Assembly (NCBI GenBank): GCA_016193315.1
Contig: JACPSJ010000001.1
Location: 91,981 to 155,980 of the forward strand
Origin: Candidatus Kerfeldbacteria bacterium
GTDB lineage: Bacteria > Patescibacteriota > Patescibacteriia > SBBC01 > CAIJZX01
DNA length: 64,000 nt
Direction of reading: 5' to 3'
Shown: in pieces, positions 1 through 64,000 of the stretch
Layout of the letters: the number at the start of each line of letters is the position of its first letter
How positions within the stretch are numbered: the first letter of the stretch is position 1
Program-made: the position numbers and the translations under genes
The notes under the pieces: model-generated
The model's input: only the letters and a program-made list of their open reading frames with translations
What the model was told of the DNA's origin: nothing
Database searches by the model: none

Positions 1-261
1 CCGGAGGCTAGCGGTGGTGGACCACTTCGATTATTGCCTCGTCGTGGTCATCGCGGAGTCAACCATGCCACGGCGCTTCACTTCCGACAGCCCCAAGATT
101 GCAGTTGCCTTTTCCACATCACCTCGGCCTTGACCAAACCCAAAAAATCGGCTATCATACTTGTCCGGCCAGAAAAACAACTAACAACAAACCCGCCATC
201 GGGCGAAGAAGAGGCATCTAGTGCTGACGAATCTTCTCGGCCCGACGGTGCATGCCACCGT

Positions 262-537
262 ATGATTTTAACGTTGCGTATTCCTTGGATGTTGGTTGAT
301 GGGTCAACCGCCTCGGCCAGGCCGGTCTATGTTGCTTCCGGGCGCTACCGAGTTGAACGCATTCCCAATCCGGTGACCGGCCAAGGGTATTGGCTCGTCT
401 TGGCCGGGACAAAAGTCGGAGCCGCCGAAGAGTTTCTTCGGAGCCTCTGCCGTCCTGAACTTCAAGATTTCTCCGCCGTCATCGAGCCTGATCCACATTA
501 TCCGAAGACATGGACGGAGGACAATCCGCCGAACTAA
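262..537 (+). CDS. hypothetical protein. The start is uncertain: the 34..537 ORF is probably over-extended and MILTLR at 262 is proposed.
   Basis: ORF track 34..537. An upstream sigma70-like promoter, TTGACC-17-TATCAT at ~131-160, sits inside the long ORF version, suggesting a shorter CDS. No recognisable domain. Confidence 0.3.
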   Translation: MILTLRIPWMLVDGSTASARPVYVASGRYRVERIPNPVTGQGYWLVLAGTKVGAAEEFLRSLCRPELQDFSAVIEPDPHYPKTWTEDNPPN

Positions 538-615
538 GACCGGGACGGCCCGAAAGAGAACAATGCCAATCCAACCACCCCCAGCAAGGGGGCAGTCGTT
601 TCGTATTGTTCAAAA

Positions 616-942
616 TTACAACGCCGGTGTGGCCGGAGCAGCCGGCGCGGGCATTGACCCGCCGGTCATCTTTAAAGCATCCTTCAATGATTTTCCGGCC
701 TTAAACTTCGGCACCGTCACCGCCGGAATCTGTATCTTCTCACCGGGTTTCTGCGGGTTGACGCCCATCCGGGCCTCGCGCTTCTTGGTCATGAAAGTCC
801 CGAAGCCGGTGAGAGTGACTTCGCCGCCAGTCTTGAGCGTCTCGGTCACGATCTCTTCAAACGTGTTGAGCATATCTTCCGCTTGCTTCTTCGTGACGCC
901 GAGTTTCTCGGCCATCTTTTCCGCTAATTCGATTTTGTTCAT
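616..942 (-). CDS. hup: HU family DNA-binding protein
   Basis: 108 aa; MNKIELAEKMAEKLGVTKKQAE...FGTF...ARMGVNPQ is a typical HU/IHF signature. Strong RBS GGAGGTGA upstream of the ATG at 942. Confidence 0.9.
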   Translation of the reverse strand: MNKIELAEKMAEKLGVTKKQAEDMLNTFEEIVTETLKTGGEVTLTGFGTFMTKKREARMGVNPQKPGEKIQIPAVTVPKFKAGKSLKDALKMTGGSMPAPAAPATPAL

Positions 943-972
943 CCTCTCACCTCCTTCCAGGAATCTTGTTGA

Positions 973-1761
973 TTAGACTTCTATCTCGTGGTAGATACGT
1001 TCGATCTTAGTCGTCCGTCGCTCGGTGACCGTGGCGACCAACCCGTTGATCGCTACTAGTCCGTGTTCGGGGATGTCGAATGGACTCCGTTCGTCAGTCA
1101 AGAATCGGGCGATGGCCATGTCTTTGTCGACGCCGAGCGACGAATCCCGCAGGCCGACCATACCGACATCGGTCATATACCCGGTCCCGCCGGGCAAGAT
1201 CCGCGCGTCGGCCGTTGGGATGTGAGTGTGCGTGCCAACTACCAAGCTAACTTGTCCGTCAAGAAACCACCCCATGGCCACCTTCTCGCTCGTCGCCTCG
1301 GCATGGACATCAACGACGATCGCGTCGACATCCTGAGGTAAACGTGGCAACCCCTCTTTCATCACCCGAAAGAGACTATCCACAGGTTCAAAGTGCATGG
1401 CGTACTGACCCAGCAAGTTTATCACATGGACCCTTTTTTGGCCAAAGGTAAAGGTTTTTTGACCCTGGCCGGGCATGGTAGCCGGAATGTTCAGCGGCCG
1501 CACCAAAATGGTCGACGGCTCAGCCAGGAGTTCGCTTGCTTCCGGTTTGACAAAGAGGTGATCGCCGCCGGTGCCAATATCGACTCCGGCGACGACGATT
1601 TCCTGAAGCGTGCTGCGAGTTACTCCTTTACCGTGAGCCAGGTTTTCGACGTTGGCAATGACCACGTCGACGCCAAAGCGCCGCCGCAAGCCGGGCAGTA
1701 CTTTTTGGAGCGCCCGCCGGCCGGGTTTGCCGACGATGTCGCCCAGGAAAAGGATTTTCAC
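973..1761 (-). CDS. ymdB: YmdB-like 2',3'-cyclic-nucleotide 2'-phosphodiesterase (metallophosphoesterase, TIGR00282 family)
   Basis: 262 aa. N-terminal MKILFLGDIVGKPGR with GDH and GTHTH motifs typical of the YmdB calcineurin-like fold. GTG start. Immediately downstream of rny, as in Bacillus. Confidence 0.85.
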   Translation of the reverse strand: MKILFLGDIVGKPGRRALQKVLPGLRRRFGVDVVIANVENLAHGKGVTRSTLQEIVVAGVDIGTGGDHLFVKPEASELLAEPSTILVRPLNIPATMPGQGQKTFTFGQKRVHVINLLGQYAMHFEPVDSLFRVMKEGLPRLPQDVDAIVVDVHAEATSEKVAMGWFLDGQVSLVVGTHTHIPTADARILPGGTGYMTDVGMVGLRDSSLGVDKDMAIARFLTDERSPFDIPEHGLVAINGLVATVTERRTTKIERIYHEIEV

Positions 1762-1830
1762 GAGGAAAATCCTTTTCCTGCCCCAGCCCCAACCCCTCCC
1801 CTGGAAGGGGAGGGGCGGTCGGGAGGGGTG

Positions 1831-3399
1831 CTATCGAGCATACTGAACGACACGCTTTTCCCTGACCACCATCACCTTGATCTCACCTGGATACTGCATT
1901 TCCTTCTCGATTCGGGCTGCGATCTCCTGCGCCATCTTCATGGCCGCAAAGTCGTCTATCTGCTCGGGCTTGACGAAGACCCGGACTTCTCGTCCGGCTT
2001 GGATGGCGAAGGCCCGCTCGACGCCGGCATATGACTTGGCAATAGTTTCCAGTTCATTGAGTCGCTGGACGTAGTTCTCATACGTCCCCTTGCGGGCGCC
2101 TGGCCGAGCGCCAGACAAAGCATCGGCCGATTTGACTACTGCCTGTTCGACGGTCTGCGGGATGTCCTCGTGGTGGGCGATGGCCATCTGCGCAATGTCC
2201 TCGGGCAGGCCGTACTTCCTCATGATTTCGTAGCCGATCTGGGTGTGGGCGCCCTGGACTTCGTGGTCAATGGCCTTGCCGATATCGTGGAGCAAGCCGC
2301 CTTTCTTGGCGACGTTGACGTTGGCCCCGAGTTCCTCGGCGATGAGACCAGATAACAACCCGACTTCCACGGCGTGCTGGAGCTGGTTTTGGCCGTAGCT
2401 GGTTCGGTACTTCAGGCGCCCGAGAAGTTGCAGCAGCCGTGGATCGAGGCCGGTCACGCCGACTTCATACGCCGCTTGCTCGCCAGCCTTCTTCATTTCG
2501 CTGGCCATTTCTTTCTTGATCTGCTCAATCGTTTCTTCGATCCGGCCGGGATGAATGCGACCGTCAACCATCAGTTTTTCCAACACCCGCTTAGCCAGGT
2601 GGCGACGGACAAGGTTGAAACCGGAGATGATGATCGACTCCGGGGTTTCGTCAATGATGATTTCTACGCCGGTCAAGTTCTCGAGGGCCTTGATGTTCCG
2701 CCCCTCCTTGCCGATGATCCGACCCTTCATTTCCTCGTTCGGCAAATCGACGACCGTGGTGTTCGATTCGGCCGACATCGGCGAGGCCAACCGCTGCATG
2801 GCGGTCGCCAGTATTTTTCGAGTTTCCGTTTCGATCTGTTCCTCGGCCGTCTGTTGCAATTTTCGGAGACGGGCCAGGAGTTCTTCCTTGGCCCGCAACT
2901 CAGCGTTTTCCATGAGTGTCCGTCGCGCCTCATCCATTGATAACTCAGCTACCCTTTCCAGTTTCCGCAGCTGTTCTTCTCGTATTTTTTGAATTTCCTC
3001 TTTCAGTTGGTCGAGCCGGGCCGACTTGTCACCAGCCTCCTTCTGTTTCTGCTCGAGCTCGAGCAACTTGGCGTCGAACAGCGACTCGCGTTTTTCCAGA
3101 CGATTCTGGAGGTGGTTCAGCTCAGCCCGACGCGTCACCTCCTCCTGCTTGGCATCGTCAGCCACTTTCAAAGCCTGATCTTTGGCTTTGATCAGCAATT
3201 CTCGTTCTTTGTTCCGGGCCTCGGCAATGATGGCCCGGGCTTTGGCTTCAGCCGACTGGGCTTCGCGGATGGCCCAGGCGCGGCGAAGAAAATATCCGGC
3301 GATAATGCCAGCCGGGATGCCGACCAGCGCAATCAGTGCCCATAAAACGGTGATGGACATACGGTACGGATGGTAAGTCAGTAAAGCCAACACCATCAA
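1831..3399 (-). CDS. rny: ribonuclease Y (N-terminal TM helix, coiled coil, KH and HD domains)
   Basis: 522 aa. TM segment at the N-terminus, a long coiled coil, a KH motif (IIGKEGRNIKALE) and an HD motif (LLHDIGK). The exact start is uncertain; an alternative ATG lies at ~3360. Confidence 0.9.
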   Translation of the reverse strand: MMVLALLTYHPYRMSITVLWALIALVGIPAGIIAGYFLRRAWAIREAQSAEAKARAIIAEARNKERELLIKAKDQALKVADDAKQEEVTRRAELNHLQNRLEKRESLFDAKLLELEQKQKEAGDKSARLDQLKEEIQKIREEQLRKLERVAELSMDEARRTLMENAELRAKEELLARLRKLQQTAEEQIETETRKILATAMQRLASPMSAESNTTVVDLPNEEMKGRIIGKEGRNIKALENLTGVEIIIDETPESIIISGFNLVRRHLAKRVLEKLMVDGRIHPGRIEETIEQIKKEMASEMKKAGEQAAYEVGVTGLDPRLLQLLGRLKYRTSYGQNQLQHAVEVGLLSGLIAEELGANVNVAKKGGLLHDIGKAIDHEVQGAHTQIGYEIMRKYGLPEDIAQMAIAHHEDIPQTVEQAVVKSADALSGARPGARKGTYENYVQRLNELETIAKSYAGVERAFAIQAGREVRVFVKPEQIDDFAAMKMAQEIAARIEKEMQYPGEIKVMVVREKRVVQYAR

Positions 3400-4585
3400 C
3401 CGGTGACCGGGGATTGTGCGTAACGGTTCGTTGGGTCAACATGACGGCGTTGGAAATCGAAAATAGACTGGGCGTAGTCTACCACACTTCGACCGGACTG
3501 ACAAGCCGGCTCTTTAGAGGTTTGCTGGTGGATAAGAAAGGCGCCGAGCTGGGCTCGACGCCGGTACGAAGTTGCAGGTTGCGCTGCTGGCTAGGCCTTG
3601 CAGGCCTGGTGGAGTTCTCGCACTTCCCCGAGACAGGAGGCGTCCGGAAGCGACCTCCCGAACAGCTCGAGAAGGGGCGGCAAGCCATGCCTGAGCTGCT
3701 CGACATCTGCTCTGCTCAGGTCCCGCACGGTCGCCCGCCTACTCGGGTCCGGGTGCTTCACGATGTGCCTCGCTGCGAGTTCACGGAGCCGGGCGGCTTG
3801 AGCTTCCCCGCCCCCCGCCCGCTGGGCTCGCAGACACTCTGTCATCGCGTCACGAATCTCCGTCAGCTGCCCCGCTGTTGCCACTCCAGCGGCACTCATC
3901 GTTTCACTGTTTCTGTTGCCCGTGCCGTTGGCGCGGGCGCTAGAGTCGTTTCCATACGAGTCTCCTACAGGAAGAGGAGTGTTCCTCACAAAATGAGAGG
4001 AACGGAACAGAAACGGTGTCTACTTGCCTCTTACGAGGCGCTGTTCAGCAATACAGCCTCCTTCCTATCGCCGTCCGGGCGATGTGGGGCGAGGCGAAGC
4101 CACGCATATTGCGACAATCGTTGAAGGAGCCTTTTGGAGGGTGGGGACGCGGAGTACTCCGCGGAAGTCAAACCGTGGAGGTCTGGGCAGACGAGTCGGA
4201 CCGCCCATTTTCCACAGGGACCCGGAGGCCCTTTCCTGTCGTTTGACCGGAGACTGGCGCCCCCCAACCCTCCATTTGATTTTGTAGTGTTCACTGTACT
4301 CGGAACCGAAAGTTTGTCAACCCAGTACCACTTTTATGGCACCCCAAAAGTGGTGCTGGGTCAACTCCTAGTGGTGTATGTAAGCGAAAAACGCCCTTTT
4401 TGACCCAGCCTGGGGCAAAAAGATTAGAATCCATTCAAAACCTCATTTCGGCTGCACCGGGCGTATTCGGGCTGCGGCTGGTGGCTCGGGCTCACCGTAG
4501 TTCCCACTACGCTTCGCCCTCCGCCACGGCGTCTCGCCCGCGAATCCGCCCGTTTCGCCAATGAAAGCAGGTTTTGAAATGAGTT

Positions 4586-5191
4586 CTAGTGTTTCTGATC
4601 GATGATTTTGTCGATCAAGCCGTACTTTTTGGCCTCGGCTGGATCCATGAAGAAGTCGCGGTCGGAGTCGTGGTCGACCGTTTTGAGACTTTGGCCGGTG
4701 TGCTTGGCCAGCAATTGGTTGAGACGATCTTTTAGTTTCAAGATCCGTTCCGCCCGAATCTTGATGTCTGAAGCCTGGCCTTCGGTGCCGCCCATGATCT
4801 GGTGGATGAGAATTTCGGCGTTCGGTAGGGCGAATCGCTTACCCTTCGTGCCAGCCGCCAAGAGCAGTGCCCCCATCGAAGCCGCCATGCCGACGCAGAT
4901 CGTCTGGACATCCGGTTTGACGTACTGCATGGTGTCGTAGATGCCGAGGCCAGCGCTGACTGAGCCGCCGGGGGTGTTGATGTAGACTTTGATGTCTTTC
5001 TGCTTGTCTTCGCTGTCGAGGAACAGGAGCTGGGCGATGACCAAGTTGGCGACGTGGTCGTCGATCGGCGTGCCGACGAAAATGATCCGTTCCTTCAGCA
5101 GCCGCGAGTAGATGTCAAAGGCCCGTTCGCCGTAGGTGGTCTTCTCGAGGACGGTGGGGATGAGGAGTTGGTTGCGGATGTCTTTTATCAT
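4586..5191 (-). CDS. clpP: ATP-dependent Clp protease proteolytic subunit
   Basis: 201 aa. Full-length similarity to ClpP, with catalytic Ser (GMAASMGA), His (IHQ) and Asp. Confidence 0.9.
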
Positions 5192-5232
5192 ATCGGCATT
5201 AGTATAAGGGAGGCCCGATGATCTGACAATAC

Positions 5233-5982
5233 CTAGTCACGCGATTTGGTGATCCGTGATACCTGCCACATGATTTCGAACAGGTTTTTCTGTGTTTGGT
5301 AGAAATCTTCCGATTCGATGATCATGCCGAAGTTTTCCTTTTCGGTGCCGATTAAGCCGACTTTATTGTCATAGAGGTACTGGGTCATCGGAAAAACGAA
5401 ATCAGCCGGAGCATAACGCAGTGTTCGACTCTCAGTCACGCTCGTTGGCCACGTTTCCTCGATTTCTTTTATTTCCGAACGCATGACGCGTAGTTGAATA
5501 CCCGCCTTAATCCGTCGCACGACGTAATCATCCATAAATCCTTTACCAGGAATTTTGTAGAGATCAGCCATCGACAAAATCCCGCGGAGCTGCTTATCGC
5601 TAACCGTCAGAGTGTCTTCAAAGACCGTTTTAACCCCGGCCAGACCATCGTAAACCCTGATTTTTGGACGGCGGCCTTTCGTACTTACGAGCGACTTCAA
5701 TTCGGGCAAGACGGAAGCCAAACTACGTTCCTTGTCTTTGAGTAGCGCCTTAAGCTTCTCCGGTGATTCGGCGCTGTAGATGCGAGCCCGGCCCTTAGTC
5801 ACATAACTAACGAGCGCCATCGCGGCTAAGGCGTCGAGAATTTCAATCACCGTCGTCCGCGGTAACCTGGCCTTGGTGGCTATCTCCAGGGCTGTGCCCG
5901 AACCGGTTTCCAGACTAGCCAAGTAGACAACGCCCTTGTTTTTCTTCAGTCCTAACTCATCAAGAACCTGTTGGATGGCCAT
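5233..5982 (-). CDS. TrmB-family transcriptional regulator (wHTH N-terminus + C-terminal domain)
   Basis: 249 aa. N-terminus [35 protein letters not shown] is a TrmB-like winged HTH. A paralog lies at 26445..27215. Divergent AT-rich promoter region at 5983-6177. Confidence 0.6.
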
Positions 5983-6177
5983 TACAGTGCCTTATGTCGA
6001 TTATTTCCGACGACAGTAACGATATCATACTTGGCTAATATAAGTAAATAAATCAATATCATTAACTTAGGCCAGTGGTTTTGTCCGGAAATGATTGACA
6101 GTTCGTTTGAATAAGTATATGCTGGCTTGTTCAAAATCGAAACCGCTAACATACGAACCTTTCCAAAGGAGACCACG

Positions 6178-6498
6178 ATGCGCTGCCTGGTAGTCATTCA
6201 AGGTCGCACCGGCGATGTCTCGGCAGTGTGTGCCAAGGAACCGATCCAACCCGAGGACCTGGCGCTTGATGAAAGAGCAGGCGAGCAGATCGTCGGCAGT
6301 TTCAAACTCAACCTCCGGGCAGACGAGGAGCGTGCCCTGGACGTTCTAGAACAGATCGGACAGGAGGCAGATTCCTTCGGCGAAGGATTAGCGGACCTCA
6401 TGGCCAGATGTTTTGAGCTCGGTCGGCTGTATGCCGCACTTCATAATTCACCGCCTCTCTTGGAAGCGTGGAAGAAAAGGAAACTGCATGGTTTCTAG
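6178..6498 (+). CDS. hypothetical protein
   Basis: RBS AAAGGAGACCACG before the ATG at 6178; the ORF-track version starts further upstream. TTGACA-17-TATGCT promoter at ~6098-6126. No recognisable domain. Confidence 0.4.
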   Translation: MRCLVVIQGRTGDVSAVCAKEPIQPEDLALDERAGEQIVGSFKLNLRADEERALDVLEQIGQEADSFGEGLADLMARCFELGRLYAALHNSPPLLEAWKKRKLHGF

Positions 6499-6522
6499 TA
6501 GAGACGAACCCCGCTGCCCTTA

Positions 6523-6555
6523 GGACCGACAATTCATCGTCGGTCCTTTTCTTTT
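6523..6555 (+). terminator. rho-independent terminator (GGACCGAC...GTCGGTCC + TTTTCTTTT)
   Basis: 8-bp perfect stem, 8-nt loop, then a T-tract, directly after the stop of the 6178..6498 CDS. Confidence 0.55.
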
Positions 6556-6823
6556 ACCAACCTTGATTTTGAGAAACATAGAAAAAGCGCTGGTCTGCGC
6601 CGCGCTAGTCGAAGAAGGTTCGGTCGGCCCAATCGATTAACCGTTCACTCGTTTGTTCGTTGATCAGGCCGATCGTCCAAGCGATCGCTACCAGCACCGC
6701 CATGAGCAGGCCCACAACTGAATCCTCCACTGGTGACGAGTTCTTTTTATCTTAGTTAGCAGTGACTGTCAATGTCCGATCATCCCGACCAGATGGTCGG
6801 GCGAGGATTGCGTAGCGACCACG

Positions 6824-7870
6824 CTATCGGTCAGTCCCGGCTGGTATAATTCGCCATCCGTGTTTTGTTTCCACCAACTGGCCACGGATTTGAAACCCCG
6901 CCGCTTTCGGATGACCACCACCACCGAACTCGGCCGCCATATCGGTAACATTGACGTTCGGATCATTGGTGCGTAGGCTGGCTTTGATAATTCCGCCTGG
7001 CCGTTCGGATAGGACCAACGACAGGCGACCCTCGCGGAGACCATTGAGGAAATTGGCAATCCCGGTCATGGCCCGGTCGTCGAGGCCGAGCTCAGAAAAA
7101 TCCTGTTCGGTCAGCACGGTCGATACCAGACCGGTTTGCGGATTGAGCCGCAGTCGCGACAACGCCCGGCCCCAAAGCTTAAGCGTGCCCAAACTTTTGT
7201 TTTTCATGGTCGCCTCGGTAATGGTCCGGTGTTGGGCGCCTTTGGCCATCAGTTGGGCGGCCACCTCGAGCGAGTGTTGGCTGGTGCCCTGATTGGTGAA
7301 ATGTCCGGTGTCGGTCAGGATGCCAGTCAAAAGACAGGTGGCCAGGTAGCGATCAAGCGGAACAGCCAGTGCGTCAAACAAGTGCCACAACATTTCGGTG
7401 GTCGACCCAGCCTGGGTGTCGATAATGTGGTGGTCAACGGCCGATCGTCCCTGCCATTCGGAAACGGTCGGATGGTGATCGATATTGAGAACCTTGGTGC
7501 GGCCAGGGTTGCGTTTGATGAACTCGGCGACGAGCGGAGTTCGTTTCAAGTCGCCCGCGTCGAAAATCATAATCAGGTGGTAGTCGTGGATGGAGTCCGG
7601 CAGATCGCGCATGATCGGGTGGGCGGCGGTCAGGTACGAGAACATCGATGGGACTGCGTCCGGCGAGTAGCAAAATGGCTGCTTGCCAAAATGCTTTAAC
7701 GCCCGGGCCATGGCCACCATCGAGCCCAGACTGTCGCCGTCCGGCTCCTTGGTGATGGTTAAAAGAATCCGGTTGGCCGGGGTGACGAGCTGGCGGAAAC
7801 GCTGGGCGTGATGATGGTAAGGTTGAATCATGAAGCCAGGGAATGTATCGTATCTGCTGGCTCTGGTCAA
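6824..7870 (-). CDS. nrnA: DHH/DHHA1 family phosphoesterase (NrnA-like oligoribonuclease / pAp phosphatase)
   Basis: 348 aa. DHH motif (NIDHHPT), DHHA1 GGGH motif (FGGGGHPKAAGF). Confidence 0.8.
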   Translation of the reverse strand: MTRASRYDTFPGFMIQPYHHHAQRFRQLVTPANRILLTITKEPDGDSLGSMVAMARALKHFGKQPFCYSPDAVPSMFSYLTAAHPIMRDLPDSIHDYHLIMIFDAGDLKRTPLVAEFIKRNPGRTKVLNIDHHPTVSEWQGRSAVDHHIIDTQAGSTTEMLWHLFDALAVPLDRYLATCLLTGILTDTGHFTNQGTSQHSLEVAAQLMAKGAQHRTITEATMKNKSLGTLKLWGRALSRLRLNPQTGLVSTVLTEQDFSELGLDDRAMTGIANFLNGLREGRLSLVLSERPGGIIKASLRTNDPNVNVTDMAAEFGGGGHPKAAGFQIRGQLVETKHGWRIIPAGTDR

Positions 7871-8044
7871 CTATTTGGGTATTGACTTTTCCGTCAGGAT
7901 GTCTTAAATACCCTTGTTCACTGTTTTCTTAGTGAACAGCGCTGTTTAACAATTGTCTCGGATGGAACGTCCTGAGAAACGCTCGGGAATGGCCACTGGG
8001 ACACGTCCGCTCGGCGATGCAGGTCGCTGGGTTTGGAGGACGTC

Positions 8045-8986
8045 ATGAAACTCGAGGAGCGATTTCCGCACCTGCCGAGTCTGTTGGGGGATTGCCCGCG
8101 CTGCATCAGTCGGGCCGGAGTCGATGAACCGCGAAGTCTCACATCTCCTGCCTGGTTGCTAGCTAACTTGGGCTTACTTGCCGTGGCGGTTATCTTTCCG
8201 TTCGCGGTCGTTGAGGGGTTGCGGGCAAGCTCGGCCCTGGAAATCCCCCGGCTTATCCCGTCCCTGACTGCGGGGATTCTCGTGGTCGCGCTGGAGGCCG
8301 CTCTTTCCACCTGGCACTTCCCATTCAAGATGAACGGGAAGTTGCACATACACCGCCAGGATCCGCGGAAAGAGCTGCTCGGCAACGCCGACTATGCCTG
8401 GGTCAAGAACGAGCACGAGCCGTCATCCGCTCCGTACAGGATCGAGGGCCCGATCTTCCGTTTCCGGAACGGCGGGTACTTCTTCAAGGTTCTCTACCGA
8501 CTCTTCCGGCGCCGCGACCCGAACCGCATCTTCTGGCCTTCCCACGGGACGACGGCCGACGTCGTCCAGCCCATGCGGATCTCCGACGGCTCCACCATCT
8601 ACAACGTGGTGCTGATCAGTGAAAACCCCAGGGTCAAGGACTCTCGCAACGTGCCGCTCGAGAAGGCGCTCGAGATCGCTTCAGAGTGGTGCCGACTCGG
8701 TTCTTACCTGGACCATGTCGATCAGGAGAGCGGATGGTTCCAGGGGCTCCGGCTGAGTCACGCCGCGGTGGTCAAGTACCTAAACTCCAACCGTGATCGG
8801 CGGGGCTCTCCGGTCGGCCAACATGCCCGGGAGCTGCTGGAAGTGGCACTGGCCGATCTGGGCGTCGACTTCACTGCTTCACGGGGGCCTCTGACCGAGG
8901 CGCGCGTGGCGGAGCATCTAGGGAGGCTAGAGCAGCTGATCGCCGAACGGACGGTCAAGGAAGCCGAGACGGTTCCCGCCGGGTAG
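8045..8986 (+). CDS. hypothetical membrane protein (two N-terminal TM helices, soluble C-terminal domain)
   Basis: ORF track 8033 (TTG) ..8986. An ATG at 8045 is preceded by GGAGGA. Hydrophobic segments LLANLGLLAVAVIFPFAVV and LTAGILVVALEAALS. No recognisable domain. Confidence 0.5.
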   Translation: MKLEERFPHLPSLLGDCPRCISRAGVDEPRSLTSPAWLLANLGLLAVAVIFPFAVVEGLRASSALEIPRLIPSLTAGILVVALEAALSTWHFPFKMNGKLHIHRQDPRKELLGNADYAWVKNEHEPSSAPYRIEGPIFRFRNGGYFFKVLYRLFRRRDPNRIFWPSHGTTADVVQPMRISDGSTIYNVVLISENPRVKDSRNVPLEKALEIASEWCRLGSYLDHVDQESGWFQGLRLSHAAVVKYLNSNRDRRGSPVGQHARELLEVALADLGVDFTASRGPLTEARVAEHLGRLEQLIAERTVKEAETVPAG

Positions 8987-9021
8987 AACTTTCAGCCTTC
9001 AGCCTGTAGGTAAAAGCAGGC

Positions 9022-9054
9022 GACGGTCGTGCGATGAGCATGGCCGTTTTTTTG
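9022..9054 (+). terminator. candidate rho-independent terminator
   Basis: ACGGTC...GGCCGT imperfect stem followed by TTTTTTT, ~35 nt after the 8986 stop. Confidence 0.4.
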
Positions 9055-9264
9055 TGAGTGCTCAGTCCACAAATCCCAAGTATCCAAGGAAGGACCAATC
9101 ATAGAAATCTCAATGACCGAATATGGATTAATGCGATCAGCCTGAAGACCGAACGCAGGCAACGACAAGACTAGCGACTCTCGAACATTGGAGCTTCGAA
9201 CTTGAGTCTTCCTCGGGATTTGGTGTTTGGAATTTGAGATTTTGGTACTAGTGGTGGCAGGGTG

Positions 9265-9690
9265 TCAGACGGGTTTTTGGCCCGTACCCTGCGGCGCATT
9301 GGGATCCGGAGTCTCCTCAGCCAACGAATCCAACAACTTCGTAACCTGCTCCGTCCGTACCGGCTGCTCGTCCAGGAGAAAGGTGATTTTCGGCACGAAC
9401 TTCATGACCAGGCGCTTATTGAGGAGATGTTGAAGGTCGCCAATTCGATGGCTGAGCGTCGATAACACTTCATCCTGATACTCCGCCGGCATGACCGAGA
9501 CCCAAACTTTGGCGCTTTCTGCGTCACGCGCCACCTTAACTTTCGTCACCGTCACCATATACTCCCGCGGCCATTCGATTTCGCGGGCTAGCAACGACGC
9601 CACTTCCTGCTGTAGGAGGCGGTTCAGTTTCTCGACCCGTCGGGAGCCATTCTCGGCGGGCGGCTGGCCGATCGAGGGTACGAGATCCAT
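9265..9690 (-). CDS. rbfA: ribosome-binding factor A. The start is trimmed to an internal Met; the ORF track extends to 9780.
   Basis: RbfA-like core (KLNRLLQQEVASLLAREIEW...VTVTKVKVARDAESAKVWVSV) with a C-terminal extension. Lies directly downstream of infB. Confidence 0.75.
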   Translation of the reverse strand: MDLVPSIGQPPAENGSRRVEKLNRLLQQEVASLLAREIEWPREYMVTVTKVKVARDAESAKVWVSVMPAEYQDEVLSTLSHRIGDLQHLLNKRLVMKFVPKITFLLDEQPVRTEQVTKLLDSLAEETPDPNAPQGTGQKPV

Positions 9691-9712
9691 AGGCGCTAGT
9701 CGCCCTGCTAGT

Positions 9713-11524
9713 CTAGACGGCGGCCACTCTTTCGTCCAGCCGGCGCTGTCGAACCTCAGACACGAAGGCCACCAGCTCATCGCCGACCTGGATGATTGGG
9801 TCGCCTTCGACTTTCAGCCCAGCTTCGTTCCCGACGGTGACCGTCTCGGTGTTCTGTTTGTTCTGCTGCAGCTGCGTGATTTTGCTTCTGGTCAAGGTTT
9901 GGCCCTGACGGATGACGTCGACGCCGGCGCTGGCCCGCATGTGGCCGGTGGTGACTTTACCGCCGACGACTTGGAACGTATTCTCATGGCGAAAAACAGC
10001 CAGAATCTTCAGCCGGCCGATCTCTTTTTCCTCGGCCACCGGCTGCAACATCGTTTCCAGCTGCGCTTGGACGTCGTCGAGTAGGTCGTAAATGACCTTG
10101 AATGACCTGATCGTCAAACCCTTGCTGCGAGCCAACTGGTCGGCTTTCGGAGAGATCGGAACATTGAATCCATAGATCGCTGCTTTTGCCACCTCGGCTC
10201 GCAAGACTTCAGTTTCGGTGATGATGCCCAAGCCCCGCTGCACGATCTCGACGCCCACCTCGGGATGGACGAACTTCTTCAGTGACTCGGTGATGGCTTC
10301 GGCCGAACCGAGGGTGTCGGTCTTGAGGATGACGTGTAGTTTCTCAACCCGCGGTTTCTTATCCGTCTCCTTTTTTTCGCCTTTCTTGCTAATGACCGTG
10401 GGACGTCGTCCCACCACGGTTTGGAGATGATGGACAATCTGGTGACCCCTCACTTTTTTCTTCAACTCACGAACCTCATCAGGAGCGACGCGTAGAATGT
10501 CGCCGATTTGCGGCGCGGCCTTGAGACCCAGGATTTGAACCGGCGTGGAGGGCGTGGCGGCGGCGATCGGTTGTCCGCGGTCAGTTTTCATCGATCGGAC
10601 TTTACCCCAGACCTGACCGACGAGCACGTCATCGCCGAGGTGAAGCGTGCCAGCGTGGATCAAGACCGAGGCCAGCGGCCCCTGCTGCGGGTCAACGTGC
10701 GACTCAATGATCGTCCCCACCGCCGGTCGGTTCGGGTTGACCATCATCGCCTCGGGATGAACGTCCGCCAACAGCAGGACCGACTCCAGCAGTTCGGGTA
10801 GCCCGGCCTTTGTTTTGGCCGAGGCGAGAACCACCGGCGTTTGGCCACCGAACTCTTCGATCAGCACCTTATGTTCCGCCAATTCCTTCTTCACTCGCTC
10901 CGGCTGAGCCTCGTCTTTGTCCGTTTTAGTCAGAGCCACGATGTACGGAATGCCAGCGTGATGAATAATATCGAGCGCTTCCAGGGTTTGCGGTTTGACG
11001 CCGTCATCCGCGGCCACCACTAGGATGGCCACGTCGGCAATTTTGGCTCCCCGCGCGCGCATTTGGGCGAAGGCTTCATGTCCTGGCGTGTCGACAAAAG
11101 AAACCTGTCGTCCGCGGTCGGTGATTTGGTAAGCGCCGATGCGCTGGGTGATACCGCCGGCTTCACCGGCCGTGACTGCGGTTTGACGAATGGCGTCGAG
11201 GAGCGACGTCTTGCCGTGGTCAACATGGCCCATGACCACCACCACCGGTGGGCGAGCCACTAGCTTAGTCCCAGCCTTTTCCTTCAAGTATTGATCGACC
11301 GTCTGCGCCGGGGCGGCCGCTTCTTCCGCCGACTGCAGCTCGACTTTCTTCCCCAAGTCCTCGGCGATGATGACCGCGGTGTCGAAGTCAATCTCCTCAT
11401 TGAGGGCGGCCATAATGCCGTTCTTGATCAACTCGGCGGTGACGGTGGTGATCGGTAAACTAAGTTTAGCCGCTAAGTCGCGGACGATGATGGTGGGAGG
11501 GATTTTGACTATCGATTCCGGCAT
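9713..11524 (-). CDS. infB: translation initiation factor IF-2 (short form lacking long N-terminal domains)
   Basis: 603 aa. G domain VVVMGHVDHGKTSLLD, DTPGH, TKTDK; C-terminal beta-barrel domains. Confidence 0.9.
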   Translation of the reverse strand: MPESIVKIPPTIIVRDLAAKLSLPITTVTAELIKNGIMAALNEEIDFDTAVIIAEDLGKKVELQSAEEAAAPAQTVDQYLKEKAGTKLVARPPVVVVMGHVDHGKTSLLDAIRQTAVTAGEAGGITQRIGAYQITDRGRQVSFVDTPGHEAFAQMRARGAKIADVAILVVAADDGVKPQTLEALDIIHHAGIPYIVALTKTDKDEAQPERVKKELAEHKVLIEEFGGQTPVVLASAKTKAGLPELLESVLLLADVHPEAMMVNPNRPAVGTIIESHVDPQQGPLASVLIHAGTLHLGDDVLVGQVWGKVRSMKTDRGQPIAAATPSTPVQILGLKAAPQIGDILRVAPDEVRELKKKVRGHQIVHHLQTVVGRRPTVISKKGEKKETDKKPRVEKLHVILKTDTLGSAEAITESLKKFVHPEVGVEIVQRGLGIITETEVLRAEVAKAAIYGFNVPISPKADQLARSKGLTIRSFKVIYDLLDDVQAQLETMLQPVAEEKEIGRLKILAVFRHENTFQVVGGKVTTGHMRASAGVDVIRQGQTLTRSKITQLQQNKQNTETVTVGNEAGLKVEGDPIIQVGDELVAFVSEVRQRRLDERVAAV

Positions 11525-11581
11525 CGTCAGAGCCCGGAAAGAATACGGAAAAAAGCGCTGATTGTCAATCCCGTTAGAGTC

Positions 11582-11622
11582 AAAAATATTCCTGAGACAT
11601 CATGACTCAATGAATGTCTCAG
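11582..11622 (-). terminator. rho-independent terminator of the 11685..13847 gene
   Basis: On the minus strand: CTGAGACAT-N13-ATGTCTCAG hairpin followed by AATATTTTT. Confidence 0.55.
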
Positions 11623-11684
11623 ACAGAAAAAGCCGGTCTATAATCTTCTGTGTCTCGCGACGCTAGCGGGATTGGCGTCTACTG

Positions 11685-13847
11685 TTACTGAACGACGACG
11701 GTTTGATCAGGACCGAAGGCGCACGCTCCGGCCGCGGTGCAAGCCCGGATGCGGAAATGATAGGTGGTTTTGAATTCGGCGTAAAACGACGTCCGGTGAG
11801 ACGAGGCCAGGGTGTTCTGGAATGTTTGGCCGGAAGAATATGAATCGGTTAGACCCTGGAAGAGAGCCGTGTAGGCCGCTTCCGATGTCGTCCAGGTGAC
11901 CGTCACCGAGTTGTTCTGGATGGTGGTCTTGATGTTCTTGATGGTCGGGCTGGTTGGCAGTCGCCCCGGGCCGTTCGGGTTGTAGCCGTTGGCCGCCTCC
12001 TCGCCGTCGGGGTAGCCGTCTTGATCGCTGTCACGTGAGTAGGCCTGGGTTTGGAACAGCGATTCCTCCATGGTCGACAAGCCATCGCCATCGTCATCCT
12101 TGGCTTCGGCTGCGCGCTGCTGATCCATTTTTGTTTGCTGGGCTTGTTGTTCGTCAGTTTGCTCTTGTGGCTGCGTTTCTTCGTATGGCGTTTTCTTCTC
12201 AATCGAAATGTCTTTGCTCGTGGCCGTGTTCAGTCCCTCAACGTGCTCTTCTTTATAGTAGCTTTCGACTTTATCGGTGATCTTCATCTGGTACGTTAAC
12301 CGGTAGTCATCAGCTTCGGTTTTGTACCCGAACGTTTTGCCAGTGTAGAGGTCGATAATACTCAAGCTCTTGACTAAGCCGGGCACAGAGTATTGGCAAT
12401 CATACTCGATCGAGTCGAAATCAACGCGGCCAGCATTCGTATTCTTGTTAGCCGTTGCTCGCCGTTCGCAATCTTGACTGATGGTCTTGATGCCAGCCAC
12501 CAGCTCGGCCAGCGTCGCCGGGTAACGGTTATTGGATTTCTGGTATACGCGGAGGGCCTGCAGTACATCCTGCACCCGATTCCTTTGTTTTTCGAATTTC
12601 TGCTGATCCTCACTGACGCCGGTTACCAGCCGCACCGCCTCGTCGTAGCCGATGGTCGAGGCCGGGGGGCTGATAGTCAATCGCTGGTTGACTTTCTCCA
12701 GGGTAAACTCCAGCCCCAGACGGATCTGCTTGCCTTTGAGGCGCTCGTTGTCAGCGGTGGGGACAACAATCAAATTCCAGCGGACTTGACGCAGATACCC
12801 GGTGACGCGATCGATCCAAATTTCAAATCGTGAGTTGGCTACCAAACTCCTCAACAGTTCTTGTGTCTCTGGTCGTTCCAGGTCGGCGATGATTTTGTCG
12901 AATCGCTTGACGTCCTCCTCCTGGCCCTGCCGCTCATCGCGGAGCGCCCGATAGACCTCATCGATCTGATCCGTGTCGACGGCGATCAGGTAGTGTTCTG
13001 ACCGCACGCCGCCAACGGTCTCGGCGGCCAGTTTCTGCTTGACGGAGAATACTTTCCCATCCAGGGCGCGCTGGAGAGCCTGCTGCAACGTGGCGATGGC
13101 CGCTTTGGTGTCGGCCTGCTCGAGCGTATCTTCGGTCAGGAAATCAAAACCATCTTGGGGCGTAATTCTGACCCACTTCTCCTTCACGCCGGAGAGGTCG
13201 AGAAAGAAGAAGCTGGGGAACTTCCGGATAATACCGTAGATGATTTCGTCTTTCTTTAGGGCCTCAATGTTGACCGCCACCAGCGTGTCTCCGCCGGCGT
13301 AGGTAGCGTCGATGCGTAATCGGCCGTCCGCCTCTTTGACTGGTTGATCAGCTTCTAGGTACAGGCTGACACCGCCAGTAAAGTTGATGTCACTGGGGAT
13401 GGTGCGGAGTGCCGTGTCCGGATCAAACAGTCCGAGGTATAAACCAAGCGGCCCCTCCCCTTCCGGCAGCAGGCCGTTGATATTCTGGTTCGGCTTGATG
13501 GCGATGGGTTTTGATTGACCATCGTGCGGTTCCGCCTTGATCGTGAGCCGGACTGAGTATTCCGCGTTCTCGATCTGGCTGATCGAATCGATCATCTTGC
13601 CAAACAGCGCGTCCGCCTTGGGAGTTAAGAACGGGATCGATAGGTAGCCGCGGCTATACGCCACGTAACCGCCGCCGAGCAGGCCGCCGGCAACGACCAA
13701 GACAATGGTGAACCAGACCCACCGTTTGCCCCGGCCGGCCGGTGGCGATTCCGGCTGGACCCTCATCGAGGGCACCGTCATGCCGCCAGGCGCGTCAGGC
13801 AAGTGGAGCGGTGTTTCAGGCGCCGGCGGAGCAGTTTGTTGATTCAC
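11685..13847 (-). CDS. large membrane-anchored exported protein with a pseudopilin-like segment, acidic DxDxDG Ca-binding-like repeats and a C-terminal FN3-like beta domain
   Basis: 720 aa. N-terminal TM (WVWFTIVLVVAGGLLGGGYVAY). Internal QALRVYQKSNNRYPATLAELVAG resembles the GspG/type IV pilin core. DDDGDGLS...DSDQDGYPDGEE resemble thrombospondin-type-3-like repeats. Confidence 0.55.
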   Translation of the reverse strand: MNQQTAPPAPETPLHLPDAPGGMTVPSMRVQPESPPAGRGKRWVWFTIVLVVAGGLLGGGYVAYSRGYLSIPFLTPKADALFGKMIDSISQIENAEYSVRLTIKAEPHDGQSKPIAIKPNQNINGLLPEGEGPLGLYLGLFDPDTALRTIPSDINFTGGVSLYLEADQPVKEADGRLRIDATYAGGDTLVAVNIEALKKDEIIYGIIRKFPSFFFLDLSGVKEKWVRITPQDGFDFLTEDTLEQADTKAAIATLQQALQRALDGKVFSVKQKLAAETVGGVRSEHYLIAVDTDQIDEVYRALRDERQGQEEDVKRFDKIIADLERPETQELLRSLVANSRFEIWIDRVTGYLRQVRWNLIVVPTADNERLKGKQIRLGLEFTLEKVNQRLTISPPASTIGYDEAVRLVTGVSEDQQKFEKQRNRVQDVLQALRVYQKSNNRYPATLAELVAGIKTISQDCERRATANKNTNAGRVDFDSIEYDCQYSVPGLVKSLSIIDLYTGKTFGYKTEADDYRLTYQMKITDKVESYYKEEHVEGLNTATSKDISIEKKTPYEETQPQEQTDEQQAQQTKMDQQRAAEAKDDDGDGLSTMEESLFQTQAYSRDSDQDGYPDGEEAANGYNPNGPGRLPTSPTIKNIKTTIQNNSVTVTWTTSEAAYTALFQGLTDSYSSGQTFQNTLASSHRTSFYAEFKTTYHFRIRACTAAGACAFGPDQTVVVQ

Positions 13848-13891
13848 GGGGCGTGTTTTCGTCGGGTGTAGCTAAGTCCAGATTACCATGT

Positions 13892-14533
13892 TCAGGCGGC
13901 CGATGTCACTGGTGGCAGCACCCTAACCTCAATTCCGGCTGGCACCAATGATTTGAATTTCTTGGCGTCGTCGACAGAGCCAATGATCGTACCGTAGTGC
14001 ATCGGGATAGCGATTTTCGGTTTGATTCGGACGGCTGCTTGGGCCGCTTCGTCAGCCGTCATGACATACGTTCCGGACACCGGCAGCAGAGCGATGTCGC
14101 AGTGGATGTGATCCATCTCCGGGATCAAGTCGGTGTCACCGGCGTGGTAAATCCGCCAGCCGTCGATGGCTAAGATGTACCCCACCCGCCGGTCGGCTGG
14201 GGGGTGGAACCTCTTGCCGATGTTGTACGCCGGGACAGCTTCGATTATTACGCCTTTCATTTCTAGCCGCTCGCCCGGCTGAAGAACAGTGCGTTTTCCG
14301 GGCAGCGGTTGGTTGGCGCACACCCGGGGTGCGATAACCGCGGTCGTGGTGGCCGCCACCTTCTCGACGTCCTCGACCGAACAATGGTCGAAGTGCTCAT
14401 GGGTAATACAAACAAAATCCGCCGGCTCAGCGCCGGCCGGTAGTTTCCAGGGGTCCAGGTAGACCGTTATCTGTCCGTTGGAAATTTGGAACGCGTCGTG
14501 TCCGTACCAGTGCAACTGTGGCTCCGTGGCCAT
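13892..14533 (-). CDS. MBL-fold metallo-hydrolase (UPF0173-like)
   Basis: 213 aa. HxHxDH motif (ITHEHFDHC). Confidence 0.75.
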   Translation of the reverse strand: MATEPQLHWYGHDAFQISNGQITVYLDPWKLPAGAEPADFVCITHEHFDHCSVEDVEKVAATTTAVIAPRVCANQPLPGKRTVLQPGERLEMKGVIIEAVPAYNIGKRFHPPADRRVGYILAIDGWRIYHAGDTDLIPEMDHIHCDIALLPVSGTYVMTADEAAQAAVRIKPKIAIPMHYGTIIGSVDDAKKFKSLVPAGIEVRVLPPVTSAA

Positions 14534-14535
14534 GG

Positions 14536-15276
14536 TTAAATCTGACGCTGACGACCGACGATGACCCCTAGTTTCTGCGGCGCGACTTCAATGGTCCGCG
14601 GCGCCTTGAGCACGATTTGGCCGTCGAGCAGCAGGCTGGCGGCCGGGGCCGAACTGGCGATGGTGGCTCGGCGGATGAGGAAGACGCTGGACGGTCCGTA
14701 ATGACGGCGCCAGAGCGACCAGCCATGGGCGTCCGACTTGACGATCAGCTCCAGCCGGCCGTCAGTCGGCCGCCTCTCGAGGTCGTCAGAGCCGAGGTTG
14801 CCGATGACAAAGGTATTGGCTGGATCAACTGAGGCCACCGTATATTGGCCGTCACACTCAACCCGCTCGACGGCGGTCAGCCGCGCATCGCGGAGGAAAT
14901 ACTGATTGTCTACTTTTCCGACGTCCAGGTGGCGGATGATTCGGCGCGACAGCACGTCGCAAGCCGCCAGCCCGGTCGGAATACCGAGCGCCGCGGCGAT
15001 TGTTTGCGGCTGCCCGAACGGAATCAATCCGAGCGTCACGCCACCATCAACAACCAACGGTAAAAGTTTCGTGACCGTCTGGTCGTTGCCGACCGCGACG
15101 ACCGTCGTGGCGCCGCGACGAATAGCCTCTTTTGCCGCCTCGGCGAGATTCTTCAAGATGGTAATTTTTTCGAAACGTCCTTGGATGCCGAGCTGGGCCA
15201 AGCGGTTTTCGATGCGGAGGAGTTCGGTTTGATATTTCTTGTCGTGGAGGAAGCCGTCGACGAGGTAGGCGTACAT
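14536..15276 (-). CDS. diacylglycerol-kinase catalytic-domain (DAGK_cat/YegS-like) protein with degenerate catalytic motifs
   Basis: 246 aa. The fold pattern matches DAGK_cat, but the canonical GGDGT is GNDQT and the second glycine-rich motif is GQPQT. Confidence 0.55.
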   Translation of the reverse strand: MYAYLVDGFLHDKKYQTELLRIENRLAQLGIQGRFEKITILKNLAEAAKEAIRRGATTVVAVGNDQTVTKLLPLVVDGGVTLGLIPFGQPQTIAAALGIPTGLAACDVLSRRIIRHLDVGKVDNQYFLRDARLTAVERVECDGQYTVASVDPANTFVIGNLGSDDLERRPTDGRLELIVKSDAHGWSLWRRHYGPSSVFLIRRATIASSAPAASLLLDGQIVLKAPRTIEVAPQKLGVIVGRQRQI

Positions 15277-15282
15277 ACTTGT

Positions 15283-15663
15283 CTAGCCCTTGGTCGGCGG
15301 GGCGGGTTCCTGATTGGCCATGGTGATTTTTCCGTGGAGGATTGCGCCGTGTGCGACCACAATGCTCTTCGTGTCGACGTTGCCAAAAATCTTGGCCGTC
15401 GAAGCCAACTCGATCTTTCCCTGGCACTTGATGTGGCCACGGATTTCGCCGGCCACGGTAATGTTAGCGGCTTCGACTTCGGCTTTGACCACAGCTCCTG
15501 GCCCGACGCGTAGGCTCTTACTCGTTTTTAGACTACCGGCCACGTGGCCCTCGACCACGACATCCCCCCCGCCGACAAAATTCCCATCAACTTTAACCGT
15601 TGAGCCGATAATCGTCTCCACATCCCGCCCATGCTCGCTACTGTCTTTGGCGAACATCCCCAT
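15283..15663 (-). CDS. bactofilin family polymer-forming cytoskeletal protein
   Basis: 126 aa. Repetitive beta-helical pattern (VDGNFVGGGDVVVEGHVAGSL...ANITVAGEIRGHIKCQGKIEL) typical of DUF583/bactofilin. Confidence 0.75.
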   Translation of the reverse strand: MGMFAKDSSEHGRDVETIIGSTVKVDGNFVGGGDVVVEGHVAGSLKTSKSLRVGPGAVVKAEVEAANITVAGEIRGHIKCQGKIELASTAKIFGNVDTKSIVVAHGAILHGKITMANQEPAPPTKG

Positions 15664-16283
15664 TGACTCCGATGCTCAGTGTTGAGAAAAACGTGGCTAT
15701 TGTACGCTGTGCAGGCTCGGCTGTCAACGAAATTTTGTGCCGAAAAAAGGTTGGCTTAGGAAAGTAACCAATGTTTTGCTGTGACTCGCACTAGTGTATG
15801 ACTTTCATTTAGCTGCCAGTAGACTTCTCCGACGCCGGTACTCACGACATCAGAAAGCATCGGATTAACAAGCTCAGAATATTTATTGGGGCAATGAGGG
15901 GTTCGGCCGCCAAGTTCGCATTAGGGAAAAGCAAATGCACAATAACTTCGATACTGTATGGTAGTTAGAGCGATTGGAACAGGATTGTCGTCTGATGTCA
16001 AGGTAAGTGTACTTTCGGAGTGTCGCATAGTCAGGTAAACTAGGCGCTGCATGGCAGTGGACAACATCAAACAAGACCTTATAAGGCTGCTGATCATTTC
16101 AGTCTTTCTAGTGGCAGCATTCATTAGTTTGAAAATCGTAGACAGCCACACTAGTAGAATTGATCAAGTTGGCAGGACCCTGTGGGAAAGGGTGGTTGAT
16201 GAGAAATCAGGGAGATAACATTTTGCGACACTATGTTTTCAATACGATAAAAATGGGTCTTAGGATTTATAAAGCACGATTGC

Positions 16284-16357
16284 GCCCCTGTAGTTCAATT
16301 GGATAGAACGGCCCCGTCCTAAGGGGCAAATCCTGGTTCAAGTCCAGGTAGGGGCAA
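16284..16357 (+). tRNA. tRNA-Arg (anticodon CCT)
   Basis: Cloverleaf built by hand: acceptor GCCCCTG/TAGGGGC, anticodon stem GCCCC/GGGGC, loop GTCCTAA. CCA not encoded. End coordinate is approximate (+/-2 nt). Confidence 0.75.
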
Positions 16358-16439
16358 AGCAAATGCGTATCTAAGACTCGTGTTTATCAGCACTGACGGG
16401 ATATAAATTGTCTGTAGACTTGCGTCCCGCGCCAATTTT

Positions 16440-16512
16440 GGGCCGTTAGCTCAGTTGGTAGAGCACTTCCATGGCATGGAAGGGGTCAGGAGTTCGAGTC
16501 TCCTACGGTCCA
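16440..16512 (+). tRNA. tRNA-Ala (anticodon GGC)
   Basis: Acceptor GGGCCGT/ACGGTCC with the G3:U70 Ala identity pair. Anticodon stem CTTCC/GGAAG, loop ATGGCAT. Confidence 0.85.
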
Positions 16513-16696
16513 GAATTGCGGCGGGAAGGCGACCGGTTCCACCCCGGTATGTTCCAGCAATGGCTCGGAAAGGTAAGGACTTTAGAGTCCAAACGGTCGA
16601 AAGCAGACACGACGTTCTTCCTATCGAGTTAGAACGTGATAAGGTTTCCAATGGTAATAACATAGATAATGCCATCCAAATGAGTAATTTTTTAGA

Positions 16697-16776
16697 TGTT
16701 CCACGAGGAACAATCAGGTATTAGGAGATGTTCCACGAGGAACAATCGCAAAAACGAAAATGTTCCACGAGGAACA
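16697..16776. promoter_or_regulatory. tandem array of three perfect 16-bp palindromes TGTTCCACGAGGAACA (20-nt conserved unit ATGTTCCACGAGGAACAATC/ATT) at exactly 32-bp spacing
   Basis: Copies at 16697-16712, 16729-16744 and 16761-16776. The first two share 20 identical nt. The third abuts the -35 of the promoter at 16777. Confidence 0.6.
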
Positions 16777-16805
16777 TTGACAAGAGAAAGGTAAAGTGTT
16801 ATAGT
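16777..16805 (+). promoter_or_regulatory. near-consensus sigma70 promoter, TTGACA-17-TATAGT
   Basis: TTGACA at 16777-82, a 17-nt spacer, TATAGT at 16800-05. No CDS downstream; the transcript would enter the tRNA-Ala fragment cluster. Confidence 0.5.
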
Positions 16806-16950
16806 ATGGGGAGTTCTCATTGATGACTCTTTGAATCAAGGTAATTTGCATAGTATCGCATTCGTACTCTCAAAAGCTGGGGATGTAGTTCACCCGTAAT
16901 TTCCTAGAGGGCGGGCAATGGCCGGGCATCTCATTCGTCCCCCACCATTT

Positions 16951-16990
16951 GGGCTCATAGCTCAATTGGTAGAGAACTGCATTCGACCAG
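16951..16990 (+). pseudogene. 5'-half tRNA-Ala-like fragment (acceptor + D arm + anticodon 5' stem, no T arm)
   Basis: GGGCTCATAGCTCAATTGGTAGAGAACTGCATTCGACC parallels tRNA-Ala(CGC) 17001.. through the anticodon loop, then diverges. Confidence 0.5.
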
Positions 16991-17000
16991 TACCTTTTCC

Positions 17001-17073
17001 GGGCCGTTAGCTCAGCTGGTAGAGCGCTGCATTCGCATTGCAGAGGTCAGCGGTTCGAATCCGCTACGGTCCA
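17001..17073 (+). tRNA. tRNA-Ala (anticodon CGC)
   Basis: Acceptor GGGCCGT/ACGGTCC (G3:U70). Anticodon stem CTGCA/TGCAG, loop TTCGCAT. Confidence 0.85.
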
Positions 17074-17079
17074 AAAAAG

Positions 17080-17240
17080 GTGCTGGACGGGGTTGGGGGT
17101 TCAAATCCCTCATCTCCACCAAACACAGGCAAGCAGGCGGGGCGCCGCAGTAGCATTGCGGAGTTGGCCGGTTCGATTGCGGCTGGGTCCAAATGGTGGT
17201 GTTTAGAGCTTCAGGGTTCAAATCGGCTAGACCCGCGGAC
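17080..17240 (+). repeat. three degenerate tRNA 3'-end (T-arm + acceptor) fragments in tandem
   Basis: GGGGGTTCAAATCCCTCATCTCCACCA; GGTTCGATTGCGGCTGGGTCCA (compare Ala 3' end GGTTCGAATCCGCTACGGTCCA); GGGTTCAAATCGGCTAGACCCG. Confidence 0.45.
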
Positions 17241-17254
17241 TATTTTCTGAAATC

Positions 17255-18088
17255 ATGGAGAAATTATTCATCAAGAATCGTCATAATCAGAAGTTAGCCG
17301 TTGTAGTTGAGAAAAGGCCGAGCCAAGCAGGGCTTGCTTTTGTCATGCACGGGCAGAGCGGATTTAAGGAACAACCCCACGTTCGAACGTTTATTGATGC
17401 ATTCCTAGAAAAAGGGTTTACGGTCGTCAGTTTTGATGTTGCAAACACCATTGGAGAGAGCGAAGGCAACGCGTCAGACGCAACCATCACGAGTTATTAC
17501 GAGGACTTAGTGGATGTTGTGAAATGGTCTGAATCACAAGAATGGTACGAAGAACCATTTGCTCTTGCTGGGCATAGCCTAGGAGGTATTTGTAGTGCTT
17601 TGTACGCGGAGAACCACCCCTCCAAAGTTAAGGCACTTGCGCCTATATCAACAGTTGTGTCGGGAAAACTAAGCTATGAAGCCCATCCGAAAGAAGAACT
17701 CAAAGAATGGAAGCGTACCGGGTGGCAAATAAAGCACAGTAAATCCAAGCCTGGCGTCACAATACGACTTCCTTGGTCAAATATGGAAGATCGTCTGAAA
17801 TACGATTTACTAAAAAAAGCGGGTCAGCTTACAATGCCAGTTTTGTTAATAGTTGGAGAAAAAGATGACGGGACTCCACCGAAACACCAAAAACTACTCT
17901 TTGATGCAATTCCGGGCAACAAAGAGCTTCATGTCATCAGGGATGCGCCACACACTTTTCGAGAAAAGGCACAGCTAGATGAGATTAAATATATATTTCT
18001 GAAGTGGATCGACAAAGTGAAAGCATTTGCCGCGAAAGAAAAATCGAATAAGATTGTTTCCCACGGCTTCGGTGGCGGAAAAACTTGA
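17255..18088 (+). CDS. alpha/beta-hydrolase fold protein (AT-rich, probably horizontally acquired)
   Basis: 277 aa. Nucleophile elbow GHSLGG. Visibly lower GC than the flanking sequence. Confidence 0.75.
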   Translation: MEKLFIKNRHNQKLAVVVEKRPSQAGLAFVMHGQSGFKEQPHVRTFIDAFLEKGFTVVSFDVANTIGESEGNASDATITSYYEDLVDVVKWSESQEWYEEPFALAGHSLGGICSALYAENHPSKVKALAPISTVVSGKLSYEAHPKEELKEWKRTGWQIKHSKSKPGVTIRLPWSNMEDRLKYDLLKKAGQLTMPVLLIVGEKDDGTPPKHQKLLFDAIPGNKELHVIRDAPHTFREKAQLDEIKYIFLKWIDKVKAFAAKEKSNKIVSHGFGGGKT

Positions 18089-18217
18089 AATTATCAAAAA
18101 GGACGTGGTTCGGTGGCGCCCCGAATTGCGATTTGAGGTGGTCCAAGACCGTTTTTCATTTTCCATTATCGTAAAAACTGTGGTCATGGTTAATGTAGTG
18201 GGGTTTGATTACCACTG

Positions 18218-18331
18218 GACTCAACCCCGTTAGCAGTGGCCGAAACGCGCTCTCTGAAAAAGGCAACGATTCTCGCACCATCTAACACTTTGACGGAAAC
18301 CTCCGCACTTCCACTTCTAACGGGGTTGACA
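18218..18331. repeat. inverted-repeat pair CAACCCCGTTAG ... CTAACGGGGTTGACA; the right arm supplies the -35 of the CsoR-like gene promoter
   Basis: Left arm 18222-18237, right arm 18308-18331. The same motif recurs at 29482-29602 and at 11552-11575. Confidence 0.4.
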
Positions 18332-18332
18332 A

Positions 18333-18349
18333 ATACCCCCTGGGGGTAT
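18333..18349. promoter_or_regulatory. perfect 17-bp palindrome ATACCCCCTGGGGGTAT between -35 (TTGACA 18326-31) and -10; a CsoR-type operator candidate
   Basis: GC-rich TACCC...GGGTA inverted repeats are the known operator type for the CsoR family. It is positioned inside the promoter spacer of the CsoR-like gene. Confidence 0.5.
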
Positions 18350-18360
18350 ATGCTGTGTAT

Positions 18361-18612
18361 ATGCGCCGCGCGTCACGGACTATCAGTGCTAGAATTCACC
18401 GCCTCATTGGCCAGCTGCGGGCGGTCGAGGGGATGATTGTACGGAAACGCTCGTGCACGGAGATCCTCTATCAGGTCAGCGCGGTGCGGGCCGGTATCGA
18501 GCAGGTAGCGAACATCCTGTTCTTACGGGAACTCGAGCGGCTAGCCAAGACGAAGAGATGGCGCGACCCGGATTTGGCCAAGTTAATTCAATTGTACTCT
18601 CAGACCACCTAG
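18361..18612 (+). CDS. CsoR/RcnR/FrmR-family (DUF156) transcriptional repressor; probably a leaderless mRNA
   Basis: ORF track 18355 (GTG) ..18612. The ATG at 18361 lies ~7 nt after the -10. RIHRLIGQLRAVEGMIVRKRSCTEILYQVSAVRAGIEQV matches the CsoR helix bundle. Only the first Cys ligand is conserved; the His/second Cys positions are Leu/Arg. Confidence 0.7.
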   Translation: MRRASRTISARIHRLIGQLRAVEGMIVRKRSCTEILYQVSAVRAGIEQVANILFLRELERLAKTKRWRDPDLAKLIQLYSQTT

Positions 18613-18616
18613 ACTG

Positions 18617-18940
18617 ATGCCCAAAGTCATTGTTAACGACAATAATTTTTCGCCCGAGGTATTGCAAGAAGCAAATCGCCCGGTGCTAGTCGATTTTTGG
18701 GCTACCTGGTGCTATCCCTGCCGCGTTCAGGGGCCGATCGTCGATGAGCTAGCCAAAGAGTTCGGCGATAAGGTGAAGGTCGCCAAGTTAGAAGTCGATG
18801 ACAGCCCGACGACGACCATGAAGTATGGCGTCTTGTCAATTCCGACGCTGGCCATCTTTAAGGCTGGCAAACTCGTTTGGCAAGGGGTCGGGGTCCATCA
18901 GAAAAACGCGCTGGCCGCCGAGCTACAGAAACACTTATGA
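18617..18940 (+). CDS. trxA: thioredoxin with non-canonical CYPC active site
   Basis: 107 aa. DFWATWCYPCRVQGPIVDEL...GVLSIPTLAIFKAGK is a thioredoxin fold. Canonical WCGPC is WCYPC here. Confidence 0.85.
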   Translation: MPKVIVNDNNFSPEVLQEANRPVLVDFWATWCYPCRVQGPIVDELAKEFGDKVKVAKLEVDDSPTTTMKYGVLSIPTLAIFKAGKLVWQGVGVHQKNALAAELQKHL

Positions 18941-18970
18941 CGTCGGGCGATTGACCGGGCCGAGACAGCG

Positions 18971-20245
18971 GTGAAGGATAATCCATTCGAACATGCGCTG
19001 GTGCAGTTGCGTCGAGCCGCGGAACTAGGAAACATAGATCCGACGATGATCCGCCGCCTCGAGCTGCCAGAGCGGACAATCGAAGTCAGCATTCCGGTGA
19101 CGATGGACGATGGATCGCTTCGCGTCTTCCCTGGGTGGCGCGTCCAGTACAACAACGCCCGCGGACCGTACAAGGGCGGCATTCGCTATCATCCGCAGAC
19201 GAACCCCGACGAAATCAAGGCGCTGGCTTTTTGGATGACCATCAAGTGCGCGCTGCTGAATCTGCCCTATGGCGGCGGCAAAGGGGGGGTGACCGTTGAC
19301 CCGCGACTGCTGAGTCGCGGTGAACTCGAACGTCTGTCTCGTGGCTGGGTGAGGGCAATGTTCCCCAATCTTGGGCCGCAGGTTGATGTCCCGGCGCCCG
19401 ACGTTTACACCAACCCGCAGATCATGGCTTGGATGACCGATGAGTATTCACGACTGGCCGGTCGACCGACGCCGGCCGCGTTTACCGGCAAGCCGATTGA
19501 GGCCGGGGGATCTGCCGGTCGAGAGTTTTCAACCGGCCAGGGCGGGCTCGATGTGCTGACGGCGCTGATGTCGAAACTTGGCCGCGCGCCAAAAGACACC
19601 ACCGTCGCCGTTCAGGGCTTTGGTAATGTTGGCTACCACCTGGCTCGTTTGCTGCAGCGGGCCGGCTATCGCATCGTCGCCTTGTCTGATTCCAAGGGTG
19701 GCATTGAGGACAAGCGTCGTCTCGGCATGGAACCGGAGCACGTCATGACTTCAAAGCAGGCGAAGGGCATGATCGACGGGATGTATTGCATCGGCTCAGT
19801 CTGTGACTTTACCAATTATCAAGCTATTACCAATAAACAGTTGCTGGCCCTCCCGGTCGATATCCTTGTTCCGGCGGCCCTGGAAGACGCCATCACCGAA
19901 CAGAATGCCGGCGCGGTTCAGGCCAAGATCATTTTGGAAATGGCGAATGGGGCGGTGACCCCGGAGGCGGAGAACGTTTTGGTTCAGCGGCAGATAACGG
20001 TTGTGCCGGATATTCTGGCCAACGCTGGCGGCGTCGTTGGATCATATTTCGAATGGCAACAGAATTTGGCTAGCGAGCATTGGACCGAAGCTGAAGTACT
20101 TCAGCGTTTACAGTCGATGATGACCCAGGCGTTCGAACAAACCTGGTCAAAGGCCCAACAGCACCAAGTTGGCTTTCGTCTCGGCGCCTATCTGGTGGCG
20201 CTCGGGCGATTGGCGGAGGCGATGAAGCTTGACCACCCCCGCTAG
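18971..20245 (+). CDS. gdhA: glutamate dehydrogenase (Glu/Leu/Phe/Val dehydrogenase family)
   Basis: 424 aa. KGGIRYHP...PYGGGKGG catalytic motif; NAD(P)-binding GFGNVG. Confidence 0.9.
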   Translation: MKDNPFEHALVQLRRAAELGNIDPTMIRRLELPERTIEVSIPVTMDDGSLRVFPGWRVQYNNARGPYKGGIRYHPQTNPDEIKALAFWMTIKCALLNLPYGGGKGGVTVDPRLLSRGELERLSRGWVRAMFPNLGPQVDVPAPDVYTNPQIMAWMTDEYSRLAGRPTPAAFTGKPIEAGGSAGREFSTGQGGLDVLTALMSKLGRAPKDTTVAVQGFGNVGYHLARLLQRAGYRIVALSDSKGGIEDKRRLGMEPEHVMTSKQAKGMIDGMYCIGSVCDFTNYQAITNKQLLALPVDILVPAALEDAITEQNAGAVQAKIILEMANGAVTPEAENVLVQRQITVVPDILANAGGVVGSYFEWQQNLASEHWTEAEVLQRLQSMMTQAFEQTWSKAQQHQVGFRLGAYLVALGRLAEAMKLDHPR

Positions 20246-20338
20246 CGCTTCGCGCTAGGCCCCTCCTCAGCTGAGGAGGGGCAGATTGGTAAAAGTCCCC
20301 TGTGTTTGTTTCCGCTTTCTTCACCAATCATCGAAGCG

Positions 20339-20394
20339 AAAAAAGGACCCCGCCGGGTCCGGTGAAAGTGAAAGGTGCCATCAGGCTTCGGCCA
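20339..20394 (-). pseudogene. remnant copy of the 3' end (last ~12 codons, ...PTGTVAEA*) plus terminator hairpin of the 21289..21624 gene
   Basis: ~65-nt similarity to 21252-21320. The hairpin GGACCC-CGCC-GGGTCC is followed on the minus strand by T6. The upstream reading frame has no start codon. Confidence 0.4.
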
Positions 20395-20444
20395 CGGTTC
20401 CGGTCGGGGCGGCGGCTTTCGGTTTGGTTAAAAAAAGAACCGAC

Positions 20445-20969
20445 TTAGGTTGTCGGTCCGTTTGGCCGTTGTCGCTGACTCATGTCAACGCACGCGCTCG
20501 GAACGAGTTTCAGGCGGCGGACCCAGCCATACATCTGTTCACAGCGGCTGTTCCGTCCGTACTCGATATCAACGACCAGACCAGTCTGATTCTGGTAGGT
20601 GACTGCGTCACCACAGTACCACACCCCGACTGGTCCTGGCGGGTGCTGAGCCATCACCCCGGGCGGGACGGTGCTGTGACGCCACGCGGCCAGTAAAGGC
20701 AGTTGCAGCAGCCGGACGGCCGGCATCCACGAATAGTACGTGGCGATGTCCGCCGGCTCACAGACGCCGTGACAAAACCTGGCCACTTCTTCAGCGAAGT
20801 ACAGCGGCGGCTGCCATGTCTTCGGGGGCGCACCAAACAGATGCGGGAAACCCTTGGCTAAACCGTCGAGGACGCGGTTGTCATGGCAGGTGGTGACGAG
20901 TACGCGTAGCCAGAACTCCGGCTCGGCACAGATCGCCATCCAGTTTCGATACTGACGGGAACGATGCAT
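20445..20969 (-). CDS. hypothetical protein
   Basis: 174 aa. GGAGGG RBS 3 nt before the ATG. No confident domain call. Confidence 0.4.
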   Translation of the reverse strand: MHRSRQYRNWMAICAEPEFWLRVLVTTCHDNRVLDGLAKGFPHLFGAPPKTWQPPLYFAEEVARFCHGVCEPADIATYYSWMPAVRLLQLPLLAAWRHSTVPPGVMAQHPPGPVGVWYCGDAVTYQNQTGLVVDIEYGRNSRCEQMYGWVRRLKLVPSACVDMSQRQRPNGPTT

Positions 20970-21251
20970 GAGCCCTCCAGGAGAGTGGTTGGGTTCGAAA
21001 GTGCGAAATCACCGGACAATATCAAGCTGTGGCTAATCTGTCAAATCATCTTCATTGTTTTCCCCGAGCCGTCGTTCCTCTTAACCGCTAGCGGGGCGTC
21101 AAGATAATTACCCGCCTCCGTCCCGACGCGCTGGCGCGGTCGGGACTTCGGGTGGTTCCGCCGAAGTATTACATCGAGGCCACGGCCATACATGGCGTAG
21201 CCAGTCCGGCTACGCCGGAAGCCCGTGTCTGCCCAGCGGGAGCTGAACCAT

Positions 21252-21275
21252 AAAAAAAGACCCCGTGGGGGTCCG
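21252..21275 (-). terminator. rho-independent terminator of the 21289..21624 gene
   Basis: GACCCC-GTG-GGGGTC hairpin then T7 on the minus strand. Confidence 0.55.
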
Positions 21276-21288
21276 GTGGAAGTTGGCA

Positions 21289-21624
21289 TCAGCCTTCGGC
21301 CACGGTGCCAGTACTGGCGCGGGCCGCAGGCTGCGCCTGACGCGGCGGGAGATCGACTTCGATGTCGGCGACCGCGCCGATGAGGCAGTCGGTGTACGAC
21401 TTCCCACGGCGTTCCCGAGCCAGGGCAGCCAGCTGGTCGGCCACCTCGCGTGCGTGCTGACTGGGGATCTTGGTCACCCTCAGAAGAATGATCAGCTCGC
21501 CCAGCCGATCCAGGGCCATCCACACGCTCGCTGCCGGAGCTTCGTCGGCCAGATTACACACTTCCCTGATCCGCTCGACGATCGCTTCGTGAAACGGCTT
21601 CTTCGGCTTCCGCTCGGCGGTCAT
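21289..21624 (-). CDS. hypothetical protein (~111 aa; start trimmed to MTAERKPKK, which has RBS GAGGAGG)
   Basis: The ORF track extends to 21852. The internal ATG at 21624 is preceded by GAGGAGGAACCA. C-terminus ...STGTVAEG. No recognisable domain. Confidence 0.45.
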   Translation of the reverse strand: MTAERKPKKPFHEAIVERIREVCNLADEAPAASVWMALDRLGELIILLRVTKIPSQHAREVADQLAALARERRGKSYTDCLIGAVADIEVDLPPRQAQPAARASTGTVAEG

Positions 21625-21729
21625 TGGTTCCTCCTCGAATGAACGTGGATTTGTTTCGGTGGGCTGATGTTTCCTATCATAGTTCTTGAGGATTGTCAAC
21701 CGCAAGCACCATGGTGATGGATAGATGGT

Positions 21730-21765
21730 AAAAAAAAGAAACTCCGCACTACGTCGAGTGCGGAG
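21730..21765 (-). terminator. rho-independent terminator (minus strand)
   Basis: CTCCGCACT-ACGTCG-AGTGCGGAG hairpin followed on the minus strand by TTTCTTTTTTTT. Confidence 0.5.
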
Positions 21766-21879
21766 TAAAGGGCCCAGCTGGTGTGGGCGATCTGGATCAA
21801 GAAACGGTAACTCGAGATCGACGGCCGGTCTGCCCGCAGTCGCTGCAAGCATGGCGTTCCATACCGAGGAACGAATCGC

Positions 21880-22036
21880 TCAGTAAGCTTGGTTGAGCAG
21901 TCTTGACACTGGGTCATCACCTTGTCCGTGGTGGTCCGGGTGATGCCGGAGCATGAGTCGGCGGTAGGCGGCTTGAATCGCAGCCGGCTTGGCGCTCGAT
22001 TCCAGGCCGAGGAGTTGGTAATAGGTGATCGACATG
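21880..22036 (-). CDS. truncated J-domain (DnaJ-like) small ORF, possibly a gene fragment
   Basis: MSITYYQLLGLESSAKPAAIQAAYRRLMLRHHPD... ends ~14 aa after HPD. Good RBS (GGAGGT, 4-nt spacing). Helices III-IV and everything beyond are absent. Confidence 0.35.
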
Positions 22037-22186
22037 AGACCTCCGGTAGTTGGTCGTCGACCGTCAGCAGGATGGAAGGTTCTATCAAGAAGACGTCTGG
22101 TGTGGTTGCAAGAAAAGGAAGGGAAACTAGCACATAACAAATACCCTGTCAATAGGAGGTGCAAATGCTGTCCGGACACGGCCATG

Positions 22187-22212
22187 AAAAAAGCCCAGCC
22201 TGTATGCTGGGC
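22187..22212 (-). terminator. rho-independent terminator of the 22235..23212 gene
   Basis: GCCCAGC-CTGTAT-GCTGGGC hairpin followed on the minus strand by T6. Confidence 0.5.
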
Positions 22213-22234
22213 ATAGTCGAGAAGATCGGCGCGG

Positions 22235-23212
22235 TCAGTTGGTCGTCTTGGTCCGGATGACAACCGACAGCTGTTCTCGACCGCAGTGAACGCCGGTATC
22301 AAAGAGCAAATTGATAGCTCGAAGGTGTTGCAGCGCTGGAGCGGCGTACTTGGGGAAACGACGCGCGCATCGTCCATCGACGTCCCATAGAACTGCATAG
22401 GGCTGACTAGGTCGCCGCCGTAACAACCAGCGGTAGACTTCGACGACCGGGCGCGAGAGAACCAGGGAGGTGCCATGATGCGGCATCGGCGCCCGTCGAG
22501 ACTTTGGCGGCATTGTGCGCCGGGATTTCCTTCGACGTGTCGGTTTGGCCGCCGAGGCCGGCGGTCGAGTCTTCGGTTGAGCCGGCGCCTTTGGCGCGGG
22601 TCGAGGAGGAGGTGTCGCTGGCGGACTCGGTTGGTGGTGAGCCCGAAGCCGATCAAGCAGCCCGGCCAGGGCGTCCGGAGAATCGGCGTAGAGCTTCAGG
22701 TGCCACGCTCTTCGGCTGGCGATGAAAACCTCGAAGACATAGTCGCCATGCTGGCCGAAAGGCGTTAACACCACGCCGGGCTTGATGGTCCAGGGTTCCC
22801 CGACCGCTACATTCCGGACGCCAGTCCAGGAACGAAGCTCGGCCAGTCTGACTTCCAGACCGGGCGGCAGGGCATACGGCTCGGCCGCTGATGGGTCGAC
22901 CGGGGTCTGTGCCGGCCGGGCATCATGAAATCGCTTGAACAGCCTATCCCGGACCTGATACGGATCAGCCCGGGTACTCAACCGGCAGGTGAAGAGACGT
23001 TGGCGGTCCCCGCTTGGGTAGGTGGCCTTGATGGCCACGCCAACCTCCGGTGAGCGCCAGACAACGAACTCCGGCGAGGTCCGGCCGTCGACCCTCGGCT
23101 CAGTCAAGCCTGGTTCGACCGCCGTGATGCCCGGCGAGGCGCGCAGGCGCTGGAAGAAGGCTCGACTGCCTGGGGTTTGCTGTTCCTCACGATTCGAAAT
23201 CGTGTGGTCCAT
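22235..23212 (-). CDS. hypothetical protein with a central Pro/Ala/Lys-rich linker (start trimmed to MDHTISN, which has RBS GGAGGG)
   Basis: The ORF track extends to 23350, overlapping the rnhB start on the other strand. The ATG at 23212 is preceded by GGAGGGCAA. Confidence 0.45.
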   Translation of the reverse strand: MDHTISNREEQQTPGSRAFFQRLRASPGITAVEPGLTEPRVDGRTSPEFVVWRSPEVGVAIKATYPSGDRQRLFTCRLSTRADPYQVRDRLFKRFHDARPAQTPVDPSAAEPYALPPGLEVRLAELRSWTGVRNVAVGEPWTIKPGVVLTPFGQHGDYVFEVFIASRRAWHLKLYADSPDALAGLLDRLRAHHQPSPPATPPPRPAPKAPAQPKTRPPASAAKPTRRRKSRRTMPPKSRRAPMPHHGTSLVLSRPVVEVYRWLLRRRPSQPYAVLWDVDGRCARRFPKYAAPALQHLRAINLLFDTGVHCGREQLSVVIRTKTTN

Positions 23213-23324
23213 TTGCCCTCCGTGGCTGGGGTTGAGGATTGAGAGGGACGAGAGACAGATCAATAATACCACGCTACCGCCAGTGCCAGCGACGGTGGCC
23301 AATGTGATATACTGGTTAAGCCGT

Positions 23325-23990
23325 ATGGCCAAGACAAAGCCAAACCGCAAAGAAGAACTGGCTCTCCGTCAGGCTGGTTACGAATACATCGCCGGCGTTG
23401 ACGAAGCTGGCAAGGGCGCCTGGGCCGGACCGCTGGTGGCGGCGGCGGTGATTTTGCCGGCCGATTTTTCCGTGGCCGGCGTGAACGATTCAAAAGTCCT
23501 GTCGGCGGCGCAGCGAGAAAAACTGTTCGTCCACATCACCCGTCAAGCCCTGTCCTGGGCGGTCGCGGTCGTTTCATCGCAATACATCGATCAGCACGGC
23601 ATCGTCAAGGCGAATAAGAAAGCGCTGCTTGACGCGGTCAAGAAGCTTCATCGCAAACCGGCGGCCGTGCTGGTCGACGCCGTGCCGATTAAACACGGCA
23701 AGAAGCCGGTCAAAGCGATCGTTGACGGCGACGCCAAGGTGGTGTCCATTGCCGCCGCCTCGATCGTGGCCAAGGTCGTCCGCGACACGCTGATGAACGG
23801 CGAACACCGGCTCTACCCGGAGTACGAATTCCACCGCCACAAAGGCTACGGCACCAGTCGTCATCACCAACTCCTGCTGGCGCACGGCCCGAGCCCGATT
23901 CACCGCCGCAGCTTTCGGCCGCTGAATGGGAGTTCAGTCGCCCGCCGAGTGGCCGGCCGCCGCGTCCCGATCAGGTCGTCGAAGCGCTGA
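23325..23990 (+). CDS. rnhB: ribonuclease HII
   Basis: ORF track 23022..23990. MAKTKP...YIAGVDEAGKGAWAGPLVAAAVIL at the internal ATG 23325 is the canonical RNase HII N-terminus (DEAGRG motif). Confidence 0.85.
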   Translation: MAKTKPNRKEELALRQAGYEYIAGVDEAGKGAWAGPLVAAAVILPADFSVAGVNDSKVLSAAQREKLFVHITRQALSWAVAVVSSQYIDQHGIVKANKKALLDAVKKLHRKPAAVLVDAVPIKHGKKPVKAIVDGDAKVVSIAAASIVAKVVRDTLMNGEHRLYPEYEFHRHKGYGTSRHHQLLLAHGPSPIHRRSFRPLNGSSVARRVAGRRVPIRSSKR

Positions 23991-24000
23991 TCGCCTAGCC

Positions 24001-24555
24001 ATGCCATTGCCCACCCACGTGCTCATCGAACCCCGACAGCTGATCGACCGCCTCGGCGTCAAGATCGGCATGAAGGTCGGTGACTTCGGCGTTGGCGGGG
24101 CGGCCAGCTTTGCCGTGCCGCTCGGGCAGCGGGTCGGGCCGAATGGCGAGGTGTTGATGTTTGACGTCCTCAAGTCGGCGCTGTCAGCCGCCTTGAGCTT
24201 GACGAAGATGCGCGGTTTGAACAATTGCCGGGCGGTCTGGTCGAACCTGGAAATCTTTGAAGGCGCCCGCGGCGTTCGGCCGAACAGCCTCGACGCCGGG
24301 CTGCTGGTCAACGTCCTCAATCAGACCAAGAAGTACCGGGACATGCTGGTCGAGATTCACCGGATGCTCAAGACCGGGGCCGCGCTGCTCGTCGTTGACT
24401 GGCAACCGGGGATGAATCTCAGTTTTGCGCCGACGAAGGAAGAACGGTTGGCTGTTGAACACGTCAACCAGGTCGCCAGGGAATTGGGTTTCGCCACCCT
24501 CGACCAATTTTCCGCCGGGCCGTACCACTGGGGCTTGGTCCTCGTCAAAACCTAA
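24001..24555 (+). CDS. putative SAM-dependent methyltransferase-like protein (weak)
   Basis: ORF track 23926..24555. Gly-rich VGDFGVGGAASF resembles motif I. Stop overlaps the yraN start (TAAATG). Confidence 0.35.
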   Translation: MPLPTHVLIEPRQLIDRLGVKIGMKVGDFGVGGAASFAVPLGQRVGPNGEVLMFDVLKSALSAALSLTKMRGLNNCRAVWSNLEIFEGARGVRPNSLDAGLLVNVLNQTKKYRDMLVEIHRMLKTGAALLVVDWQPGMNLSFAPTKEERLAVEHVNQVARELGFATLDQFSAGPYHWGLVLVKT

Positions 24556-24918
24556 ATGCCTTCTGAGCGACAACGGTTTGGCGCCTGGGCCGAACAGCGG
24601 GCCGAGGATTTTTTGCGCCGACGGGGCTATCGGATTCTCGACCGTCATGTCACCTCGCGATATGGAGAACTCGATCTGGTGGCGGAGCATGACGGACTGA
24701 TTGTCTTTATTGAGGTTAAAGCACGCCGGAGCGCAGCCATGGGCCAAGCGATTGAATCCGTGACCAAGAAAAAACTCGAGTCGTGGCAGCAGGCAGCCGA
24801 AACATACCTCCAGCAGAAGGATTGGCTCGAACGGCCGATACGATTCGACGTTATCACCCTGGACCACAGACGGCCCGGCACGTTAGCCATACGCCATCTT
24901 AAAGGAATCGGCGAATAG
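24556..24918 (+). CDS. yraN: YraN-family (UPF0102) endonuclease
   Basis: 120 aa. ELDLVAEHDGLIVFIEVKAR is the restriction-endonuclease-like core. Classical rnhB-yraN neighbourhood. Confidence 0.8.
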   Translation: MPSERQRFGAWAEQRAEDFLRRRGYRILDRHVTSRYGELDLVAEHDGLIVFIEVKARRSAAMGQAIESVTKKKLESWQQAAETYLQQKDWLERPIRFDVITLDHRRPGTLAIRHLKGIGE

Positions 24919-25073
24919 CCGTCGCACCGGATGGTTTTGACCTTGGTGATTTTGTGTTATCGTCAACTCACCCACACTCGTTCGGCAGGAACGACGTGGA
25001 GACGATGCACCTTCAACCTGCCCAACCACCACCGCATTGAATCCAAGCGAGGTGATGCAAAGGAGGAACAATC

Positions 25074-26411
25074 ATGTCGCTAGCCACCATCGAACTCCCG
25101 CAGCAGTTCCACCATGCGGTTGAGCACTGGCGTCGCCACTACATTCCGGACTTCGACGCGCTCATGGCGGCCTGGGATCGGTACTTCCCAAAAGACGAGC
25201 CATTCTGCCTGTGCGCGAAACTGGAACTCGGCACGTCTGAGGTCGTCACGATTGGCGATCATGCCGGTGAAAAGAAGCGCCTCAAGCCGGACGAGCTGAC
25301 CGAGGCTGAGGCCAAGCAACTCCTGGCCATCATCCGGGCTCAGGCTTCGACCGAGTTCGGCTCGATCCAGCAGCATCATGGTACCTTAGCTCGCGCCCAG
25401 GATGATGAGGATCGCTTCTGGATTCTCAGAGTGATGGCCGAGGAACTTCGCCATGGCTACCAGATGTTCCACCTGCTCCTTTCGGAAGACTGGAGCGGCG
25501 CTTCGGGAGGGACGAAGGGCGAAGACATGGTCGAGGAAGCGCTGTCGATGCAGACCGGCTCGCATGTGCTCGATGCCTTCAACCTGGATTTTGACTCTTT
25601 CCTCGACAGCCTGGTCTTTGCGGCGGTGATCGACCGGGTCGGCAAGTATCAGCTGACCATGCAGAAAGTCTGCGCCTACAAGCCGTTCGCCGATTCAATG
25701 CCGCCGATGCTGCGCGAAGAAGCGTTCCACCTGGCGGCTGGCGTGGTGCCACTCCGGCGGTGGGTCAAGCGGGCCGCCAAGGGCGATTCCCTCAACACCA
25801 TGGAAGCGGTCCAGCGGGCGATCGCCAAGTGGTATCCCCGCGGTTTGGAAATGTTCGGGGACGAGCGTGGCGGCAAGACGAACGTCGGTTATGGTTTCAA
25901 GGACATGGAGAATCGCCCGGCGCAAGATCTGTACATCGCCGAACTGGAGCGCATGCTGCGGGACCTGAACATACGTTTTATCCGCGCGCGTCACCCGGAG
26001 TGGTCGGCCGAGCAAGCTGAGCTGGCGCTCGACACGCTGCATCAGGAGCGCGTCAAGGTGGACGGTCTGCGTTTCGAGGAACTGTTGCGACTGCCCGACC
26101 GGCGGTTCTTCCGCCGCAAAGGCGAGCCAGCCTGGACGATGGTCGGTTTCGACGGCGAAGCGTTCGATGACGTCGAGGCGTACTTGCCTCACTTAGCGCG
26201 TCACCTGCCCGAAGCCTACCTCGCCAGCCGCGACATGCGGCTCTACGCTAACACACTACGGAAAGTAGTATCAGGTCAGCTGACCGCGGCCGAGGCCACC
26301 AAGGCCATGCCGAAGCTCAAACGCGTCGGCGGCGTCTGCCCATGTTCACGGGCCGTGCGGTGGGTGGTCGAGGATGAAACTTCGGAACTCAAGGATGCAC
26401 CTTCCCCCTAG
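25074..26411 (+). CDS. ferritin-like diiron-carboxylate protein of the BoxB/PaaA (phenylacetic-acid catabolic protein) type (tentative)
   Basis: 445 aa. Strong RBS AAAGGAGG. Two EXXH motifs (EELRHGYQMFH, REEAFHLAAG) spaced as in diiron oxygenase four-helix bundles. Size matches BoxB. Confidence 0.45.
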   Translation: MSLATIELPQQFHHAVEHWRRHYIPDFDALMAAWDRYFPKDEPFCLCAKLELGTSEVVTIGDHAGEKKRLKPDELTEAEAKQLLAIIRAQASTEFGSIQQHHGTLARAQDDEDRFWILRVMAEELRHGYQMFHLLLSEDWSGASGGTKGEDMVEEALSMQTGSHVLDAFNLDFDSFLDSLVFAAVIDRVGKYQLTMQKVCAYKPFADSMPPMLREEAFHLAAGVVPLRRWVKRAAKGDSLNTMEAVQRAIAKWYPRGLEMFGDERGGKTNVGYGFKDMENRPAQDLYIAELERMLRDLNIRFIRARHPEWSAEQAELALDTLHQERVKVDGLRFEELLRLPDRRFFRRKGEPAWTMVGFDGEAFDDVEAYLPHLARHLPEAYLASRDMRLYANTLRKVVSGQLTAAEATKAMPKLKRVGGVCPCSRAVRWVVEDETSELKDAPSP

Positions 26412-26435
26412 CCGAGAGGTTAGGGCTTTTCTTTA

Positions 26436-26467
26436 CCCCGCACCTTATGCGGTGCGGGGTTTCTTTG
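26436..26467 (+). terminator. rho-independent (probably bidirectional) terminator, CCCCGCACC-N6-GGTGCGGGG + TTTCTTTG
   Basis: 9-bp perfect GC-rich stem followed by a T-tract. An A-rich tract precedes it on the other side. Confidence 0.55.
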
Positions 26468-27215
26468 GCGCGATCATGAATTGACGCGGTTCTTTAGAAA
26501 TACTCCAAATGAGATCAAAGATACTGCGGAAGGCCTGGGAAATCGAAGGATCGGTGATCACGACCAGATAACGCCCGGCCATAGAATAAAGCCCGATGTT
26601 CTGTCCCCACATAGAAATATCAATGTCATATTTCATGTTCGGCGGCATGATCCGGATCCGGCGGTTTTTAGAGTTGTATTTTTTGGCATAGACGATATCG
26701 GCCGGGGTGGCAGTCACAATTTCCCAGGCTTGCTTGATTTCCCCCCGTCTGAGTTGTTGTTCGTAGGCAGCTAAGAGATCTCCGTACAGCTCAGTCAGAT
26801 TCTTTATATGGGAAATGAACCGATTCTCCGGGTGGTGGAACGTCGCCTCCATCCAGACTCTGCTGATATCTTCGACTCGATCGTAATAACGAATTTGCGG
26901 CTTGGTGCCGCCGCGATTTTCCAGGGCTCGTAACATCGGCAGTATTTCCAAGGCTACCTTTTCCTGCTGTTGGGCCGAGGCGAAGAGCTTCTGCGGTGAC
27001 TCAGGTATGTAGACGGTTTTCTTTCCCTCAAATGCTAAACCAGCCAGTTGTTTTCGCCGTAAAGATTCTAAGTCAAGATAGATGGTCGGTCGCTTCAGAC
27101 CGGTTTTTTTCGATAAGGACAGCGGCGTACCACGTCCCAGTTCAAGCAGGGAAGTGTAAATTCGTGCCTCGCGAGCCGTGAGACTGAGCTGGGCCAGAGC
27201 GTCATGGATATCCAT
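26445..27215 (-). CDS. TrmB-family transcriptional regulator (paralog of 5233..5982)
   Basis: 256 aa. N-terminal wHTH (LSLTAREARIYTSLLELGRGTPLSLSKKTGLKRPTIY). Confidence 0.6.
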   Translation of the reverse strand: MDIHDALAQLSLTAREARIYTSLLELGRGTPLSLSKKTGLKRPTIYLDLESLRRKQLAGLAFEGKKTVYIPESPQKLFASAQQQEKVALEILPMLRALENRGGTKPQIRYYDRVEDISRVWMEATFHHPENRFISHIKNLTELYGDLLAAYEQQLRRGEIKQAWEIVTATPADIVYAKKYNSKNRRIRIMPPNMKYDIDISMWGQNIGLYSMAGRYLVVITDPSISQAFRSIFDLIWSISKEPRQFMIAPKKPRTA

Positions 27216-27329
27216 ACATTGATGGTACCAGGTTACATGATAAGTGTCAAGAATTGTGACATAAATTGCGTAAGTTATGAAAAACAGCTATATATAAGGC
27301 AAAATTCATTATTTAGTAAGTGATTATTA

Positions 27330-27358
27330 TTGACAAAAGTGGAAAATTTCGCTATGAT
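27330..27358 (+). promoter_or_regulatory. consensus sigma70 promoter, TTGACA-17-TATGAT
   Basis: Located in the AT-rich divergent intergenic region between the TrmB-like gene (-) and the secreted-protein gene (+). Confidence 0.5.
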
Positions 27359-27436
27359 GGCCGGTTCTGAAGTGAAGAACCTCTGGCACATCAGCTTCCC
27401 ATAATATGGAGAATGACCTTTACAAAGGAGAAAAAC

Positions 27437-28051
27437 ATGCGGCGCCTTCTCGTCACTCTGGCCACGGCGGTTTTTGTTGGACCCACGGCTTATGCTGGTT
27501 CAACCACGGTCAGTCGACCGCTGACCGTCATCCGGGGTGATCTCGACACGAGCTTCAAAGGGACGCTGCTCCAGATCGTGGGCGATCGCTACGTCTGGGA
27601 TGTGATTTGGTCCAATCAAGGCTGGGGCGAAGTCGATCTCGGCCTGAACGTGACCAAGGGCACCTGGTATCTACAAAGCTTGCTCGGCGTGGACTTCATG
27701 CAGGGCGAGCACCACCGTACGATCTGCGGTTCGTTCTACCCGCAGCTCTACGCCATCCACTATGGTCGGGTGCATGCGGAATCGTGGTACGTCGGCGCGA
27801 TACCGTTCCATGGAGCAGCTTCAACGCTCCACTCCTTCCGCGAGCTGGCGGTTCAGCAGATTGGGCGCGCACCGCTGTGGTTAGGCGGACAGTACGATGC
27901 GGCCGCATCCCAGGGGTCGGCGCCCAGTCATTTTCTCGGGCCGCTGGTGGAGTATGAGTTTCTGAAGGACTGCCGCCTGGGCTTCACGGTTCAGCGGCAG
28001 ATCGGCGGGCCGCAGTCGAAGTTCTTGCTGACAATAGTCACTGTCAGATGA
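27437..28051 (+). CDS. hypothetical secreted protein (signal peptide)
   Basis: RBS AAAGGAG before the ATG at 27437. MRRLLVTLATAVFVGPTAYAGS is a signal peptide. No domain call. Confidence 0.5.
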   Translation: MRRLLVTLATAVFVGPTAYAGSTTVSRPLTVIRGDLDTSFKGTLLQIVGDRYVWDVIWSNQGWGEVDLGLNVTKGTWYLQSLLGVDFMQGEHHRTICGSFYPQLYAIHYGRVHAESWYVGAIPFHGAASTLHSFRELAVQQIGRAPLWLGGQYDAAASQGSAPSHFLGPLVEYEFLKDCRLGFTVQRQIGGPQSKFLLTIVTVR

Positions 28052-28062
28052 GGAGGGATGCG

Positions 28063-28482
28063 ATGAAGGCAACTAAGCTAATACTCCTGCTATCCGGGTG
28101 CGTCTTGACCGCGGCGGCAATCATGTGGCTAGCCCTGAGGATATGGGTCGCGCATGAAACTCGCATGGCGCATAGCCGCGACCAGGAGTTAGCAAGAACC
28201 TGTCGGCGAATCATGATTCAGGAAACTCTGGAGTTCTCGGTTCGCCACCTGACCACTGCCGATTCAACATACGTTTACCCACCACAGCCGCACAACTACT
28301 GGAAGGTGGGGCCCTCAGAAGTAAAGAGCGAATGGATGGAACTTATTGGGGGCGATAGCCCAGACGGTGTCAGACCTCGCACACACGGATGGCTCGACGA
28401 GAAAAAAAGAATACTCTTTCTCAACGAGCCAGGGTATTACGAAAAGTTCATCGTCAGGGTTAAGGATCCTCCATGCTATTAG
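28063..28482 (+). CDS. hypothetical lipoprotein (lipobox LLSGC)
   Basis: RBS GAGGAGGG. MKATKLILLLSGC is a lipoprotein signal. Followed by the terminator at 28508. Confidence 0.5.
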   Translation: MKATKLILLLSGCVLTAAAIMWLALRIWVAHETRMAHSRDQELARTCRRIMIQETLEFSVRHLTTADSTYVYPPQPHNYWKVGPSEVKSEWMELIGGDSPDGVRPRTHGWLDEKKRILFLNEPGYYEKFIVRVKDPPCY

Positions 28483-28507
28483 CAAAATGCCAAGGCACGT
28501 TGAAAGT

Positions 28508-28535
28508 TCCAGCTCCTATACGGAGCTGGTTTTTT
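28508..28535 (+). terminator. rho-independent terminator
   Basis: CCAGCTCC-TATAC-GGAGCTGG followed by TTTTTTT. Confidence 0.6.
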
Positions 28536-28552
28536 TCATTGCGCAAGATTTT

Positions 28553-29431
28553 CTAGAGATTGGCCGCAAAGAATTTTAACAACCTTTGGCGATACTCTGG
28601 ATCCAACTCCCCATGCGTCAGGTGTTGGGGGAACCAGAATTCAGCCTGGGCATTGTGGCGGAGTGCCGTTTGCAGGCGGCGGGCATGATCGAAGGGGATA
28701 ACCTCGTCGCGCTGGGAGTGGATGAGGAGAACTGGTTTAGTCAGACTCTTGGCGGCCCGAAGCGGTGATCTGACGGCTGGGTCAACTTCAAGGAAAACAC
28801 TGGCGTATCTGGCGGTCAGCCAGCCGAGCGGATACTTCAGAATCGGAAAACGGTAGAGCGCGTGGGCTAGGAGATCAAGCCGGGCGTAACTCGAATCCGC
28901 CACCGCGGCTTTGATCTCCGGCGACCGCGGCGCGATCATCAAGGCCACCGCCCCACCCATGGAGAACCCCCAGACGCCGACTTGGTCGATGCCACGCTGC
29001 CGGAGATAACGGATGGCCGCCACTAGATCTTCGGTTTCCCGCAGGCCGACCGTAGAAATGGCCCGTTCGCTTTGCCCCAGGCCGCGGAAATCAAAAAGCA
29101 GGAGGGCATACTGATCATGAAGAAACGCCAGAGACGGCAGGATGTCACCCTTGTCAGCTGGATAGCCATGGAGTCCGATGATCGTTTTGGGCTGGGTTCC
29201 CTCGCGGCCTGGGATGAACCAGCCGCGGAGCGTCAGTCCGTCGGCCGTGGCAAAGCTGACGTCTTCATAGTCCAGCCCCAGGTCCCGGGGCGTGCCGGTG
29301 GAGATAATTTTCTCCGGATGCGTGGCCGTGTATAGCCCGAGCAGGGGAATGACCACGAGCAAGAAAACAATAACGACTACGGTCACCAGCCAGGGATTGA
29401 GCGGTGTGGTCGTCGGCGAAAAAGCGGCCAT
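28553..29431 (-). CDS. membrane-anchored alpha/beta-hydrolase
   Basis: 292 aa. N-terminal TM; GxSxG nucleophile elbow (GFSMGG). Confidence 0.75.
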   Translation of the reverse strand: MAAFSPTTTPLNPWLVTVVVIVFLLVVIPLLGLYTATHPEKIISTGTPRDLGLDYEDVSFATADGLTLRGWFIPGREGTQPKTIIGLHGYPADKGDILPSLAFLHDQYALLLFDFRGLGQSERAISTVGLRETEDLVAAIRYLRQRGIDQVGVWGFSMGGAVALMIAPRSPEIKAAVADSSYARLDLLAHALYRFPILKYPLGWLTARYASVFLEVDPAVRSPLRAAKSLTKPVLLIHSQRDEVIPFDHARRLQTALRHNAQAEFWFPQHLTHGELDPEYRQRLLKFFAANL

Positions 29432-29481
29432 CGTTTCTGATGGTACACCAATTGGCGCGATTAGCTAGAATCGGCCAGGGT

Positions 29482-29602
29482 TGACCCCGTTAGAAGCGGC
29501 TGAGATAAGCTTATGACCAAAAGTCCAATTTTTTTTAAACAACCTGCTTCATCCACAAAAGCTACGACCTATTCCGCTTCTAACGGGATAACGGGGTTGA
29601 CT
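29482..29602. repeat. inverted-repeat pair GTTGACCCCGTTAGAAGCGG ... CCGCTTCTAACGGG(ATAA)CGGGGTTGAC flanking ~75 bp of AT-rich DNA
   Basis: Same terminal motif as at 18218-18331. The right arm ends in TTGACT, which can serve as the -35 for the downstream gene. Confidence 0.4.
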
Positions 29603-29688
29603 TCATCACGCGTTCCAGCTAGGTTCCCGTTACTGTCACGGAGGGACAGCCGCACTTTCCAGTTGAACAATCCAAGAAAGGAGACGTT

Positions 29689-30858
29689 GTGGACGAACCG
29701 AAAGGCAGATTGCGCTCGGTTGACCCGCCACCAATCACTGGCCGCGAATCAACCACCGACCTTATCCGTCAGGCGATGGCGGCCGGGATCGGCCGCCAGT
29801 TCCGCGATTTCGTGGCCAGTCTCCAACTGTCGATCGATGAGGATCACACTCTGGTCTGGTCACTGGCCGGGATTGTATCAGTGGCTGGCTACACCCGCTC
29901 GTGTCTCATTCCGCTGATGCGGCGCGGGCTTATCCACGCCATCTCGACTACCGACGCCGTCGCCTATCATGATCTGCAAGGTTGGTGGCCGCGGTTCATG
30001 CCCGAGGCGGCCGAGGTCAAGCCCGGCGTGCCGGAGTTTTTCGAAGTTGACTCACGCGGCGACGATCGGGCGTATGCGGCCGACGGCATCGTCCGCGTTT
30101 ACGACATCGGCTTCGACGAAGGCCAGGGCTTGCTCGGGACCGACCGCGCGTTGATGCAGTTTGTGGAGAGGAACCGTGCTCTGCGAACAAACCTGACAAC
30201 CGCCGAGTTCTTCTGGCGTCTCGGTCAGGCCATGAAAGAAGTCGAGCTGGCCAATGGTCACGATCCGGCGGACAGCCCGAGTCTCCTGGTTCAGGCCCAT
30301 GTCCACCAGGTGCCGATTTTCTGCGGCGCGTTCTGGGATGGGTCGATCGGGCTCAACCTGGCTCGGTTCAACCTGTTCAATCCGCCGGGCCAGCAGGTGG
30401 TCATCGAGGGTGATCGTGATGTCCATCAGTTTGCCAGCCTGATGCATCAGACGATTGCAGTCGAAGGCCGCGGCATGACACTCGTCATCATGGGTGGCGG
30501 CGTCCCGAAGAACTACAGTCTGCAGATCGGTCCGTACCTGACCCAGATCTGCGGCTTGTCGGATGAGCTGCGGTACACGGCCGAACTTCAGATCTGCGAT
30601 GCGCCGGTGGACAATATGTCGCTGTCCTCGGCGCCGGCAGTCGAAGCTCTGACCTGGGGCAAGGTCCTCGAACGCACCCTGCCGCGAAACGTCTACGTTC
30701 GGGCTGACTGGTCGGTGTTGCTGCCAGTCTTGACTCAATCGCTGCTCGAGCAGGGGCGGCAGCTACCGGGTCGTCAGCTGTTCTTTACCCGTGAAGGCGC
30801 CCGCCAGGCGCTTGATCGGGCCATTCGTGAACGCGCCGAGGTTTCAGCCCCGGCCTAA
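29689..30858 (+). CDS. deoxyhypusine synthase family protein (DHS-like / homospermidine synthase-like)
   Basis: 389 aa. GTG start with RBS AAAGGAG. MGGGVPKN matches the DHS GGGxxK active-site region. Confidence 0.65.
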   Translation: MDEPKGRLRSVDPPPITGRESTTDLIRQAMAAGIGRQFRDFVASLQLSIDEDHTLVWSLAGIVSVAGYTRSCLIPLMRRGLIHAISTTDAVAYHDLQGWWPRFMPEAAEVKPGVPEFFEVDSRGDDRAYAADGIVRVYDIGFDEGQGLLGTDRALMQFVERNRALRTNLTTAEFFWRLGQAMKEVELANGHDPADSPSLLVQAHVHQVPIFCGAFWDGSIGLNLARFNLFNPPGQQVVIEGDRDVHQFASLMHQTIAVEGRGMTLVIMGGGVPKNYSLQIGPYLTQICGLSDELRYTAELQICDAPVDNMSLSSAPAVEALTWGKVLERTLPRNVYVRADWSVLLPVLTQSLLEQGRQLPGRQLFFTREGARQALDRAIRERAEVSAPA

Positions 30859-30977
30859 CACCCGCTCAGCCGAGTGGGTTTTTTCTACTCCAACCTTTGA
30901 CACTTCCCGATGGTGATGCTAGGATTCGTTATACCCAGTTCTTGACTGAACTGGTTTGTTTCACTGTCGCAAAGCCA

Positions 30978-32366
30978 ATGGCTCAATCTTCCCCACTCAA
31001 ACAAGCGATTGAGGAAATCTGCGAAGAGAAAAACATTCCCTACGACTCGGTCATTGAAACGATTGCCGCGGCTTTGGCCGTCGCGTATCGGAAAGACTTC
31101 GGCGAGAAAAACCAGAACATCGTGGTTGAATTCAAACCCGAGGATGGGACCAGCCGCGTTTTTGATGTCAAGAACGTAGTGGATGACAAGTTGTACGATG
31201 AGTTTTTGGCCGAACAGAAACTTCGCGAGCAAGCCGAAGCCGAAGATAAGCTGGCAGAATATCTCGAGCAGAAACGGCACGAGGAAGAGGCGAAGCGAAA
31301 TGAACTCGGCATCGCCGAAGGGCAGCCGATTCCGGAGGCGCTCCGCGATGAACGGTTTGATCCCAAAAAACATCTCAGCCAGACCGAAGCACAGAAACTT
31401 GATGTGGCATACAAAGTGGGTGATGAGATTCGGACCGAGCTTTTCCCGCCGGCGGCCTACGGGCGGATGGCCGCCCAGACCGCCAAGCAGGTCATCATTC
31501 AGCGCATCCGCGAAGCCGAACGCGACATCGTTTACAAAGAGTTCAAAGGCCGGGAGGGCGAAGTGGTGACCGCCATGGTCCAACGGGTCGAGGGACGAAT
31601 GGTGCTGATTGATCTCGGCCGTGCCACGGCCATCATGCCGCCGCCGGAGCAGATTCAACGCGAACATTATCGACCTGGCGACCGATTGAAGGTCTTTATC
31701 GCGGCCGTGGCCATGACGCCGAAAGGACCGGAGATTGTTGTTTCACGCAGTCATCCGGAGTTGGTCCGCAAACTCTTCACCGTGGAAGTGCCGGAGCTGC
31801 AAAGCGAATCAGTAGCAATCAAGGGCATTGCCCGCGAAGCCGGGCTGCGGACGAAGATCGCCGTCTGGTCGGAAGCGAAGAACATCGATCCGGTTGGGTC
31901 ACTCGTTGGCCAGCGCGGTACCCGCGTCCAAACGGTCATTTCCGAGCTCGGCGGCGAGAAAATCGATATCATTGAATGGAGTGATGACCCGGTCAAGTTC
32001 ATCAATAATGCTTTGTCACCGGCCAAGGTGATCTCCATTAAACTTGACCAGGACAGCCGGGCCGCAGTGGCGGAAGTCAAAGACGACCAGTTAAGCTTAG
32101 CCATCGGCAAGGCCGGTCAGAACGTCCGCCTGGCCGCCAAATTGAGCGGCTGGAAAATTGATTTGGTCGGCGAGAGCGGCGAGACGCCGAGGAGCGAACA
32201 ACCACCGACGGGAGCTGAGGCGACGGAAACGACCGGGACCGCTGCCACTTCACCTACCGGTGAGGCACCCGGAACGCCGCCCACCGAGGTTGCGCCCGTC
32301 CCCGAAGCTCCAGCCGAACCGCCGGCCCAGCCCGCCGAACAACCGCCACCAAGCGCGGCCACCTGA
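30978..32366 (+). CDS. nusA: transcription termination/antitermination factor NusA with an acidic/Pro-rich C-terminal tail
   Basis: ORF track 30897..32366. The internal ATG at 30978 gives a canonical NusA N-terminal domain. S1 and two KH domains are present (GQRGTRVQ, LAIGKAGQNVRLA). Confidence 0.85.
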   Translation: MAQSSPLKQAIEEICEEKNIPYDSVIETIAAALAVAYRKDFGEKNQNIVVEFKPEDGTSRVFDVKNVVDDKLYDEFLAEQKLREQAEAEDKLAEYLEQKRHEEEAKRNELGIAEGQPIPEALRDERFDPKKHLSQTEAQKLDVAYKVGDEIRTELFPPAAYGRMAAQTAKQVIIQRIREAERDIVYKEFKGREGEVVTAMVQRVEGRMVLIDLGRATAIMPPPEQIQREHYRPGDRLKVFIAAVAMTPKGPEIVVSRSHPELVRKLFTVEVPELQSESVAIKGIAREAGLRTKIAVWSEAKNIDPVGSLVGQRGTRVQTVISELGGEKIDIIEWSDDPVKFINNALSPAKVISIKLDQDSRAAVAEVKDDQLSLAIGKAGQNVRLAAKLSGWKIDLVGESGETPRSEQPPTGAEATETTGTAATSPTGEAPGTPPTEVAPVPEAPAEPPAQPAEQPPPSAAT

Positions 32367-32389
32367 TAACTCTTATTCCTCAGACGACT

Positions 32390-34459
32390 ATGGGATTTCT
32401 TTACTTCGCCTTGGTCATCAGTGTCCTGGGGTTGTTCATGACCTGGATTCTGGCCCGAGTCGTCGGCCGGCAGGCGGCGGCCAGCGCCGCCATGGAAAAG
32501 GTGGCGGCGGCCATACGATCCGGGGCCGCGGCTTTTCTCAAACGCCAGTACACGACCATCAGCTGGATCGCCCTGGCAGTGGCCGCAGTTATTCTGCTCG
32601 CCTATCTGGCCAATGGCAAACCCTTGGTTGCCTGGCAGACTTCGATCTCGTTTTTGATCGGCGCGGCCGCGTCGGGCCTGGCCGGATACATGGGCATGTT
32701 CGTTTCCGTCCGGGCCAACGCCAAGGTGGCGGCCGCGGCCGATCGCCGCGATCTCAACAAAGCCCTGACCATTGCTCTACGGGGCGGGGCGGTCGAAGGC
32801 ATGCTCGTTTCGTCGTTGACGCTACTCGGCTTGGCCGCCCTGTTTTTGGTCTATTCGCAGTGGCTGCATTTCGACCCCCGCGCCATCCCCAGCGCCATCA
32901 TCGGTTTCGGGTTTGGCGCTTCGCTGGTCGCCCTTTTTGCCCAACTCGGCGGCGGCATTTACACCAAGGCGGCTGATGTCGGCGCCGATTTGGTAGGCAA
33001 AGTCGAAGCCGGCATCCCCGAAGACGATCCACGTAACCCGGCGGTCATTGCCGACTTGGTTGGGGATAACGTTGGCGATTGCGCTGGCCGCGGCGCTGAT
33101 TTGTTCGAGTCAACGGCTGCGGAAAACCTCGGCGCCATGATTCTCGGCGTGGCCCTGTTCCCGGCCTTTGGTTTGCCAGGCATCCTCTTCCCGCTGGTGG
33201 CCCAAGCTATCGGCATGATCGCTTCAGGCACGGCCGTCCTCACCGTCAGGGTCAAGAACAATGAGGATCCGATGAAGGCGCTCAATCGAGGTTTCTACCT
33301 GGCGGCTTTGCTCGGCGCCGTCGGCCTGTACGTCGTCACCCAGCTCATGCTCGGTGACCAGGCGCTGTGGTTCTTTGCCGCCGGCCTCGTTGGGATCGCC
33401 ATGAGCATCGTTTTCCTATTCTTGACGCAGTACTACACCGACCATGCCTATCGGCCAGTGAAAGACATCGCCCGCGCCAGCGAAACTGGTCCGGCCACCA
33501 CGATTATTTCTGGGCTGTCGGTCGGTTTTGAAAACGTGGCGCCGGCAGTGCTGGCCATTGGCGGGGCCTTGTGGGGCGCTTTCTCTCTTGGTGAGGCCAG
33601 TGGCCTAGAACACGGCGGTTTGTATGGCACGGCCGTGGCCACCATCGGCATGCTCATGACTGCCATGTATGTGTTGGCCATGGACACCTTCGGTCCGATC
33701 ACCGACAACGCCGGCGGGATAGTGGAAATGGCAAATGCCTCGGAAGAAACGCGGAAAATCACTGATCGACTCGATGCAGTTGGCAACACGACTAAAGCGT
33801 TGACCAAAGGCTACGCTGTTGGATCTGCCGCACTGGCTGCCTTTTTACTTTTTACTGCTTACCTCGAACAAGTCCACATCACCGTCGTCGACCTAGCTAA
33901 CATTAAAGTATTCATCGGTGCCTTCGTTGGTGCGATGCTGGTCTTCCTGTTCTCCAGTTCAGCCATGCGCGCCGTGGGTCGGACCGCGGGTTACATCATC
34001 GAGGAAGTCCGCCGACAGTTTCGGGACCAGCCGGGCATCATGGCCGGGACTGAGCAGCCTGACTACGGTCGAGCCGTTGACATCACCACCCGGGGGGCGC
34101 TGCGGAACATGGTGCTGCCAGGAACGATGGCTGTAGTGGTACCGATTCTTGTCGGTCTCATTCTCCGCGCCGAAGCCGCGGCTGGAATGCTGATGGTCGG
34201 CACCATCACCGGCGTCATCATGGCCCTGGTGATGAACAACGCTGGCGGCGCCTGGGATAATGCCAAGAAATTCATCGAATCCGGCGAGTTCAAAGACAGT
34301 CACGGCGTAGTCCAAGGCAAGAAGACTCCGGTTCATGCGGCGGCCGTGGTTGGCGATACCGTCGGTGATCCGTTTAAGGATACGGCCGGGCCGAGCTTGC
34401 ACGTGCTGATTAAATTGTTGGCGACACTGACCTTGGTCCTGGCGCCGCTGTTTACTTAA
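32390..34459 (+). CDS. hppA: membrane-bound proton-translocating pyrophosphatase (K+-independent type, Lys in GNTTKA)
   Basis: 689 aa. Multiple TM helices; signature GDNVGDCAGRGADLFES. Confidence 0.9.
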   Translation: MGFLYFALVISVLGLFMTWILARVVGRQAAASAAMEKVAAAIRSGAAAFLKRQYTTISWIALAVAAVILLAYLANGKPLVAWQTSISFLIGAAASGLAGYMGMFVSVRANAKVAAAADRRDLNKALTIALRGGAVEGMLVSSLTLLGLAALFLVYSQWLHFDPRAIPSAIIGFGFGASLVALFAQLGGGIYTKAADVGADLVGKVEAGIPEDDPRNPAVIADLVGDNVGDCAGRGADLFESTAAENLGAMILGVALFPAFGLPGILFPLVAQAIGMIASGTAVLTVRVKNNEDPMKALNRGFYLAALLGAVGLYVVTQLMLGDQALWFFAAGLVGIAMSIVFLFLTQYYTDHAYRPVKDIARASETGPATTIISGLSVGFENVAPAVLAIGGALWGAFSLGEASGLEHGGLYGTAVATIGMLMTAMYVLAMDTFGPITDNAGGIVEMANASEETRKITDRLDAVGNTTKALTKGYAVGSAALAAFLLFTAYLEQVHITVVDLANIKVFIGAFVGAMLVFLFSSSAMRAVGRTAGYIIEEVRRQFRDQPGIMAGTEQPDYGRAVDITTRGALRNMVLPGTMAVVVPILVGLILRAEAAAGMLMVGTITGVIMALVMNNAGGAWDNAKKFIESGEFKDSHGVVQGKKTPVHAAAVVGDTVGDPFKDTAGPSLHVLIKLLATLTLVLAPLFT

Positions 34460-34479
34460 CCCTGTGCTGGGTCTGTTTC

Positions 34480-35112
34480 ATGACGAGAAAAAATGATCCG
34501 TACAAACAAACAATCAACGTTTACGCCGAGCTTGGCGATACTTACCTCCGCGACATTGCTCACGCCGCCCCTCAGGAAATTGGCCAGTTTGCCCGCCTGA
34601 TCCGGAAACAGGGTCGGGTACTTGATGTGGGATGCGCCGGCGGTCGTGATTCGGCATTTTTCGTCAACCGCAGGTTTCGAGTCATCGGTATTGACTTGGT
34701 TGACAAATTCTTGCGCTTTGCAAGGAAAAAAGTGCCCGGTGCAACATTCAAGAGAATGGATGTTCGGCGACTCCGTTTTCGCCCCAACACGTTTGATGCC
34801 ATTTGGGCTAACGCGGTCCTCCTGCACCTCCATAAAAAAGACGTCCGGCAGGTCTTAAAGAAATTTTTTGTTATACTCAGGTTAAATGGGAAGCTGCACC
34901 TCCGTGTCAAACAGGGCCGAGGTCAACAGTACGGCCAAACGCGGGAACCCCTGGTCCAAGGAAAGCGTAGGTTGTTCACGTACTTTCAGCTCAAGGAGTT
35001 AGTCAAGTACGTAACGCAAGCAGGTTTTCAAATTCTCCGTTCAAAAATCTACCCCGATAACCTGGGGCGTCAAGATGTGAGGTGGGTCAGTATTTGGGCG
35101 GAAAAGCACTAG
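34480..35112 (+). CDS. class I SAM-dependent methyltransferase
   Basis: 210 aa. Motif I VLDVGCAGGRDS. Confidence 0.7.
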   Translation: MTRKNDPYKQTINVYAELGDTYLRDIAHAAPQEIGQFARLIRKQGRVLDVGCAGGRDSAFFVNRRFRVIGIDLVDKFLRFARKKVPGATFKRMDVRRLRFRPNTFDAIWANAVLLHLHKKDVRQVLKKFFVILRLNGKLHLRVKQGRGQQYGQTREPLVQGKRRLFTYFQLKELVKYVTQAGFQILRSKIYPDNLGRQDVRWVSIWAEKH

Positions 35113-35190
35113 GATGTTTTTTACCGCACGGCCAGTCCTGGTCCGTATCATCGAGTCGCTTTCAGACAACCGGCCTGGTTTATCAACACG

Positions 35191-35892
35191 ATGAAGAACG
35201 GTGATCAACATCTGATCGGCAAACACCTCCTCGTCTGCGCGGCTCATCCAGACGACGAGAGCTTTTGCGCCAGCGGCACCTTGATGAAAAACCGGCGGGC
35301 CGGCGGTACGACCACCGTCGTTTGCGCTACCGCCGGTGAAAAGGGAATGTCGCACCTCAGGCGCCCGGTCACGCCGGCAGCATTGAAGCAGATCAGGATT
35401 CGTGAACTACGCGGTGTGTGTCGGTATCTCGGCGTTCGCTCACTTCACGTCCTCAATTACCCTGACGGCGGGCTGACGAAACATCTCAACGGCATCGCCC
35501 AGAAACTACTGGCTGTGGCCCGAAAGGTCAAGCCGGACGCGCTGGTAGGGTTCGGCCCGGACGGCTGGACCGGCCACCGCGACCACGCCACCATGTTCCG
35601 CGCCGGGCGAAGAGTAGCCAGCCGGCTCAAGTTGCCCTACTTCGCTTTTTGTATTCCCCCGCTAGTGGCCGCAGACATGAAAAAGTGGATGCTCACCCGC
35701 CGCCGCTCGCCGCACTATCATCGACACGTGACTAACAATTTGCCAACCGTGCGGGTAGCCATCAGGGGAGCCGACAAGATCCGTGCTCTCCGTTTCCACG
35801 CTTCACAGCTCGATGGCCGTCACCCCTTCACCGGCATCCCCAAACACCTGGCCGAAGCTACGTTGCGGGCCGAGTACTTTGCGGAGTGGTGA
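35191..35892 (+). CDS. PIG-L/LmbE family N-acetylglucosaminyl deacetylase
   Basis: 233 aa. HPDDE motif (AAHPDDESF). Confidence 0.75.
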   Translation: MKNGDQHLIGKHLLVCAAHPDDESFCASGTLMKNRRAGGTTTVVCATAGEKGMSHLRRPVTPAALKQIRIRELRGVCRYLGVRSLHVLNYPDGGLTKHLNGIAQKLLAVARKVKPDALVGFGPDGWTGHRDHATMFRAGRRVASRLKLPYFAFCIPPLVAADMKKWMLTRRRSPHYHRHVTNNLPTVRVAIRGADKIRALRFHASQLDGRHPFTGIPKHLAEATLRAEYFAEW

Positions 35893-36017
35893 TTTTCTGT
35901 TGACCGACCCACTCGTAACTCCGCCACCACCCCGCGAATCTCGCTCCGCTCGCTTCGTCCCCCTCCTGAATTCAGGAGGGGGGCGCCGTTGAGCGATGGC
36001 GAAACGGCGCGGGGTGG

Positions 36018-36386
36018 TCAGAGCGCTATACCAGTCACCACCTGATGCAATCTCTCGAGCACGTTATCCAACTCGTTCATGACCTCACTGTTGGTGAACC
36101 GGATGACGGTAATATCGAGGGATTCGAGAAACCGCTGTCGGTACAGGTCGTAGCGCTGGCGACGATGTTCATAGTGCTGTCCGCCGTCGATCTCGATCGC
36201 CAAACGGTAGGACGGGCAATAAAAATCGATAATGTATCGGCCGATACCGTGCTGTCGACGGAACTTCAAACCATTGAATTGCTTCTTCCGCAAATAATGC
36301 CAAAGGCGGAGTTCAGCTTCAGTCGCCGAATTCCGTAATTGTTGGCGCAGTCTTTTGTAATACTGGAAATTATACAAAACGGGCAT
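36018..36386 (-). CDS. DUF559 domain protein (Vsr-like endonuclease fold)
   Basis: 122 aa. YIIDFYCPSYRLAIEIDGGQH is the typical DUF559 core. Confidence 0.7.
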   Translation of the reverse strand: MPVLYNFQYYKRLRQQLRNSATEAELRLWHYLRKKQFNGLKFRRQHGIGRYIIDFYCPSYRLAIEIDGGQHYEHRRQRYDLYRQRFLESLDITVIRFTNSEVMNELDNVLERLHQVVTGIAL

Positions 36387-36498
36387 GGATTCTTGGCTGC
36401 CATGCCACCCTGGTTAGGATAATAGTTTTTCGATATTCGTCAAGAAACCGTGAAGCTTTTGTCGACGGGCCGGAGGACGGAAAAAGAAAACAGCCGCG

Positions 36499-37056
36499 TT
36501 AGCGGCTGGGGTGGGAACGATCTGGCTCAGACCAGAGACTGAGCGGCAGGACTTCCTCGACCACGTACGTCGGACCGACCTGGGGGCCATAGGCAGTGTA
36601 ACCCTCGATTCTGTATCCCGACCGAGCCCAGTAGTGGGGTTCGACATAAGGCGCCAGGCGTTTGTACATTATACGTCCGGCAAAGGGGTTTGGACTGGGA
36701 CTGGACATATCGCCGTCGATCACGAAGTGGTGGTTGCTGACACTCGGTGGCAAGAATGGATTGGGGAACCCCAACTTGGGATCGTACCCGGCCGCCCCGG
36801 AAGGAATCGCGAAGTTCAATTCTTCAGCATCAGTCGGGAAATCGCCCCGAACCAGAGCGAACCTCCGAGCCGCGTCGACCGCAGCATAGGTCTGCTGGCG
36901 GGCGGTCTCGAAGGCTTGCTGGCGGCTGCGTTCGGCGCCGTCTGTCTTGAGCGCGTGGCCGACAAAGACAAATAAGCAGATGGCAGCGATCAGAGCCAGA
37001 GGGAGCCAGCCGAAAAAGTGACTCAACGGATGAATCGACTCCTGGGAGCCAGTCAT
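36499..37056 (-). CDS. hypothetical membrane-anchored protein (start trimmed to MTGSQES, which has RBS AAGGAG)
   Basis: ORF track 36499..37119. The ATG at 37056 is preceded by AAGGAGTAGCAAG. Single TM (FFGWLPLALIAAICLFVFVG). Confidence 0.45.
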   Translation of the reverse strand: MTGSQESIHPLSHFFGWLPLALIAAICLFVFVGHALKTDGAERSRQQAFETARQQTYAAVDAARRFALVRGDFPTDAEELNFAIPSGAAGYDPKLGFPNPFLPPSVSNHHFVIDGDMSSPSPNPFAGRIMYKRLAPYVEPHYWARSGYRIEGYTAYGPQVGPTYVVEEVLPLSLWSEPDRSHPSR

Positions 37057-37225
37057 CTTGCTACTCCTTGTCTTGAGTGGTTGAAAAGCACCACGAATGG
37101 GGGAGCGATGCCGCAGCATTCAAAGAGCAGACTCTAATCGCGGCTGAGCGGAGCTAAACATACTGCCTGGCGGCTGTCAACGGCATTGCTGACGCGGCGA
37201 TGACATCTTGCTGTATACTGTACGC

Positions 37226-38530
37226 ATGCCCGTTTACCGCGTTCTCGGCCGCACGCTGCTGCCATTTCTGCGCTGGCGGATTTCTCGCCTGGGAGGTGAA
37301 AACAATGTCCCCCGCGGCGGATTCATTGTCGTGGCCAACCACCAAAGCTGGATCGACTCGGCCATCGTGGCCGCGGCCCTGTCTAAACACATTGATCAAT
37401 CATTCCGCTTTGTCGCCCAGTCGAGCAAATACCGTTTTCTAGGCGGCATTCCGATCAACGAATATGACAAGAGCAAGGTCATTGACGTGGCCGCCGGTTA
37501 TCTACGCGTCGGGCACCCGATTATCATTTTTCCGGAAGGCAATAGCAACCGCAACCCCGAACTGCGCGGCGGCAAGACCGGCGCCGCCCGATTGGCGTTA
37601 AAAAGCGGCGCGCCAGTGTTGCCGATCGGCATCCATGGCACCCAGGGCATCAAAGCCTGGCAATCGATGCTCTGGTTTTTCAGTTTTTGGAAACCGTGCG
37701 CGGTTACCATCGGCCCACCCGTAAGTTTTCCGCGACAAGACCTTCGACCGCAAGACCACGAACGGCTGATGGCCGTTACTGATGACATCATGCGGCAGAT
37801 TAGCGCCGTATCCGGCAAACCATTGGCTGAACGCCCGTCCGAAGAACCGTTGCCGATTCATCAGCCCTGGCTGCGAACAATCCTCCACCGTTTCATCTAC
37901 CCGATGAATCGCTGGCGGGTTGAAGTGCATGGCCAAGAACATCTGCCTCGGGCCGGCCCGTTCATAGTGGCGGCCAATCACCTCAGCTATTACGACGCAC
38001 CGGCGCTATCGATCGCGGTTTTGAAAACTCGTGGTCTCCAGCCGTTTTACCCAACCAAAGCTGCGGTGGCCGCGGCTTTCAAAGCCATCGTCGGTCAAGG
38101 TGGGCTCGACGCTCTCGGCATGCTGCCGCTTGATGAACGAGATCGGACCAAGGTCTTGCGCTTTTCCGAGCGTCATCTCAAGTCCGGCGGCGTGATCGGC
38201 ATCTTCCCTGAGGGGACGCGCAACAAGCCAAAGATCAACCCAAACTACCCGCATGAAATGCTGCCAGGCAAGACTGGTGCAGCACGACTGTTCTTGGCGA
38301 CCAGGGCGCCAATTATCCCGGCGGCGATCGAGGCCCCAGAAGGGTTATCAGTCTGGAAATCCGCATTCAGCGTCATCGCTTTCTGGAAAAAGATGCGCGT
38401 TACGTTCGGTCCGCCGGTGGAGTTTGATCGGCTGACATCTGGTGAACCGACCAAAGACGACTTGACCACTATGACCCGGACCATCATGCAAGTGATCAGC
38501 CGGATATCTGGTCAATCGTATCCGTACTAA
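37226..38530 (+). CDS. tandem-duplicated lysophospholipid acyltransferase (two PlsC/LPLAT domains fused)
   Basis: ORF track 37208 (TTG); ATG at 37226. Two HX4D motifs (NHQSWID, NHLSYYD), each followed by a FPEG motif. Confidence 0.7.
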   Translation: MPVYRVLGRTLLPFLRWRISRLGGENNVPRGGFIVVANHQSWIDSAIVAAALSKHIDQSFRFVAQSSKYRFLGGIPINEYDKSKVIDVAAGYLRVGHPIIIFPEGNSNRNPELRGGKTGAARLALKSGAPVLPIGIHGTQGIKAWQSMLWFFSFWKPCAVTIGPPVSFPRQDLRPQDHERLMAVTDDIMRQISAVSGKPLAERPSEEPLPIHQPWLRTILHRFIYPMNRWRVEVHGQEHLPRAGPFIVAANHLSYYDAPALSIAVLKTRGLQPFYPTKAAVAAAFKAIVGQGGLDALGMLPLDERDRTKVLRFSERHLKSGGVIGIFPEGTRNKPKINPNYPHEMLPGKTGAARLFLATRAPIIPAAIEAPEGLSVWKSAFSVIAFWKKMRVTFGPPVEFDRLTSGEPTKDDLTTMTRTIMQVISRISGQSYPY

Positions 38531-38531
38531 C

Positions 38532-39146
38532 GTGGCAGCCAAACAGCTCGTTTACCAAACCCTGAGAAGAATCGGTTACCCGCTCTTCGGTCAAAAGCTT
38601 TCCAACGTCCAGGGGGCGGAGAACCTGCCGGGCGCTGGCGGCTACCTCATCGCCGCTAATCACGTCGACTTTCTTGATGGCTTCTACATTTCCGCGGCGG
38701 TCGGCCTAGCGCGCAACGTGCCGGTTTATTTCCTGACCGCCTCAAACAATTACTGGTGGACGACGGTCGCGGTTCAGATCAAGGCCGACCGCCGCGGCGC
38801 GATCATTGATCAGGCAGTTCGCGCCCTCACCGACGGCAAAGTGATTTGTAATTTTATCGAAGGCCAACGCAATCCGGCGACCAAACTCTTGGCTGGCAGG
38901 ACCGGGACGGTCCGGATGGCACTGACCGCGGGGGTGCCGATCGTCCCATTGGGTATCGCTTGCTCGGCCGGAAAGAATGTGGGACAATCGCTGATGTACT
39001 TAATGTCAAAGAATCATCACGTGACCATCAAGATTGGACGGCCGATCCGACTACCGGCGGCCGATCAGCCAGAGGACAATGATTTGCGGCGATACACTCA
39101 CCAAGTAATGCACGCGATCGCGCCCCTAGCCGGTAAGAAGATTTAG
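38532..39146 (+). CDS. 1-acyl-sn-glycerol-3-phosphate acyltransferase family protein (third LPLAT domain)
   Basis: 204 aa. GTG start. NHVDFLD and FIEGQRN motifs. Confidence 0.7.
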   Translation: MAAKQLVYQTLRRIGYPLFGQKLSNVQGAENLPGAGGYLIAANHVDFLDGFYISAAVGLARNVPVYFLTASNNYWWTTVAVQIKADRRGAIIDQAVRALTDGKVICNFIEGQRNPATKLLAGRTGTVRMALTAGVPIVPLGIACSAGKNVGQSLMYLMSKNHHVTIKIGRPIRLPAADQPEDNDLRRYTHQVMHAIAPLAGKKI

Positions 39147-39148
39147 CG

Positions 39149-40606
39149 ATGTATCTCGATTGGCAAAAAGTATCCCGCCTGCCGCGGGCAGAGCAGCAAG
39201 ATCTGCAGAACCAGAAAGTTCGCTGGTTCTTTCGGCACAAGCTGCCGTACTCGCCGTATTACCGTAGGTTGCTGGAGAAACTCCAGCTGTCATGGTCGGA
39301 CTTCAAGACCACCGATGATATACAGAAACTGCCGCTGACGTCGAAGGCCGACATCGCTCCCACTGTGGAAGATCGGGCTCGGCCGCGCCAGTTCATCCTC
39401 CAACCGGACGAACACCTGATCAAGAAACACGCTACCAAAGGGGAATTACTCCAGCTGGTCGGCATGAAAATCCGCAAACTGGACGCCAAAGCCGTATTGG
39501 AGAAAGAGTACAAACCGGTGCATATACACTTCACCACCGGCCGAACCGCGTTGCCAACGCCGTTTACTTACTCCACCTATGATTTGATGCTGCTCCGCGA
39601 AACCGGTCGGCGGTTGTTCAATGTCGCTGGCCTGTCCCGCGACAATGTTGGCCTCAACGCCTTCCCCTACTCGCCGCACCTCGGTTTCTGGCTGGCCTAC
39701 TACGGTTTCCTTGAAGCCGGCATCACTGCCCTGGCCACCGGCGGCGGTAAGATCATGGGCACGCAGAAGATCATGGACTCACTGGAGCGCTTGAAAGTCA
39801 ATGCCATGGCCATCATTCCCGGCTACTGCTATCACTTGCTGCGGGAGGCAGTCAAGCAGCGGCGAGACTTCTCAAATCTGAAATACATTTTCTTCGGCGC
39901 CGAGCGCGTCAGCCCGGCCTTCCGCGAAAAAGTTAAGGAGTTGCTTCGGCACGTCGGTGCCAGCGAAGTCAGCATCCAAGCCACCTATGCATCGACCGAG
40001 TTCAAAACCGCCTGGATTCAGTGCGCCGAACACACCGGCTACCATCTATATCCAGACCTGGAGTTTGTTGAGCTGGTGGACGAAGACGGCCGGCGAGTCA
40101 AAGAAGATGAAAGCGGCGAAGTTGTTTACACCGCGCTTGATTGGCGCGGCACGGTCGTCGTTCGGTACCGGACCGGTGATCTGGCGCAAGGCATCGAATA
40201 CACGGCCTGCCCCAACTGCGGCCGGACCGTGCCGCGCATTCTGCCGGACATTCAGCGCCGCTCAGACATGAAAGAGTTTCATCTGACGAAAATCAAGGGC
40301 GAACTCGTCAACCTGAACAACGTTTTCCCGATCATGTCGGGGATCAAGGGGCTCGACGAGTGGCAGCTTGTCATCCGCAAAAAGAACAACGACCCGCACG
40401 ATCTCGATGAGTTGGTAGTCCACGTGTCCGCCAAGGAAGGCGCAGCCTTCAATCAAGTTCGGTCGGAGGTCGAGAAGAAGATGCGCGATGAGATGCAAGT
40501 TGGCGTGATGGTTGAGGAGAAGACGACTGAGGAGTTGATTGGGAGTTTGGGGATGGAGACGGAGCTGAAGGAGAAAAGAATTCTAGATAGTCGCCCGAAG
40601 CAGTAA
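39149..40606 (+). CDS. PaaK-like / coenzyme F390 synthetase-like adenylate-forming enzyme
   Basis: 485 aa. Degenerate P-loop HFTTGRTALPTP; the overall layout resembles the phenylacetate-CoA ligase family. Confidence 0.55.
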   Translation: MYLDWQKVSRLPRAEQQDLQNQKVRWFFRHKLPYSPYYRRLLEKLQLSWSDFKTTDDIQKLPLTSKADIAPTVEDRARPRQFILQPDEHLIKKHATKGELLQLVGMKIRKLDAKAVLEKEYKPVHIHFTTGRTALPTPFTYSTYDLMLLRETGRRLFNVAGLSRDNVGLNAFPYSPHLGFWLAYYGFLEAGITALATGGGKIMGTQKIMDSLERLKVNAMAIIPGYCYHLLREAVKQRRDFSNLKYIFFGAERVSPAFREKVKELLRHVGASEVSIQATYASTEFKTAWIQCAEHTGYHLYPDLEFVELVDEDGRRVKEDESGEVVYTALDWRGTVVVRYRTGDLAQGIEYTACPNCGRTVPRILPDIQRRSDMKEFHLTKIKGELVNLNNVFPIMSGIKGLDEWQLVIRKKNNDPHDLDELVVHVSAKEGAAFNQVRSEVEKKMRDEMQVGVMVEEKTTEELIGSLGMETELKEKRILDSRPKQ

Positions 40607-41079
40607 TGTCCGCCGCTACATCGAAATATGATGGTCAAGTAGAAACCGTTGTTGGTGTGCTTATCGTCGATGAAGACGGGAGAATCCTACTCATCCAGTC
40701 CCCCAAATGGAGCGACAAAAGTCTGTTCCCGGGCGGGCACGTGGAGTATGGAGAATCGATTTTGGAGGCGGCGAAACGGGAGGGCGAGGAAGAAACTGGT
40801 TTGAAACTCGAACCGAACTATGTTGTGAACGTTGGAGAAAACATTCATAATCCCAGTTTCGAACGACCAGCACATTTCCTCTTCATTCATGTAGTTTGTC
40901 GGGCCCTGACGACTCAGCTTAGTTTGAATAGTGAACTGAGTCGGTTTGAGTTGGTTGTTCCTGAGGAAGCCCTCAAACGCAATCTCGAGGCGGGTGCCCG
41001 GAAGTCGATCGAAAACTATCAACGCGGCGTTCGCTATGGCATTAGTTCTCACCAATGGCCACAAAAATCGGAGCACTAG
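40606..41079 (+). CDS. Nudix hydrolase
   Basis: 157 aa. Nudix box GGHVEYGESILEAAKREGEEETGL. Start overlaps the previous stop (TAATG). Confidence 0.8.
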   Translation: MSAATSKYDGQVETVVGVLIVDEDGRILLIQSPKWSDKSLFPGGHVEYGESILEAAKREGEEETGLKLEPNYVVNVGENIHNPSFERPAHFLFIHVVCRALTTQLSLNSELSRFELVVPEEALKRNLEAGARKSIENYQRGVRYGISSHQWPQKSEH

Positions 41080-41313
41080 GTGATAGACTTGGTACTAGGC
41101 ACAGAGCTAAATGGAAGTGCGACAGCGGGCAGCCGCCCCACGACCTACCGGTTGGCGACCGCTGTGGCTCGCCTGTACACTATCGGTTGACTCTACCTAT
41201 GAGCATTGCCAAACGGCTAATGAAGGAAAGCGAATTGTCGGTCGAAGAAAAACCCAAACGGGCCCGGCAGATCAAAGCTTGACGCATTATTATAACCGTA
41301 TTATAATACCGTC

Positions 41314-41553
41314 ATGGCTCAAAAAGTGCTCCAAATCGGTTCGTCGGTCGGGGTAACGATCCCCAAGGGGTCACTCCGAACGCTCGGTCTCAAAGTTGGC
41401 GACCAAGTCAGGCTTGATGTCGATGAGAATCGGAAAACTGTGACCATCCGCCCAACAAAATCAGAATCTGGCGAGGACGGAACAATCGCCAAGCTCACAC
41501 TTCGGTTTATCAATCGGTATCGTTCTGACCTTTTGGCGTTGGCCAAGAAATAA
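41314..41553 (+). CDS. AbrB/MazE-fold (SpoVT-AbrB domain) antitoxin
   Basis: 79 aa. LQIGSSVGVTIPKGSLRTLGLKVGDQVRLDVDENRKTVTIRP is a swapped-hairpin AbrB-type domain. Adjacent to Doc. Confidence 0.7.
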   Translation: MAQKVLQIGSSVGVTIPKGSLRTLGLKVGDQVRLDVDENRKTVTIRPTKSESGEDGTIAKLTLRFINRYRSDLLALAKK

Positions 41554-41946
41554 GTGCGCTACTTGACCATCGTGCACCTGTTGAAGATGCACTCATTTGT
41601 TATTGACGAAACAGGGGGCTTGCATGGCATTAGGGACCGGGGTCGTTTGTCTAGTGCGGTAGAACGCCCTCAACAAACGGCCTTTGGTCGGGAACTCTAT
41701 CCCACTATTCTTGAAAAAGCGGCTGTCTACATTCATTCGATCATCGGCGACCATCCCTTCGTCGATGGCAATAAGCGAACCGCCATGGCAGCGGCGTTTG
41801 TTTTTCTTCAGACTAATCATTTCACGTCAACGGCTGTTCGGGGCGAGATCGAACAATTCGCACTTCGCGTGGCCCGAATGAAACTGAACGTTCCGGTGAT
41901 TGCTTCTTGGCTCAGAAAGCATACTCGGAAGGCGAGAACACTGTGA
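41554..41946 (+). CDS. doc: Doc (death-on-curing) Fic-family toxin
   Basis: 130 aa. HPFVDGNKRTA is the Doc variant of the Fic motif. Confidence 0.8.
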   Translation: MRYLTIVHLLKMHSFVIDETGGLHGIRDRGRLSSAVERPQQTAFGRELYPTILEKAAVYIHSIIGDHPFVDGNKRTAMAAAFVFLQTNHFTSTAVRGEIEQFALRVARMKLNVPVIASWLRKHTRKARTL

Positions 41947-42143
41947 CCCAGTCTAATGTGTAAAGTTGACCCCGACGCTTTATTCGAGTCGACCCGGGAT
42001 TGTATGAAGAGGTCCGCCGCCGATGACTCAGAACAAGGGGCAATGGAACTTGGACTGGTGGGAAGAAATTCAGACATCAAAGAACGAACTTTCAAGGAAG
42101 CCAGAGCGAATGCCAAAAGAAGCATGGTCGTTGGTGCTCGAGG

Positions 42144-43670
42144 TCAATCGTGGTAGATGACTCGATTCCAATCCCGCCATAGGTCTTCGCTTGGTCGACC
42201 GCGAACCGATAAGTCGGCCGCCAACGGAAACTCCATGTGGTTGTAGCCGAACTGGGCGTAGCCAATGATCCACGGCCGGTTGGCGATGGCGCGGAAATAG
42301 GCCTGGATGACGCGGGCTTGGTCATCGGGGCTAAAGGCGTACTGGCTGTTTTTTAAGTCGGCCTCGGGCCCGCCGTACCACGGAACCGAGGCGATGTCAT
42401 AGAACGAGTTCCCCCGCCAGGTTTCCTTGACGTTGAAGTAGGTGGTGCGGACGAAGACTGGCTTCCCGTACCGATCATAGAGTTTCTTCGGTCCGGCCAG
42501 CACCCGCTCCGCGCCGGCTAGGAGCTCGTCGTCGGTCGGGTTGCTCGTGCTGGCGATCGGGGCGTCGATGGCGATGTAGAAGTAGTCGAGTTCGTCAGCC
42601 CAGGTGATATACGTCCCATCGGGAACCACCCCGCCTCCGGCCCCGCTCCAAACCATCTCGCCGACTTGTCCGCGGAAATGTTCGCGGATGGCTTTGAAGA
42701 CCGCGCGCCAACGGGCGTCCGCGTCCGGCGCCTGGTAGTCGGTGTTGACCGCATAATGGATCGCCTCAACGCCAGCGCGTTCAGCTAGCTGGGCGAAGTG
42801 CACAAGAAAGTTGGTGATTTCAGAAAAATACGAGTCCCACCACCCGGCCGGGCGGTTTTGGGTGGAAATGACCGTGCAACAGTGTTGTGGTTGGAGCATT
42901 ACTTTCAATCCCCGCCGTTTGAAAGCCGAGATTTCTTCCAACAGTTTGTCGTCGCTCGGGTAGTTCGGCGCTTCGGGATACTGATTGACGATTTTTGGCA
43001 ACCCATTCTCCTCAACCATCTGCCACGGCGGGTCGACCTCGACCCAGCGGTAGCCCAGGTCGGCCAGGCGCTCGGCTGTCTGGTCGAAGGTGTAGTCGAA
43101 GGCCAGGGTGTAGAAGTCTTCAATCACCTGCCCGGACCGGAATTCGGTGCCGTTGAGTCGCGGCAAGAATTCGCCGACCGGTTCTAGGTCGCTGGTCCGG
43201 TCGATCGTCACGCCGCCAGGCGGAAACCAGCGCCAGCGGGTGACCGCGTCTCGCTGAACTTTGTCCCTGGCAAACGTCGCTTGTCGTCCGCGCTCGGTCC
43301 AGAAATAGTCACCGGTGTCTGGTTCGAGGTACTCGGCGGCGCGGAAGTCATAACCATTCCGGGTGTAGCGGTACTTGATGGTCTGCGCTGAGCCTTCGAG
43401 CTGGAGCTGTTCGCGGGTGAGGGTCAGGCGGAATTTCCTGGGACCGACGCGCGGCATTGGGAAAGGACTTTGGGCGTAAAGGTGGATGGTGTCGCTGCTT
43501 GGGGTATTGTCTGGGACCGTTACTTCAAAGGTCATCGAGTCCTTAGTTTGCCTCTGGTTCGAAGGTGAACCACCCGAGAAGTTCCGCGTCAGCGACCAGG
43601 TTGCGGCGCCGGCGGCAATCAACAAGACCAGGGCGGCGAGGACGGTGACTGTTGGACGAGACGTTAGCAC
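42144..43670 (-). CDS. membrane-anchored putative glycoside hydrolase-like (TIM-barrel) protein
   Basis: 508 aa. GTG start; N-terminal TM. The C-terminal half has a GH-like pattern of conserved acidic/aromatic residues. Low-specificity call. Confidence 0.4.
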   Translation of the reverse strand: MLTSRPTVTVLAALVLLIAAGAATWSLTRNFSGGSPSNQRQTKDSMTFEVTVPDNTPSSDTIHLYAQSPFPMPRVGPRKFRLTLTREQLQLEGSAQTIKYRYTRNGYDFRAAEYLEPDTGDYFWTERGRQATFARDKVQRDAVTRWRWFPPGGVTIDRTSDLEPVGEFLPRLNGTEFRSGQVIEDFYTLAFDYTFDQTAERLADLGYRWVEVDPPWQMVEENGLPKIVNQYPEAPNYPSDDKLLEEISAFKRRGLKVMLQPQHCCTVISTQNRPAGWWDSYFSEITNFLVHFAQLAERAGVEAIHYAVNTDYQAPDADARWRAVFKAIREHFRGQVGEMVWSGAGGGVVPDGTYITWADELDYFYIAIDAPIASTSNPTDDELLAGAERVLAGPKKLYDRYGKPVFVRTTYFNVKETWRGNSFYDIASVPWYGGPEADLKNSQYAFSPDDQARVIQAYFRAIANRPWIIGYAQFGYNHMEFPLAADLSVRGRPSEDLWRDWNRVIYHD

Positions 43671-43772
43671 CAGCCCATAGTACCATAAATCCGCCGCCGT
43701 TTAGTCCGAGCGGGAGGTTGACTGGTGATCATTTCCAGGCCGCAATCGGTTTTCCTGCTATACTGACCGACT

Positions 43773-44177
43773 ATGGAGATGCGGATGTCCATCAGGCTGG
43801 AGGCGCGTCTGGAGCAGGCTCAGCGTCTGGTGCAGCGCCTGGAACAGCGGCTGAAGATGCATGTCGGTCATCTGGAGCGTCAACTGCTCAAGAAAGTTGA
43901 GTACGTGAACGTTGACTTCGAGGACCCCCGATCGCGGTACCATGTCGAGATGCTGGGAGAGTTCGTCTTTAAAGAATCGGAGGGACAGCCGTCGTTCGCT
44001 AGCCAGGTGCTCGAAGCCAATGGCGTCGTGGAGGATCAACTTGAAAAAGTGATCATCGAAAGTTTCGAGCAGGAAGACATTAGCTTGGATGTCGGCACGA
44101 AACGGAACGTCGACCGTGCGCTGCTCGTCCTGGCTGACGGAAAGACGATCGCAGTCACCCTCAGCTTGGACAAGTAA
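43773..44177 (+). CDS. hypothetical protein (coiled-coil N-terminus)
   Basis: 134 aa. No domain recognised. Confidence 0.35.
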   Translation: MEMRMSIRLEARLEQAQRLVQRLEQRLKMHVGHLERQLLKKVEYVNVDFEDPRSRYHVEMLGEFVFKESEGQPSFASQVLEANGVVEDQLEKVIIESFEQEDISLDVGTKRNVDRALLVLADGKTIAVTLSLDK

Positions 44178-44207
44178 GCGGTTCGCGCTGAGGCGGAGAG
44201 TCCATCT

Positions 44208-44699
44208 TTGCAAGAGGCGTCGGTCTTGGCGGCGGTTGAGCCTGACCAAGCCTGGAGCGTCCAACGTCTGTATGGATCACGGCCAGTTGCCAAGCGCGGC
44301 AAGATCCGCGGGTTTGTGGTCAAAGAATTCCTTGAGGGAACGACGCTCGGCGAATACACTGCCGCTTTGCCGCCACCGAACGCCCCTGAGGCGGAAGTGG
44401 TACAAAAAATAAGCCGCGCCACCGGTGCGGCCTTGGCCAATGCAATCGAGCATCTCGGCGGCGTCCCCAAAGACGCCAACCCGATGAACTGGATCGTCCG
44501 GCAAAAGGCCGATGGAGACTTTCAGGTGCGAAACTGTGATGTCGAGGGAGTGGTGAAAGATCCTGACGGAATTAAGCACGAAATCAGGGTGCTCGGAGAG
44601 CAGCTTGGACCATTTCAGGCGGAGTTCTATGGAGAACTTCCAACATCATTTAGGGCGGAAGCACCGTTACCAGCCGAAGCTAAGCCAGAGGATTCCTAA
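44208..44699 (+). CDS. hypothetical protein with a minimal protein-kinase-like catalytic segment
   Basis: TTG start with GGAGAG RBS. IEHLGGVPKDANPMNWIV...ADGDFQV resembles the LHxxGxxHxDxxxxN catalytic loop + DFG of Bud32/RIO/Kdo-kinase-like small kinases. The catalytic His is absent. Confidence 0.3.
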   Translation: MQEASVLAAVEPDQAWSVQRLYGSRPVAKRGKIRGFVVKEFLEGTTLGEYTAALPPPNAPEAEVVQKISRATGAALANAIEHLGGVPKDANPMNWIVRQKADGDFQVRNCDVEGVVKDPDGIKHEIRVLGEQLGPFQAEFYGELPTSFRAEAPLPAEAKPEDS

Positions 44700-44754
44700 G
44701 CGCCGAGGCGCCACCAACGACGACACGATCACGCCGTGATTTTTGTAACAATTC

Positions 44755-45327
44755 TCAGCTGATGGCACCGTTCGGAGTCAAAGCCGCTATCATCCGCCGT
44801 CGTATTTCCTCGGCGGCGGTCTTTGGTTTTTTAACGGCCCGCAGCCGGAAGTTTCCTCCAACGACCTGAAGGTACAGATCGGCCACGTTCATTCCCCATA
44901 TCGGCGGCGCGCTGACCACGACACCCCGGATGTCACCGTAAGGAACGAGCCGTGGTTTCTGGTGGCCGAACCAGCGACCAGTCACGATTTCCAGGCCGCC
45001 GTCAGTCAGCCGGTAAACGGTCGCTAGTGGATCGACGATGTTGATCACAATCACCGCGGCCAGGGTCAAGGGCAACAGGCCGATGATGATGATTTGCCAC
45101 GGCCAGATGATATTCTGAGATGCCGGGCCTGAACTGTGGCTGATGAGCTGAGGGTCAAAGGGCAAGTCCAGACCATAGCGGCCGAGCATGAACCACCACA
45201 AGGCCGTGCCGATGATAGCGATGGTCAGCGGTTCAAGAACAAGGATGAAGCGATGGAGTGGCAGGGTGGTCGTTTCTCTCATCCCGGCGGCCGGTGATGG
45301 TGGCGGAGGTGCGGCTTGAATCATCAA
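44755..45327 (-). CDS. membrane protein with bacterial PH (YdbS/DUF304-like) domain
   Basis: 190 aa. Two TM helices flanking a PH-like segment (YRLTDGGLEIVTGRWFGHQKPRLVPYGDIRGV). Confidence 0.5.
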   Translation of the reverse strand: MMIQAAPPPPSPAAGMRETTTLPLHRFILVLEPLTIAIIGTALWWFMLGRYGLDLPFDPQLISHSSGPASQNIIWPWQIIIIGLLPLTLAAVIVINIVDPLATVYRLTDGGLEIVTGRWFGHQKPRLVPYGDIRGVVVSAPPIWGMNVADLYLQVVGGNFRLRAVKKPKTAAEEIRRRMIAALTPNGAIS

Positions 45328-45980
45328 CGGATTTGCTTCACTGTCGGCTGCTGCCGACTAACGGCCAAGCGGGTTAGCAGGTAACCAAGAGCAAACCCGC
45401 CAATGTGGGCGAAGTAGGCCACCCCGCCGCCAGCCAAACCGAGGCTGCCAAAACCGCCGAAGAATTGAAAGAGGATCCAATAACCGAGCATGAACGACGC
45501 CGGGACGCTACTGACGCCATAGAATCCCCACAGCACATCGATTCGGTGGCGAGGGTAGAGGACGAGGTAGCCGCCCATCACCCCGGCAATGGCGCCGGAA
45601 GCGCCGAGATTCGGAATGGTTGATGATGGATCGATGACAATCTGAAGCGCGGAACCGGCCAGGCCGGCCAGCAGGTAGAAAAGCATAAAACGTAAGTGCC
45701 CAAACCGATCTTCCAGGTTGTCGCCGAAGATGTGGAGGAAAATCATGTTACCGACGATGTGGCCCATGCTGCCGTGGAGAAACATAGAGGTGATGAGGGT
45801 TTGGAGATTGAGGCCGCGGACAATGTCGGCCGGGATCAGCGCCTGGCTATTGATGAAGCCCTCCAACCCGGCCGCACCGAGCGTCATCATGTACACGAAG
45901 ACAACGATGTTGGTCGCCAACAAGCCGTACGTCACGAATGGCCTCCGGCCGGAGGGGTTGTGGTCGCGGATGGGGATCAC
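45324..45980 (-). CDS. rhomboid family intramembrane serine protease
   Basis: 218 aa. GxSG (GASGAIAG) and catalytic His (AHIGGFALG) in TM segments. Confidence 0.8.
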   Translation of the reverse strand: MIPIRDHNPSGRRPFVTYGLLATNIVVFVYMMTLGAAGLEGFINSQALIPADIVRGLNLQTLITSMFLHGSMGHIVGNMIFLHIFGDNLEDRFGHLRFMLFYLLAGLAGSALQIVIDPSSTIPNLGASGAIAGVMGGYLVLYPRHRIDVLWGFYGVSSVPASFMLGYWILFQFFGGFGSLGLAGGGVAYFAHIGGFALGYLLTRLAVSRQQPTVKQIR

Positions 45981-46166
45981 CCCGTGAAAGCGTTAGAATA
46001 TATAGTCTGCGGAACTTCGGATCTGAACGTGCCTGAGAATGGGCGCTCTAACGGGATCATTTACTAAGGCAGTATAGCACACGAGGTAGCCAGTTGACGG
46101 CTGAATCGATGATTGCTATAGTGTGTTGTTCGACCTTTCAAAACCATCGGGCCGCATCACCCAAAA

Positions 46167-47123
46167 TTGCGAGGAACCTTAGCCATGAGAATCGGAGTCA
46201 GCTCGAGCGTCAACGAACGGGTGTGGCGCATGACCGAGCGCGAGCGCTACCTCGATTGGCGAGAGGGCCTTCGCGCGCGTATCGAATCGATCATCAACGT
46301 ATTCAACGTCCTGCACCACCGCCGGATCCATCCAGTGCCGGCCCTGATTGATGCGACTCGTGGTCCGGGAGCTTCAATCAGCAGCCATCCTGTCCACGAG
46401 TACAGCCTCCTGGCCTGGCGCGGGCCAACGCTGACCGCCATGAGGGCGGATCCGGACCGGCCGGTTTCGGTGTCAATCGCTTTCGGTTGGGTGCCGGTTG
46501 AACCGCGGCGCGAGATCACGATCGAGATCCCGACGAGCTGGCGCAACCGGTACCGTCTCTACATCGCCAGCAACTTCATTGTCTGGCATGAACTTGCCCA
46601 CCTCGTCGAGACGGACTTGATCGAGCGTCTATTGCTCGAAGCTGGCATTGTCGAGTTCGGTGACACTTCTGGACCTTTCCTCCAGTTGGCGTCCGAGGTG
46701 GTGATCGACAGCCTGGCTCTCCTGTTCGGTACGACGTGGTTCGTCGATTCGACGGGGGAAGGTTTTCTCGGTACCGCCGCCGAACGTCTGGGGGAGATGA
46801 TCTGCAGCCACCGAGAGTTTATCCGTCTCACTCATGGGCCGGTGGCGCGGATCGGCGACGACTGGTCAGGCTACTTCTCGGCGCGGTGTCTCGGCGTCAT
46901 AACCGCCTACGAGCAGTTGGCCGAGGAACGGTTCATCTTGGCCCGGACCATGGCCTCGCTCCGGCGCTCCGTTGGCGCGAGGCATCGGGCCGCAGCCGAT
47001 TGGTATGCCTCGCTGTCGAGGTTGGTCTGGAAACTCGATCCGTCCACCATCAAGTTCGGCGAAGACATACCAGACATGTCCAGCGATGAGGCTCTCGTCA
47101 GATATCCACGCACCTGTGCGTGA
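46167..47123 (+). CDS. hypothetical protein with an HEXXH motif (possible zinc-dependent hydrolase)
   Basis: 318 aa. FIVWHELAHLVE resembles the DUF45/WLM-type metallohydrolase motif. Confidence 0.35.
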   Translation: MRGTLAMRIGVSSSVNERVWRMTERERYLDWREGLRARIESIINVFNVLHHRRIHPVPALIDATRGPGASISSHPVHEYSLLAWRGPTLTAMRADPDRPVSVSIAFGWVPVEPRREITIEIPTSWRNRYRLYIASNFIVWHELAHLVETDLIERLLLEAGIVEFGDTSGPFLQLASEVVIDSLALLFGTTWFVDSTGEGFLGTAAERLGEMICSHREFIRLTHGPVARIGDDWSGYFSARCLGVITAYEQLAEERFILARTMASLRRSVGARHRAAADWYASLSRLVWKLDPSTIKFGEDIPDMSSDEALVRYPRTCA

Positions 47124-47205
47124 CCCACTGCTTCGGCAGTGGGATTTTTTGACAGCCGTCGTCAGTTCCGATACCCTATCGAATACCGATGGGAATTTGT
47201 TATCC

Positions 47206-48498
47206 ATGAAGATCGAAGTTGCACCGCAACCAAAGTCAACCGTCAAGCTAACTGTCGAGTTGAGTCCGGATGAAATGAAGCCGCACCTTGAACGCGCAGC
47301 CGAAGTCTTATCGAAAGGGCATCAGATCGAAGGTTTTCGCCCGGGCAAAGCCAGCCTCGGCATTGTCCTTCAACGTCTCGGTGCCCAAGCAGTGTGGGAG
47401 GAAGCGGCCGAGCAGGCGGTCCGGAAATCATATGCTCAGGCAGTGAAGCAGCACGGTTTACAGACCGTCGGCCCGCCGAAGATTTCTGTTCACAAGTTAG
47501 CGCCGGATAACCCCTTCGTCTATCATGCCGAAATCGCCGTGCTACCGGAGATTGTCGTCGGGAACTACCGCGAGCTCAAGGTCAAGCGCGCGGCCGTCGA
47601 AGTCAAACCCGAACAGGTCGATCGCGCCGTGGCTGATCTGCAGTCGATGTTCGCCAAAGAAGTATTGGTTGATCGACCGGCCCAGCGGGGAGACAAGATT
47701 GAGATCGACTTTGATCTGGCGGTCGGCCACGTGCCCGTTGAAGGCGGATCGAGCAAGCAGCACCCGGTCGTGATCGGCTCTGGTCACTTCATTCCTGGTT
47801 TTGAAGACCAGCTCATCGGCCTCAGGAAAGAAGAGCGCAAAGAATTCACCCTGACCTTTCCATCGGACTACAAAAACCGTCAGGTGGCCGGCCAGCAAGG
47901 GACATTCAAAGTCATGGCCAAGGCAGTTTACCAGATCGACCAACCTCAGCTCAATGATGATTTTGCTAAACGCGCCAGCAAACAACAAACGCTTAACGAT
48001 CTGCGCCAGCAACTCGAGCGTAATCTGCGCGACGAGGCGGCTCAGAAAAACGAGCGGATCTTCGAACGAGCGATCGTCGATGAACTAATCACCAAGTCGA
48101 AATTCAGCGAATTGCCGGAGGTGCTCGTTGACCACGAGGTGACGAAGATGCTCAATGAACTGCAGGAAGAAGTGGAGCGCCGCGGCGGGGCGAAGTTCGA
48201 CGATTATCTCCAGGGGTTGAAGAAAACAACCGCGAGCCTGAAATTGGAGTTTCGCCCCCAAGCCGAGCATCGCGTGAAATCAGCACTGCTCTTGCGGCAG
48301 ATCGCCAAACGGGAGAACATTACGGCCACCACCGAGGAAGTCGAGCAGGAAGTCAAACAGGCGTTACAGATGTACACCCGCTACCCCGAATTGAGATCGC
48401 AAATCGAGTCAGATGACTATCGTGATTTCGCCCGGGTGATGTTGACCAATCGGCAGGTCGTCGCCCGGCTCAAGAAGTTAGCGCTCGGTCAAACATAA
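47206..48498 (+). CDS. tig: trigger factor
   Basis: ORF track 46972..48498. The internal ATG at 47206 (MKIEVAPQPKSTVKLTVEL) is the canonical trigger-factor N-terminus. PPIase-like middle domain and C-terminal arms present. Confidence 0.85.
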   Translation: MKIEVAPQPKSTVKLTVELSPDEMKPHLERAAEVLSKGHQIEGFRPGKASLGIVLQRLGAQAVWEEAAEQAVRKSYAQAVKQHGLQTVGPPKISVHKLAPDNPFVYHAEIAVLPEIVVGNYRELKVKRAAVEVKPEQVDRAVADLQSMFAKEVLVDRPAQRGDKIEIDFDLAVGHVPVEGGSSKQHPVVIGSGHFIPGFEDQLIGLRKEERKEFTLTFPSDYKNRQVAGQQGTFKVMAKAVYQIDQPQLNDDFAKRASKQQTLNDLRQQLERNLRDEAAQKNERIFERAIVDELITKSKFSELPEVLVDHEVTKMLNELQEEVERRGGAKFDDYLQGLKKTTASLKLEFRPQAEHRVKSALLLRQIAKRENITATTEEVEQEVKQALQMYTRYPELRSQIESDDYRDFARVMLTNRQVVARLKKLALGQT

Positions 48499-48547
48499 GA
48501 AAAGCGCGCTTCCGCGGGAAACGCGCTGATGGTTCCGTCCCGGCGCA

Positions 48548-48964
48548 TCATTCATCTTTGACGACCAGGGGCTCGAGGACCAATGGCAGGGGTTGACCAC
48601 GGGCGCCGCGGCCTTTGATCGCGTAGCCGATCGGTACCTGAGCCACGGGGCAGATTTCGGGCTGGTAAGTAATGAGCCCAGAAGAATCTTGACCGGCGCA
48701 CACGCCGACGAGGGCGTGGGTGAACGGATTGCGTTCGCCTGGCAGCAGGTGGCGGACATCGTCAAGGCTGGTAGGGAAAATGCCATCGTGTCGGACACCG
48801 AATTCCTCGACGGCGACCTGGACGGTGTGCATCTGCTCCTTGACATCGACTTCCCGGGCCCGGTTCCGCATGTCGATCAGGTTCGGGATGGCGATCGCGG
48901 CCAGGATGCCGATCAGGACGATGACAATCAGCAGCTCGATAAAGGTGAAGCCTTTCCGAGACAT
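48548..48964 (-). CDS. type IV pilin / pseudopilin (prepilin-type N-terminal methylation domain)
   Basis: 138 aa. MSRKGFTFIELLIVIVLIGILAAIAIP is the class III signal/N-methylation motif. RBS AGGAGGAAC. Confidence 0.75.
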   Translation of the reverse strand: MSRKGFTFIELLIVIVLIGILAAIAIPNLIDMRNRAREVDVKEQMHTVQVAVEEFGVRHDGIFPTSLDDVRHLLPGERNPFTHALVGVCAGQDSSGLITYQPEICPVAQVPIGYAIKGRGARGQPLPLVLEPLVVKDE

Positions 48965-49630
48965 CTGGTTCCTCCTGGTTGGAAGTTTCGTTGACTCTGG
49001 TTTCCCCGGAGACGGCGAAACGAAGACTAGCCAGTCCGTCCACTCCTGTCAAGGCGTTCAATCTGGCGGAGTTGGGAGGACCGGGTGGGGCGTCGGCTGG
49101 TTGGACCACTCCGGCCCTCGACTTCGCTCGGGCCGCCCCTCCGCAGTGAGGAGGGGATGATGTGGAGCCCCGCCCCGGTGAAAAGTTAGTACCCTTTTTG
49201 TGACCGCATGATTTTAGACCGTCGGAAAATAGGGCTCGACTAACAGCATCGAGCCCCTGATTGATCAGGATCCCTGGTGCTCCCATCGTGGCTGTCGAGC
49301 CAGGATGTGAGGTTCGAAATTCCTGGGGCGGTATTTCACTGTCGGCTCCATCTCGACCACGATCGAGACTTCGCAGCCTCCCGCCTACGCTTCGCTTCGG
49401 AATTCCCACCAATGGGCATTGGGCTTGTGGGGTTCGAACCACTCATCCCCTTGCAGGGCGACATCCACGTCTGGTGCCCCTACCCGATCGATCCCATCCA
49501 TCGTGGACGAGGCAAATGGGAGTGTCAAGTGATATACTAGAAACATGAGAATCGGAGCACCCCCCTCGACTTCGCTTGCGCTCCGCTCGGGGCAGGCTGC
49601 CTTTCGTGGAAGTCCTGAATTGACCAGGCG
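48965..49630. other. 666-bp ORF-free GC-rich intergenic region with dispersed short repeats and several stable hairpins
   Basis: CTCGACTTCGCT appears at ~49120 and ~49568, with a related CGCTTCGCTTCGG at ~49385. Hairpins GGGCTCGA-N9-TCGAGCCC (49233-49258) and CCCCTCC-N7-GGAGGGG (49127-49147). Confidence 0.4.
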
Positions 49631-50476
49631 ATGAAGATTGGGGCACACGTTTCAGCGGCTGGCGGTATTTTCAACGCCCCGGCCAACGCCGCTAAAATCG
49701 GTTGCGAGGTCTTTCAAGTCTTCACCCGCTCGCCGCAGGGCGGACCGGCGCCGAAATTGACCGAAGAAATTGTCGGACAGTTTAAAGCCGAGACGAAAAA
49801 GCATCGCCTTGGCGACTTCGCCATCCACACGCCGTACTATATTAACTTCGCTTCGACCACGCCGCGAATTCGGTACGGCTCGATCGGCATCGTGCGAGAA
49901 GAACTTGAACGTGGCACCTTGCTCGGCGCGAAGTACGTCATCACCCACCTCGGTTCGACCAAAGATGCTGGCAAAGCACTCGGTTTTCACAAAACCTGGC
50001 GGGCGATTCAGCGCATTCTTGACGGTTATAAAGGCACAACTGAGCTACTGATGGAACTTTCGGCCGGGGCCGGCGACCTCGTCGGCGGTACCTTTGAGGA
50101 GCTGGCTTCGCTGATCAAGCACATCGAAAGCAAAACCGCCGACCGAGGTAAAGTGAACGTCTGTCTCGATACTTGCCACCTGTTCGCCGCTGGCTATGAC
50201 GTCCGGACGAAGACCGCGCTGGCAGAAACCATCAGGCGATTTGACCAGACGGTCGGGTTGAAACGGTTGAAATATTTCCACGGCAACGACTCAGTCGGCG
50301 GTTTGGGTGAGCATAAAGATCGGCACCAGCACATTGGCCAGGGTCAGATTGGTATGGAGGGGTTCCGGGCTTTGGTGAACCACCCGAAGTTGAAATATCT
50401 TGATTTGGTGGTAGAAACCCCGTGGGATGGCAGTTTTGCTGAGGATGTCAAAGTTTTGAAGAAGCTCAGGCGATGA
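49631..50476 (+). CDS. nfo: endonuclease IV (AP endonuclease family 2)
   Basis: 281 aa. MKIGAHVSAAGG...HTPYYINFAS...LDTCHLFAAGYD metal-binding signature. Confidence 0.9.
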   Translation: MKIGAHVSAAGGIFNAPANAAKIGCEVFQVFTRSPQGGPAPKLTEEIVGQFKAETKKHRLGDFAIHTPYYINFASTTPRIRYGSIGIVREELERGTLLGAKYVITHLGSTKDAGKALGFHKTWRAIQRILDGYKGTTELLMELSAGAGDLVGGTFEELASLIKHIESKTADRGKVNVCLDTCHLFAAGYDVRTKTALAETIRRFDQTVGLKRLKYFHGNDSVGGLGEHKDRHQHIGQGQIGMEGFRALVNHPKLKYLDLVVETPWDGSFAEDVKVLKKLRR

Positions 50477-51102
50477 AGTGGTGGCAGAGTTCGAAAGGTT
50501 GGTGGTGGCTGGGCGCCACACTTGGAGTATGGTGCGTCCTAATACTATTTACCCCCTGGCCAACCCAAGTTCTCGGACTGCCATTGACGGTTGGTGAAAC
50601 TCCAGGCTCGGCTGATGTCATCATCGTGTTGGGTGCGGGGACACGTCGCGGTCCGGTGTCTCTCCCAGTTCAGGCGATGGATCGTCTGCGGCAGGCCAAG
50701 CGGCTGTGGGATCAAGACCTGGCGCCGCTGGTGATTGTGGCCGGGGGATTCAGCCGCCGTACGCACCAAGCCGAATCAAGATACATGAAGCCGTACCTAA
50801 CCTCACTTGGTGTGCCCAACGAGTCCATCATCGAAGAAAACCAATCGCTGGATACTTACCAAAACGCCATCAACAGCCAACGTCTCATGGAAGCCAACCG
50901 TTGGGATACGGCCCTGGTCGTGACTAGCAGTTATCATACCTGGCGCAGCTGTCGAGTTTTCCGGGCCCTCAGGGTGGACATCGTTTGTGTGGCCGCGTCG
51001 CTTGACGACCATGATTCGGTATACGAACGACTGATAAACTTTCGTTCGGTGGTGCGAGAATATGGGGCGATCGTTTATTACTGGTTACGCGGATATCTGT
51101 AA
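50473..51102 (+). CDS. DUF218 (YdcF/SanA/ElyC-like) domain protein
   Basis: 209 aa. N-terminal TM; IIVLGAG...VIVAGG pattern of DUF218. ATGA overlap with nfo. Confidence 0.6.
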   Translation: MKWWQSSKGWWWLGATLGVWCVLILFTPWPTQVLGLPLTVGETPGSADVIIVLGAGTRRGPVSLPVQAMDRLRQAKRLWDQDLAPLVIVAGGFSRRTHQAESRYMKPYLTSLGVPNESIIEENQSLDTYQNAINSQRLMEANRWDTALVVTSSYHTWRSCRVFRALRVDIVCVAASLDDHDSVYERLINFRSVVREYGAIVYYWLRGYL

Positions 51103-51181
51103 AGGCGATTTCGTTCGCTCCGCACCATGCACCAGCCGAGCAAGTTGCCGGCGGAATGTACGGTAGAAAAAACACGGGACG

Positions 51182-51412
51182 CTAGTCTCCGTGACTGGTG
51201 GGGCTAGGCACCGGGACCAATTCGGCTCGTGCGGCATCGGCGTCGAGCCCGCGGAATGGCAGTGATCCTTCTGGTGGGTCGGACTCTGGCGGCCTGACGA
51301 TGGCGGCCTGAGCGCAGCACGGCCGCTGGTGGTGCATGGTGATGCCGGGGATGCCGGAGTGACAAATGCAGCCACAAGAGGGAGCTGACCAATGTTCTGG
51401 GGCGCGCGGCAT
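51182..51412 (-). CDS. small Cys-rich hypothetical protein
   Basis: 76 aa. Strong RBS GGAGGAcatcATG. Cluster CGCICHSG...CC could bind a metal. Low confidence that it is expressed. Confidence 0.3.
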   Translation of the reverse strand: MPRAPEHWSAPSCGCICHSGIPGITMHHQRPCCAQAAIVRPPESDPPEGSLPFRGLDADAARAELVPVPSPTSHGD

Positions 51413-51500
51413 GATGTCCTCCCAAGGAACGAGGTGGACCGGTGGACGCCGTGAGTTTACGCCGACCGCGGTTGATTGGTAACTGTGCTAGAATGAATGC

Positions 51501-52040
51501 ATGTTTGTGGCCGTCATGTCCGATCTCCACGACAACGTCGCCAACTGGCAGTTGATCGCCAAGTTCCTGGCCGAAGAAAACATCCAAACACTGATCAACT
51601 GCGGCGACACGGCCGCTCCGGCAATGTTGCAAGAAATGTCGCGGGCGTTCGCGGGGCAGATCCACACCGTCTTCGGAAACGTTGCCGATCGTGAACTCGA
51701 AACAACCGTGGTGGCAGCATTAGCAAATGTTACGCACTACGGCGAACATGGCGAGGTGATGATGGCGGATAAAAAGATTTTTTTCACGCATCAGCCGAAG
51801 CATGCAGAAGCCGCGGCCGCCCTCGGCCCGCTTTTCGGCGGAGCCTCGCCTGTGGCGGGGCGTGCCGGCGGTGCCTACGACCTAATTTGTCATGGACACA
51901 CCCACCTGAAGCGGTGGGAGAAACGTGGCCGAACGTATTTCCTCAACCCCGGCACCGCCGGCGGCATGTTCCAATATCCAAGTTTTGCAGTCGTGGAGTT
52001 AGTCAACATGACCTGTAGTTTTCAGGACGTGCGGCTCTAG
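51501..52040 (+). CDS. metallophosphoesterase (YfcE/MJ0936-like)
   Basis: 179 aa. MFVAVMSDLHDN...NCGDT...ICHGHTH motifs. Promoter TTGATT-16-TAGAAT upstream. Confidence 0.75.
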   Translation: MFVAVMSDLHDNVANWQLIAKFLAEENIQTLINCGDTAAPAMLQEMSRAFAGQIHTVFGNVADRELETTVVAALANVTHYGEHGEVMMADKKIFFTHQPKHAEAAAALGPLFGGASPVAGRAGGAYDLICHGHTHLKRWEKRGRTYFLNPGTAGGMFQYPSFAVVELVNMTCSFQDVRL

Positions 52041-52049
52041 TCTGTCTCC

Positions 52050-52949
52050 ATGCCCTGGTACGGTTACGCACTGATCGCGGCGGTCTCCATTGCCGCCGTT
52101 GGGTTACTGCAAAAACGAAACCTCCAACAGGAGCATTCCACCGAGTATGTGACGGTCTTTAGCAGCATTAAGTTGCTGCTTTTCCTCTTACTCTTCGGGC
52201 GGGTCGTGGACTGGCACGTGACGAGCAATCAATTCATCCTGCTCGTCATCGACGGCATCTTAGCCTCGATCGCTTTCTACCTGACCGCCAAGGCCATGCG
52301 CCGGCTCGAACTATCAACGGTCTTGCCGGTCCTCAGCCTGGAACCAGGATTGGTGGCGGTGCTGGCCGCCATGTTTCTCGGCGAAATTATTCGCGGCGGC
52401 CACTTACTCGGGCTGGGACTGCTGGTGGTCGGCGCCTATGTCTTGGAGTTTGAGCGCCAACACGCCCACCCAGCCACTATCAGTCCAGCCCAAACCCTAA
52501 TCAATCCGCTTCGTCGCTTGATCGCCCGGCCCGGAGGAGGCTACGCTTTTGGCGCGCTGTTCTTCTTCTCCGCTTCCAGTGTGCTCGATCGCTACCTGCT
52601 CCAGCACGTCCCGACCACCACCTACCTAGCCTACATTTTCACCACCATGACCATTTTCTTCCTGCTTCGGTTCTTTCTCATCCGCGAACAGCTGGTCGTT
52701 TTTCGCCGCGGCTATCGGCCCCTGCTTTTCACCATCGTGGCCATTGCCGGTTTGCACCTGCTCTCCAACTACAGCCAGGCGCAGGCCACGGGCTTGGCGG
52801 CGGTCGGTTTAGTCATTGCCTTAAAGCGGTTGTCGGTGCTGCTCGACGTCATCATCGGCGGCCGGTTCTTTCACGAACATCACCTGGCTCAAAAAACCGT
52901 GGCGTCGCTGATTGTGCTCATCGGTGCCTACTTCATCGTGGCCACGTAA
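52050..52949 (+). CDS. EamA/DMT-superfamily transporter
   Basis: 299 aa, ~10 TM helices, duplicated EamA pattern. Confidence 0.7.
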   Translation: MPWYGYALIAAVSIAAVGLLQKRNLQQEHSTEYVTVFSSIKLLLFLLLFGRVVDWHVTSNQFILLVIDGILASIAFYLTAKAMRRLELSTVLPVLSLEPGLVAVLAAMFLGEIIRGGHLLGLGLLVVGAYVLEFERQHAHPATISPAQTLINPLRRLIARPGGGYAFGALFFFSASSVLDRYLLQHVPTTTYLAYIFTTMTIFFLLRFFLIREQLVVFRRGYRPLLFTIVAIAGLHLLSNYSQAQATGLAAVGLVIALKRLSVLLDVIIGGRFFHEHHLAQKTVASLIVLIGAYFIVAT

Positions 52950-53527
52950 TGACCATCCCAGACGCGAGTACGCTGACAAGCCTCGAACATATATCCACCG
53001 CGGTCCATGACTGCACGGCTTGTCCGCTATCGCCAGGCCGGCTGAAAGCCGTACCTGGCGATGGCGATCCCAATAGCGACCTGCTCTTCATCGGTGAAGG
53101 CCCCGGGCAAAAGGAAGATGAAATTGGCCGGCCATTCGTCGGCGCAGCTGGGAAGTTTCTCGACGAAATGCTCGCGGCCATCAACAAAACTAGGGCCGAC
53201 GTCTTTGTTACCAACATAGTCAAATGCCGGCCGCCAAGCAACCGCGATCCCGAACCAAGCGAAATCACCACCTGCACTGATTTGTATTTGTGGAAACAGA
53301 TTGGGCTGATCGCCCCGAAGTTGATTGTCACGCTCGGTCGTCACTCGATGGCTTTGTTCCTGCCGGCGACAATGAAGATTAGTCAGGTTCATGGCCAGCC
53401 GAAGCGGTTCAGAGGACGGGTGGTCCTGCCGCTTTACCATCCGGCCGCGGCGTTGTATAACAATGCGATGCGCGAAACCTTGATTCGGGACTTCAGGAAA
53501 ATTCCGAACGTCTTAAGAAAAATCTGA
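52949..53527 (+). CDS. uracil-DNA glycosylase, family 4
   Basis: 192 aa. GEGPG motif (FIGEGPGQKEDEIGRPFVGAAGKFLD). Confidence 0.8.
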   Translation: MTIPDASTLTSLEHISTAVHDCTACPLSPGRLKAVPGDGDPNSDLLFIGEGPGQKEDEIGRPFVGAAGKFLDEMLAAINKTRADVFVTNIVKCRPPSNRDPEPSEITTCTDLYLWKQIGLIAPKLIVTLGRHSMALFLPATMKISQVHGQPKRFRGRVVLPLYHPAAALYNNAMRETLIRDFRKIPNVLRKI

Positions 53528-53589
53528 TCAGTTGATCGAAATATGTTTTTGTGCTATAGTCGCCGCTGCCCTGGCCTGGTAGCCAAGTG

Positions 53590-53763
53590 GGGGAGGTGGA
53601 CCGCAATCCCGCCCCACATCGGCCCCAACGAGATAGCCTTTCATACGGCCACGTAGCCAAGGGGTAAGGCAGGAGTCTGCAAAACTCCTATTCGCGGGTT
53701 CGATTCCCGCCGTGGCCTCAAACTAGGAAAATGGGCCGATGTGGGGCGGGACGAATCCCCTCC
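53590..53763. repeat. inverted repeat (GGAGG...TCCCGCCCCACATCGGCC / GGCCGATGTGGGGCGGGA...CCTCC) bracketing tRNA-Cys
   Basis: 18-nt perfect complementarity (53607-53624 with 53735-53752), plus outer GGAGG/CCTCC; the tRNA sits in the loop. Confidence 0.5.
53647..53718 (+). tRNA. tRNA-Cys (anticodon GCA)
   Basis: Acceptor GGCCACG/CGTGGCC, discriminator U. Anticodon stem GGAGT/ACTCC, loop CTGCAAA. Confidence 0.85.
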
Positions 53764-53820
53764 AGGCCTGAATGCGGGAGTAGTTTCCGGCGAAGCCGGA
53801 TCCGGCTTCGCCGGACAGCA

Positions 53821-53965
<145 letters not shown>

Positions 53966-54047
53966 CAAGGAAGAGGTCGTCCCGCACCGGACGGTGCGGG
54001 ATCTCCCGCTCCAAACCATGAATCTCGCACTAGACGAGCGACACCCC

Positions 54048-54134
54048 GCCGGAGTGGCGAAATTGGTAAACGCACGGGACTTAAAATCCCGAGGAGGAAA
54101 CTCCCTGTGGGTTCGATTCCCACCTCCGGCACCA
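54048..54134 (+). tRNA. tRNA-Leu (anticodon TAA), long variable arm, CCA encoded
   Basis: Acceptor GCCGGAG/CTCCGGC + A + CCA. Anticodon stem CGGGA/TCCCG, loop CTTAAAA. Variable arm AGGAGGAAACTCCCTGT. Confidence 0.85.
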
Positions 54135-54297
54135 ATTACAACTTGTCATTTTTTCACGAGCGCGCGCGACCGCCAAGTATTCAGATTTGGGCGTAAATTC
54201 GAGTCGGCGATTTCGCCGCGATTGTCCAAAACCGCCAAAGAACCCGTCAAAAACATCGGCTCGAACGATATTTTGATTTTGGGAGAAGAAACATTTT

Positions 54298-55056
54298 ATG
54301 AATTTGGATGCTATAACTGAAATTGTTAAACGAGGATATACAGATAAAGAAGTTGCAAAACACTACGGGAGTGTTACAGAAATCTGGCCTGAAGAAAAAT
54401 TTATTTTCGATAGATTTTTCAAAAATGTTGGGCATATTCTCGATATAGGTTGCGGTGGTGGCCGCACTTCTTTTTACTTGGCCAGTCTTGGTAATAAAGT
54501 TACAGCAATTGATTTGTCGTCCCCGCTCATAGGGGCCGCAAAGCGAAGGCTTGCGAAAGAACCGGCGAATATTGAGTTTGATGTTAAAGACGACCAACAT
54601 TTAGGTTATCCAGATAATTATTTTGACGGAATAATTTTTTCATTTAATGGCATTGGATATATTGCGCGGGCAGAAGGAAAAACGGAGTTTCTAAAGGTGG
54701 TTCGTAGAATGTTGAAACAAGATAAATTTTTCTTTTTTACAGCACATAATTTGTGGTCAATAAACGCATATTTTCTGGGCAACATTCTGCGGGTTACAAA
54801 AATATTATTCTCAAAATTATTCCATATCAATATTCGGGAAAAAGAATATGGGGAAAAATATGATGATACGCCTAATATTGAAGTCCCATATATTGATATC
54901 AAGCCCAAAAGGAAATGGGACGAGATTATCAAACAATCTGAATTTAAGGTTGCGTATTTTAATTCTAAATATGGCATAAGAGATAAAAGATCATTTTCTC
55001 TATTCAAAGATTATTCTGGTGCAAGTAACTATTTGTTCTTTGTATTGCAGAAATAA
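54298..55056 (+). CDS. class I SAM-dependent methyltransferase (strongly AT-rich, likely horizontally acquired)
   Basis: 252 aa. Motif I ILDIGCGGGRTSFYL. GC visibly far below the window average, immediately 3' of tRNA-Leu. Confidence 0.7.
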   Translation: MNLDAITEIVKRGYTDKEVAKHYGSVTEIWPEEKFIFDRFFKNVGHILDIGCGGGRTSFYLASLGNKVTAIDLSSPLIGAAKRRLAKEPANIEFDVKDDQHLGYPDNYFDGIIFSFNGIGYIARAEGKTEFLKVVRRMLKQDKFFFFTAHNLWSINAYFLGNILRVTKILFSKLFHINIREKEYGEKYDDTPNIEVPYIDIKPKRKWDEIIKQSEFKVAYFNSKYGIRDKRSFSLFKDYSGASNYLFFVLQK

Positions 55057-55198
55057 TTCTAATATGCGGCCAAAAAAACTTGAAATTGTCATTCGTGCGG
55101 CTCCGCCGCCTTTCCGGATTTTCGCGGGGGGACTTCCTCGCCGCCTGTGGCGGCGAAAGCGGTTCGGACTAATTTACGTATTCTGCACCAAGACATTC

Positions 55199-55705
55199 GT
55201 GAAATCACTCCTGATCAGTCTGGTATTACTCTGGCCTGTGACGGCGCTCGCCCATGGCGGCGTCCAGCAGCACGTCGGGGATACGCATGTGACTCTCATT
55301 CAGCAACCACTATCCCCGCTGGTCGGTGAGCCGGTCCAGCTCAGCTTTGTGGTCAGTGATCAGGACAGCCAACCGCTGCCGAAGGAGAGTTTGACCGTGC
55401 GGGTGATTGAAACGTCGCCTGATGCCAACCGCGACCGTGAGGTGGCCCGGACGCAGTTGACGACCGATAGCAACGGCGTAGCCGCGTGGAATTTTGTGTT
55501 TCCCGCCGAGCGGCTCTATGATCTAGCCCTCGACCTCCCCGACGCCACGACCGACAATGATCATGCTATTGGTTTTTTGGTTGAACCGCGAGACGTGACG
55601 CTTCCGGTCGGCTACCCGACCAGCCGGGTGTTGATGGCGATGGGGATCGGCATTCTGGTGGGCATCGGTCTGATGCAAACGAAAGCCGCGCTGCAACAGC
55701 AATAA
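55199..55705 (+). CDS. hypothetical exported protein with signal peptide and C-terminal TM anchor
   Basis: ORF track 55019..55705. A GTG at 55199 gives MKSLLISLVLLWPVTALAHG (signal peptide). C-terminal VLMAMGIGILVGIGLM. Start uncertain. Confidence 0.4.
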   Translation: MKSLLISLVLLWPVTALAHGGVQQHVGDTHVTLIQQPLSPLVGEPVQLSFVVSDQDSQPLPKESLTVRVIETSPDANRDREVARTQLTTDSNGVAAWNFVFPAERLYDLALDLPDATTDNDHAIGFLVEPRDVTLPVGYPTSRVLMAMGIGILVGIGLMQTKAALQQQ

Positions 55706-55727
55706 AAAAAAGCGGCTGAAAGCCGCT
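55704..55727 (-). terminator. rho-independent terminator of the 55799..56332 gene
   Basis: GCGGCT-GAA-AGCCGC hairpin followed on the minus strand by T8. Confidence 0.55.
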
Positions 55728-55798
55728 TGGCCCTAGACGATACGGTCGATCAGACCACGTTGCTTGAACGCACCGGCCGGGACAAAAAAAGAGCCGGG

Positions 55799-56332
55799 TT
55801 AGGGCTCGGGGTGCGGGAGCGCCACGATGACCATCGGCGTGTCGCGCCGAACGCGGAAGGCATGGGCTTCGGCGTCGGTCGGCAGCCAGACGTCAGCGTA
55901 CTCATCGCCGTAGCGTTCGTTCATCCGGTCTTCGACCGTGAAGGTTTGGTTACCGAAGACTTCGGGCAGACGGACAACGGTCCCAAAGGGCAGACCATTA
56001 TGGGCCAGCGTCCCGAAGCGAGGCCGCGAGCCGGAAGCGGTTATCCACGGCGTGCTGTCGGTGTGTTGCGGGACCGAGGCGTAGGCCGTCAGCTGGACGG
56101 TGATAGTATGCCCCACAAACCAATAGCCCGAGTTCCGGCTGACTGCCATCCGGTATGATGCTGGCAGGACTCGTCTGGCCCAGACCGGCCGTGAGCCAGG
56201 CGTCGGGAAGAGCGAGAAGACTGCGGAGGTGGCCTGGGCCGGCGCCGCCGGTTCGGCTCGCAGTCCAGTAGCATGCGACCAGCCGATGATCAGCCAGATT
56301 GCTATCAGCCACCACGATCGTTGGAAGTTCAC
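55799..56332 (-). CDS. 3D-domain (MltA/YuiC-like) cell-wall-associated protein
   Basis: 177 aa. Signal/TM N-terminus; ITASG...GTLAHN.LPFGTVVRLP...FTVEDR pattern of the 3D domain. Confidence 0.6.
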   Translation of the reverse strand: MNFQRSWWLIAIWLIIGWSHATGLRAEPAAPAQATSAVFSLFPTPGSRPVWARRVLPASYRMAVSRNSGYWFVGHTITVQLTAYASVPQHTDSTPWITASGSRPRFGTLAHNGLPFGTVVRLPEVFGNQTFTVEDRMNERYGDEYADVWLPTDAEAHAFRVRRDTPMVIVALPHPEP

Positions 56333-56431
56333 ACTACCTCCTAAGTTTGTCGGCGGCGGCCGACGAGCAAATGGAAGGAACGGCCAATGATCTGGCCATG
56401 GTAGCGGAGATGCCGGCCGACGTCAACTACA

Positions 56432-57358
56432 CTACGAGGCCGCCCCTGGCGACGATTCAACTTCGGCCAGCGCCCGGTCAACCTGTTCCCCTGGCTCGCG
56501 CAGTGGACCGGTGTAGGCCAGCTTCAAGCTGGCGGCCATGGCCGCGAACTTTCCGGCCCGCAAGACATTGTCCGTTCGCGACCGTTCAGCCAGATAGGCG
56601 CCGAGATAGGTATCGCCCGCGCCGGTCGGGTCAACGAGTTTCGTTGGCGGGTAGGCCGGCAGATCATAGCCCTCATTCGTTTCGGCCTGATAAATGAATG
56701 AGCCGCGACTACCGGCAGTGATGATTACTTCGTTTGGCCCTTGTTCGCTGAAGGCGCGGGCCAATGACAAGAAACTCTCGCCGCGTTGGAGCGGAATAGC
56801 CACCTCTTCGGCCGAGACCGCGACCGTGGTCATCGGCCGGAGGTATTGTTCTTGCTCCGGCCAAGGGTCACGAGGTGCCAACCGACCTTCAGCGCTGGCG
56901 GCCCGCAAGGCGTTGCCCAGGTCCCCGACCAGGCTGACTCCGATCGTATTGCTGAAATAGTCGAGCAGTTCCGAAGAGATTTGCTGCCAAGCGCTTGGTG
57001 CCAGGACAACCTGATCGCTGGCTTCGATCGCTTGACGCATGCCGGCATTGAAATCAGCCGGACTAAAGACTTTGGAATCGAAGTGAGTAGTGGCTTCGAC
57101 TTGATCGCCACGGTGAACGTTGCTATTGACTGTCCCGGTCGGGACGGAAATGACGTGGATGCCGAGCGGGTAATCCTGGAGGGTCAGGAGGAGTTTGGCG
57201 TCGGCGCTTGGTAACCAGGTAATGAGATCAGTTTCGATCCCGCCGCGACTGAGCGCGGCCGCGGCATAGAAACCTTTGCCGCCAACAGTTTCGACTACCT
57301 GCCCCGACGGTAGTATATTACGATCACGACTGACGAATCCGATGACCGTGACTCGCAT
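56432..57358 (-). CDS. PfkB-family carbohydrate kinase (ribokinase-like)
   Basis: 308 aa. N-terminal GG motif (VGGKGF) and C-terminal DPTGAGDTY anion-hole motif. Confidence 0.8.
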   Translation of the reverse strand: MRVTVIGFVSRDRNILPSGQVVETVGGKGFYAAAALSRGGIETDLITWLPSADAKLLLTLQDYPLGIHVISVPTGTVNSNVHRGDQVEATTHFDSKVFSPADFNAGMRQAIEASDQVVLAPSAWQQISSELLDYFSNTIGVSLVGDLGNALRAASAEGRLAPRDPWPEQEQYLRPMTTVAVSAEEVAIPLQRGESFLSLARAFSEQGPNEVIITAGSRGSFIYQAETNEGYDLPAYPPTKLVDPTGAGDTYLGAYLAERSRTDNVLRAGKFAAMAASLKLAYTGPLREPGEQVDRALAEVESSPGAAS

Positions 57359-57361
57359 CGG

Positions 57362-57991
57362 CTATGGTTGGCGACGAAAGAACCTGAGGCGCTGCCACAG
57401 ACTCCGACGCCGCTCCGGCGTTCGGAGCAGGTGAACGAGGCCAGGCAACATAGACAAGATGATGATGAGCGCAATGATCGGCAGCAAGAAACGATCAATG
57501 TTGGCCACTCGTCCGCCGAGCCAGTAGCCGGCCCAGGTCAGCCCGACGACCCACAATAGGCCGCCAATGAGGTTGTAGATCATGAATCGACCGTAGTCCA
57601 TGCGTCCTACCCCGGCCACAATCGGGGCGAAGGTACGAACAATGGGGATAAATCGGGCCAAGATGATCGTCTTGCCGCCGTGCTGTTCGTAGAACCGTTC
57701 GGCCCGCTCAAGATTTTCATGCTTGAACAATCGAGAATCCGGGCGGCGGAATAAGCTGCGGCCAAAGCGATGGCCGATCCAATAACCGACGGCCACCCCG
57801 ACCACGGCCGCCAGGAAAAGTGTGACTACCAGAATCCAGATATTGAAATATCCCTGGGCGGCCAGAAATCCGGCGGTGAACAGTAAGCTGTCGCCGGGGA
57901 GAAAGAAACCGATCAGCAGGCCGTTTTCGGCAAAGACGATGGCCGCGATGCCGAGGAGGCCGACAGCCTGTACAATCGCCTCGATGTTCAT
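57362..57991 (-). CDS. DedA-family (SNARE-associated) membrane protein
   Basis: 209 aa. FAENGLLIGFFLPGDSLL motif. Confidence 0.8.
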   Translation of the reverse strand: MNIEAIVQAVGLLGIAAIVFAENGLLIGFFLPGDSLLFTAGFLAAQGYFNIWILVVTLFLAAVVGVAVGYWIGHRFGRSLFRRPDSRLFKHENLERAERFYEQHGGKTIILARFIPIVRTFAPIVAGVGRMDYGRFMIYNLIGGLLWVVGLTWAGYWLGGRVANIDRFLLPIIALIIILSMLPGLVHLLRTPERRRSLWQRLRFFRRQP

Positions 57992-58018
57992 GATCGACGG
58001 ACAATCATGGCGGCGGAG

Positions 58019-58357
58019 TCAACGCTTCGTCAATCGATCGATTTTCGCCGCCAGGATAAAATCATTCTCATGCAGCCCACCAATAGCATGCGTCCAGTTT
58101 TCGACCCGGACTTTGTTCCAGTGGATATGGAGATCAGGATGGTGCCCTTCGGTCTCGGCGACATCCCTCACCTTGTTAACAAAGGCGATCGAGTCAGCAA
58201 AATCCTTGAACGTGAATGATTTGGCCAATGATGGATGATGATCGACCGTCGTTACTTCCCAGCCGGACACTTGTGGTTTCAGCCGCTCAATCTGTTCGGG
58301 CGTCAATGGCGGTTCGCCGCCTTCGCATGGAACGCACCGTTTCTTGTGCAGTTCCAT
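58019..58357 (-). CDS. phhB: pterin-4a-carbinolamine dehydratase (PCD/DCoH)
   Basis: 112 aa. EGHHPDLHIHWNKVRVENWTH signature. Confidence 0.8.
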   Translation of the reverse strand: MELHKKRCVPCEGGEPPLTPEQIERLKPQVSGWEVTTVDHHPSLAKSFTFKDFADSIAFVNKVRDVAETEGHHPDLHIHWNKVRVENWTHAIGGLHENDFILAAKIDRLTKR

Positions 58358-58361
58358 CTGT

Positions 58362-59087
58362 CTAGTAGCCGGTGAACGATTCGAGCTTGACGCTGTCCCG
58401 TTTGACGCCAGCGTCGATTAACGTCTGTCGCATGGCCCCAACCATCGCCGGCGGGCCGGCCAGGTAAAAGATCGGTTTCGTGAAGTCACCGACCTGTTTC
58501 TGAAGCATTGCGGCGTCGATTTTCCCGGTCAGGAATTGCCACCCGGCTGGCTGTTCGTCAGTCAGCGTCGGCAAATAGCGGAAATTCGGACTGGTCTTTG
58601 ACCACTCGACGAACTCGTCATGAAACGCCGTGAGGGCCAAAGTCCGATTCGAGTAGAACAAAAGGATCTCGTGGGGCAGGCGCTGGTGCCCAGCCCATTC
58701 GACCATGCTGCGGAATGGGGTGATGCCAATGCCACCAGCCAGGAACACCGCCGGTCGGTTGGTATCCTCATGGAGCACCATGTTACCGTTCGGCCCCACA
58801 ACTCGCAGCGCCGTGCCAAGCGGCAGTGCACGGAGAGTATTCTTGTAGGCGCTCGACCGCATCCGGGTGGCGACGATGAAATGGTCGGTCTGGTGTGGCG
58901 AACTGGCCAAGGAGAAGCTGTGCATAGTGTCTTGATTCGCGCCGCTGGCAGGGGCGCCGGGCAAATAGAGATCGATATTTTGGCCGGCCTCAAAGGTGAA
59001 ACCGGACAGGGCCGTGTCAAACCAAAACGCCGTGGTCCCCTCGGCCACGTCGCGACGATCTTTGAGGGGGAAGTGATAGGTGTTCAT
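58362..59087 (-). CDS. FNR-like FAD/NAD(P)-binding oxidoreductase
   Basis: 241 aa. FAD-binding HSFSLASSP (RxYS-like); NAD-binding LAGGIGITP. Confidence 0.75.
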   Translation of the reverse strand: MNTYHFPLKDRRDVAEGTTAFWFDTALSGFTFEAGQNIDLYLPGAPASGANQDTMHSFSLASSPHQTDHFIVATRMRSSAYKNTLRALPLGTALRVVGPNGNMVLHEDTNRPAVFLAGGIGITPFRSMVEWAGHQRLPHEILLFYSNRTLALTAFHDEFVEWSKTSPNFRYLPTLTDEQPAGWQFLTGKIDAAMLQKQVGDFTKPIFYLAGPPAMVGAMRQTLIDAGVKRDSVKLESFTGY

Positions 59088-59797
59088 CGACCCCTATTTT
59101 TCTTGAGCCAACGGCGGAATGAAATAGGCCAATGACGCTCAGCTTGTTTGTACCAGGCAGCTACTGCTGCGGCCTGACGCTTCCCGCCACGCTGGCGGAG
59201 GAAAAGAAGTCGCTCACGGAAGAACTGATGGTGCTCCGGCATGCGCTGTGGGTAACGCCGAGCCCATTGATCAACGGCCAAAGCAATTGTTTCTTTGCGG
59301 GAGATAGTTTGTGGTTGAAGGTAACGATTCGCCGACACATCAAAGTCGATCGGTTGCACTTTCAACCGGACTTGTCGGCCGAATACTTTCGGCGCTAGAG
59401 ATTTGACTCTTAATACTCTTGTCTGCTCGCAAAAAATAACCAAATCAACCCGGCCCGGCCCAACCAGCTTTTGAGAAAAAAGAAAGTTTTCCAGGGTAGA
59501 AATACTTTTCGTTTCGGTCTTCATGCGCCAACTTCGAGTCAGATGCCGCAGAAACGAACGCCCAGCCAGGCCAGTAAAGGCCTTGGCCATCTCCTGTCCT
59601 TCGGTTCGTCGATATGGTGGCCAGCAGTCGGTGTGTCCGCCGGACAAAATGATCAGTGGCCGCCGGATCTTCTGCTCGAGACAAGTCGAATAAATGGCGT
59701 TGAACGCAGCTCGCAGGTAGAGTTGGTAATTAAAATCGAGCCGGATATCTTTCGGCACGCCATAGCCGTTGATCAGGAAAACGTGTTTCATGACCAC
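59084..59797 (-). CDS. DUF218 (YdcF/ElyC-like) domain protein (second paralog)
   Basis: 237 aa. LIILSGG pattern. ATGA overlap with the upstream gene. Confidence 0.55.
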   Translation of the reverse strand: MVMKHVFLINGYGVPKDIRLDFNYQLYLRAAFNAIYSTCLEQKIRRPLIILSGGHTDCWPPYRRTEGQEMAKAFTGLAGRSFLRHLTRSWRMKTETKSISTLENFLFSQKLVGPGRVDLVIFCEQTRVLRVKSLAPKVFGRQVRLKVQPIDFDVSANRYLQPQTISRKETIALAVDQWARRYPQRMPEHHQFFRERLLFLRQRGGKRQAAAVAAWYKQAERHWPISFRRWLKKNRGR

Positions 59798-59942
59798 AGA
59801 GTATCAGAAAATACCCCGCGTATCAAGGCATCTAGACCCACAGAATTGCCTAATGAAGTATTCATACTTCGCTGCCTCAAGTCGCCCGCCACAGCGTCTG
59901 CCCGACTGAACCAACAAACCCAAACATGGTACACTTTCAGAC

Positions 59943-62309
59943 GTGACCACACCAACTACTAGCATCTTGCTGATTGCATCCGGCATCCTGGCCGCTTCCG
60001 TTTCCGTGGTGTGGGTACTGGTCGGCCAGAAACAAGAACGCCCTCGGTCGGCGGTAAACAGTAACACCGAAGTTCTGCCCGGGCCGCTGGCTGACTACCT
60101 GGCCGCCAGGAAATGTGGCAATGCTGGTTGCGAGATTGGTGAAAACACAACCAACTGTTCGTCCGACTGCCCAGCGGTGTTGATCCGCGCCGATCAATGG
60201 ACCCAGGTGAACGGCCCGTTCGGCGGCTTGATTACTGATCTGGAAAAGGTCGGCGATCGAATGTGGGCGGCCACGTCGTACTCATACGCTCTCGGTGGCA
60301 ACGGCGTCTATGAGATGGCTGGCGATTTAGCTTGGAAATCGGCCGGTGGATTTGGAAGGAGTATTGAGGATGTGGCCGTCGACCTGACCGATTCCAGAAA
60401 CGTTGCTTTCGTGGCCACACCAGACCTCACGCATCCAAACCTAGAAGACGGATTATCTGTCACTTGGGATGGCGGAGTCAGTTGGCAGGAACCTGACTTC
60501 AGCGAAGGGCATGCCACGGCCATGGCCATGAGTCGAGCCGACTCCAATCTGATCTTCGTCGGCATGAAAGATGCGGGTCAGGCCCAAGTTTTCATGTCTG
60601 AGGATGATGGGAAAAACTGGCGGGGATTGACGCCACTGCCGGCCACGGACTGGAGCGTTCGTCCGATCTGGGCTGGCATCACTGATGAGGACAGCAGTCG
60701 AATCACTGTTATTGCTCCCGACCCAGCCGATGACAACGTCCTGTTCGTAGGTACAAATTCAGCGCTCTTCAAAAGCTCAGATCAGGGACAGAGCTGGCGC
60801 CGGGTTGATAGCACTTTCCATCGGACTGACATTCTCGATATTAAGATCAACGCGCAAGAACCAGGCGAGGTCTACGTTCGCGTGGGCGTGTTCGAGGAAC
60901 AGACCTGCATGGGAATTGCCGGGATGGAGGATCGACAAAAGGCGAATGAGATCGGGAGAGCCAAGTGCGCCGGCATCTACAAAAGCGACGACCTCGGCGA
61001 GACGTGGCAGCAACTTGAGGCATCTTATTTCGATCCTTCGGAAGGCGGGGTCTTTATTGATGAACACAATCCGAATATCGCCTACGCCATTTTTTCTCGC
61101 CAGATTCTCAAAACCGTGGATGGCGGCCGTCGGTGGGAAGAGTTCTTCTGGACCCATGATCAGGAATTCATCCCGAACGTCGGCGTCGAGCGGCTGGTGG
61201 TCGGGAGAAACAGCCGCGAAGTATTCATCGCCGGTCGGCAGGGGTTGTGGCAAACCACTGACGCCGGTCAACACTGGGAGGAGCGGAACAAAGGCTTCAT
61301 TGGCAGCGAGGTGGTTGATATCGTCAAGGCCAGCGACGGCGCACTCTACGCCGGGACGTACACCTTGGGCATTTTCAAGAGCACCGACGCCGGCATGAAT
61401 TGGACTTTTTCTTCGTACCAACTGGAGAATCCATACTTGATGTTGCTGGCGCCGCACCCGACCGACCCGGCCACGATTTTTGCGACTACGAATGGCGGCG
61501 TTTACGCCAGTCGCAATCGAGGCTTAACCTGGCAGCGGGTGGATGAAAGGTTTTTCGGTCGTTCAGCAGTCTTGCCGGGCGTGGCCCACTTCCACGGCAT
61601 TGCTTTCGACCCGCACGACCCCAAGCGGATCTACCTCGGTGGCGGCGGCGATCAATACACTCCCATCAGGGGCGGTGGCATGTCGCTTAGTCAGGACGGC
61701 GGTCGGACCTGGCGGCAGTCGAATCGCGGTTTTGAAACCGACGTTCATGTCAGCAAGATCGTAGTTGACCCGAACAATTCCGCCATCGTGTACGCTACCA
61801 CCCAAGGGCCAACCAATTTTCAGGAAAAGACCGGCAGTGGACACGGCGTTTTCAGAAGCACGGATTACGGTGCCACGTGGACGAAAATCAACCAGGGTCT
61901 GGAAACCGTTGAGACCAACACCCTGGCCCTGGACCCGAACGGTCAAAACGCGCTTTACCTAGGCACCGATGATGACGGAGTGTACAAGAGTGTCAATGGC
62001 GGTGGCTCGTGGCAGAAGATTAAGATCCCGCAGCTGCCAGACAGCTACGGAGTCGGCGATATCATCGTGGATCCCCGCAACAGTCAGGTCGTGTACGTGG
62101 CCACGGTTGACTATTTCCGATTGGCGGAGAGTCGCGGCGTGGTCGGCGACTACGGAGTCTACATCAGTCAGGACGGCGGCGCGACCTGGCAATCGTTCAA
62201 CGACGGACTCAAACATGTCGGCGCCTTTAGTCTCGAACTTGACGCCGAAAAAAGGATTCTCTACGTTGGCACCCGTGGCGGCGGGGTGTATTGGCGGAAG
62301 ATACAATAG
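59943..62309 (+). CDS. membrane-anchored BNR/Asp-box repeat protein (sortilin/VPS10- or GH74-like double beta-propeller)
   Basis: 788 aa. N-terminal TM; about 11 SxDxGxTW Asp-box repeats (SEDDGKNW, SSDQGQSW, SDDLGETW, TVDGGRRW, TTDAGQHW, STDAGMNW, SQDGGRTW, STDYGATW, SVNGGGSW, SQDGGATW...). Confidence 0.75.
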   Translation: MTTPTTSILLIASGILAASVSVVWVLVGQKQERPRSAVNSNTEVLPGPLADYLAARKCGNAGCEIGENTTNCSSDCPAVLIRADQWTQVNGPFGGLITDLEKVGDRMWAATSYSYALGGNGVYEMAGDLAWKSAGGFGRSIEDVAVDLTDSRNVAFVATPDLTHPNLEDGLSVTWDGGVSWQEPDFSEGHATAMAMSRADSNLIFVGMKDAGQAQVFMSEDDGKNWRGLTPLPATDWSVRPIWAGITDEDSSRITVIAPDPADDNVLFVGTNSALFKSSDQGQSWRRVDSTFHRTDILDIKINAQEPGEVYVRVGVFEEQTCMGIAGMEDRQKANEIGRAKCAGIYKSDDLGETWQQLEASYFDPSEGGVFIDEHNPNIAYAIFSRQILKTVDGGRRWEEFFWTHDQEFIPNVGVERLVVGRNSREVFIAGRQGLWQTTDAGQHWEERNKGFIGSEVVDIVKASDGALYAGTYTLGIFKSTDAGMNWTFSSYQLENPYLMLLAPHPTDPATIFATTNGGVYASRNRGLTWQRVDERFFGRSAVLPGVAHFHGIAFDPHDPKRIYLGGGGDQYTPIRGGGMSLSQDGGRTWRQSNRGFETDVHVSKIVVDPNNSAIVYATTQGPTNFQEKTGSGHGVFRSTDYGATWTKINQGLETVETNTLALDPNGQNALYLGTDDDGVYKSVNGGGSWQKIKIPQLPDSYGVGDIIVDPRNSQVVYVATVDYFRLAESRGVVGDYGVYISQDGGATWQSFNDGLKHVGAFSLELDAEKRILYVGTRGGGVYWRKIQ

Positions 62310-62473
62310 CGCCGCCACGACTGCCGTCAGGACGAAATAGGATATGTCTTGGTCTTTTTTGGAACAGGTAGCCCGCTTAGGCGACCGCTTCGGTGCGAAG
62401 CGGCATCAACTTGTCCGGCCTCGAAAAAACACTTATGATGTTTAGCGAGAAAGTCGACTCTCTCCTTGGAGCA

Positions 62474-62520
62474 GGTATCGTATAATGGTAATACCTCAGC
62501 TTTCTCCCGCTCATTATTTC
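62474..62520 (+). pseudogene. internally deleted tRNA-Gly-like remnant (D arm + anticodon 5' stem fused to 3' acceptor-like TCCCGCTC)
   Basis: GCAGGTATCGTATAATGGTAATACCTCAGCTTTC|TCCCGCTC parallels tRNA-Gly(TCC) at 62567, with the anticodon-loop-to-T-arm portion missing. Confidence 0.45.
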
Positions 62521-62566
62521 TCTAAACAAAACTGGCGAGATCCCGCAAGACGAATGCGGCTCGCGA

Positions 62567-62637
62567 GCGGGTATCGTATATCGGTATTACCTCAGCTTTC
62601 CAAGCTGATGAGAGGGGTTCGACTCCCCTTACCCGCT
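62567..62637 (+). tRNA. tRNA-Gly (anticodon TCC)
   Basis: Acceptor GCGGGTA/TACCCGC, discriminator U. Anticodon stem TCAGC/GCTGA, loop TTTCCAA. T arm AGGGG-TTCGACT-CCCCT. Confidence 0.85.
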
Positions 62638-62849
62638 CGGGGGCTACAGGCAGCAGCGGGATCCTCGCCGCCAGACGGCCCCGTGCCTCGGCTCGTCGCC
62701 GCCGGACAAGCTGATGCCGCCCCGCACCAGTCCCCGATTCATTCGGGGTTCGGTGCGGGGCTCCCTGCTTTCAGGAGAGATTTAGTTTCGCGGCCGGATC
62801 CCGCCAGGATTATTGTAATTGACGAGGAGCTGGAGAAAGCTGACGGTGA

Positions 62850-63215
62850 TTATTTCTTGTATCGTCGCTCGTTAGTTCGATAGCCGGTATCTTCGGCCCA
62901 AAACAAGAATAGTCTTTTCTTGAAACCACCCTTACGCACAAAAGCCTTTCGTTGTTCCGACTTAATCTGCCGTTCAGAAATTTTGAAAGTCCGCTTGATG
63001 GCGTTGATAACATCGATAGTATCCGCCAACTCACTGGCCATCTCTCGTTTGGACCGCAAGCGGGGCAAACTGCTAGCTTCTTCCCCGACTTTCTTCAGCA
63101 GCTCGCGCTGGTAGGACTTCAGGTCGAGTCTCTTGACTCGAAACGCCGCGCCGTTTTTTTTCATCACCAGCGGCACCCGGTCTCGAATGAGCTTGTGATA
63201 GTAGATTTTTTTCAT
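62850..63215 (-). CDS. putative all-alpha NTP pyrophosphohydrolase (MazG/HisE-like), weak
   Basis: 121 aa. The KLIRDRVP...EELADTIDVINAI pattern is reminiscent of MazG-like house-cleaning enzymes. Low specificity. Confidence 0.4.
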   Translation of the reverse strand: MKKIYYHKLIRDRVPLVMKKNGAAFRVKRLDLKSYQRELLKKVGEEASSLPRLRSKREMASELADTIDVINAIKRTFKISERQIKSEQRKAFVRKGGFKKRLFLFWAEDTGYRTNERRYKK

Positions 63216-63296
63216 CGTCTACGTTGGCTCAGCAAACGCATTGTACTACAGACAACGAAATAATCAATGGATTGTATCGGCCGACATTAAGAAAAG

Positions 63297-63749
63297 CTAA
63301 TTATTCCGCTCAGGCCAACTCGACACCGGTTCATTGACCGTGTATAACCAAACGAAAAGGCCAGTCGGGCCGATGCTCTTGAACTGTTTTACCAAGATTT
63401 TTCGACGCTGGCGGTAGGACAGATGACGCAGTGAATGCAAGTATTTCTTGATACTGCCGTGTTCCGCCGCCAGTTTGAGGAATAGACCCGCATTGTCGAC
63501 AATGGCGGTGATTTTTCGCCCGTTCCGAATGATCGCCGGGTCTTTCAGCAGTCGGTCGATGTTATTGTCGGTCAAGGCCGCCACCCGGTGCAGATGAAAA
63601 CCATGAAAGGCGCGGTGGATATCCGGCCACTTTCGCTCGACGATCTTCCAGTTGAAACCAACTTGAAAAATCGCTTTAGCTAAAACCTCAAAATACTCGT
63701 CATTCGATCGAGGCGTGAACTTTTTAGGGATCAGGTAACCGCGAGGCAT
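63297..63749 (-). CDS. tag: DNA-3-methyladenine glycosylase I
   Basis: 150 aa. FEVLAKAIFQVGFNWKIV...IRNGRKITAIVDNA matches the Tag helix-hairpin-helix core. Confidence 0.75.
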   Translation of the reverse strand: MPRGYLIPKKFTPRSNDEYFEVLAKAIFQVGFNWKIVERKWPDIHRAFHGFHLHRVAALTDNNIDRLLKDPAIIRNGRKITAIVDNAGLFLKLAAEHGSIKKYLHSLRHLSYRQRRKILVKQFKSIGPTGLFVWLYTVNEPVSSWPERNN

Positions 63750-63753
63750 GTTC

Positions 63754-64000
63754 TTACGGCCGCCATAAATAGTGATTGAGTTCGACCCAAAAATTACCCT
63801 GGCGTTCGGCTACCTCCACCCCCTCTCGCCGCAGCAATTCTACCTGTACCGATTTTGGGGTGTGCATGTTTTCGATCGAAATCATCCCGTCCTTATTAAT
63901 TACCCGTTGCCACGGCACTTTGGTGTCCGGCTCGAGCGCCCGCAAGGCCCAGCCGACCACCCGGGCCGACCGTGGCGAGCCGATGAGGGCGGCAATTTGA
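63754..64000 (-). CDS. alkyltransferase-like (ATL) protein, MGMT DNA-binding domain with Trp replacing the active-site Cys (PWQRV); 5' end lies beyond the window
   Basis: The frame is open to the window edge (..IAALIGSPRSARVVGWALRALEPDTKVPWQRVINKDG..). The PCHRV motif is PWQRV, as in ATL proteins. Confidence 0.6.
   Translation of the reverse strand, partial: QIAALIGSPRSARVVGWALRALEPDTKVPWQRVINKDGMISIENMHTPKSVQVELLRREGVEVAERQGNFWVELNHYLWRP

Follow-up and report, generated by a model that had tools for sequence, protein, structure and literature searches.

An apparently horizontally acquired BoxB-like diiron protein of Candidatus Kerfeldbacteria, from a GNAT-linked and cysteine-tailed sister clade of BoxB

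BoxB, the oxygenase component of benzoyl-CoA 2,3-epoxidase, is described from Azoarcus evansii (PDB 3PER, 3PM5, 3PF7 and 3Q1G; TIGR03225), and PaaA and PaaC, subunits of phenylacetyl-CoA 1,2-epoxidase, from E. coli and Klebsiella (PDB 3PVR, 3PW8 and 4IIT; TIGR02156/TIGR02158; PF05138). SSO1313 of Sulfolobus solfataricus (PDB 4MUD) is a structural-genomics entry named 'ring oxidation complex / phenylacetic acid degradation-related protein'. Rubrerythrin combines a diiron four-helix bundle and a Cys4 rubredoxin-like domain in one fused protein. Among CPR bacteria, oxygenases that depend on O2 are unusual.

A gene for a BoxB-like diiron protein was studied in a 64-kb window of Candidatus Kerfeldbacteria DNA (the whole stretch analysed), where the following features were recognised:

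24919..25073, + strand: spacer of 155 nt separating the YraN/UPF0102 gene from the diiron gene
24937-24942 and 24955-24963, + strand: weak candidate promoter read by eye (TTGACC, 15-nt spacer, TGtTATCGT)
25060..25066, + strand: Shine-Dalgarno sequence AAGGAGG, read directly from the sequence, 7 nt 5' of the ATG
25074..26411, + strand: gene for the putative BoxB-like diiron oxygenase, 445 aa
26406..26434, + strand: first intrinsic terminator, 8-bp stem followed by CTTTTCTTT
26435..26467, + strand: second intrinsic terminator, 10-bp stem (8 of the pairs G-C) and then TTTCTTT
26445..27215, - strand: TrmB-like regulator gene; product of 256 aa, HTH domain spanning residues 7-69

The 445-aa ORF and its good ribosome-binding site, both pointed out in the earlier note on this DNA, were confirmed. 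A consensus promoter scan did not call the candidate promoter at 24937-24963, and no Rfam elements were found in or around the gene. The first terminator starts at the last codon of the diiron gene and takes in its stop codon, and the stop codon of the TrmB-like gene (26445-26447, - strand) is inside the loop of the second one. The tandem hairpins (26406-26425 and 26435-26460) had a dG of -36 kcal/mol and a z of -4.1, so that the strength attributed to this terminator by the earlier note was upheld; its bidirectional nature was not. U-tracts come after both hairpins on the + strand but not on the - strand, where an A-rich run comes after the stem; as read from the sequence, the diiron gene thus has a strong terminator of two tandem hairpins, and not a canonical bidirectional one. 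The gene itself is intact by all that its sequence tells: 0 of the 129 near-invariant columns of the family alignment deviated in its product. Its GC3 was 0.76, within the host range of 0.57-0.80.

The diiron protein matched the Pfam family PF05138 (PaaA_PaaC) with 36.8 bits (gathering score 28.5), in agreement with its previous placement among the ferritin-like diiron proteins of the BoxB/PaaA family, and PF05138 was carried by all but one of the 120 homologs listed. Its scores with the BoxB equivalog TIGR03225 (59 bits, cutoff 499.1) and the PaaA equivalog TIGR02156 (31.3 bits, cutoff 280) were far below both cutoffs, indicating that it is neither BoxB nor PaaA. When the PDB was searched with the family profile, BoxB was matched with an E value of 2.5e-49 (profile 55-381, BoxB 84-430), SSO1313 with 6.5e-31 and PaaA with about 1e-10. 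Two AlphaFold models, one of them built from a 70-sequence alignment, gave pLDDT values of 89.7 and 90.7. Foldseek ranked BoxB chains at the top, with ~470 aligned columns and TM values of 0.63/0.60. According to these profile and model comparisons, the protein is BoxB-like over its full length.

Three groups of residues were located in the protein, the first two by alignment to BoxB:

E94, E124, H127, D187, E216 and H219: predicted iron ligands, aligned to BoxB E120, E150, H153, D211, E240 and H243
Q90, T93, S97 and F169: predicted substrate contacts, aligned to BoxB Q116, T119, S123 and F193
C45, C47 and C422-P-C424-S: cysteine motif

The six ligands and the four contact positions were invariant in 211/211 family sequences, and a further BoxB contact, T210, corresponded to I186 in the diiron protein; the alignment gave no confident equivalents of BoxB F203 and F206. 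In the model, the ligands were distributed over four helices (E94 in 77-102, E124 and H127 in 111-137, D187 in 176-197, E216 and H219 in 203-235), all of them with pLDDT >90. The order E, ExxH, D, ExxH on four helices agrees with the bundle with 2 His and 4 carboxylates proposed as a structural check, and a carboxylate-bridged diiron centre in a ferritin-like four-helix bundle is predicted from the model and the alignment. The two EXXH motifs reported before are E124-H127 (EELRH) and E216-H219 (EEAFH), although they are 92 residues apart and not ~80.

Membership of the clade to which the protein belongs was defined by at least 50% identity to members, by C47 together with a C-terminal CPCS motif, and by nesting in the clade tree. 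The Kerfeldbacteria protein was 52-74% identical to the proteins of other clade loci, had the CCCC pattern and was nested in the Eisenbacteria subclade, which by sequence places it in this uncharacterised clade, a sister of BoxB. Clade hosts included uncultured Eisenbacteria, Chloroflexota/Limnocylindria, Acidobacteriota/Thermoanaerobaculia, Myxococcota and others, and a wider GTDB scan established that the spread across phyla is real. Loci L003-L006 were mutually syntenic although their bin labels differ, and the ~70% identity seen among the top hits was for this reason first discounted as cross-phylum evidence. The clade was common in soil MAGs. In a database of 5.8 billion proteins the Kerfeldbacteria protein formed a singleton cluster, with its nearest relative 74% identical, and we found nothing in the literature on a GNAT-linked, Cys-tailed BoxB-like clade.

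The C-terminal tail of the clade has the form GG-x-CPCS-x-x-VRWV. H13, H18 and H22 are conserved as well. C47, C422 and C424 co-occurred in 193/193 complete clade sequences and were jointly missing from distant clades; the CCCC pattern, as in the Kerfeldbacteria protein, was present in 154 of these 193 sequences, and in the Acidobacteriota branch the fourth cysteine gives way to E, K, Q, R or D. This pattern of conservation suggests that C47 and the CPCS tail probably constitute an additional metal or redox site. Both models gave the cysteine tail a low pLDDT of 35-60, and it stayed unordered even with the 70-sequence alignment.

The genes surrounding the relatives were called by modelling codon positions locus by locus and trimming the starts, and apparent absences of a GNAT gene were rechecked with a GNAT HMM on six-frame ORFs, most of them turning out to be start-codon miscalls. 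A gene for a small GNAT acetyltransferase, an acyl-CoA N-acyltransferase (PF00583), was located upstream of the diiron gene and on the same strand at 73 of the 74 testable non-CPR clade loci, the two genes often overlapping. This GNAT is generic; among solved structures, the uncharacterised PA4534 and YpeA come closest to it. The annotated neighbour clusters, among them every cluster present in 7 or more of the 86 loci, contained no BoxA-, BoxC- or PaaB-E-type genes, and the family neighbourhoods had no recurrent reductase partner. Some Chloroflexota loci carried in addition a gene of the benzoate-CoA ligase family (TIGR02262, 588 bits against 375) and, in the same subset, a neighbouring enzyme whose best match was 4-hydroxybenzoyl-CoA reductase; the aromatic-CoA ligase context was confined to a few Chloroflexota loci. 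Short paralogs of 240 aa adjoin the family gene in some Chloroflexota loci. Other loci had housekeeping-type neighbours (ProDH, LipA, a glycogen-phosphorylase-like gene), which were uninformative on the substrate. ProDH, LipA, FHA-GGDEF, S9 peptidase and phosphorylase were rejected as functional partners because each one was found within one phylum-level clade, indicating clade-specific synteny.

At the Kerfeldbacteria locus, the genes called over ~6.5 kb on each side included no reductase, ligase, hydratase or PaaB-E/BoxA/C-type gene. No homolog of the usual neighbours of the family was present in the 64-kb window, the GNAT HMM had no match anywhere in it, and no GNAT remnant was found in the 155-nt spacer (24919..25073). 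The gene is therefore solitary, as the earlier note had stated, and its CPR host has a reduced genome. The accompanying idea that it would be functionally novel as a stand-alone enzyme needs to be qualified: no reductase partner recurs anywhere in the family, whereas the GNAT partner is nearly universal elsewhere.

The TrmB-like gene is convergent on the diiron gene, as described before, and its product matched the TrmB HTH family PF01978 with 35.3 bits (threshold 25.6). Its scores with the NCBIfam TrmB, TrmBL1 and TrmBL2 models were 16-20 bits against cutoffs of 530-650, and orthology to the archaeal sugar regulators is rejected on these scores; the C-terminal ~185 residues had no family match. 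The regulator is native to CPR and its orthologs are beside no diiron gene, so the regulatory link implied earlier fails, and the comparison of gene orders indicates that the TrmB-like gene is a neighbour only, forming no conserved module with the diiron gene.

None of the best 80 of 580 genome hits was a CPR genome, and the tree nested the Kerfeldbacteria protein inside the Eisenbacteria clade. At a syntenic CPR locus (L089, NusA 80% identical) YraN and TrmB abut and no homolog of the diiron gene was found, suggesting that a single gene was apparently inserted by horizontal transfer between yraN and the trmB-like gene, the GNAT gene being left behind. Independent assemblies of two sequencing runs gave the same gene junctions, and the nucleotide identity to the nearest sampled relatives (69-74%) ends at the ORF ends. 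The direction of transfer would be from an Eisenbacteria-like lineage; less probably, the gene was lost from the L089 locus and not gained in the Kerfeldbacteria lineage. Transfer of a single gene would account for the lone state of the gene in Kerfeldbacteria, and the missing GNAT concerns the context of the gene, which did not come along in the transfer, and not the protein itself. A 16-nt direct repeat around the ORF was considered as an insertion scar and rejected, since about 0.5 such repeats were estimated to occur by chance in 2 kb.

The reading that we prefer, with a probability of about 0.6, is that the Kerfeldbacteria gene encodes an intact, horizontally acquired diiron enzyme of the BoxB sister clade that oxygenates an aryl- or acyl-CoA thioester. 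The thioester would be held as benzoyl-CoA is by BoxB, and the diiron centre would use O2 to epoxidise or hydroxylate its acyl part; such an O2-dependent oxygenation is likely by analogy, the chemistry and the substrate being extrapolated from BoxB at 19-21% identity. Because there is no recurrent reductase gene, electrons would presumably be delivered by a general ferredoxin or a similar donor, possibly via the cysteine site. The Kerfeldbacteria copy would have been gained as one gene from an Eisenbacteria-like lineage, without the GNAT and with every conserved residue kept.

A more ambitious proposal, to which we give rather little credence, is that the clade represents an unrecognised two-enzyme system widespread in uncultured soil phyla and composed of an oxygenase acting on an acyl- or aryl-CoA, with its own cysteine-ligated auxiliary metal site and hence no dedicated reductase, and the GNAT, the Kerfeldbacteria copy being kept under selection in a stand-alone role. 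The GNAT could then transfer the oxygenated product to an amine, or it could supply the substrate.

It is somewhat less probable that the gene is a functionless passenger, that is, an orphan gained horizontally, useless without the GNAT and heading to decay. The lack of a GNAT in Kerfeldbacteria, shared with just 1 of the 74 testable non-CPR clade loci, a window without ligase or reductase, and the singleton status of the protein at 74% identity to its nearest relative are consistent with such a fate. However, the intact ORF without a single deviation at its near-invariant columns, the consensus ribosome-binding site, the tandem terminators and a GC3 within the host range argue against decay, and the 69-74% nucleotide identity combined with the retention of all the conserved residues implies a long divergence without loss, part of which possibly took place in an unsampled donor lineage.

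An unlikely main role is that of an O2 or peroxide scavenger, like rubrerythrin, whose diiron site would reduce O2 or H2O2 in the oxygen-sensitive CPR host with electrons relayed by the cysteines and would have no organic substrate. No pathway supplying a substrate was seen in the window, and by analogy C45, C47, C422 and C424 could make a rubredoxin-like site beside the diiron bundle; but the equivalents of the BoxB substrate contacts (Q90, T93, S97 and F169) are invariant, no rubrerythrin was among the sequence or fold matches, the family-wide linkage to a GNAT suggests acyl-CoA chemistry, and the models neither fold nor dock the cysteine tail with confidence.

That the protein is a true BoxB or PaaA ortholog acting in aerobic benzoate or phenylacetate catabolism is very improbable. 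This is what the database names ('phenylacetate-CoA oxygenase subunit PaaI' and 'benzoyl-CoA 2,3-epoxidase subunit B') imply, and it would agree with the PF05138 match, with BoxB and PaaA being the closest characterised relatives and with the benzoate-CoA ligase family gene adjoining a few Chloroflexota relatives. Nevertheless, the protein scored 59 against 499 bits with the BoxB model and 31 against 280 bits with that of PaaA, it is 19-21% identical to BoxB, no BoxA-, BoxC- or PaaB-E-type gene was found around it or in the annotated neighbour clusters, and the hallmarks of its clade, the GNAT partner and the cysteine tail, are described for neither BoxB nor PaaA. The earlier note named N-oxygenase and R2-like protein along with epoxidase as candidates. 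N-oxygenases of the AurF/CmlI type and radical or Mn/Fe proteins like R2lox or RNR R2 can be dismissed almost entirely, because the generic ferritin-like diiron motif pair was all that spoke for them and such proteins gave no Pfam match at E <= 0.01, no match of the family profile to the whole PDB at E <= 10, and no place in the Foldseek list ahead of desaturases and methane/phenol hydroxylases, which themselves had E > 0.04.

Thousands of metagenomic proteins of this clade are automatically annotated as PaaA, 'PaaI' or BoxB, and these labels feed claims of aromatic degradation for Eisenbacteria, Acidobacteriota, Chloroflexota and even CPR bacteria. Since the clade fails both equivalog tests and is without the pathway partners, such inferences are unsafe. 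The GNAT pairing and the co-conserved cysteine motif offer a tractable and unstudied biochemical target, a BoxB-type oxygenase which may have no need of a reductase like BoxA or PaaE. The Kerfeldbacteria copy, apparently a clean single-gene insertion with an empty site known in a relative and with no decay visible, amounts to a natural experiment on which parts of the two-gene module work alone and, if the two-enzyme proposal were true, it would be a rare CPR capture of an O2-dependent oxygenase.

Compared with the known systems, the likeness to rubrerythrin is conceptual only, both having a diiron bundle and a cysteine-rich terminal element as a possible electron relay; the cysteines of the diiron protein are arranged as CxC...CPC and not as two CxxC pairs, and there is no sequence or fold match. 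In the single-sequence comparison with the PDB, SSO1313 came out best (E 6e-15, 24% identity), the core bundle being common to both proteins. In contrast to the diiron protein, SSO1313, with 235 aa the size of the 240-aa Chloroflexota paralogs, consists of this core only, without the BoxB-like N- and C-terminal regions and the cysteine motif. PaaA and PaaC share with the diiron protein the Pfam family, the four-helix-bundle diiron core and, as we infer, the CoA-thioester substrate class. However, the match to PaaA is limited to a core of ~230 residues (TM 0.44, E about 1e-10), PaaA has about 310 aa whereas the diiron protein has 445 aa with BoxB-type extensions, and the PaaB, C, D and E genes are absent around the diiron gene.

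With BoxB, the diiron protein has in common all six iron ligands (the unusual Asp among them), a fold matched at a TM of about 0.6, the equivalent of Q116, which in BoxB hydrogen-bonds the thioester of benzoyl-CoA, the aryl-pocket residues T119, S123 and F193, and the C-terminal LP-x3-F-x-R-x2-G motif. On the other hand, it is only 19-21% identical to BoxB, it has Ile in place of T210, its N-terminal region (~55 residues) is shorter and different, its C-terminal tail also differs, and neither a BoxA reductase nor a BoxC ring-cleaving hydrolase was nearby in the loci examined. To the BoxB plan, the clade adds the conserved CPCS tail with C47, and its conserved partner is the GNAT gene.

The best description of the diiron protein, the 445-aa BoxB-like product, is an orphan member, gained by horizontal transfer, of an uncharacterised sister clade of BoxB, the oxygenase of benzoyl-CoA epoxidase; this clade (>50% identity) is linked to a GNAT acetyltransferase gene and carries a cysteine tail. 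We give its family assignment a probability of about 0.9. The earlier note had proposed a BoxB/PaaA-type diiron family, and this core reading was right, as the protein passed the Pfam PaaA_PaaC model (PF05138, 36.8 bits; gathering score 28.5) and its predicted fold was of the BoxB type. With the single sequence the nearest solved structures were SSO1313 (PDB 4MUD, E 6e-15) and then BoxB (3PER, E 8e-14), whereas with a 70-sequence family profile BoxB came first by far (E 2.5e-49, profile positions 55-381 on BoxB residues 84-430), followed by SSO1313 (6.5e-31) and the phenylacetyl-CoA epoxidase subunit PaaA (about 1e-10). AlphaFold2 was run with 10 and with 70 sequences, and the resulting models had mean pLDDT values of 89.7 and 90.7 and pTM values of 0.87 and 0.88.

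Active-site residues were assigned by aligning the protein with BoxB and then using the published BoxB site, where E120, E150, H153, D211, E240 and H243 bind iron, Q116 hydrogen-bonds benzoyl-CoA, and T119, S123, F193, F203/206 and T210 shape the pocket (PMC5489048). The iron-ligand equivalents were E94, E124, H127, D187, E216 and H219 and the substrate-contact equivalents Q90, T93, S97 and F169, all ten of them invariant in 211 family sequences; T210 of BoxB is replaced by I186. Both EXXH motifs proposed before are real (E124-L-R-H127 and E216-A-F-H219), but they are separated by 92 residues and not by about 80. In the AlphaFold2 model the complete ligand set was spread over four separate helices with pLDDT >90 throughout, giving a predicted geometry for the metal site.

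The features of the locus were the following:
25074-26411, + strand: diiron ORF, 445 aa
ending 7 nt 5' of the diiron-gene ATG, + strand: AAGGAGG consensus ribosome-binding site, read from the sequence
26406-26425, + strand: hairpin 1, 3' of the diiron ORF, U-tract after the stem
26435-26460, + strand: hairpin 2, 3' of the diiron ORF, U-tract after the stem, TrmB stop codon in the loop
26445-27215, - strand: convergent TrmB-like gene, 256 aa, TrmB-type winged helix at residues 7-69 (PF01978, 35.3 bits against 25.6)

The ribosome-binding site and the converging TrmB-like regulator thus agreed with the earlier note, which had also described a strong bidirectional terminator. Strong it is (-36 kcal/mol for both hairpins folded jointly, z = -4.1 against shuffles), but the U-tracts are on the + strand only, an A-rich run follows the stem on the - strand and the TrmB stop codon lies in a loop, so the two hairpins are a tandem terminator belonging to the diiron gene and not a classical bidirectional one. 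Rfam contained no family matching the terminator/diiron-gene region. An imperfect 16-nt direct repeat (25004-25019, GATGCACCTTCAACCT; 26394-26409, GATGCACCTTCCCCCT; 14/16 matching) flanks nearly the whole ORF; it does not count as evidence for an insertion scar, because by our estimate about 0.5 such pairs are expected by chance per 2 kb. Elsewhere, two tRNA clusters (16284-17073, Arg-CCT, Ala-GGC and Ala-CGC; 53647-54134, Cys-GCA, Gly-GCC and Leu-TAA) fall on the window's two stretches of low GC (0.47-0.48), and a tRNA-Gly-TCC lies at 62567-62638.

The gene is indeed solitary, with no ligase, GNAT or reductase gene within the 64-kb window. In a neighbour-joining tree its protein fell within an Eisenbacteria subclade, separate from the Chloroflexota and Acidobacteriota subclades. 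Homologs of the TrmB-like neighbour (47-54% identity) were found in Patescibacteria and Kerfeldbacteria genomes only. L089, a locus from another CPR genome, is syntenic with the window over thioredoxin, GDH (58% identity), RNase HII, methyltransferase (57%), YraN/UPF0102 (52%), TrmB (54%), NusA (80%) and H+-pyrophosphatase (80%), yet its YraN and TrmB genes are directly convergent, the diiron gene being missing between them; tblastn found no homolog of it in three CPR loci. An assembly chimera is unlikely, because two sequencing runs, assembled independently, gave identical junctions. Nucleotide similarity to donor-clade loci (69-74%) was limited to about 25090-26376, no GNAT remnant was found in the 155-nt upstream spacer, and the GC3 of the gene (0.76) was inside the host range (0.57-0.80). 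The simplest reading of these comparisons would be an old horizontal insertion of a single gene from an Eisenbacteria-like donor, with the GNAT gene left behind, a formal alternative being that the L089 lineage lost the gene. Under gain or loss alike, the Kerfeldbacteria copy shows no decay, because it departs from the family at none of the 129 near-invariant columns (some other members at up to 10). A functionless passenger gene is possible, and the missing GNAT would suit it, but the intact conserved residues and expression signals speak against it.

Between TrmB and NusA (27413-30858) lie two ORFs (212 and 144 aa) that match no Pfam family, an alpha/beta-hydrolase gene (- strand) and a gene resembling deoxyhypusine synthase (PF01916, 120 bits). 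Since tblastn of five proteins from this block found no match in L089, the surroundings are a variable spot where several genes, and not only one, were gained or lost. Right after NusA, at 32390-34459 (+), is the 689-aa membrane H+-translocating pyrophosphatase, a PF03030 gene in L089; the two genes are neighbours in both CPR genomes. In L087 (Kerfeldbacteria GCA_043799405.1) the TrmB ortholog adjoins a 2094-aa gene (1525-7809, - strand) encoding toxin-complex domains (SpvB, TcdB-middle and RHS/YD-shell), polymorphic-toxin-like and very large for a small CPR genome.

The next-best database matches shared just 67-74% identity and came from bins named Eisenbacteria, Limnocylindria and Udaeobacter; full-length members of the family were reduced to a handful of clusters in a 50%-identity library. 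A GTDB scan with one genome per species gave 580 relatives, the best 80 of which were uncultured MAGs of Eisenbacteria, Chloroflexota/Limnocylindria, Acidobacteriota (mainly Thermoanaerobaculia), Myxococcota, Vulcanimicrobiota, Latescibacterota, Planctomycetota and Blastocatellia, with no CPR genome among these 80. Our literature search found no study of the clade. Four loci labelled Limnocylindria, Udaeobacter or unbinned (L003-L006) have one gene order (pabB-pabC, FrsA-like, GGDEF, GNAT, diiron gene, phosphorylase, GGACT, PIG-L, DUF885) and group with Eisenbacteria in the tree. Binning errors therefore probably explain some of the taxonomic labels.

Neighbours were clustered in 86 loci, with genes called by a per-locus codon-position model. 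The sole linkage crossing phylum boundaries was a gene for a GNAT acetyltransferase of about 155 aa (PF00583, 57 bits), directly upstream on the same strand, the two genes frequently overlapping at an ATGA. Six-frame ORFs scanned with a GNAT-specific HMM contained it in 73 of 74 non-CPR clade loci with enough upstream sequence (adjacent in 70, within 2.3 kb in 3). This GNAT is generic, its closest solved relatives being the uncharacterised PA4534 and YpeA. In the predicted metagenomic protein P0192 (438 aa) residues 90-168 form a GNAT domain and residues 261-376 correspond to the beginning of the diiron protein; this is either a natural fusion or the result of a frameshift where the stop and start codons overlap. 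Downstream neighbours look like clade-specific, ordinary synteny: Acidobacteriota and Myxococcota have proline dehydrogenase there (34 loci), Eisenbacteria a glycogen-phosphorylase-like gene, and Chloroflexota a luciferase-like monooxygenase and CoxG. More can be learned from some of the Chloroflexota loci, where the diiron gene is followed by a PaaA/SSO1313-like paralog carrying the full ligand set, a benzoate-CoA ligase family gene (TIGR02262, 588 bits against a cutoff of 375), CoxM- and CoxG-like genes, and a molybdenum hydroxylase best matching the 4-hydroxybenzoyl-CoA reductase alpha subunit (427 bits, below the cutoff of 995). Loci with the paralog include:
L019, 9301-10023: second diiron paralog, about 240 aa, E, ExxH, D and ExxH complete
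L047, 2729-3454: the same
It is nearer to PaaA (101 bits) and similar in size to SSO1313 (235 aa); since it lies between the long BoxB-like gene and the ligase gene, it may act as a further subunit or as an oxygenase of its own.

Each end of the diiron protein bears a CxC pair (C45 and C47; C422-P-C424-S). C47, C422 and C424 were jointly present in 193/193 complete clade sequences and jointly absent from distant clades (Blastocatellia, some Planctomycetota, representatives at 36-43%), which also lacked the GNAT. Position 45 was Cys in the Eisenbacteria/Chloroflexota branch, including our protein (154 sequences); the Acidobacteriota branch had E, K, Q, R or D there. The tail, GG-x-CPCS-x-x-VRWV, was conserved at 90% or above, with pLDDT of 35-60 in both models. 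This pattern fits a putative Cys-ligated metal/redox site, or a partner-docking element, unplaceable by AlphaFold without ligand. In rubrerythrin a rubredoxin-like domain passes electrons to the diiron centre, and by our own analogy the cysteine site might feed electrons likewise.

The BoxB-type fold, the invariant diiron ligands and thioester/aryl-ring contact equivalents, the near-obligate acyl-CoA-binding GNAT and the ligase neighbours in one subclade make us lean narrowly towards a CoA-thioester oxygenase. Such an enzyme would take O2 and two electrons from outside and epoxidise or hydroxylate the acyl moiety of a CoA thioester, either aryl- or acyl-CoA; in most hosts the GNAT would then consume that CoA ester or else provide it. 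A rubrerythrin-like scavenger of O2 or peroxide suits a CPR host but leaves the conserved substrate pocket unaccounted for. Neither profiles nor folds supported the N-oxygenase or R2-like alternatives of the earlier note; the family profile matched no AurF, CmlI, R2 or R2lox entry among solved structures even at E <= 10. A true BoxB or PaaA catabolic enzyme is excluded by the NCBIfam equivalog scores (BoxB 59 bits against 499, PaaA 31 against 280) and by missing partner genes, no BoxA- or PaaE-type reductase or enoyl-CoA-hydratase-type BoxC being among the annotated neighbour clusters of the 86 loci.

These results correct PaaA/BoxB over-annotation of an abundant soil family and point to a GNAT-oxygenase pair that is amenable to study and may have an auxiliary metal site built in. 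In Foldseek searches of the PDB the top eleven matches were BoxB chains (about 470 aligned columns, TM 0.63/0.60); the protein shares fold type and ligand set with BoxB, but identity is only 19-21% and the equivalog cutoff is missed, whereas SSO1313, PaaA and PaaC, which ranked next, are alike in a core of about 230 residues only.

Follow-up and report, generated by a model that had tools for sequence, protein, structure and literature searches.

Four tightly packed ORFs lie on the + strand of the window, the 64,000-nucleotide stretch of Candidatus Kerfeldbacteria DNA analysed here. By translation, they encode a fused two-domain lysophospholipid acyltransferase (LPLAT A-B, 37226..38530; domain A, ~37226-37861; domain B, ~37862-38530), a single-domain LPLAT of type C (38532..39146), a PaaK-fold adenylate-forming enzyme of a distinct subfamily (ANL, 39149..40606), and a Nudix hydrolase (40606..41079). 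A single nucleotide separates the LPLAT A-B stop codon from the LPLAT C gene (TAA-c-GTG, 38528-38534), two nucleotides separate LPLAT C from the ANL (TAG-cg-ATG, 39144-39151), and the ANL and Nudix genes overlap in a TAATG (40604-40608) that is predicted to couple Nudix translation to that of the ANL. These junctions, read directly, bear out the tight packing and overlapping start/stop codons of the original prediction, and the Pfam families PF01553, PF00501, and PF00293 all match the expected ORFs. The first gene had been placed at 37208, where its frame is indeed open from a TTG, but the likely start is ATG 37226, giving 434 aa, with TTG 37208 the less likely choice. From ATG 37226 onward, the translation matches the deposited 434-aa protein P0271 without a difference, and homologue N-termini agree with this start.

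Both LPLAT assignments hold: two complete domains in tandem in the first protein (two PF01553 stretches, E=1.1e-44, 151.9 bits) and a third in the second (E=2.8e-18, 66.4 bits; cutoff 23). The HX4D motif occurs twice in LPLAT A-B, as HQSWID at residue 45 and HLSYYD at residue 258, together with FPEG at residues 108 and 333, and LPLAT C carries HVDFLD and FIEGQR; block I HX4D and block III (F/I)xEG are kept within orthogroups A, B, and C. The AF2 model of LPLAT A-B (pLDDT 81.8) contains two LPLAT folds with a low-confidence linker between them, for which Foldseek ranks T. maritima PlsC (TmPlsC, 5kym) first, followed by GPAT1, plant GPAT, PatA, and LpxM; TmPlsC is also the only PDB sequence match of the LPLATs. 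None of the domains has a TM helix, and their pI is ~10, properties suited to proteins that bind anionic membranes peripherally. PlsC typically has a block II arginine, which the LPLATs do not conserve, and the EGxR arginine is missing from LPLAT A, whose block III is non-canonical; the acceptor substrates may be non-classical.

Models of PlsC and of Aas-type LPLATs give each domain about the same score (43-56 bits). The domains stay below the trusted cutoff of the PlsC model TIGR00530 (49.8, 53.8, and 46.8 bits vs 102.95) and reach only 26-56 bits on the Aas equivalogs NF005959 (cutoff 886) and NF006386 (cutoff 1221). On the OlsA models NF052552 and NF052553 (cutoff 300), each domain scores 17-19 bits or less and the fused LPLAT A-B protein at most 31 bits, and an OlsB N-acyltransferase is absent from the Pfam-annotated window neighbours and from the conserved gene clusters of 70 loci. 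An OlsA lyso-ornithine-lipid acyltransferase is rejected on both counts, the missed cutoff and the lack of an OlsB partner in the locus. The LPLATs are therefore PlsC- and Aas-like, not OlsA-like, and the proposed multi-acylated or amino-acyl (ornithine-type) lipid finds no support, with at most 19 bits per domain on OlsA and TmPlsC as the best fold match.

The ANL matches PF00501 (E=2.9e-12, 46.6 bits vs cutoff 29.9) and AMP-binding_C_2; in sequence comparison with the PDB, PaaK-type ligases match it best (4r1l, 1.4e-25). Its AF2 model (pLDDT 73.7) is closest in Foldseek to BT_0428, PaaK1, and HCL, at 21-24% identity and a query-normalised TM-score of ~0.68. Core motifs A3, A5, A7, A8, and A10 are all present, and TTGRTALPT, YASTE, RYRTGD, KGELVNLN, and a C-terminal ELKEKR are invariant in 10 sequences. 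The original prediction of a PaaK-like enzyme with a degenerate P-loop is right in its fold; because HFTTGRTALPT (SSGTTGKPT in PaaK) is invariant across the family, the P-loop is a conserved variant, not a product of decay. In place of the PaaK pocket motif SYGYGLFTGG, the ANL has an invariant NAFPYSPHLxFW; it also carries a ~45-residue three-helix insertion (~residues 75-122) that PaaK lacks.

Among NCBIfam models, FlxY (NF053551) is the top match (144.9 bits vs cutoff 520), with PaaK models next (TIGR02155, 108.3 bits vs cutoff 646; NF041878, 133.2 bits vs cutoff 700). The ANL lies far under the cutoffs for PaaK, FlxY, and F390 synthetase, and the Aas models NF005959 and NF006386 give no match to it. 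Its score on TIGR02155, the replaced pocket motif, and the insertion reject a bona fide phenylacetate-CoA ligase, placing the enzyme outside that group as had been anticipated. No paa catabolic genes surround it, its neighbours being the LPLATs, the Nudix hydrolase, and a toxin-antitoxin pair. A lone BoxB/PaaA-like di-iron protein is encoded 13 kb away (59 and 31 bits vs cutoffs of 499 and 280). A FlxY/ApeH-type starter ligase is likewise rejected by its score, with no ACP-like ORF and no KS/KR/DH neighbours.

The last gene does encode a Nudix hydrolase (PF00293, E=9.1e-21, 74.7 bits vs cutoff 21.1), with an intact Nudix box (consensus GX5EX7REUXEEXGU) that reads GHVEYGESILEAAKREGEEETGL in translation. 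It reaches no specific NCBIfam equivalog, and its PDB matches are generic Nudix proteins. Its inclusion as a conserved operon member does not stand: the gene lies 3' of the ANL only in three close relatives (L003, L008, and L009) and is probably a recent, clade-specific passenger, a lineage-specific add-on.

Gene order was compared across 70 loci, 58 of which have enough upstream DNA for counting LPLATs. One to three same-strand LPLAT genes lie just 5' of the ANL in 46 of these 58, directly adjacent in 40 of the 46, and in all 46 the ANL is at least 54% identical to that of the window. The pairing persists where the remaining neighbours change. A patatin (PF01734, 1e-15) is encoded immediately 3' of the ANL in 5 loci, and a CarS-like cytidylyltransferase (PF01864, 3e-30) in 15, usually just 3' of the ANL or patatin. 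Because ANL-LPLAT pairing is conserved and lipid enzymes adjoin it in relatives, the predicted role of this tight unit in lipid acylation or remodelling is well founded.

Three LPLAT domains, put forward as special to this operon, are not: relatives carry 1, 2, or 3 copies. Most relatives encode A and B separately, and their fusion is restricted to the clade of the window. LPLAT C is the paralogue immediately 5' of the ANL across genomes, and in loci L027 and L035, which have just one LPLAT, that LPLAT belongs to the type C cluster (33 members). The three domains arose by tandem duplication of one ANL-linked LPLAT. The LPLATs are fast-evolving, unlike the highly conserved ANL, whose median identity across 44 loci (59%) compares with 58% for NusA, 47% for the pyrophosphatase, and 42% for trigger factor; conservation at the NusA level would fit a central function.

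In 30 of the 58 loci, the gene immediately 5' of the LPLATs encodes an ion-pumping pyrophosphatase, suggesting a functional link to the LPLAT-ANL cluster. In the window, this membrane protein (32390..34459, + strand; NF001953, 993 bits vs cutoff 783) is displaced from the LPLATs by a 2.7 kb insertion (34480..37119), identified by Pfam assignments and locus comparison. The insertion encodes a methyltransferase and a PIG-L/LmbE-type deacetylase on the + strand and a DUF559 endonuclease-like protein and a single-TM protein on the - strand, genes that are absent at the matching position in most related loci and probably lie outside the module. Synteny also extends to the flanks (NusA upstream; trigger factor and endonuclease IV downstream), so that some of the conserved gene order is due to general synteny of the lineage.

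Distant ANL homologues (48-51% identity) adjoin BioF/Kbl-family alpha-oxoamine synthases, which use acyl-thioesters, with an SDR added in L045 and an alpha/beta hydrolase in L048; archaeal homologues adjoin alpha/beta hydrolases. The recurring theme is a hydrolase followed by acid activation and acyl transfer. ANL homologues of DPANN and Asgard archaea have no LPLAT neighbours, so a link to ester-lipid acylation does not hold throughout the family.

Patescibacteria (CPR) are tiny, host-dependent bacteria, and the Kerfeldbacteria group has been reported to be without fatty-acid synthesis. We lean, with moderate confidence, towards a membrane-lipid salvage and remodelling module, split-Aas-like or FadD-PlsC-like, that is conserved in Patescibacteria and of which the cluster would be the Kerfeldbacteria form. 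A free fatty acid obtained by scavenging would be adenylated by the ANL (fatty acid + ATP -> acyl-AMP + PPi), which would then load the acyl group on a thiol carrier, CoA being the likeliest. At the inner membrane face, the soluble, very basic LPLATs A, B, and C would attach it by an ester bond to glycerol-3-phosphate, lysophosphatidate, and/or lysophospholipids that the cell has scavenged, and the pyrophosphatase encoded just 5' in most relatives would remove the PPi. In some relatives, the patatin phospholipase would be the source of fatty acids and lysolipids, and the CarS-like CTP-transferase would provide the step after phosphatidate, completing the set.

The coupling of LPLAT to ANL is observed; the fatty-acid specificity of the ANL, its acyl acceptor, and the acceptor lipids of each LPLAT are what we infer. 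Counting against the salvage reading, the substrates of all solved PaaK-fold relatives are aryl or short branched acids, and we know of none that is a long-chain fatty-acid ligase. In a Patescibacteria genome, salvage or re-acylation of scavenged lipid parts is the simplest reading. CPR lipids have been reported as fatty-acid-based and enriched in lysolipids, with no complete lipid synthesis pathway, an acyl-donor source that is not known, and no ACP-related enzymes detected in the genomes examined (PMC7242380). We found no published description of an ANL-LPLAT module, which is present in dozens of related genomes and makes a good candidate for the route by which membrane lipids would be rebuilt from scavenged fatty acids.

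The use of aryl or short acids by all solved ANL relatives speaks for specialised lipid decoration, a reading near the original prediction that we regard as unlikely. Here the ANL would activate a carboxylate other than a fatty acid (an aryl, hydroxy, or amino acid), and the LPLATs would transfer this group, or additional acyl chains, to a lipid or envelope anchor, as likened to ApeH/ApeD (aryl-polyene), FlxY (flexirubin), and OlsA (ornithine lipids). In aryl-polyene (APE) clusters, the LPLAT ApeD occurs together with ApeH, an acyl-ACP synthetase that works without CoA, and with ApeG, predicted to be a membrane pyrophosphatase (PMC8253772), but neither the window nor the 70 loci hold an ACP-like ORF, by single-sequence search, or a ketosynthase, reductase, or dehydratase among conserved neighbours. 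Although FlxY is the best NCBIfam match of the ANL, ahead of PaaK models, its score of 145 bits is far under the cutoff, and the PaaK pocket is replaced by an invariant motif of another kind. The non-canonical block III of LPLAT A would suit decoration, yet the OlsA scores of the LPLAT domains do not, and the conserved neighbours, patatin and the CarS-like protein, are enzymes of bulk phospholipid metabolism. In ~0.9 Mb genomes, an ANL conserved to a housekeeping degree also suits a core function better than decoration.

Slightly more doubtful still is a cluster of unrelated neighbours, in which the LPLATs would be ordinary PlsC paralogues with another donor, the ANL would act separately as a catabolic CoA ligase or in protein or cofactor modification, and adjacency would be inherited synteny. 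The whole NusA-pyrophosphatase-LPLAT-ANL-trigger factor-EndoIV block is indeed syntenic, but LPLAT-ANL adjacency survives displacement of the pyrophosphatase and trigger factor, as in the window. ANL homologues of at most 52% identity, from CPR and archaea, lack an LPLAT neighbour, and the Nudix gene and the 34480-37119 insertion show unrelated genes entering the region; against this, the two further lipid genes of other genomes are inserted exactly here, LPLAT copy number varies only at this site, and spacing of 1-2 nt or overlap implies co-translation.

Least probable is direct channelling without CoA or ACP, in which ANL acyl-AMP, or LuxE-like acylation of the ANL itself or a partner, would feed the LPLATs: to our knowledge no LPLAT takes acyl-AMP, the alpha-oxoamine synthases beside distant family members use thioester donors, and the ANL keeps its C-terminal subdomain with the invariant ELKEKR lysines, although the same would be expected of a thioester-forming or an adenylate-only enzyme. 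The adjacency of LPLAT C and the ANL, 2 nt apart in the window, the family-specific insertion as a possible docking element, the lack of ACP-like ORFs near the module and of detected ACP-related enzymes in the CPR genomes examined (PMC7242380), and the ability of the starter-unit ANL ApeH to bypass CoA (PMC8253772) would be in keeping with it.

Compared with known systems, the window shares with aryl-polyene and flexirubin clusters the combination of an ANL (ApeH/FlxY), LPLAT(s) (ApeD), and a membrane pyrophosphatase-type protein (ApeG) (PMC8253772), whereas ACPs, ketosynthases, reductases, dehydratases, and Lol/RND export genes are missing from it. With PaaK phenylacetate-CoA ligases and the PaaK-fold ligases BT_0428, HCL, NatL2, and AjiA1, the ANL has in common the two-domain fold and the core motifs, and it differs in its low identity, NAFPYSPHLxFW motif, three-helix insertion, and lack of adjacent paa genes. 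The LPLATs share the fold and the HX4D and (F/I)xEG blocks of T. maritima PlsC (5KYM); unlike PlsC, they are domains of ~210 aa that score 47-54 bits on TIGR00530 and do not keep the block II arginine. Their alignments to TmPlsC begin at its residue 42 for LPLAT C and 66 for LPLAT A, and they therefore seem to lack part of the N-terminal region that anchors PlsC in the membrane.

Aas differs in having one LPLAT against three paralogues in the window, and the window activator is of a different type from FadD/AasS, with a PaaK fold and the 45-residue insertion. Neither an ACP nor an LplT-type transporter was found near the module in the window or related loci, and window proteins do not approach the full-length Aas equivalog cutoffs, although the LPLAT domains score on Aas-type LPLAT models as on PlsC. 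Like Aas and the Chlamydia pair CT775 (LPLAT) and CT776 (AasC, an acyl-ACP synthase), the window couples LPLATs genetically to an adenylate-forming activator, with a fatty-acid role that is putative in the window; the Chlamydia pair provides a precedent, re-acylating scavenged lysophospholipids in a reduced, host-dependent genome (PMC5693948).

Positions 37208-41079 hold four plus-strand ORFs arranged almost without gaps. The first encodes a fused protein (A-B) with two lysophospholipid acyltransferase-type (LPLAT) domains (Pfam, 2x Acyltransferase PF01553, E=1.1e-44), followed by a single-domain LPLAT protein (C; 1x PF01553, E=2.8e-18), an adenylate-forming enzyme (ANL, 39149-40606; AMP-binding and AMP-binding_C_2, E=2.9e-12) and a fourth protein with a NUDIX domain (E=9.1e-21). 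Read from the sequence, the A-B/C junction (38528-38534) consists of TAA, one base and GTG, the C/ANL junction (39144-39151) of TAG, two bases and ATG, and the ANL/Nudix junction (40604-40608) of TAATG, with stop and start overlapping. ORFs, Pfam domains and junctions all agree with the tightly packed four-gene unit of the original prediction, with its three LPLAT domains, adenylating enzyme and Nudix protein. ATG 37226, rather than 37208, is the most likely start of the A-B gene, giving a product of 434 aa, since an identical deposited protein has the same length and the N-termini of homologues fit. No convincing promoter or terminator bounding the operon was found upstream of 37226 or past 41079; the sole strong promoter-like site (41279-41307) was assigned to a downstream mazE/doc pair (41314-41946, +). 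This pair, composed of a MazE-type antitoxin (PF04014) and a Fic/Doc toxin (PF02661), has the antitoxin stop abutting the toxin start and its own near-consensus promoter, TTGACG-17-TATAAT.

Scanning one genome per species with the ANL alignment yielded 70 loci, whose six-frame ORFs were searched with the window proteins. Upstream sequence of at least 1.5 kb was available for 58 loci; in 46 of these, one to three LPLAT genes lie on the same strand within 3.5 kb upstream of ANL, directly adjoining it in 40. ANL is at least 54% identical to that of the window in all 46; the 12 with an ANL at most 52% identical all lack an LPLAT in that stretch. A membrane ion-translocating pyrophosphatase immediately precedes the LPLAT block in 30 loci; its window counterpart (32390-34459) scores 993 bits against NF001953 (cutoff 783). 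Neighbour clustering revealed a syntenic order of methyltransferase, YraN-like protein, NusA, pyrophosphatase, one to three LPLATs and ANL, continuing through patatin and CarS-like genes, where present, to trigger factor, endonuclease IV and DUF218. The patatin-like phospholipase (PF01734, 1.2e-15) lies immediately 3' of ANL in five loci, and the CarS-like CTP-transferase (PF01864, 3e-30) occurs in 15, mostly just past ANL or patatin; neither gene is in the window. The CarS-like protein, a homologue of archaeal CDP-archaeol synthase (for example, L027 6389-6940 and L029 7437-8333), is odd among ester-lipid genes and may replace CdsA. Many loci (L002-L004, L006, L008, L017, L018, L021, L024, L034, L040, L041, L054, L057 and L061, and also L027) come from TPA_asm MAG records labelled 'uncultured Gammaproteobacteria bacterium' or in one case 'Pirellulales'; with Patescibacteria gene order and an ANL 54-79% identical, these taxon labels look wrong, and such assignments to Gammaproteobacteria or other phyla were treated as unreliable.

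The window keeps this syntenic frame (NusA, 30897-32366; trigger factor, 47206-48498; endonuclease IV, 49631-50476; DUF218, 50473-51102) with two departures, a 2.7 kb insertion and ~6 kb of extra genes. The insertion (34480-37119), defined relative to most related genomes, separates the pyrophosphatase from the LPLATs and contains a SAM methyltransferase and a PIG-L/LmbE (BshB/MshB-like) deacetylase, with a DUF559 endonuclease-like gene and a single-TM protein of no assigned function on the minus strand. The extra genes, between ANL and trigger factor, are the Nudix gene, the mazE/doc pair and a GH113-like protein. Gene-order conservation is partly general synteny in this lineage. The LPLAT-ANL core stays packed to 1-2 nt despite the insertions, which argues that the core is a selected unit. 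The Nudix gene, by comparison, drops out as an integral part of the operon: its position after ANL is confined to three close relatives, L003, L008 and L009, and a Nudix gene two genes upstream of ANL in L043 has no match to that of the window at E<=1e-5.

Elsewhere in the window, the membrane-anchored GH113-like glycoside hydrolase (42144-43670, -) and a 788-aa protein (59943-62309, +) with BNR/Sortilin-Vps10 repeats and a hydrophobic segment at its N-terminus are candidate surface proteins. Just upstream of NusA lies a deoxyhypusine-synthase-family protein (PF01916, 1.6e-34; 29689-30858, +), an uncommon family for a bacterium. GC drops to 0.47-0.48, versus about 0.57 elsewhere, in two stretches of the window, and these coincide with two tRNA clusters (16284-17073 and 53647-54134; Arg-Ala-Ala and Cys-Gly-Leu). 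Candidate lipid-handling genes comprise a DAGK_cat/YegS-type lipid kinase (14536-15276, -), a DedA/VTT-domain protein (57362-57991, -) and two alpha/beta hydrolases of the Hydrolase_4 type (17255-18088, +; 28553-29431, -).

We consider it somewhat probable that the module serves fatty-acid salvage and re-acylation, a role in which the substrate, the link to the pyrophosphatase and the acceptor of the acyl group (CoA, ACP or none) are inferred. ANL would activate scavenged free fatty acids, and the LPLATs would place the activated acyl groups on G3P, LPA and/or scavenged lysophospholipids. In relatives, patatin would provide substrates, the CarS-like enzyme would carry phosphatidate onward and the pyrophosphatase would clear PPi. 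The candidate lipid-handling genes of the window may be part of this salvage physiology.

A more radical version, phospholipid acylation free of both CoA and ACP, has the acyl-adenylate passed directly to soluble LPLATs and PPi recycled by the pyrophosphatase; we regard it as improbable. In its favour, a phmmer search of ORFs of at least 50 aa from the window and the 70 loci found no ACP near the module, although an E. coli ACP query gives this test low sensitivity. A Pfam scan of nine ANL representatives with long N- or C-terminal extensions, and of P0121, detected no fusion to an ACP or to an LPLAT, nor any other extra domain. If true, this route would be the missing acyl-donor step for membranes that Patescibacteria (CPR) build from scavenged fatty acids and lysolipids, and ANL relatives in DPANN and Asgard archaea might act similarly. 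The distant homologues of ANL point the other way. In L045 (6397-8588), a BioF/Kbl-family alpha-oxoamine synthase (TIGR00858, 432 bits, cutoff 426) and an SDR reductase come after an ANL 51% identical to that of the window; in L044, a same-family synthase lies a few genes off (10459-11646), and L048 (5175-8141) has an alpha/beta hydrolase before ANL and an alpha-oxoamine synthase after it. Alpha-oxoamine synthases take acyl-CoA or acyl-ACP donors, so these neighbours favour a ligase that forms thioesters of an aliphatic acid. Hydrolase, acid activation and acyl transfer, in this order, recur as a pattern.

The layout of L044, L045 and L048 also recalls sphingoid-base or amino-lipid synthesis. 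The ANL subfamily, including the insertion that distinguishes it from PaaK, extends to archaea at 35-49% identity (L059, L060, L064 and L070 from Bathyarchaeota, Asgard and unclassified lineages; L046 and L069 from Woesearchaeota). In the first four, one or two membrane-anchored alpha/beta-hydrolase-like proteins, most without a Pfam match, come after ANL, and no LPLAT lies near the archaeal homologues.

The acyltransferases of the proposed salvage module are paralogous, with domains A, B and C sharing 26-30% pairwise identity and each keeping the HX4D and (F/I)xEG catalytic blocks. Three orthogroups stand in the fixed order A-B-C where ANL is at least 59% identical, and genomes farther away carry two copies or one. 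The C type, adjoining ANL, clusters tightly, with 33 members including the only LPLAT of L027 and L035, and the A-B fusion occurs solely in the clade of the window, in about 63 protein clusters. This pattern of copy number and fusion shows the three domains to be the end point of tandem duplication and one gene fusion. The AF2 model of A-B (pLDDT 81.8) comprises two LPLAT folds with a disordered linker between them, matching PlsC first, then GPAT1, plant GPAT, PatA and LpxM, and T. maritima PlsC is the sole PDB sequence match of the LPLATs. Hydropathy revealed no transmembrane anchor in the LPLATs or ANL, the LPLAT proteins lacking a hydrophobic helix and having a pI of about 10. Their substrate-binding blocks differ, with EGNSN in place of EGxR in A and an insert in block II of B, and the block II arginine is not conserved among the orthogroups.

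Each LPLAT domain scores 47-54 bits against the PlsC domain model TIGR00530 (cutoff 102.95) and 43-56 bits against the LPLAT part of Aas-type enzymes. The LPLATs are superfamily members nearest PlsC and Aas, but below the PlsC equivalog level. Against the OlsA models, A and B reach at most 19 bits and C has no match; with these low scores and the partner gene absent, ornithine-lipid (OlsA/OlsB) synthesis was rejected. The general idea of the original prediction, lipid acylation beyond a lone plsC, is borne out, and its more exotic multi-acyl or amino-acyl lipid finds no support.

ANL has the PaaK fold, with BT_0428, PaaK1 and 2-hydroxyisobutyryl-CoA ligase as best Foldseek matches (TM-score about 0.68, identity 21-24%). 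It reaches the cutoff of none of the curated equivalog models, scoring 145 bits against FlxY (cutoff 520), 133 against haloarchaeal PaaK (700), 108 against TIGR02155 PaaK (646) and 50 against F390 synthetase (459). These scores, far under cutoff, and the lack of paa context dismiss a bona fide PaaK of aromatic catabolism, and a PaaA/BoxB-like protein nearby (25074-26411, +; 445 aa) does not speak for phenylacetate catabolism, being only a distant di-iron homologue whose similarity to the epoxidase subunits BoxB and PaaA is weak (59 and 31 bits; cutoffs 499 and 280). ANL family members show invariant adenylation and hinge motifs and invariant C-terminal lysines. The P-loop, earlier called degenerate, is invariant as well, unusual in form (TTGRTALPT) but not decayed. 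The invariant NAFPYSPHLxFW aligns with PaaK SYGYGLFTGG, a segment that we take to line the acyl pocket, and residues 75-122 hold about 45 extra residues with three predicted helices and no PaaK counterpart.

Among 1.84 billion 50%-identity representatives, only 132 proteins match ANL at E<=1e-30, and only a few dozen match over the full length through the insertion at about 37% identity or more; ANL represents a small, distinct subfamily. A Candidatus Kerfeldbacteria MAG protein, on an 857 kb contig, is 100% identical to ANL, and more than 100 protein clusters from Patescibacteria are 59-82% identical to it. Across 44 loci, median identity to the window is 59% for ANL, 58% for NusA, 52% for endonuclease IV, 47% for the pyrophosphatase, 42% for trigger factor and 34-35% for the LPLATs, and a constraint on ANL equal to that on NusA fits a central function.

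Patescibacteria account for much of bacterial diversity, and their membranes are based on fatty acids although no fatty-acid synthesis is recognisable in them. A lipidomic and metagenomic study of CPR found fatty-acid-based lipids with an unusually high share of lysolipids and no complete lipid synthesis pathway, did not detect enzymes making or needing ACP, and left the acyl-donor source for PlsY/PlsC-type acyltransferases unexplained (PMC7242380). In papers on single Patescibacteria genomes, too, how lipids are acquired and the envelope is formed is described as unclear (PMC12281837, PMC5220378). The module, compact, conserved and with an ANL under housekeeping-level constraint, offers concrete, testable candidate genes for this acyl-donor step, and its four small soluble proteins should be expressible and assayable in E. 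coli. If confirmed, it would explain how these symbionts make their own membrane out of fatty acids and lysolipids from the host, and would extend the PaaK-fold ligases by a branch for long-chain acyl groups.

We found no account of an ANL-LPLAT module in CPR in the literature, our full-text search being thin on subscription journals. Its nearest working analogues are two systems pairing an LPLAT with a fatty-acid activator, Aas and the split Chlamydia CT775 and CT776 (PMC5693948). Aryl-polyene clusters likewise combine an ANL with an LPLAT and a pyrophosphatase-like protein, but they also contain ACPs and polyketide enzymes (PMC8253772), none of which turned up in the window or the 70 loci. 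The module is best described as a conserved Patescibacteria variant of the theme of activating scavenged fatty acids and then re-acylating, built on a PaaK-fold ligase.
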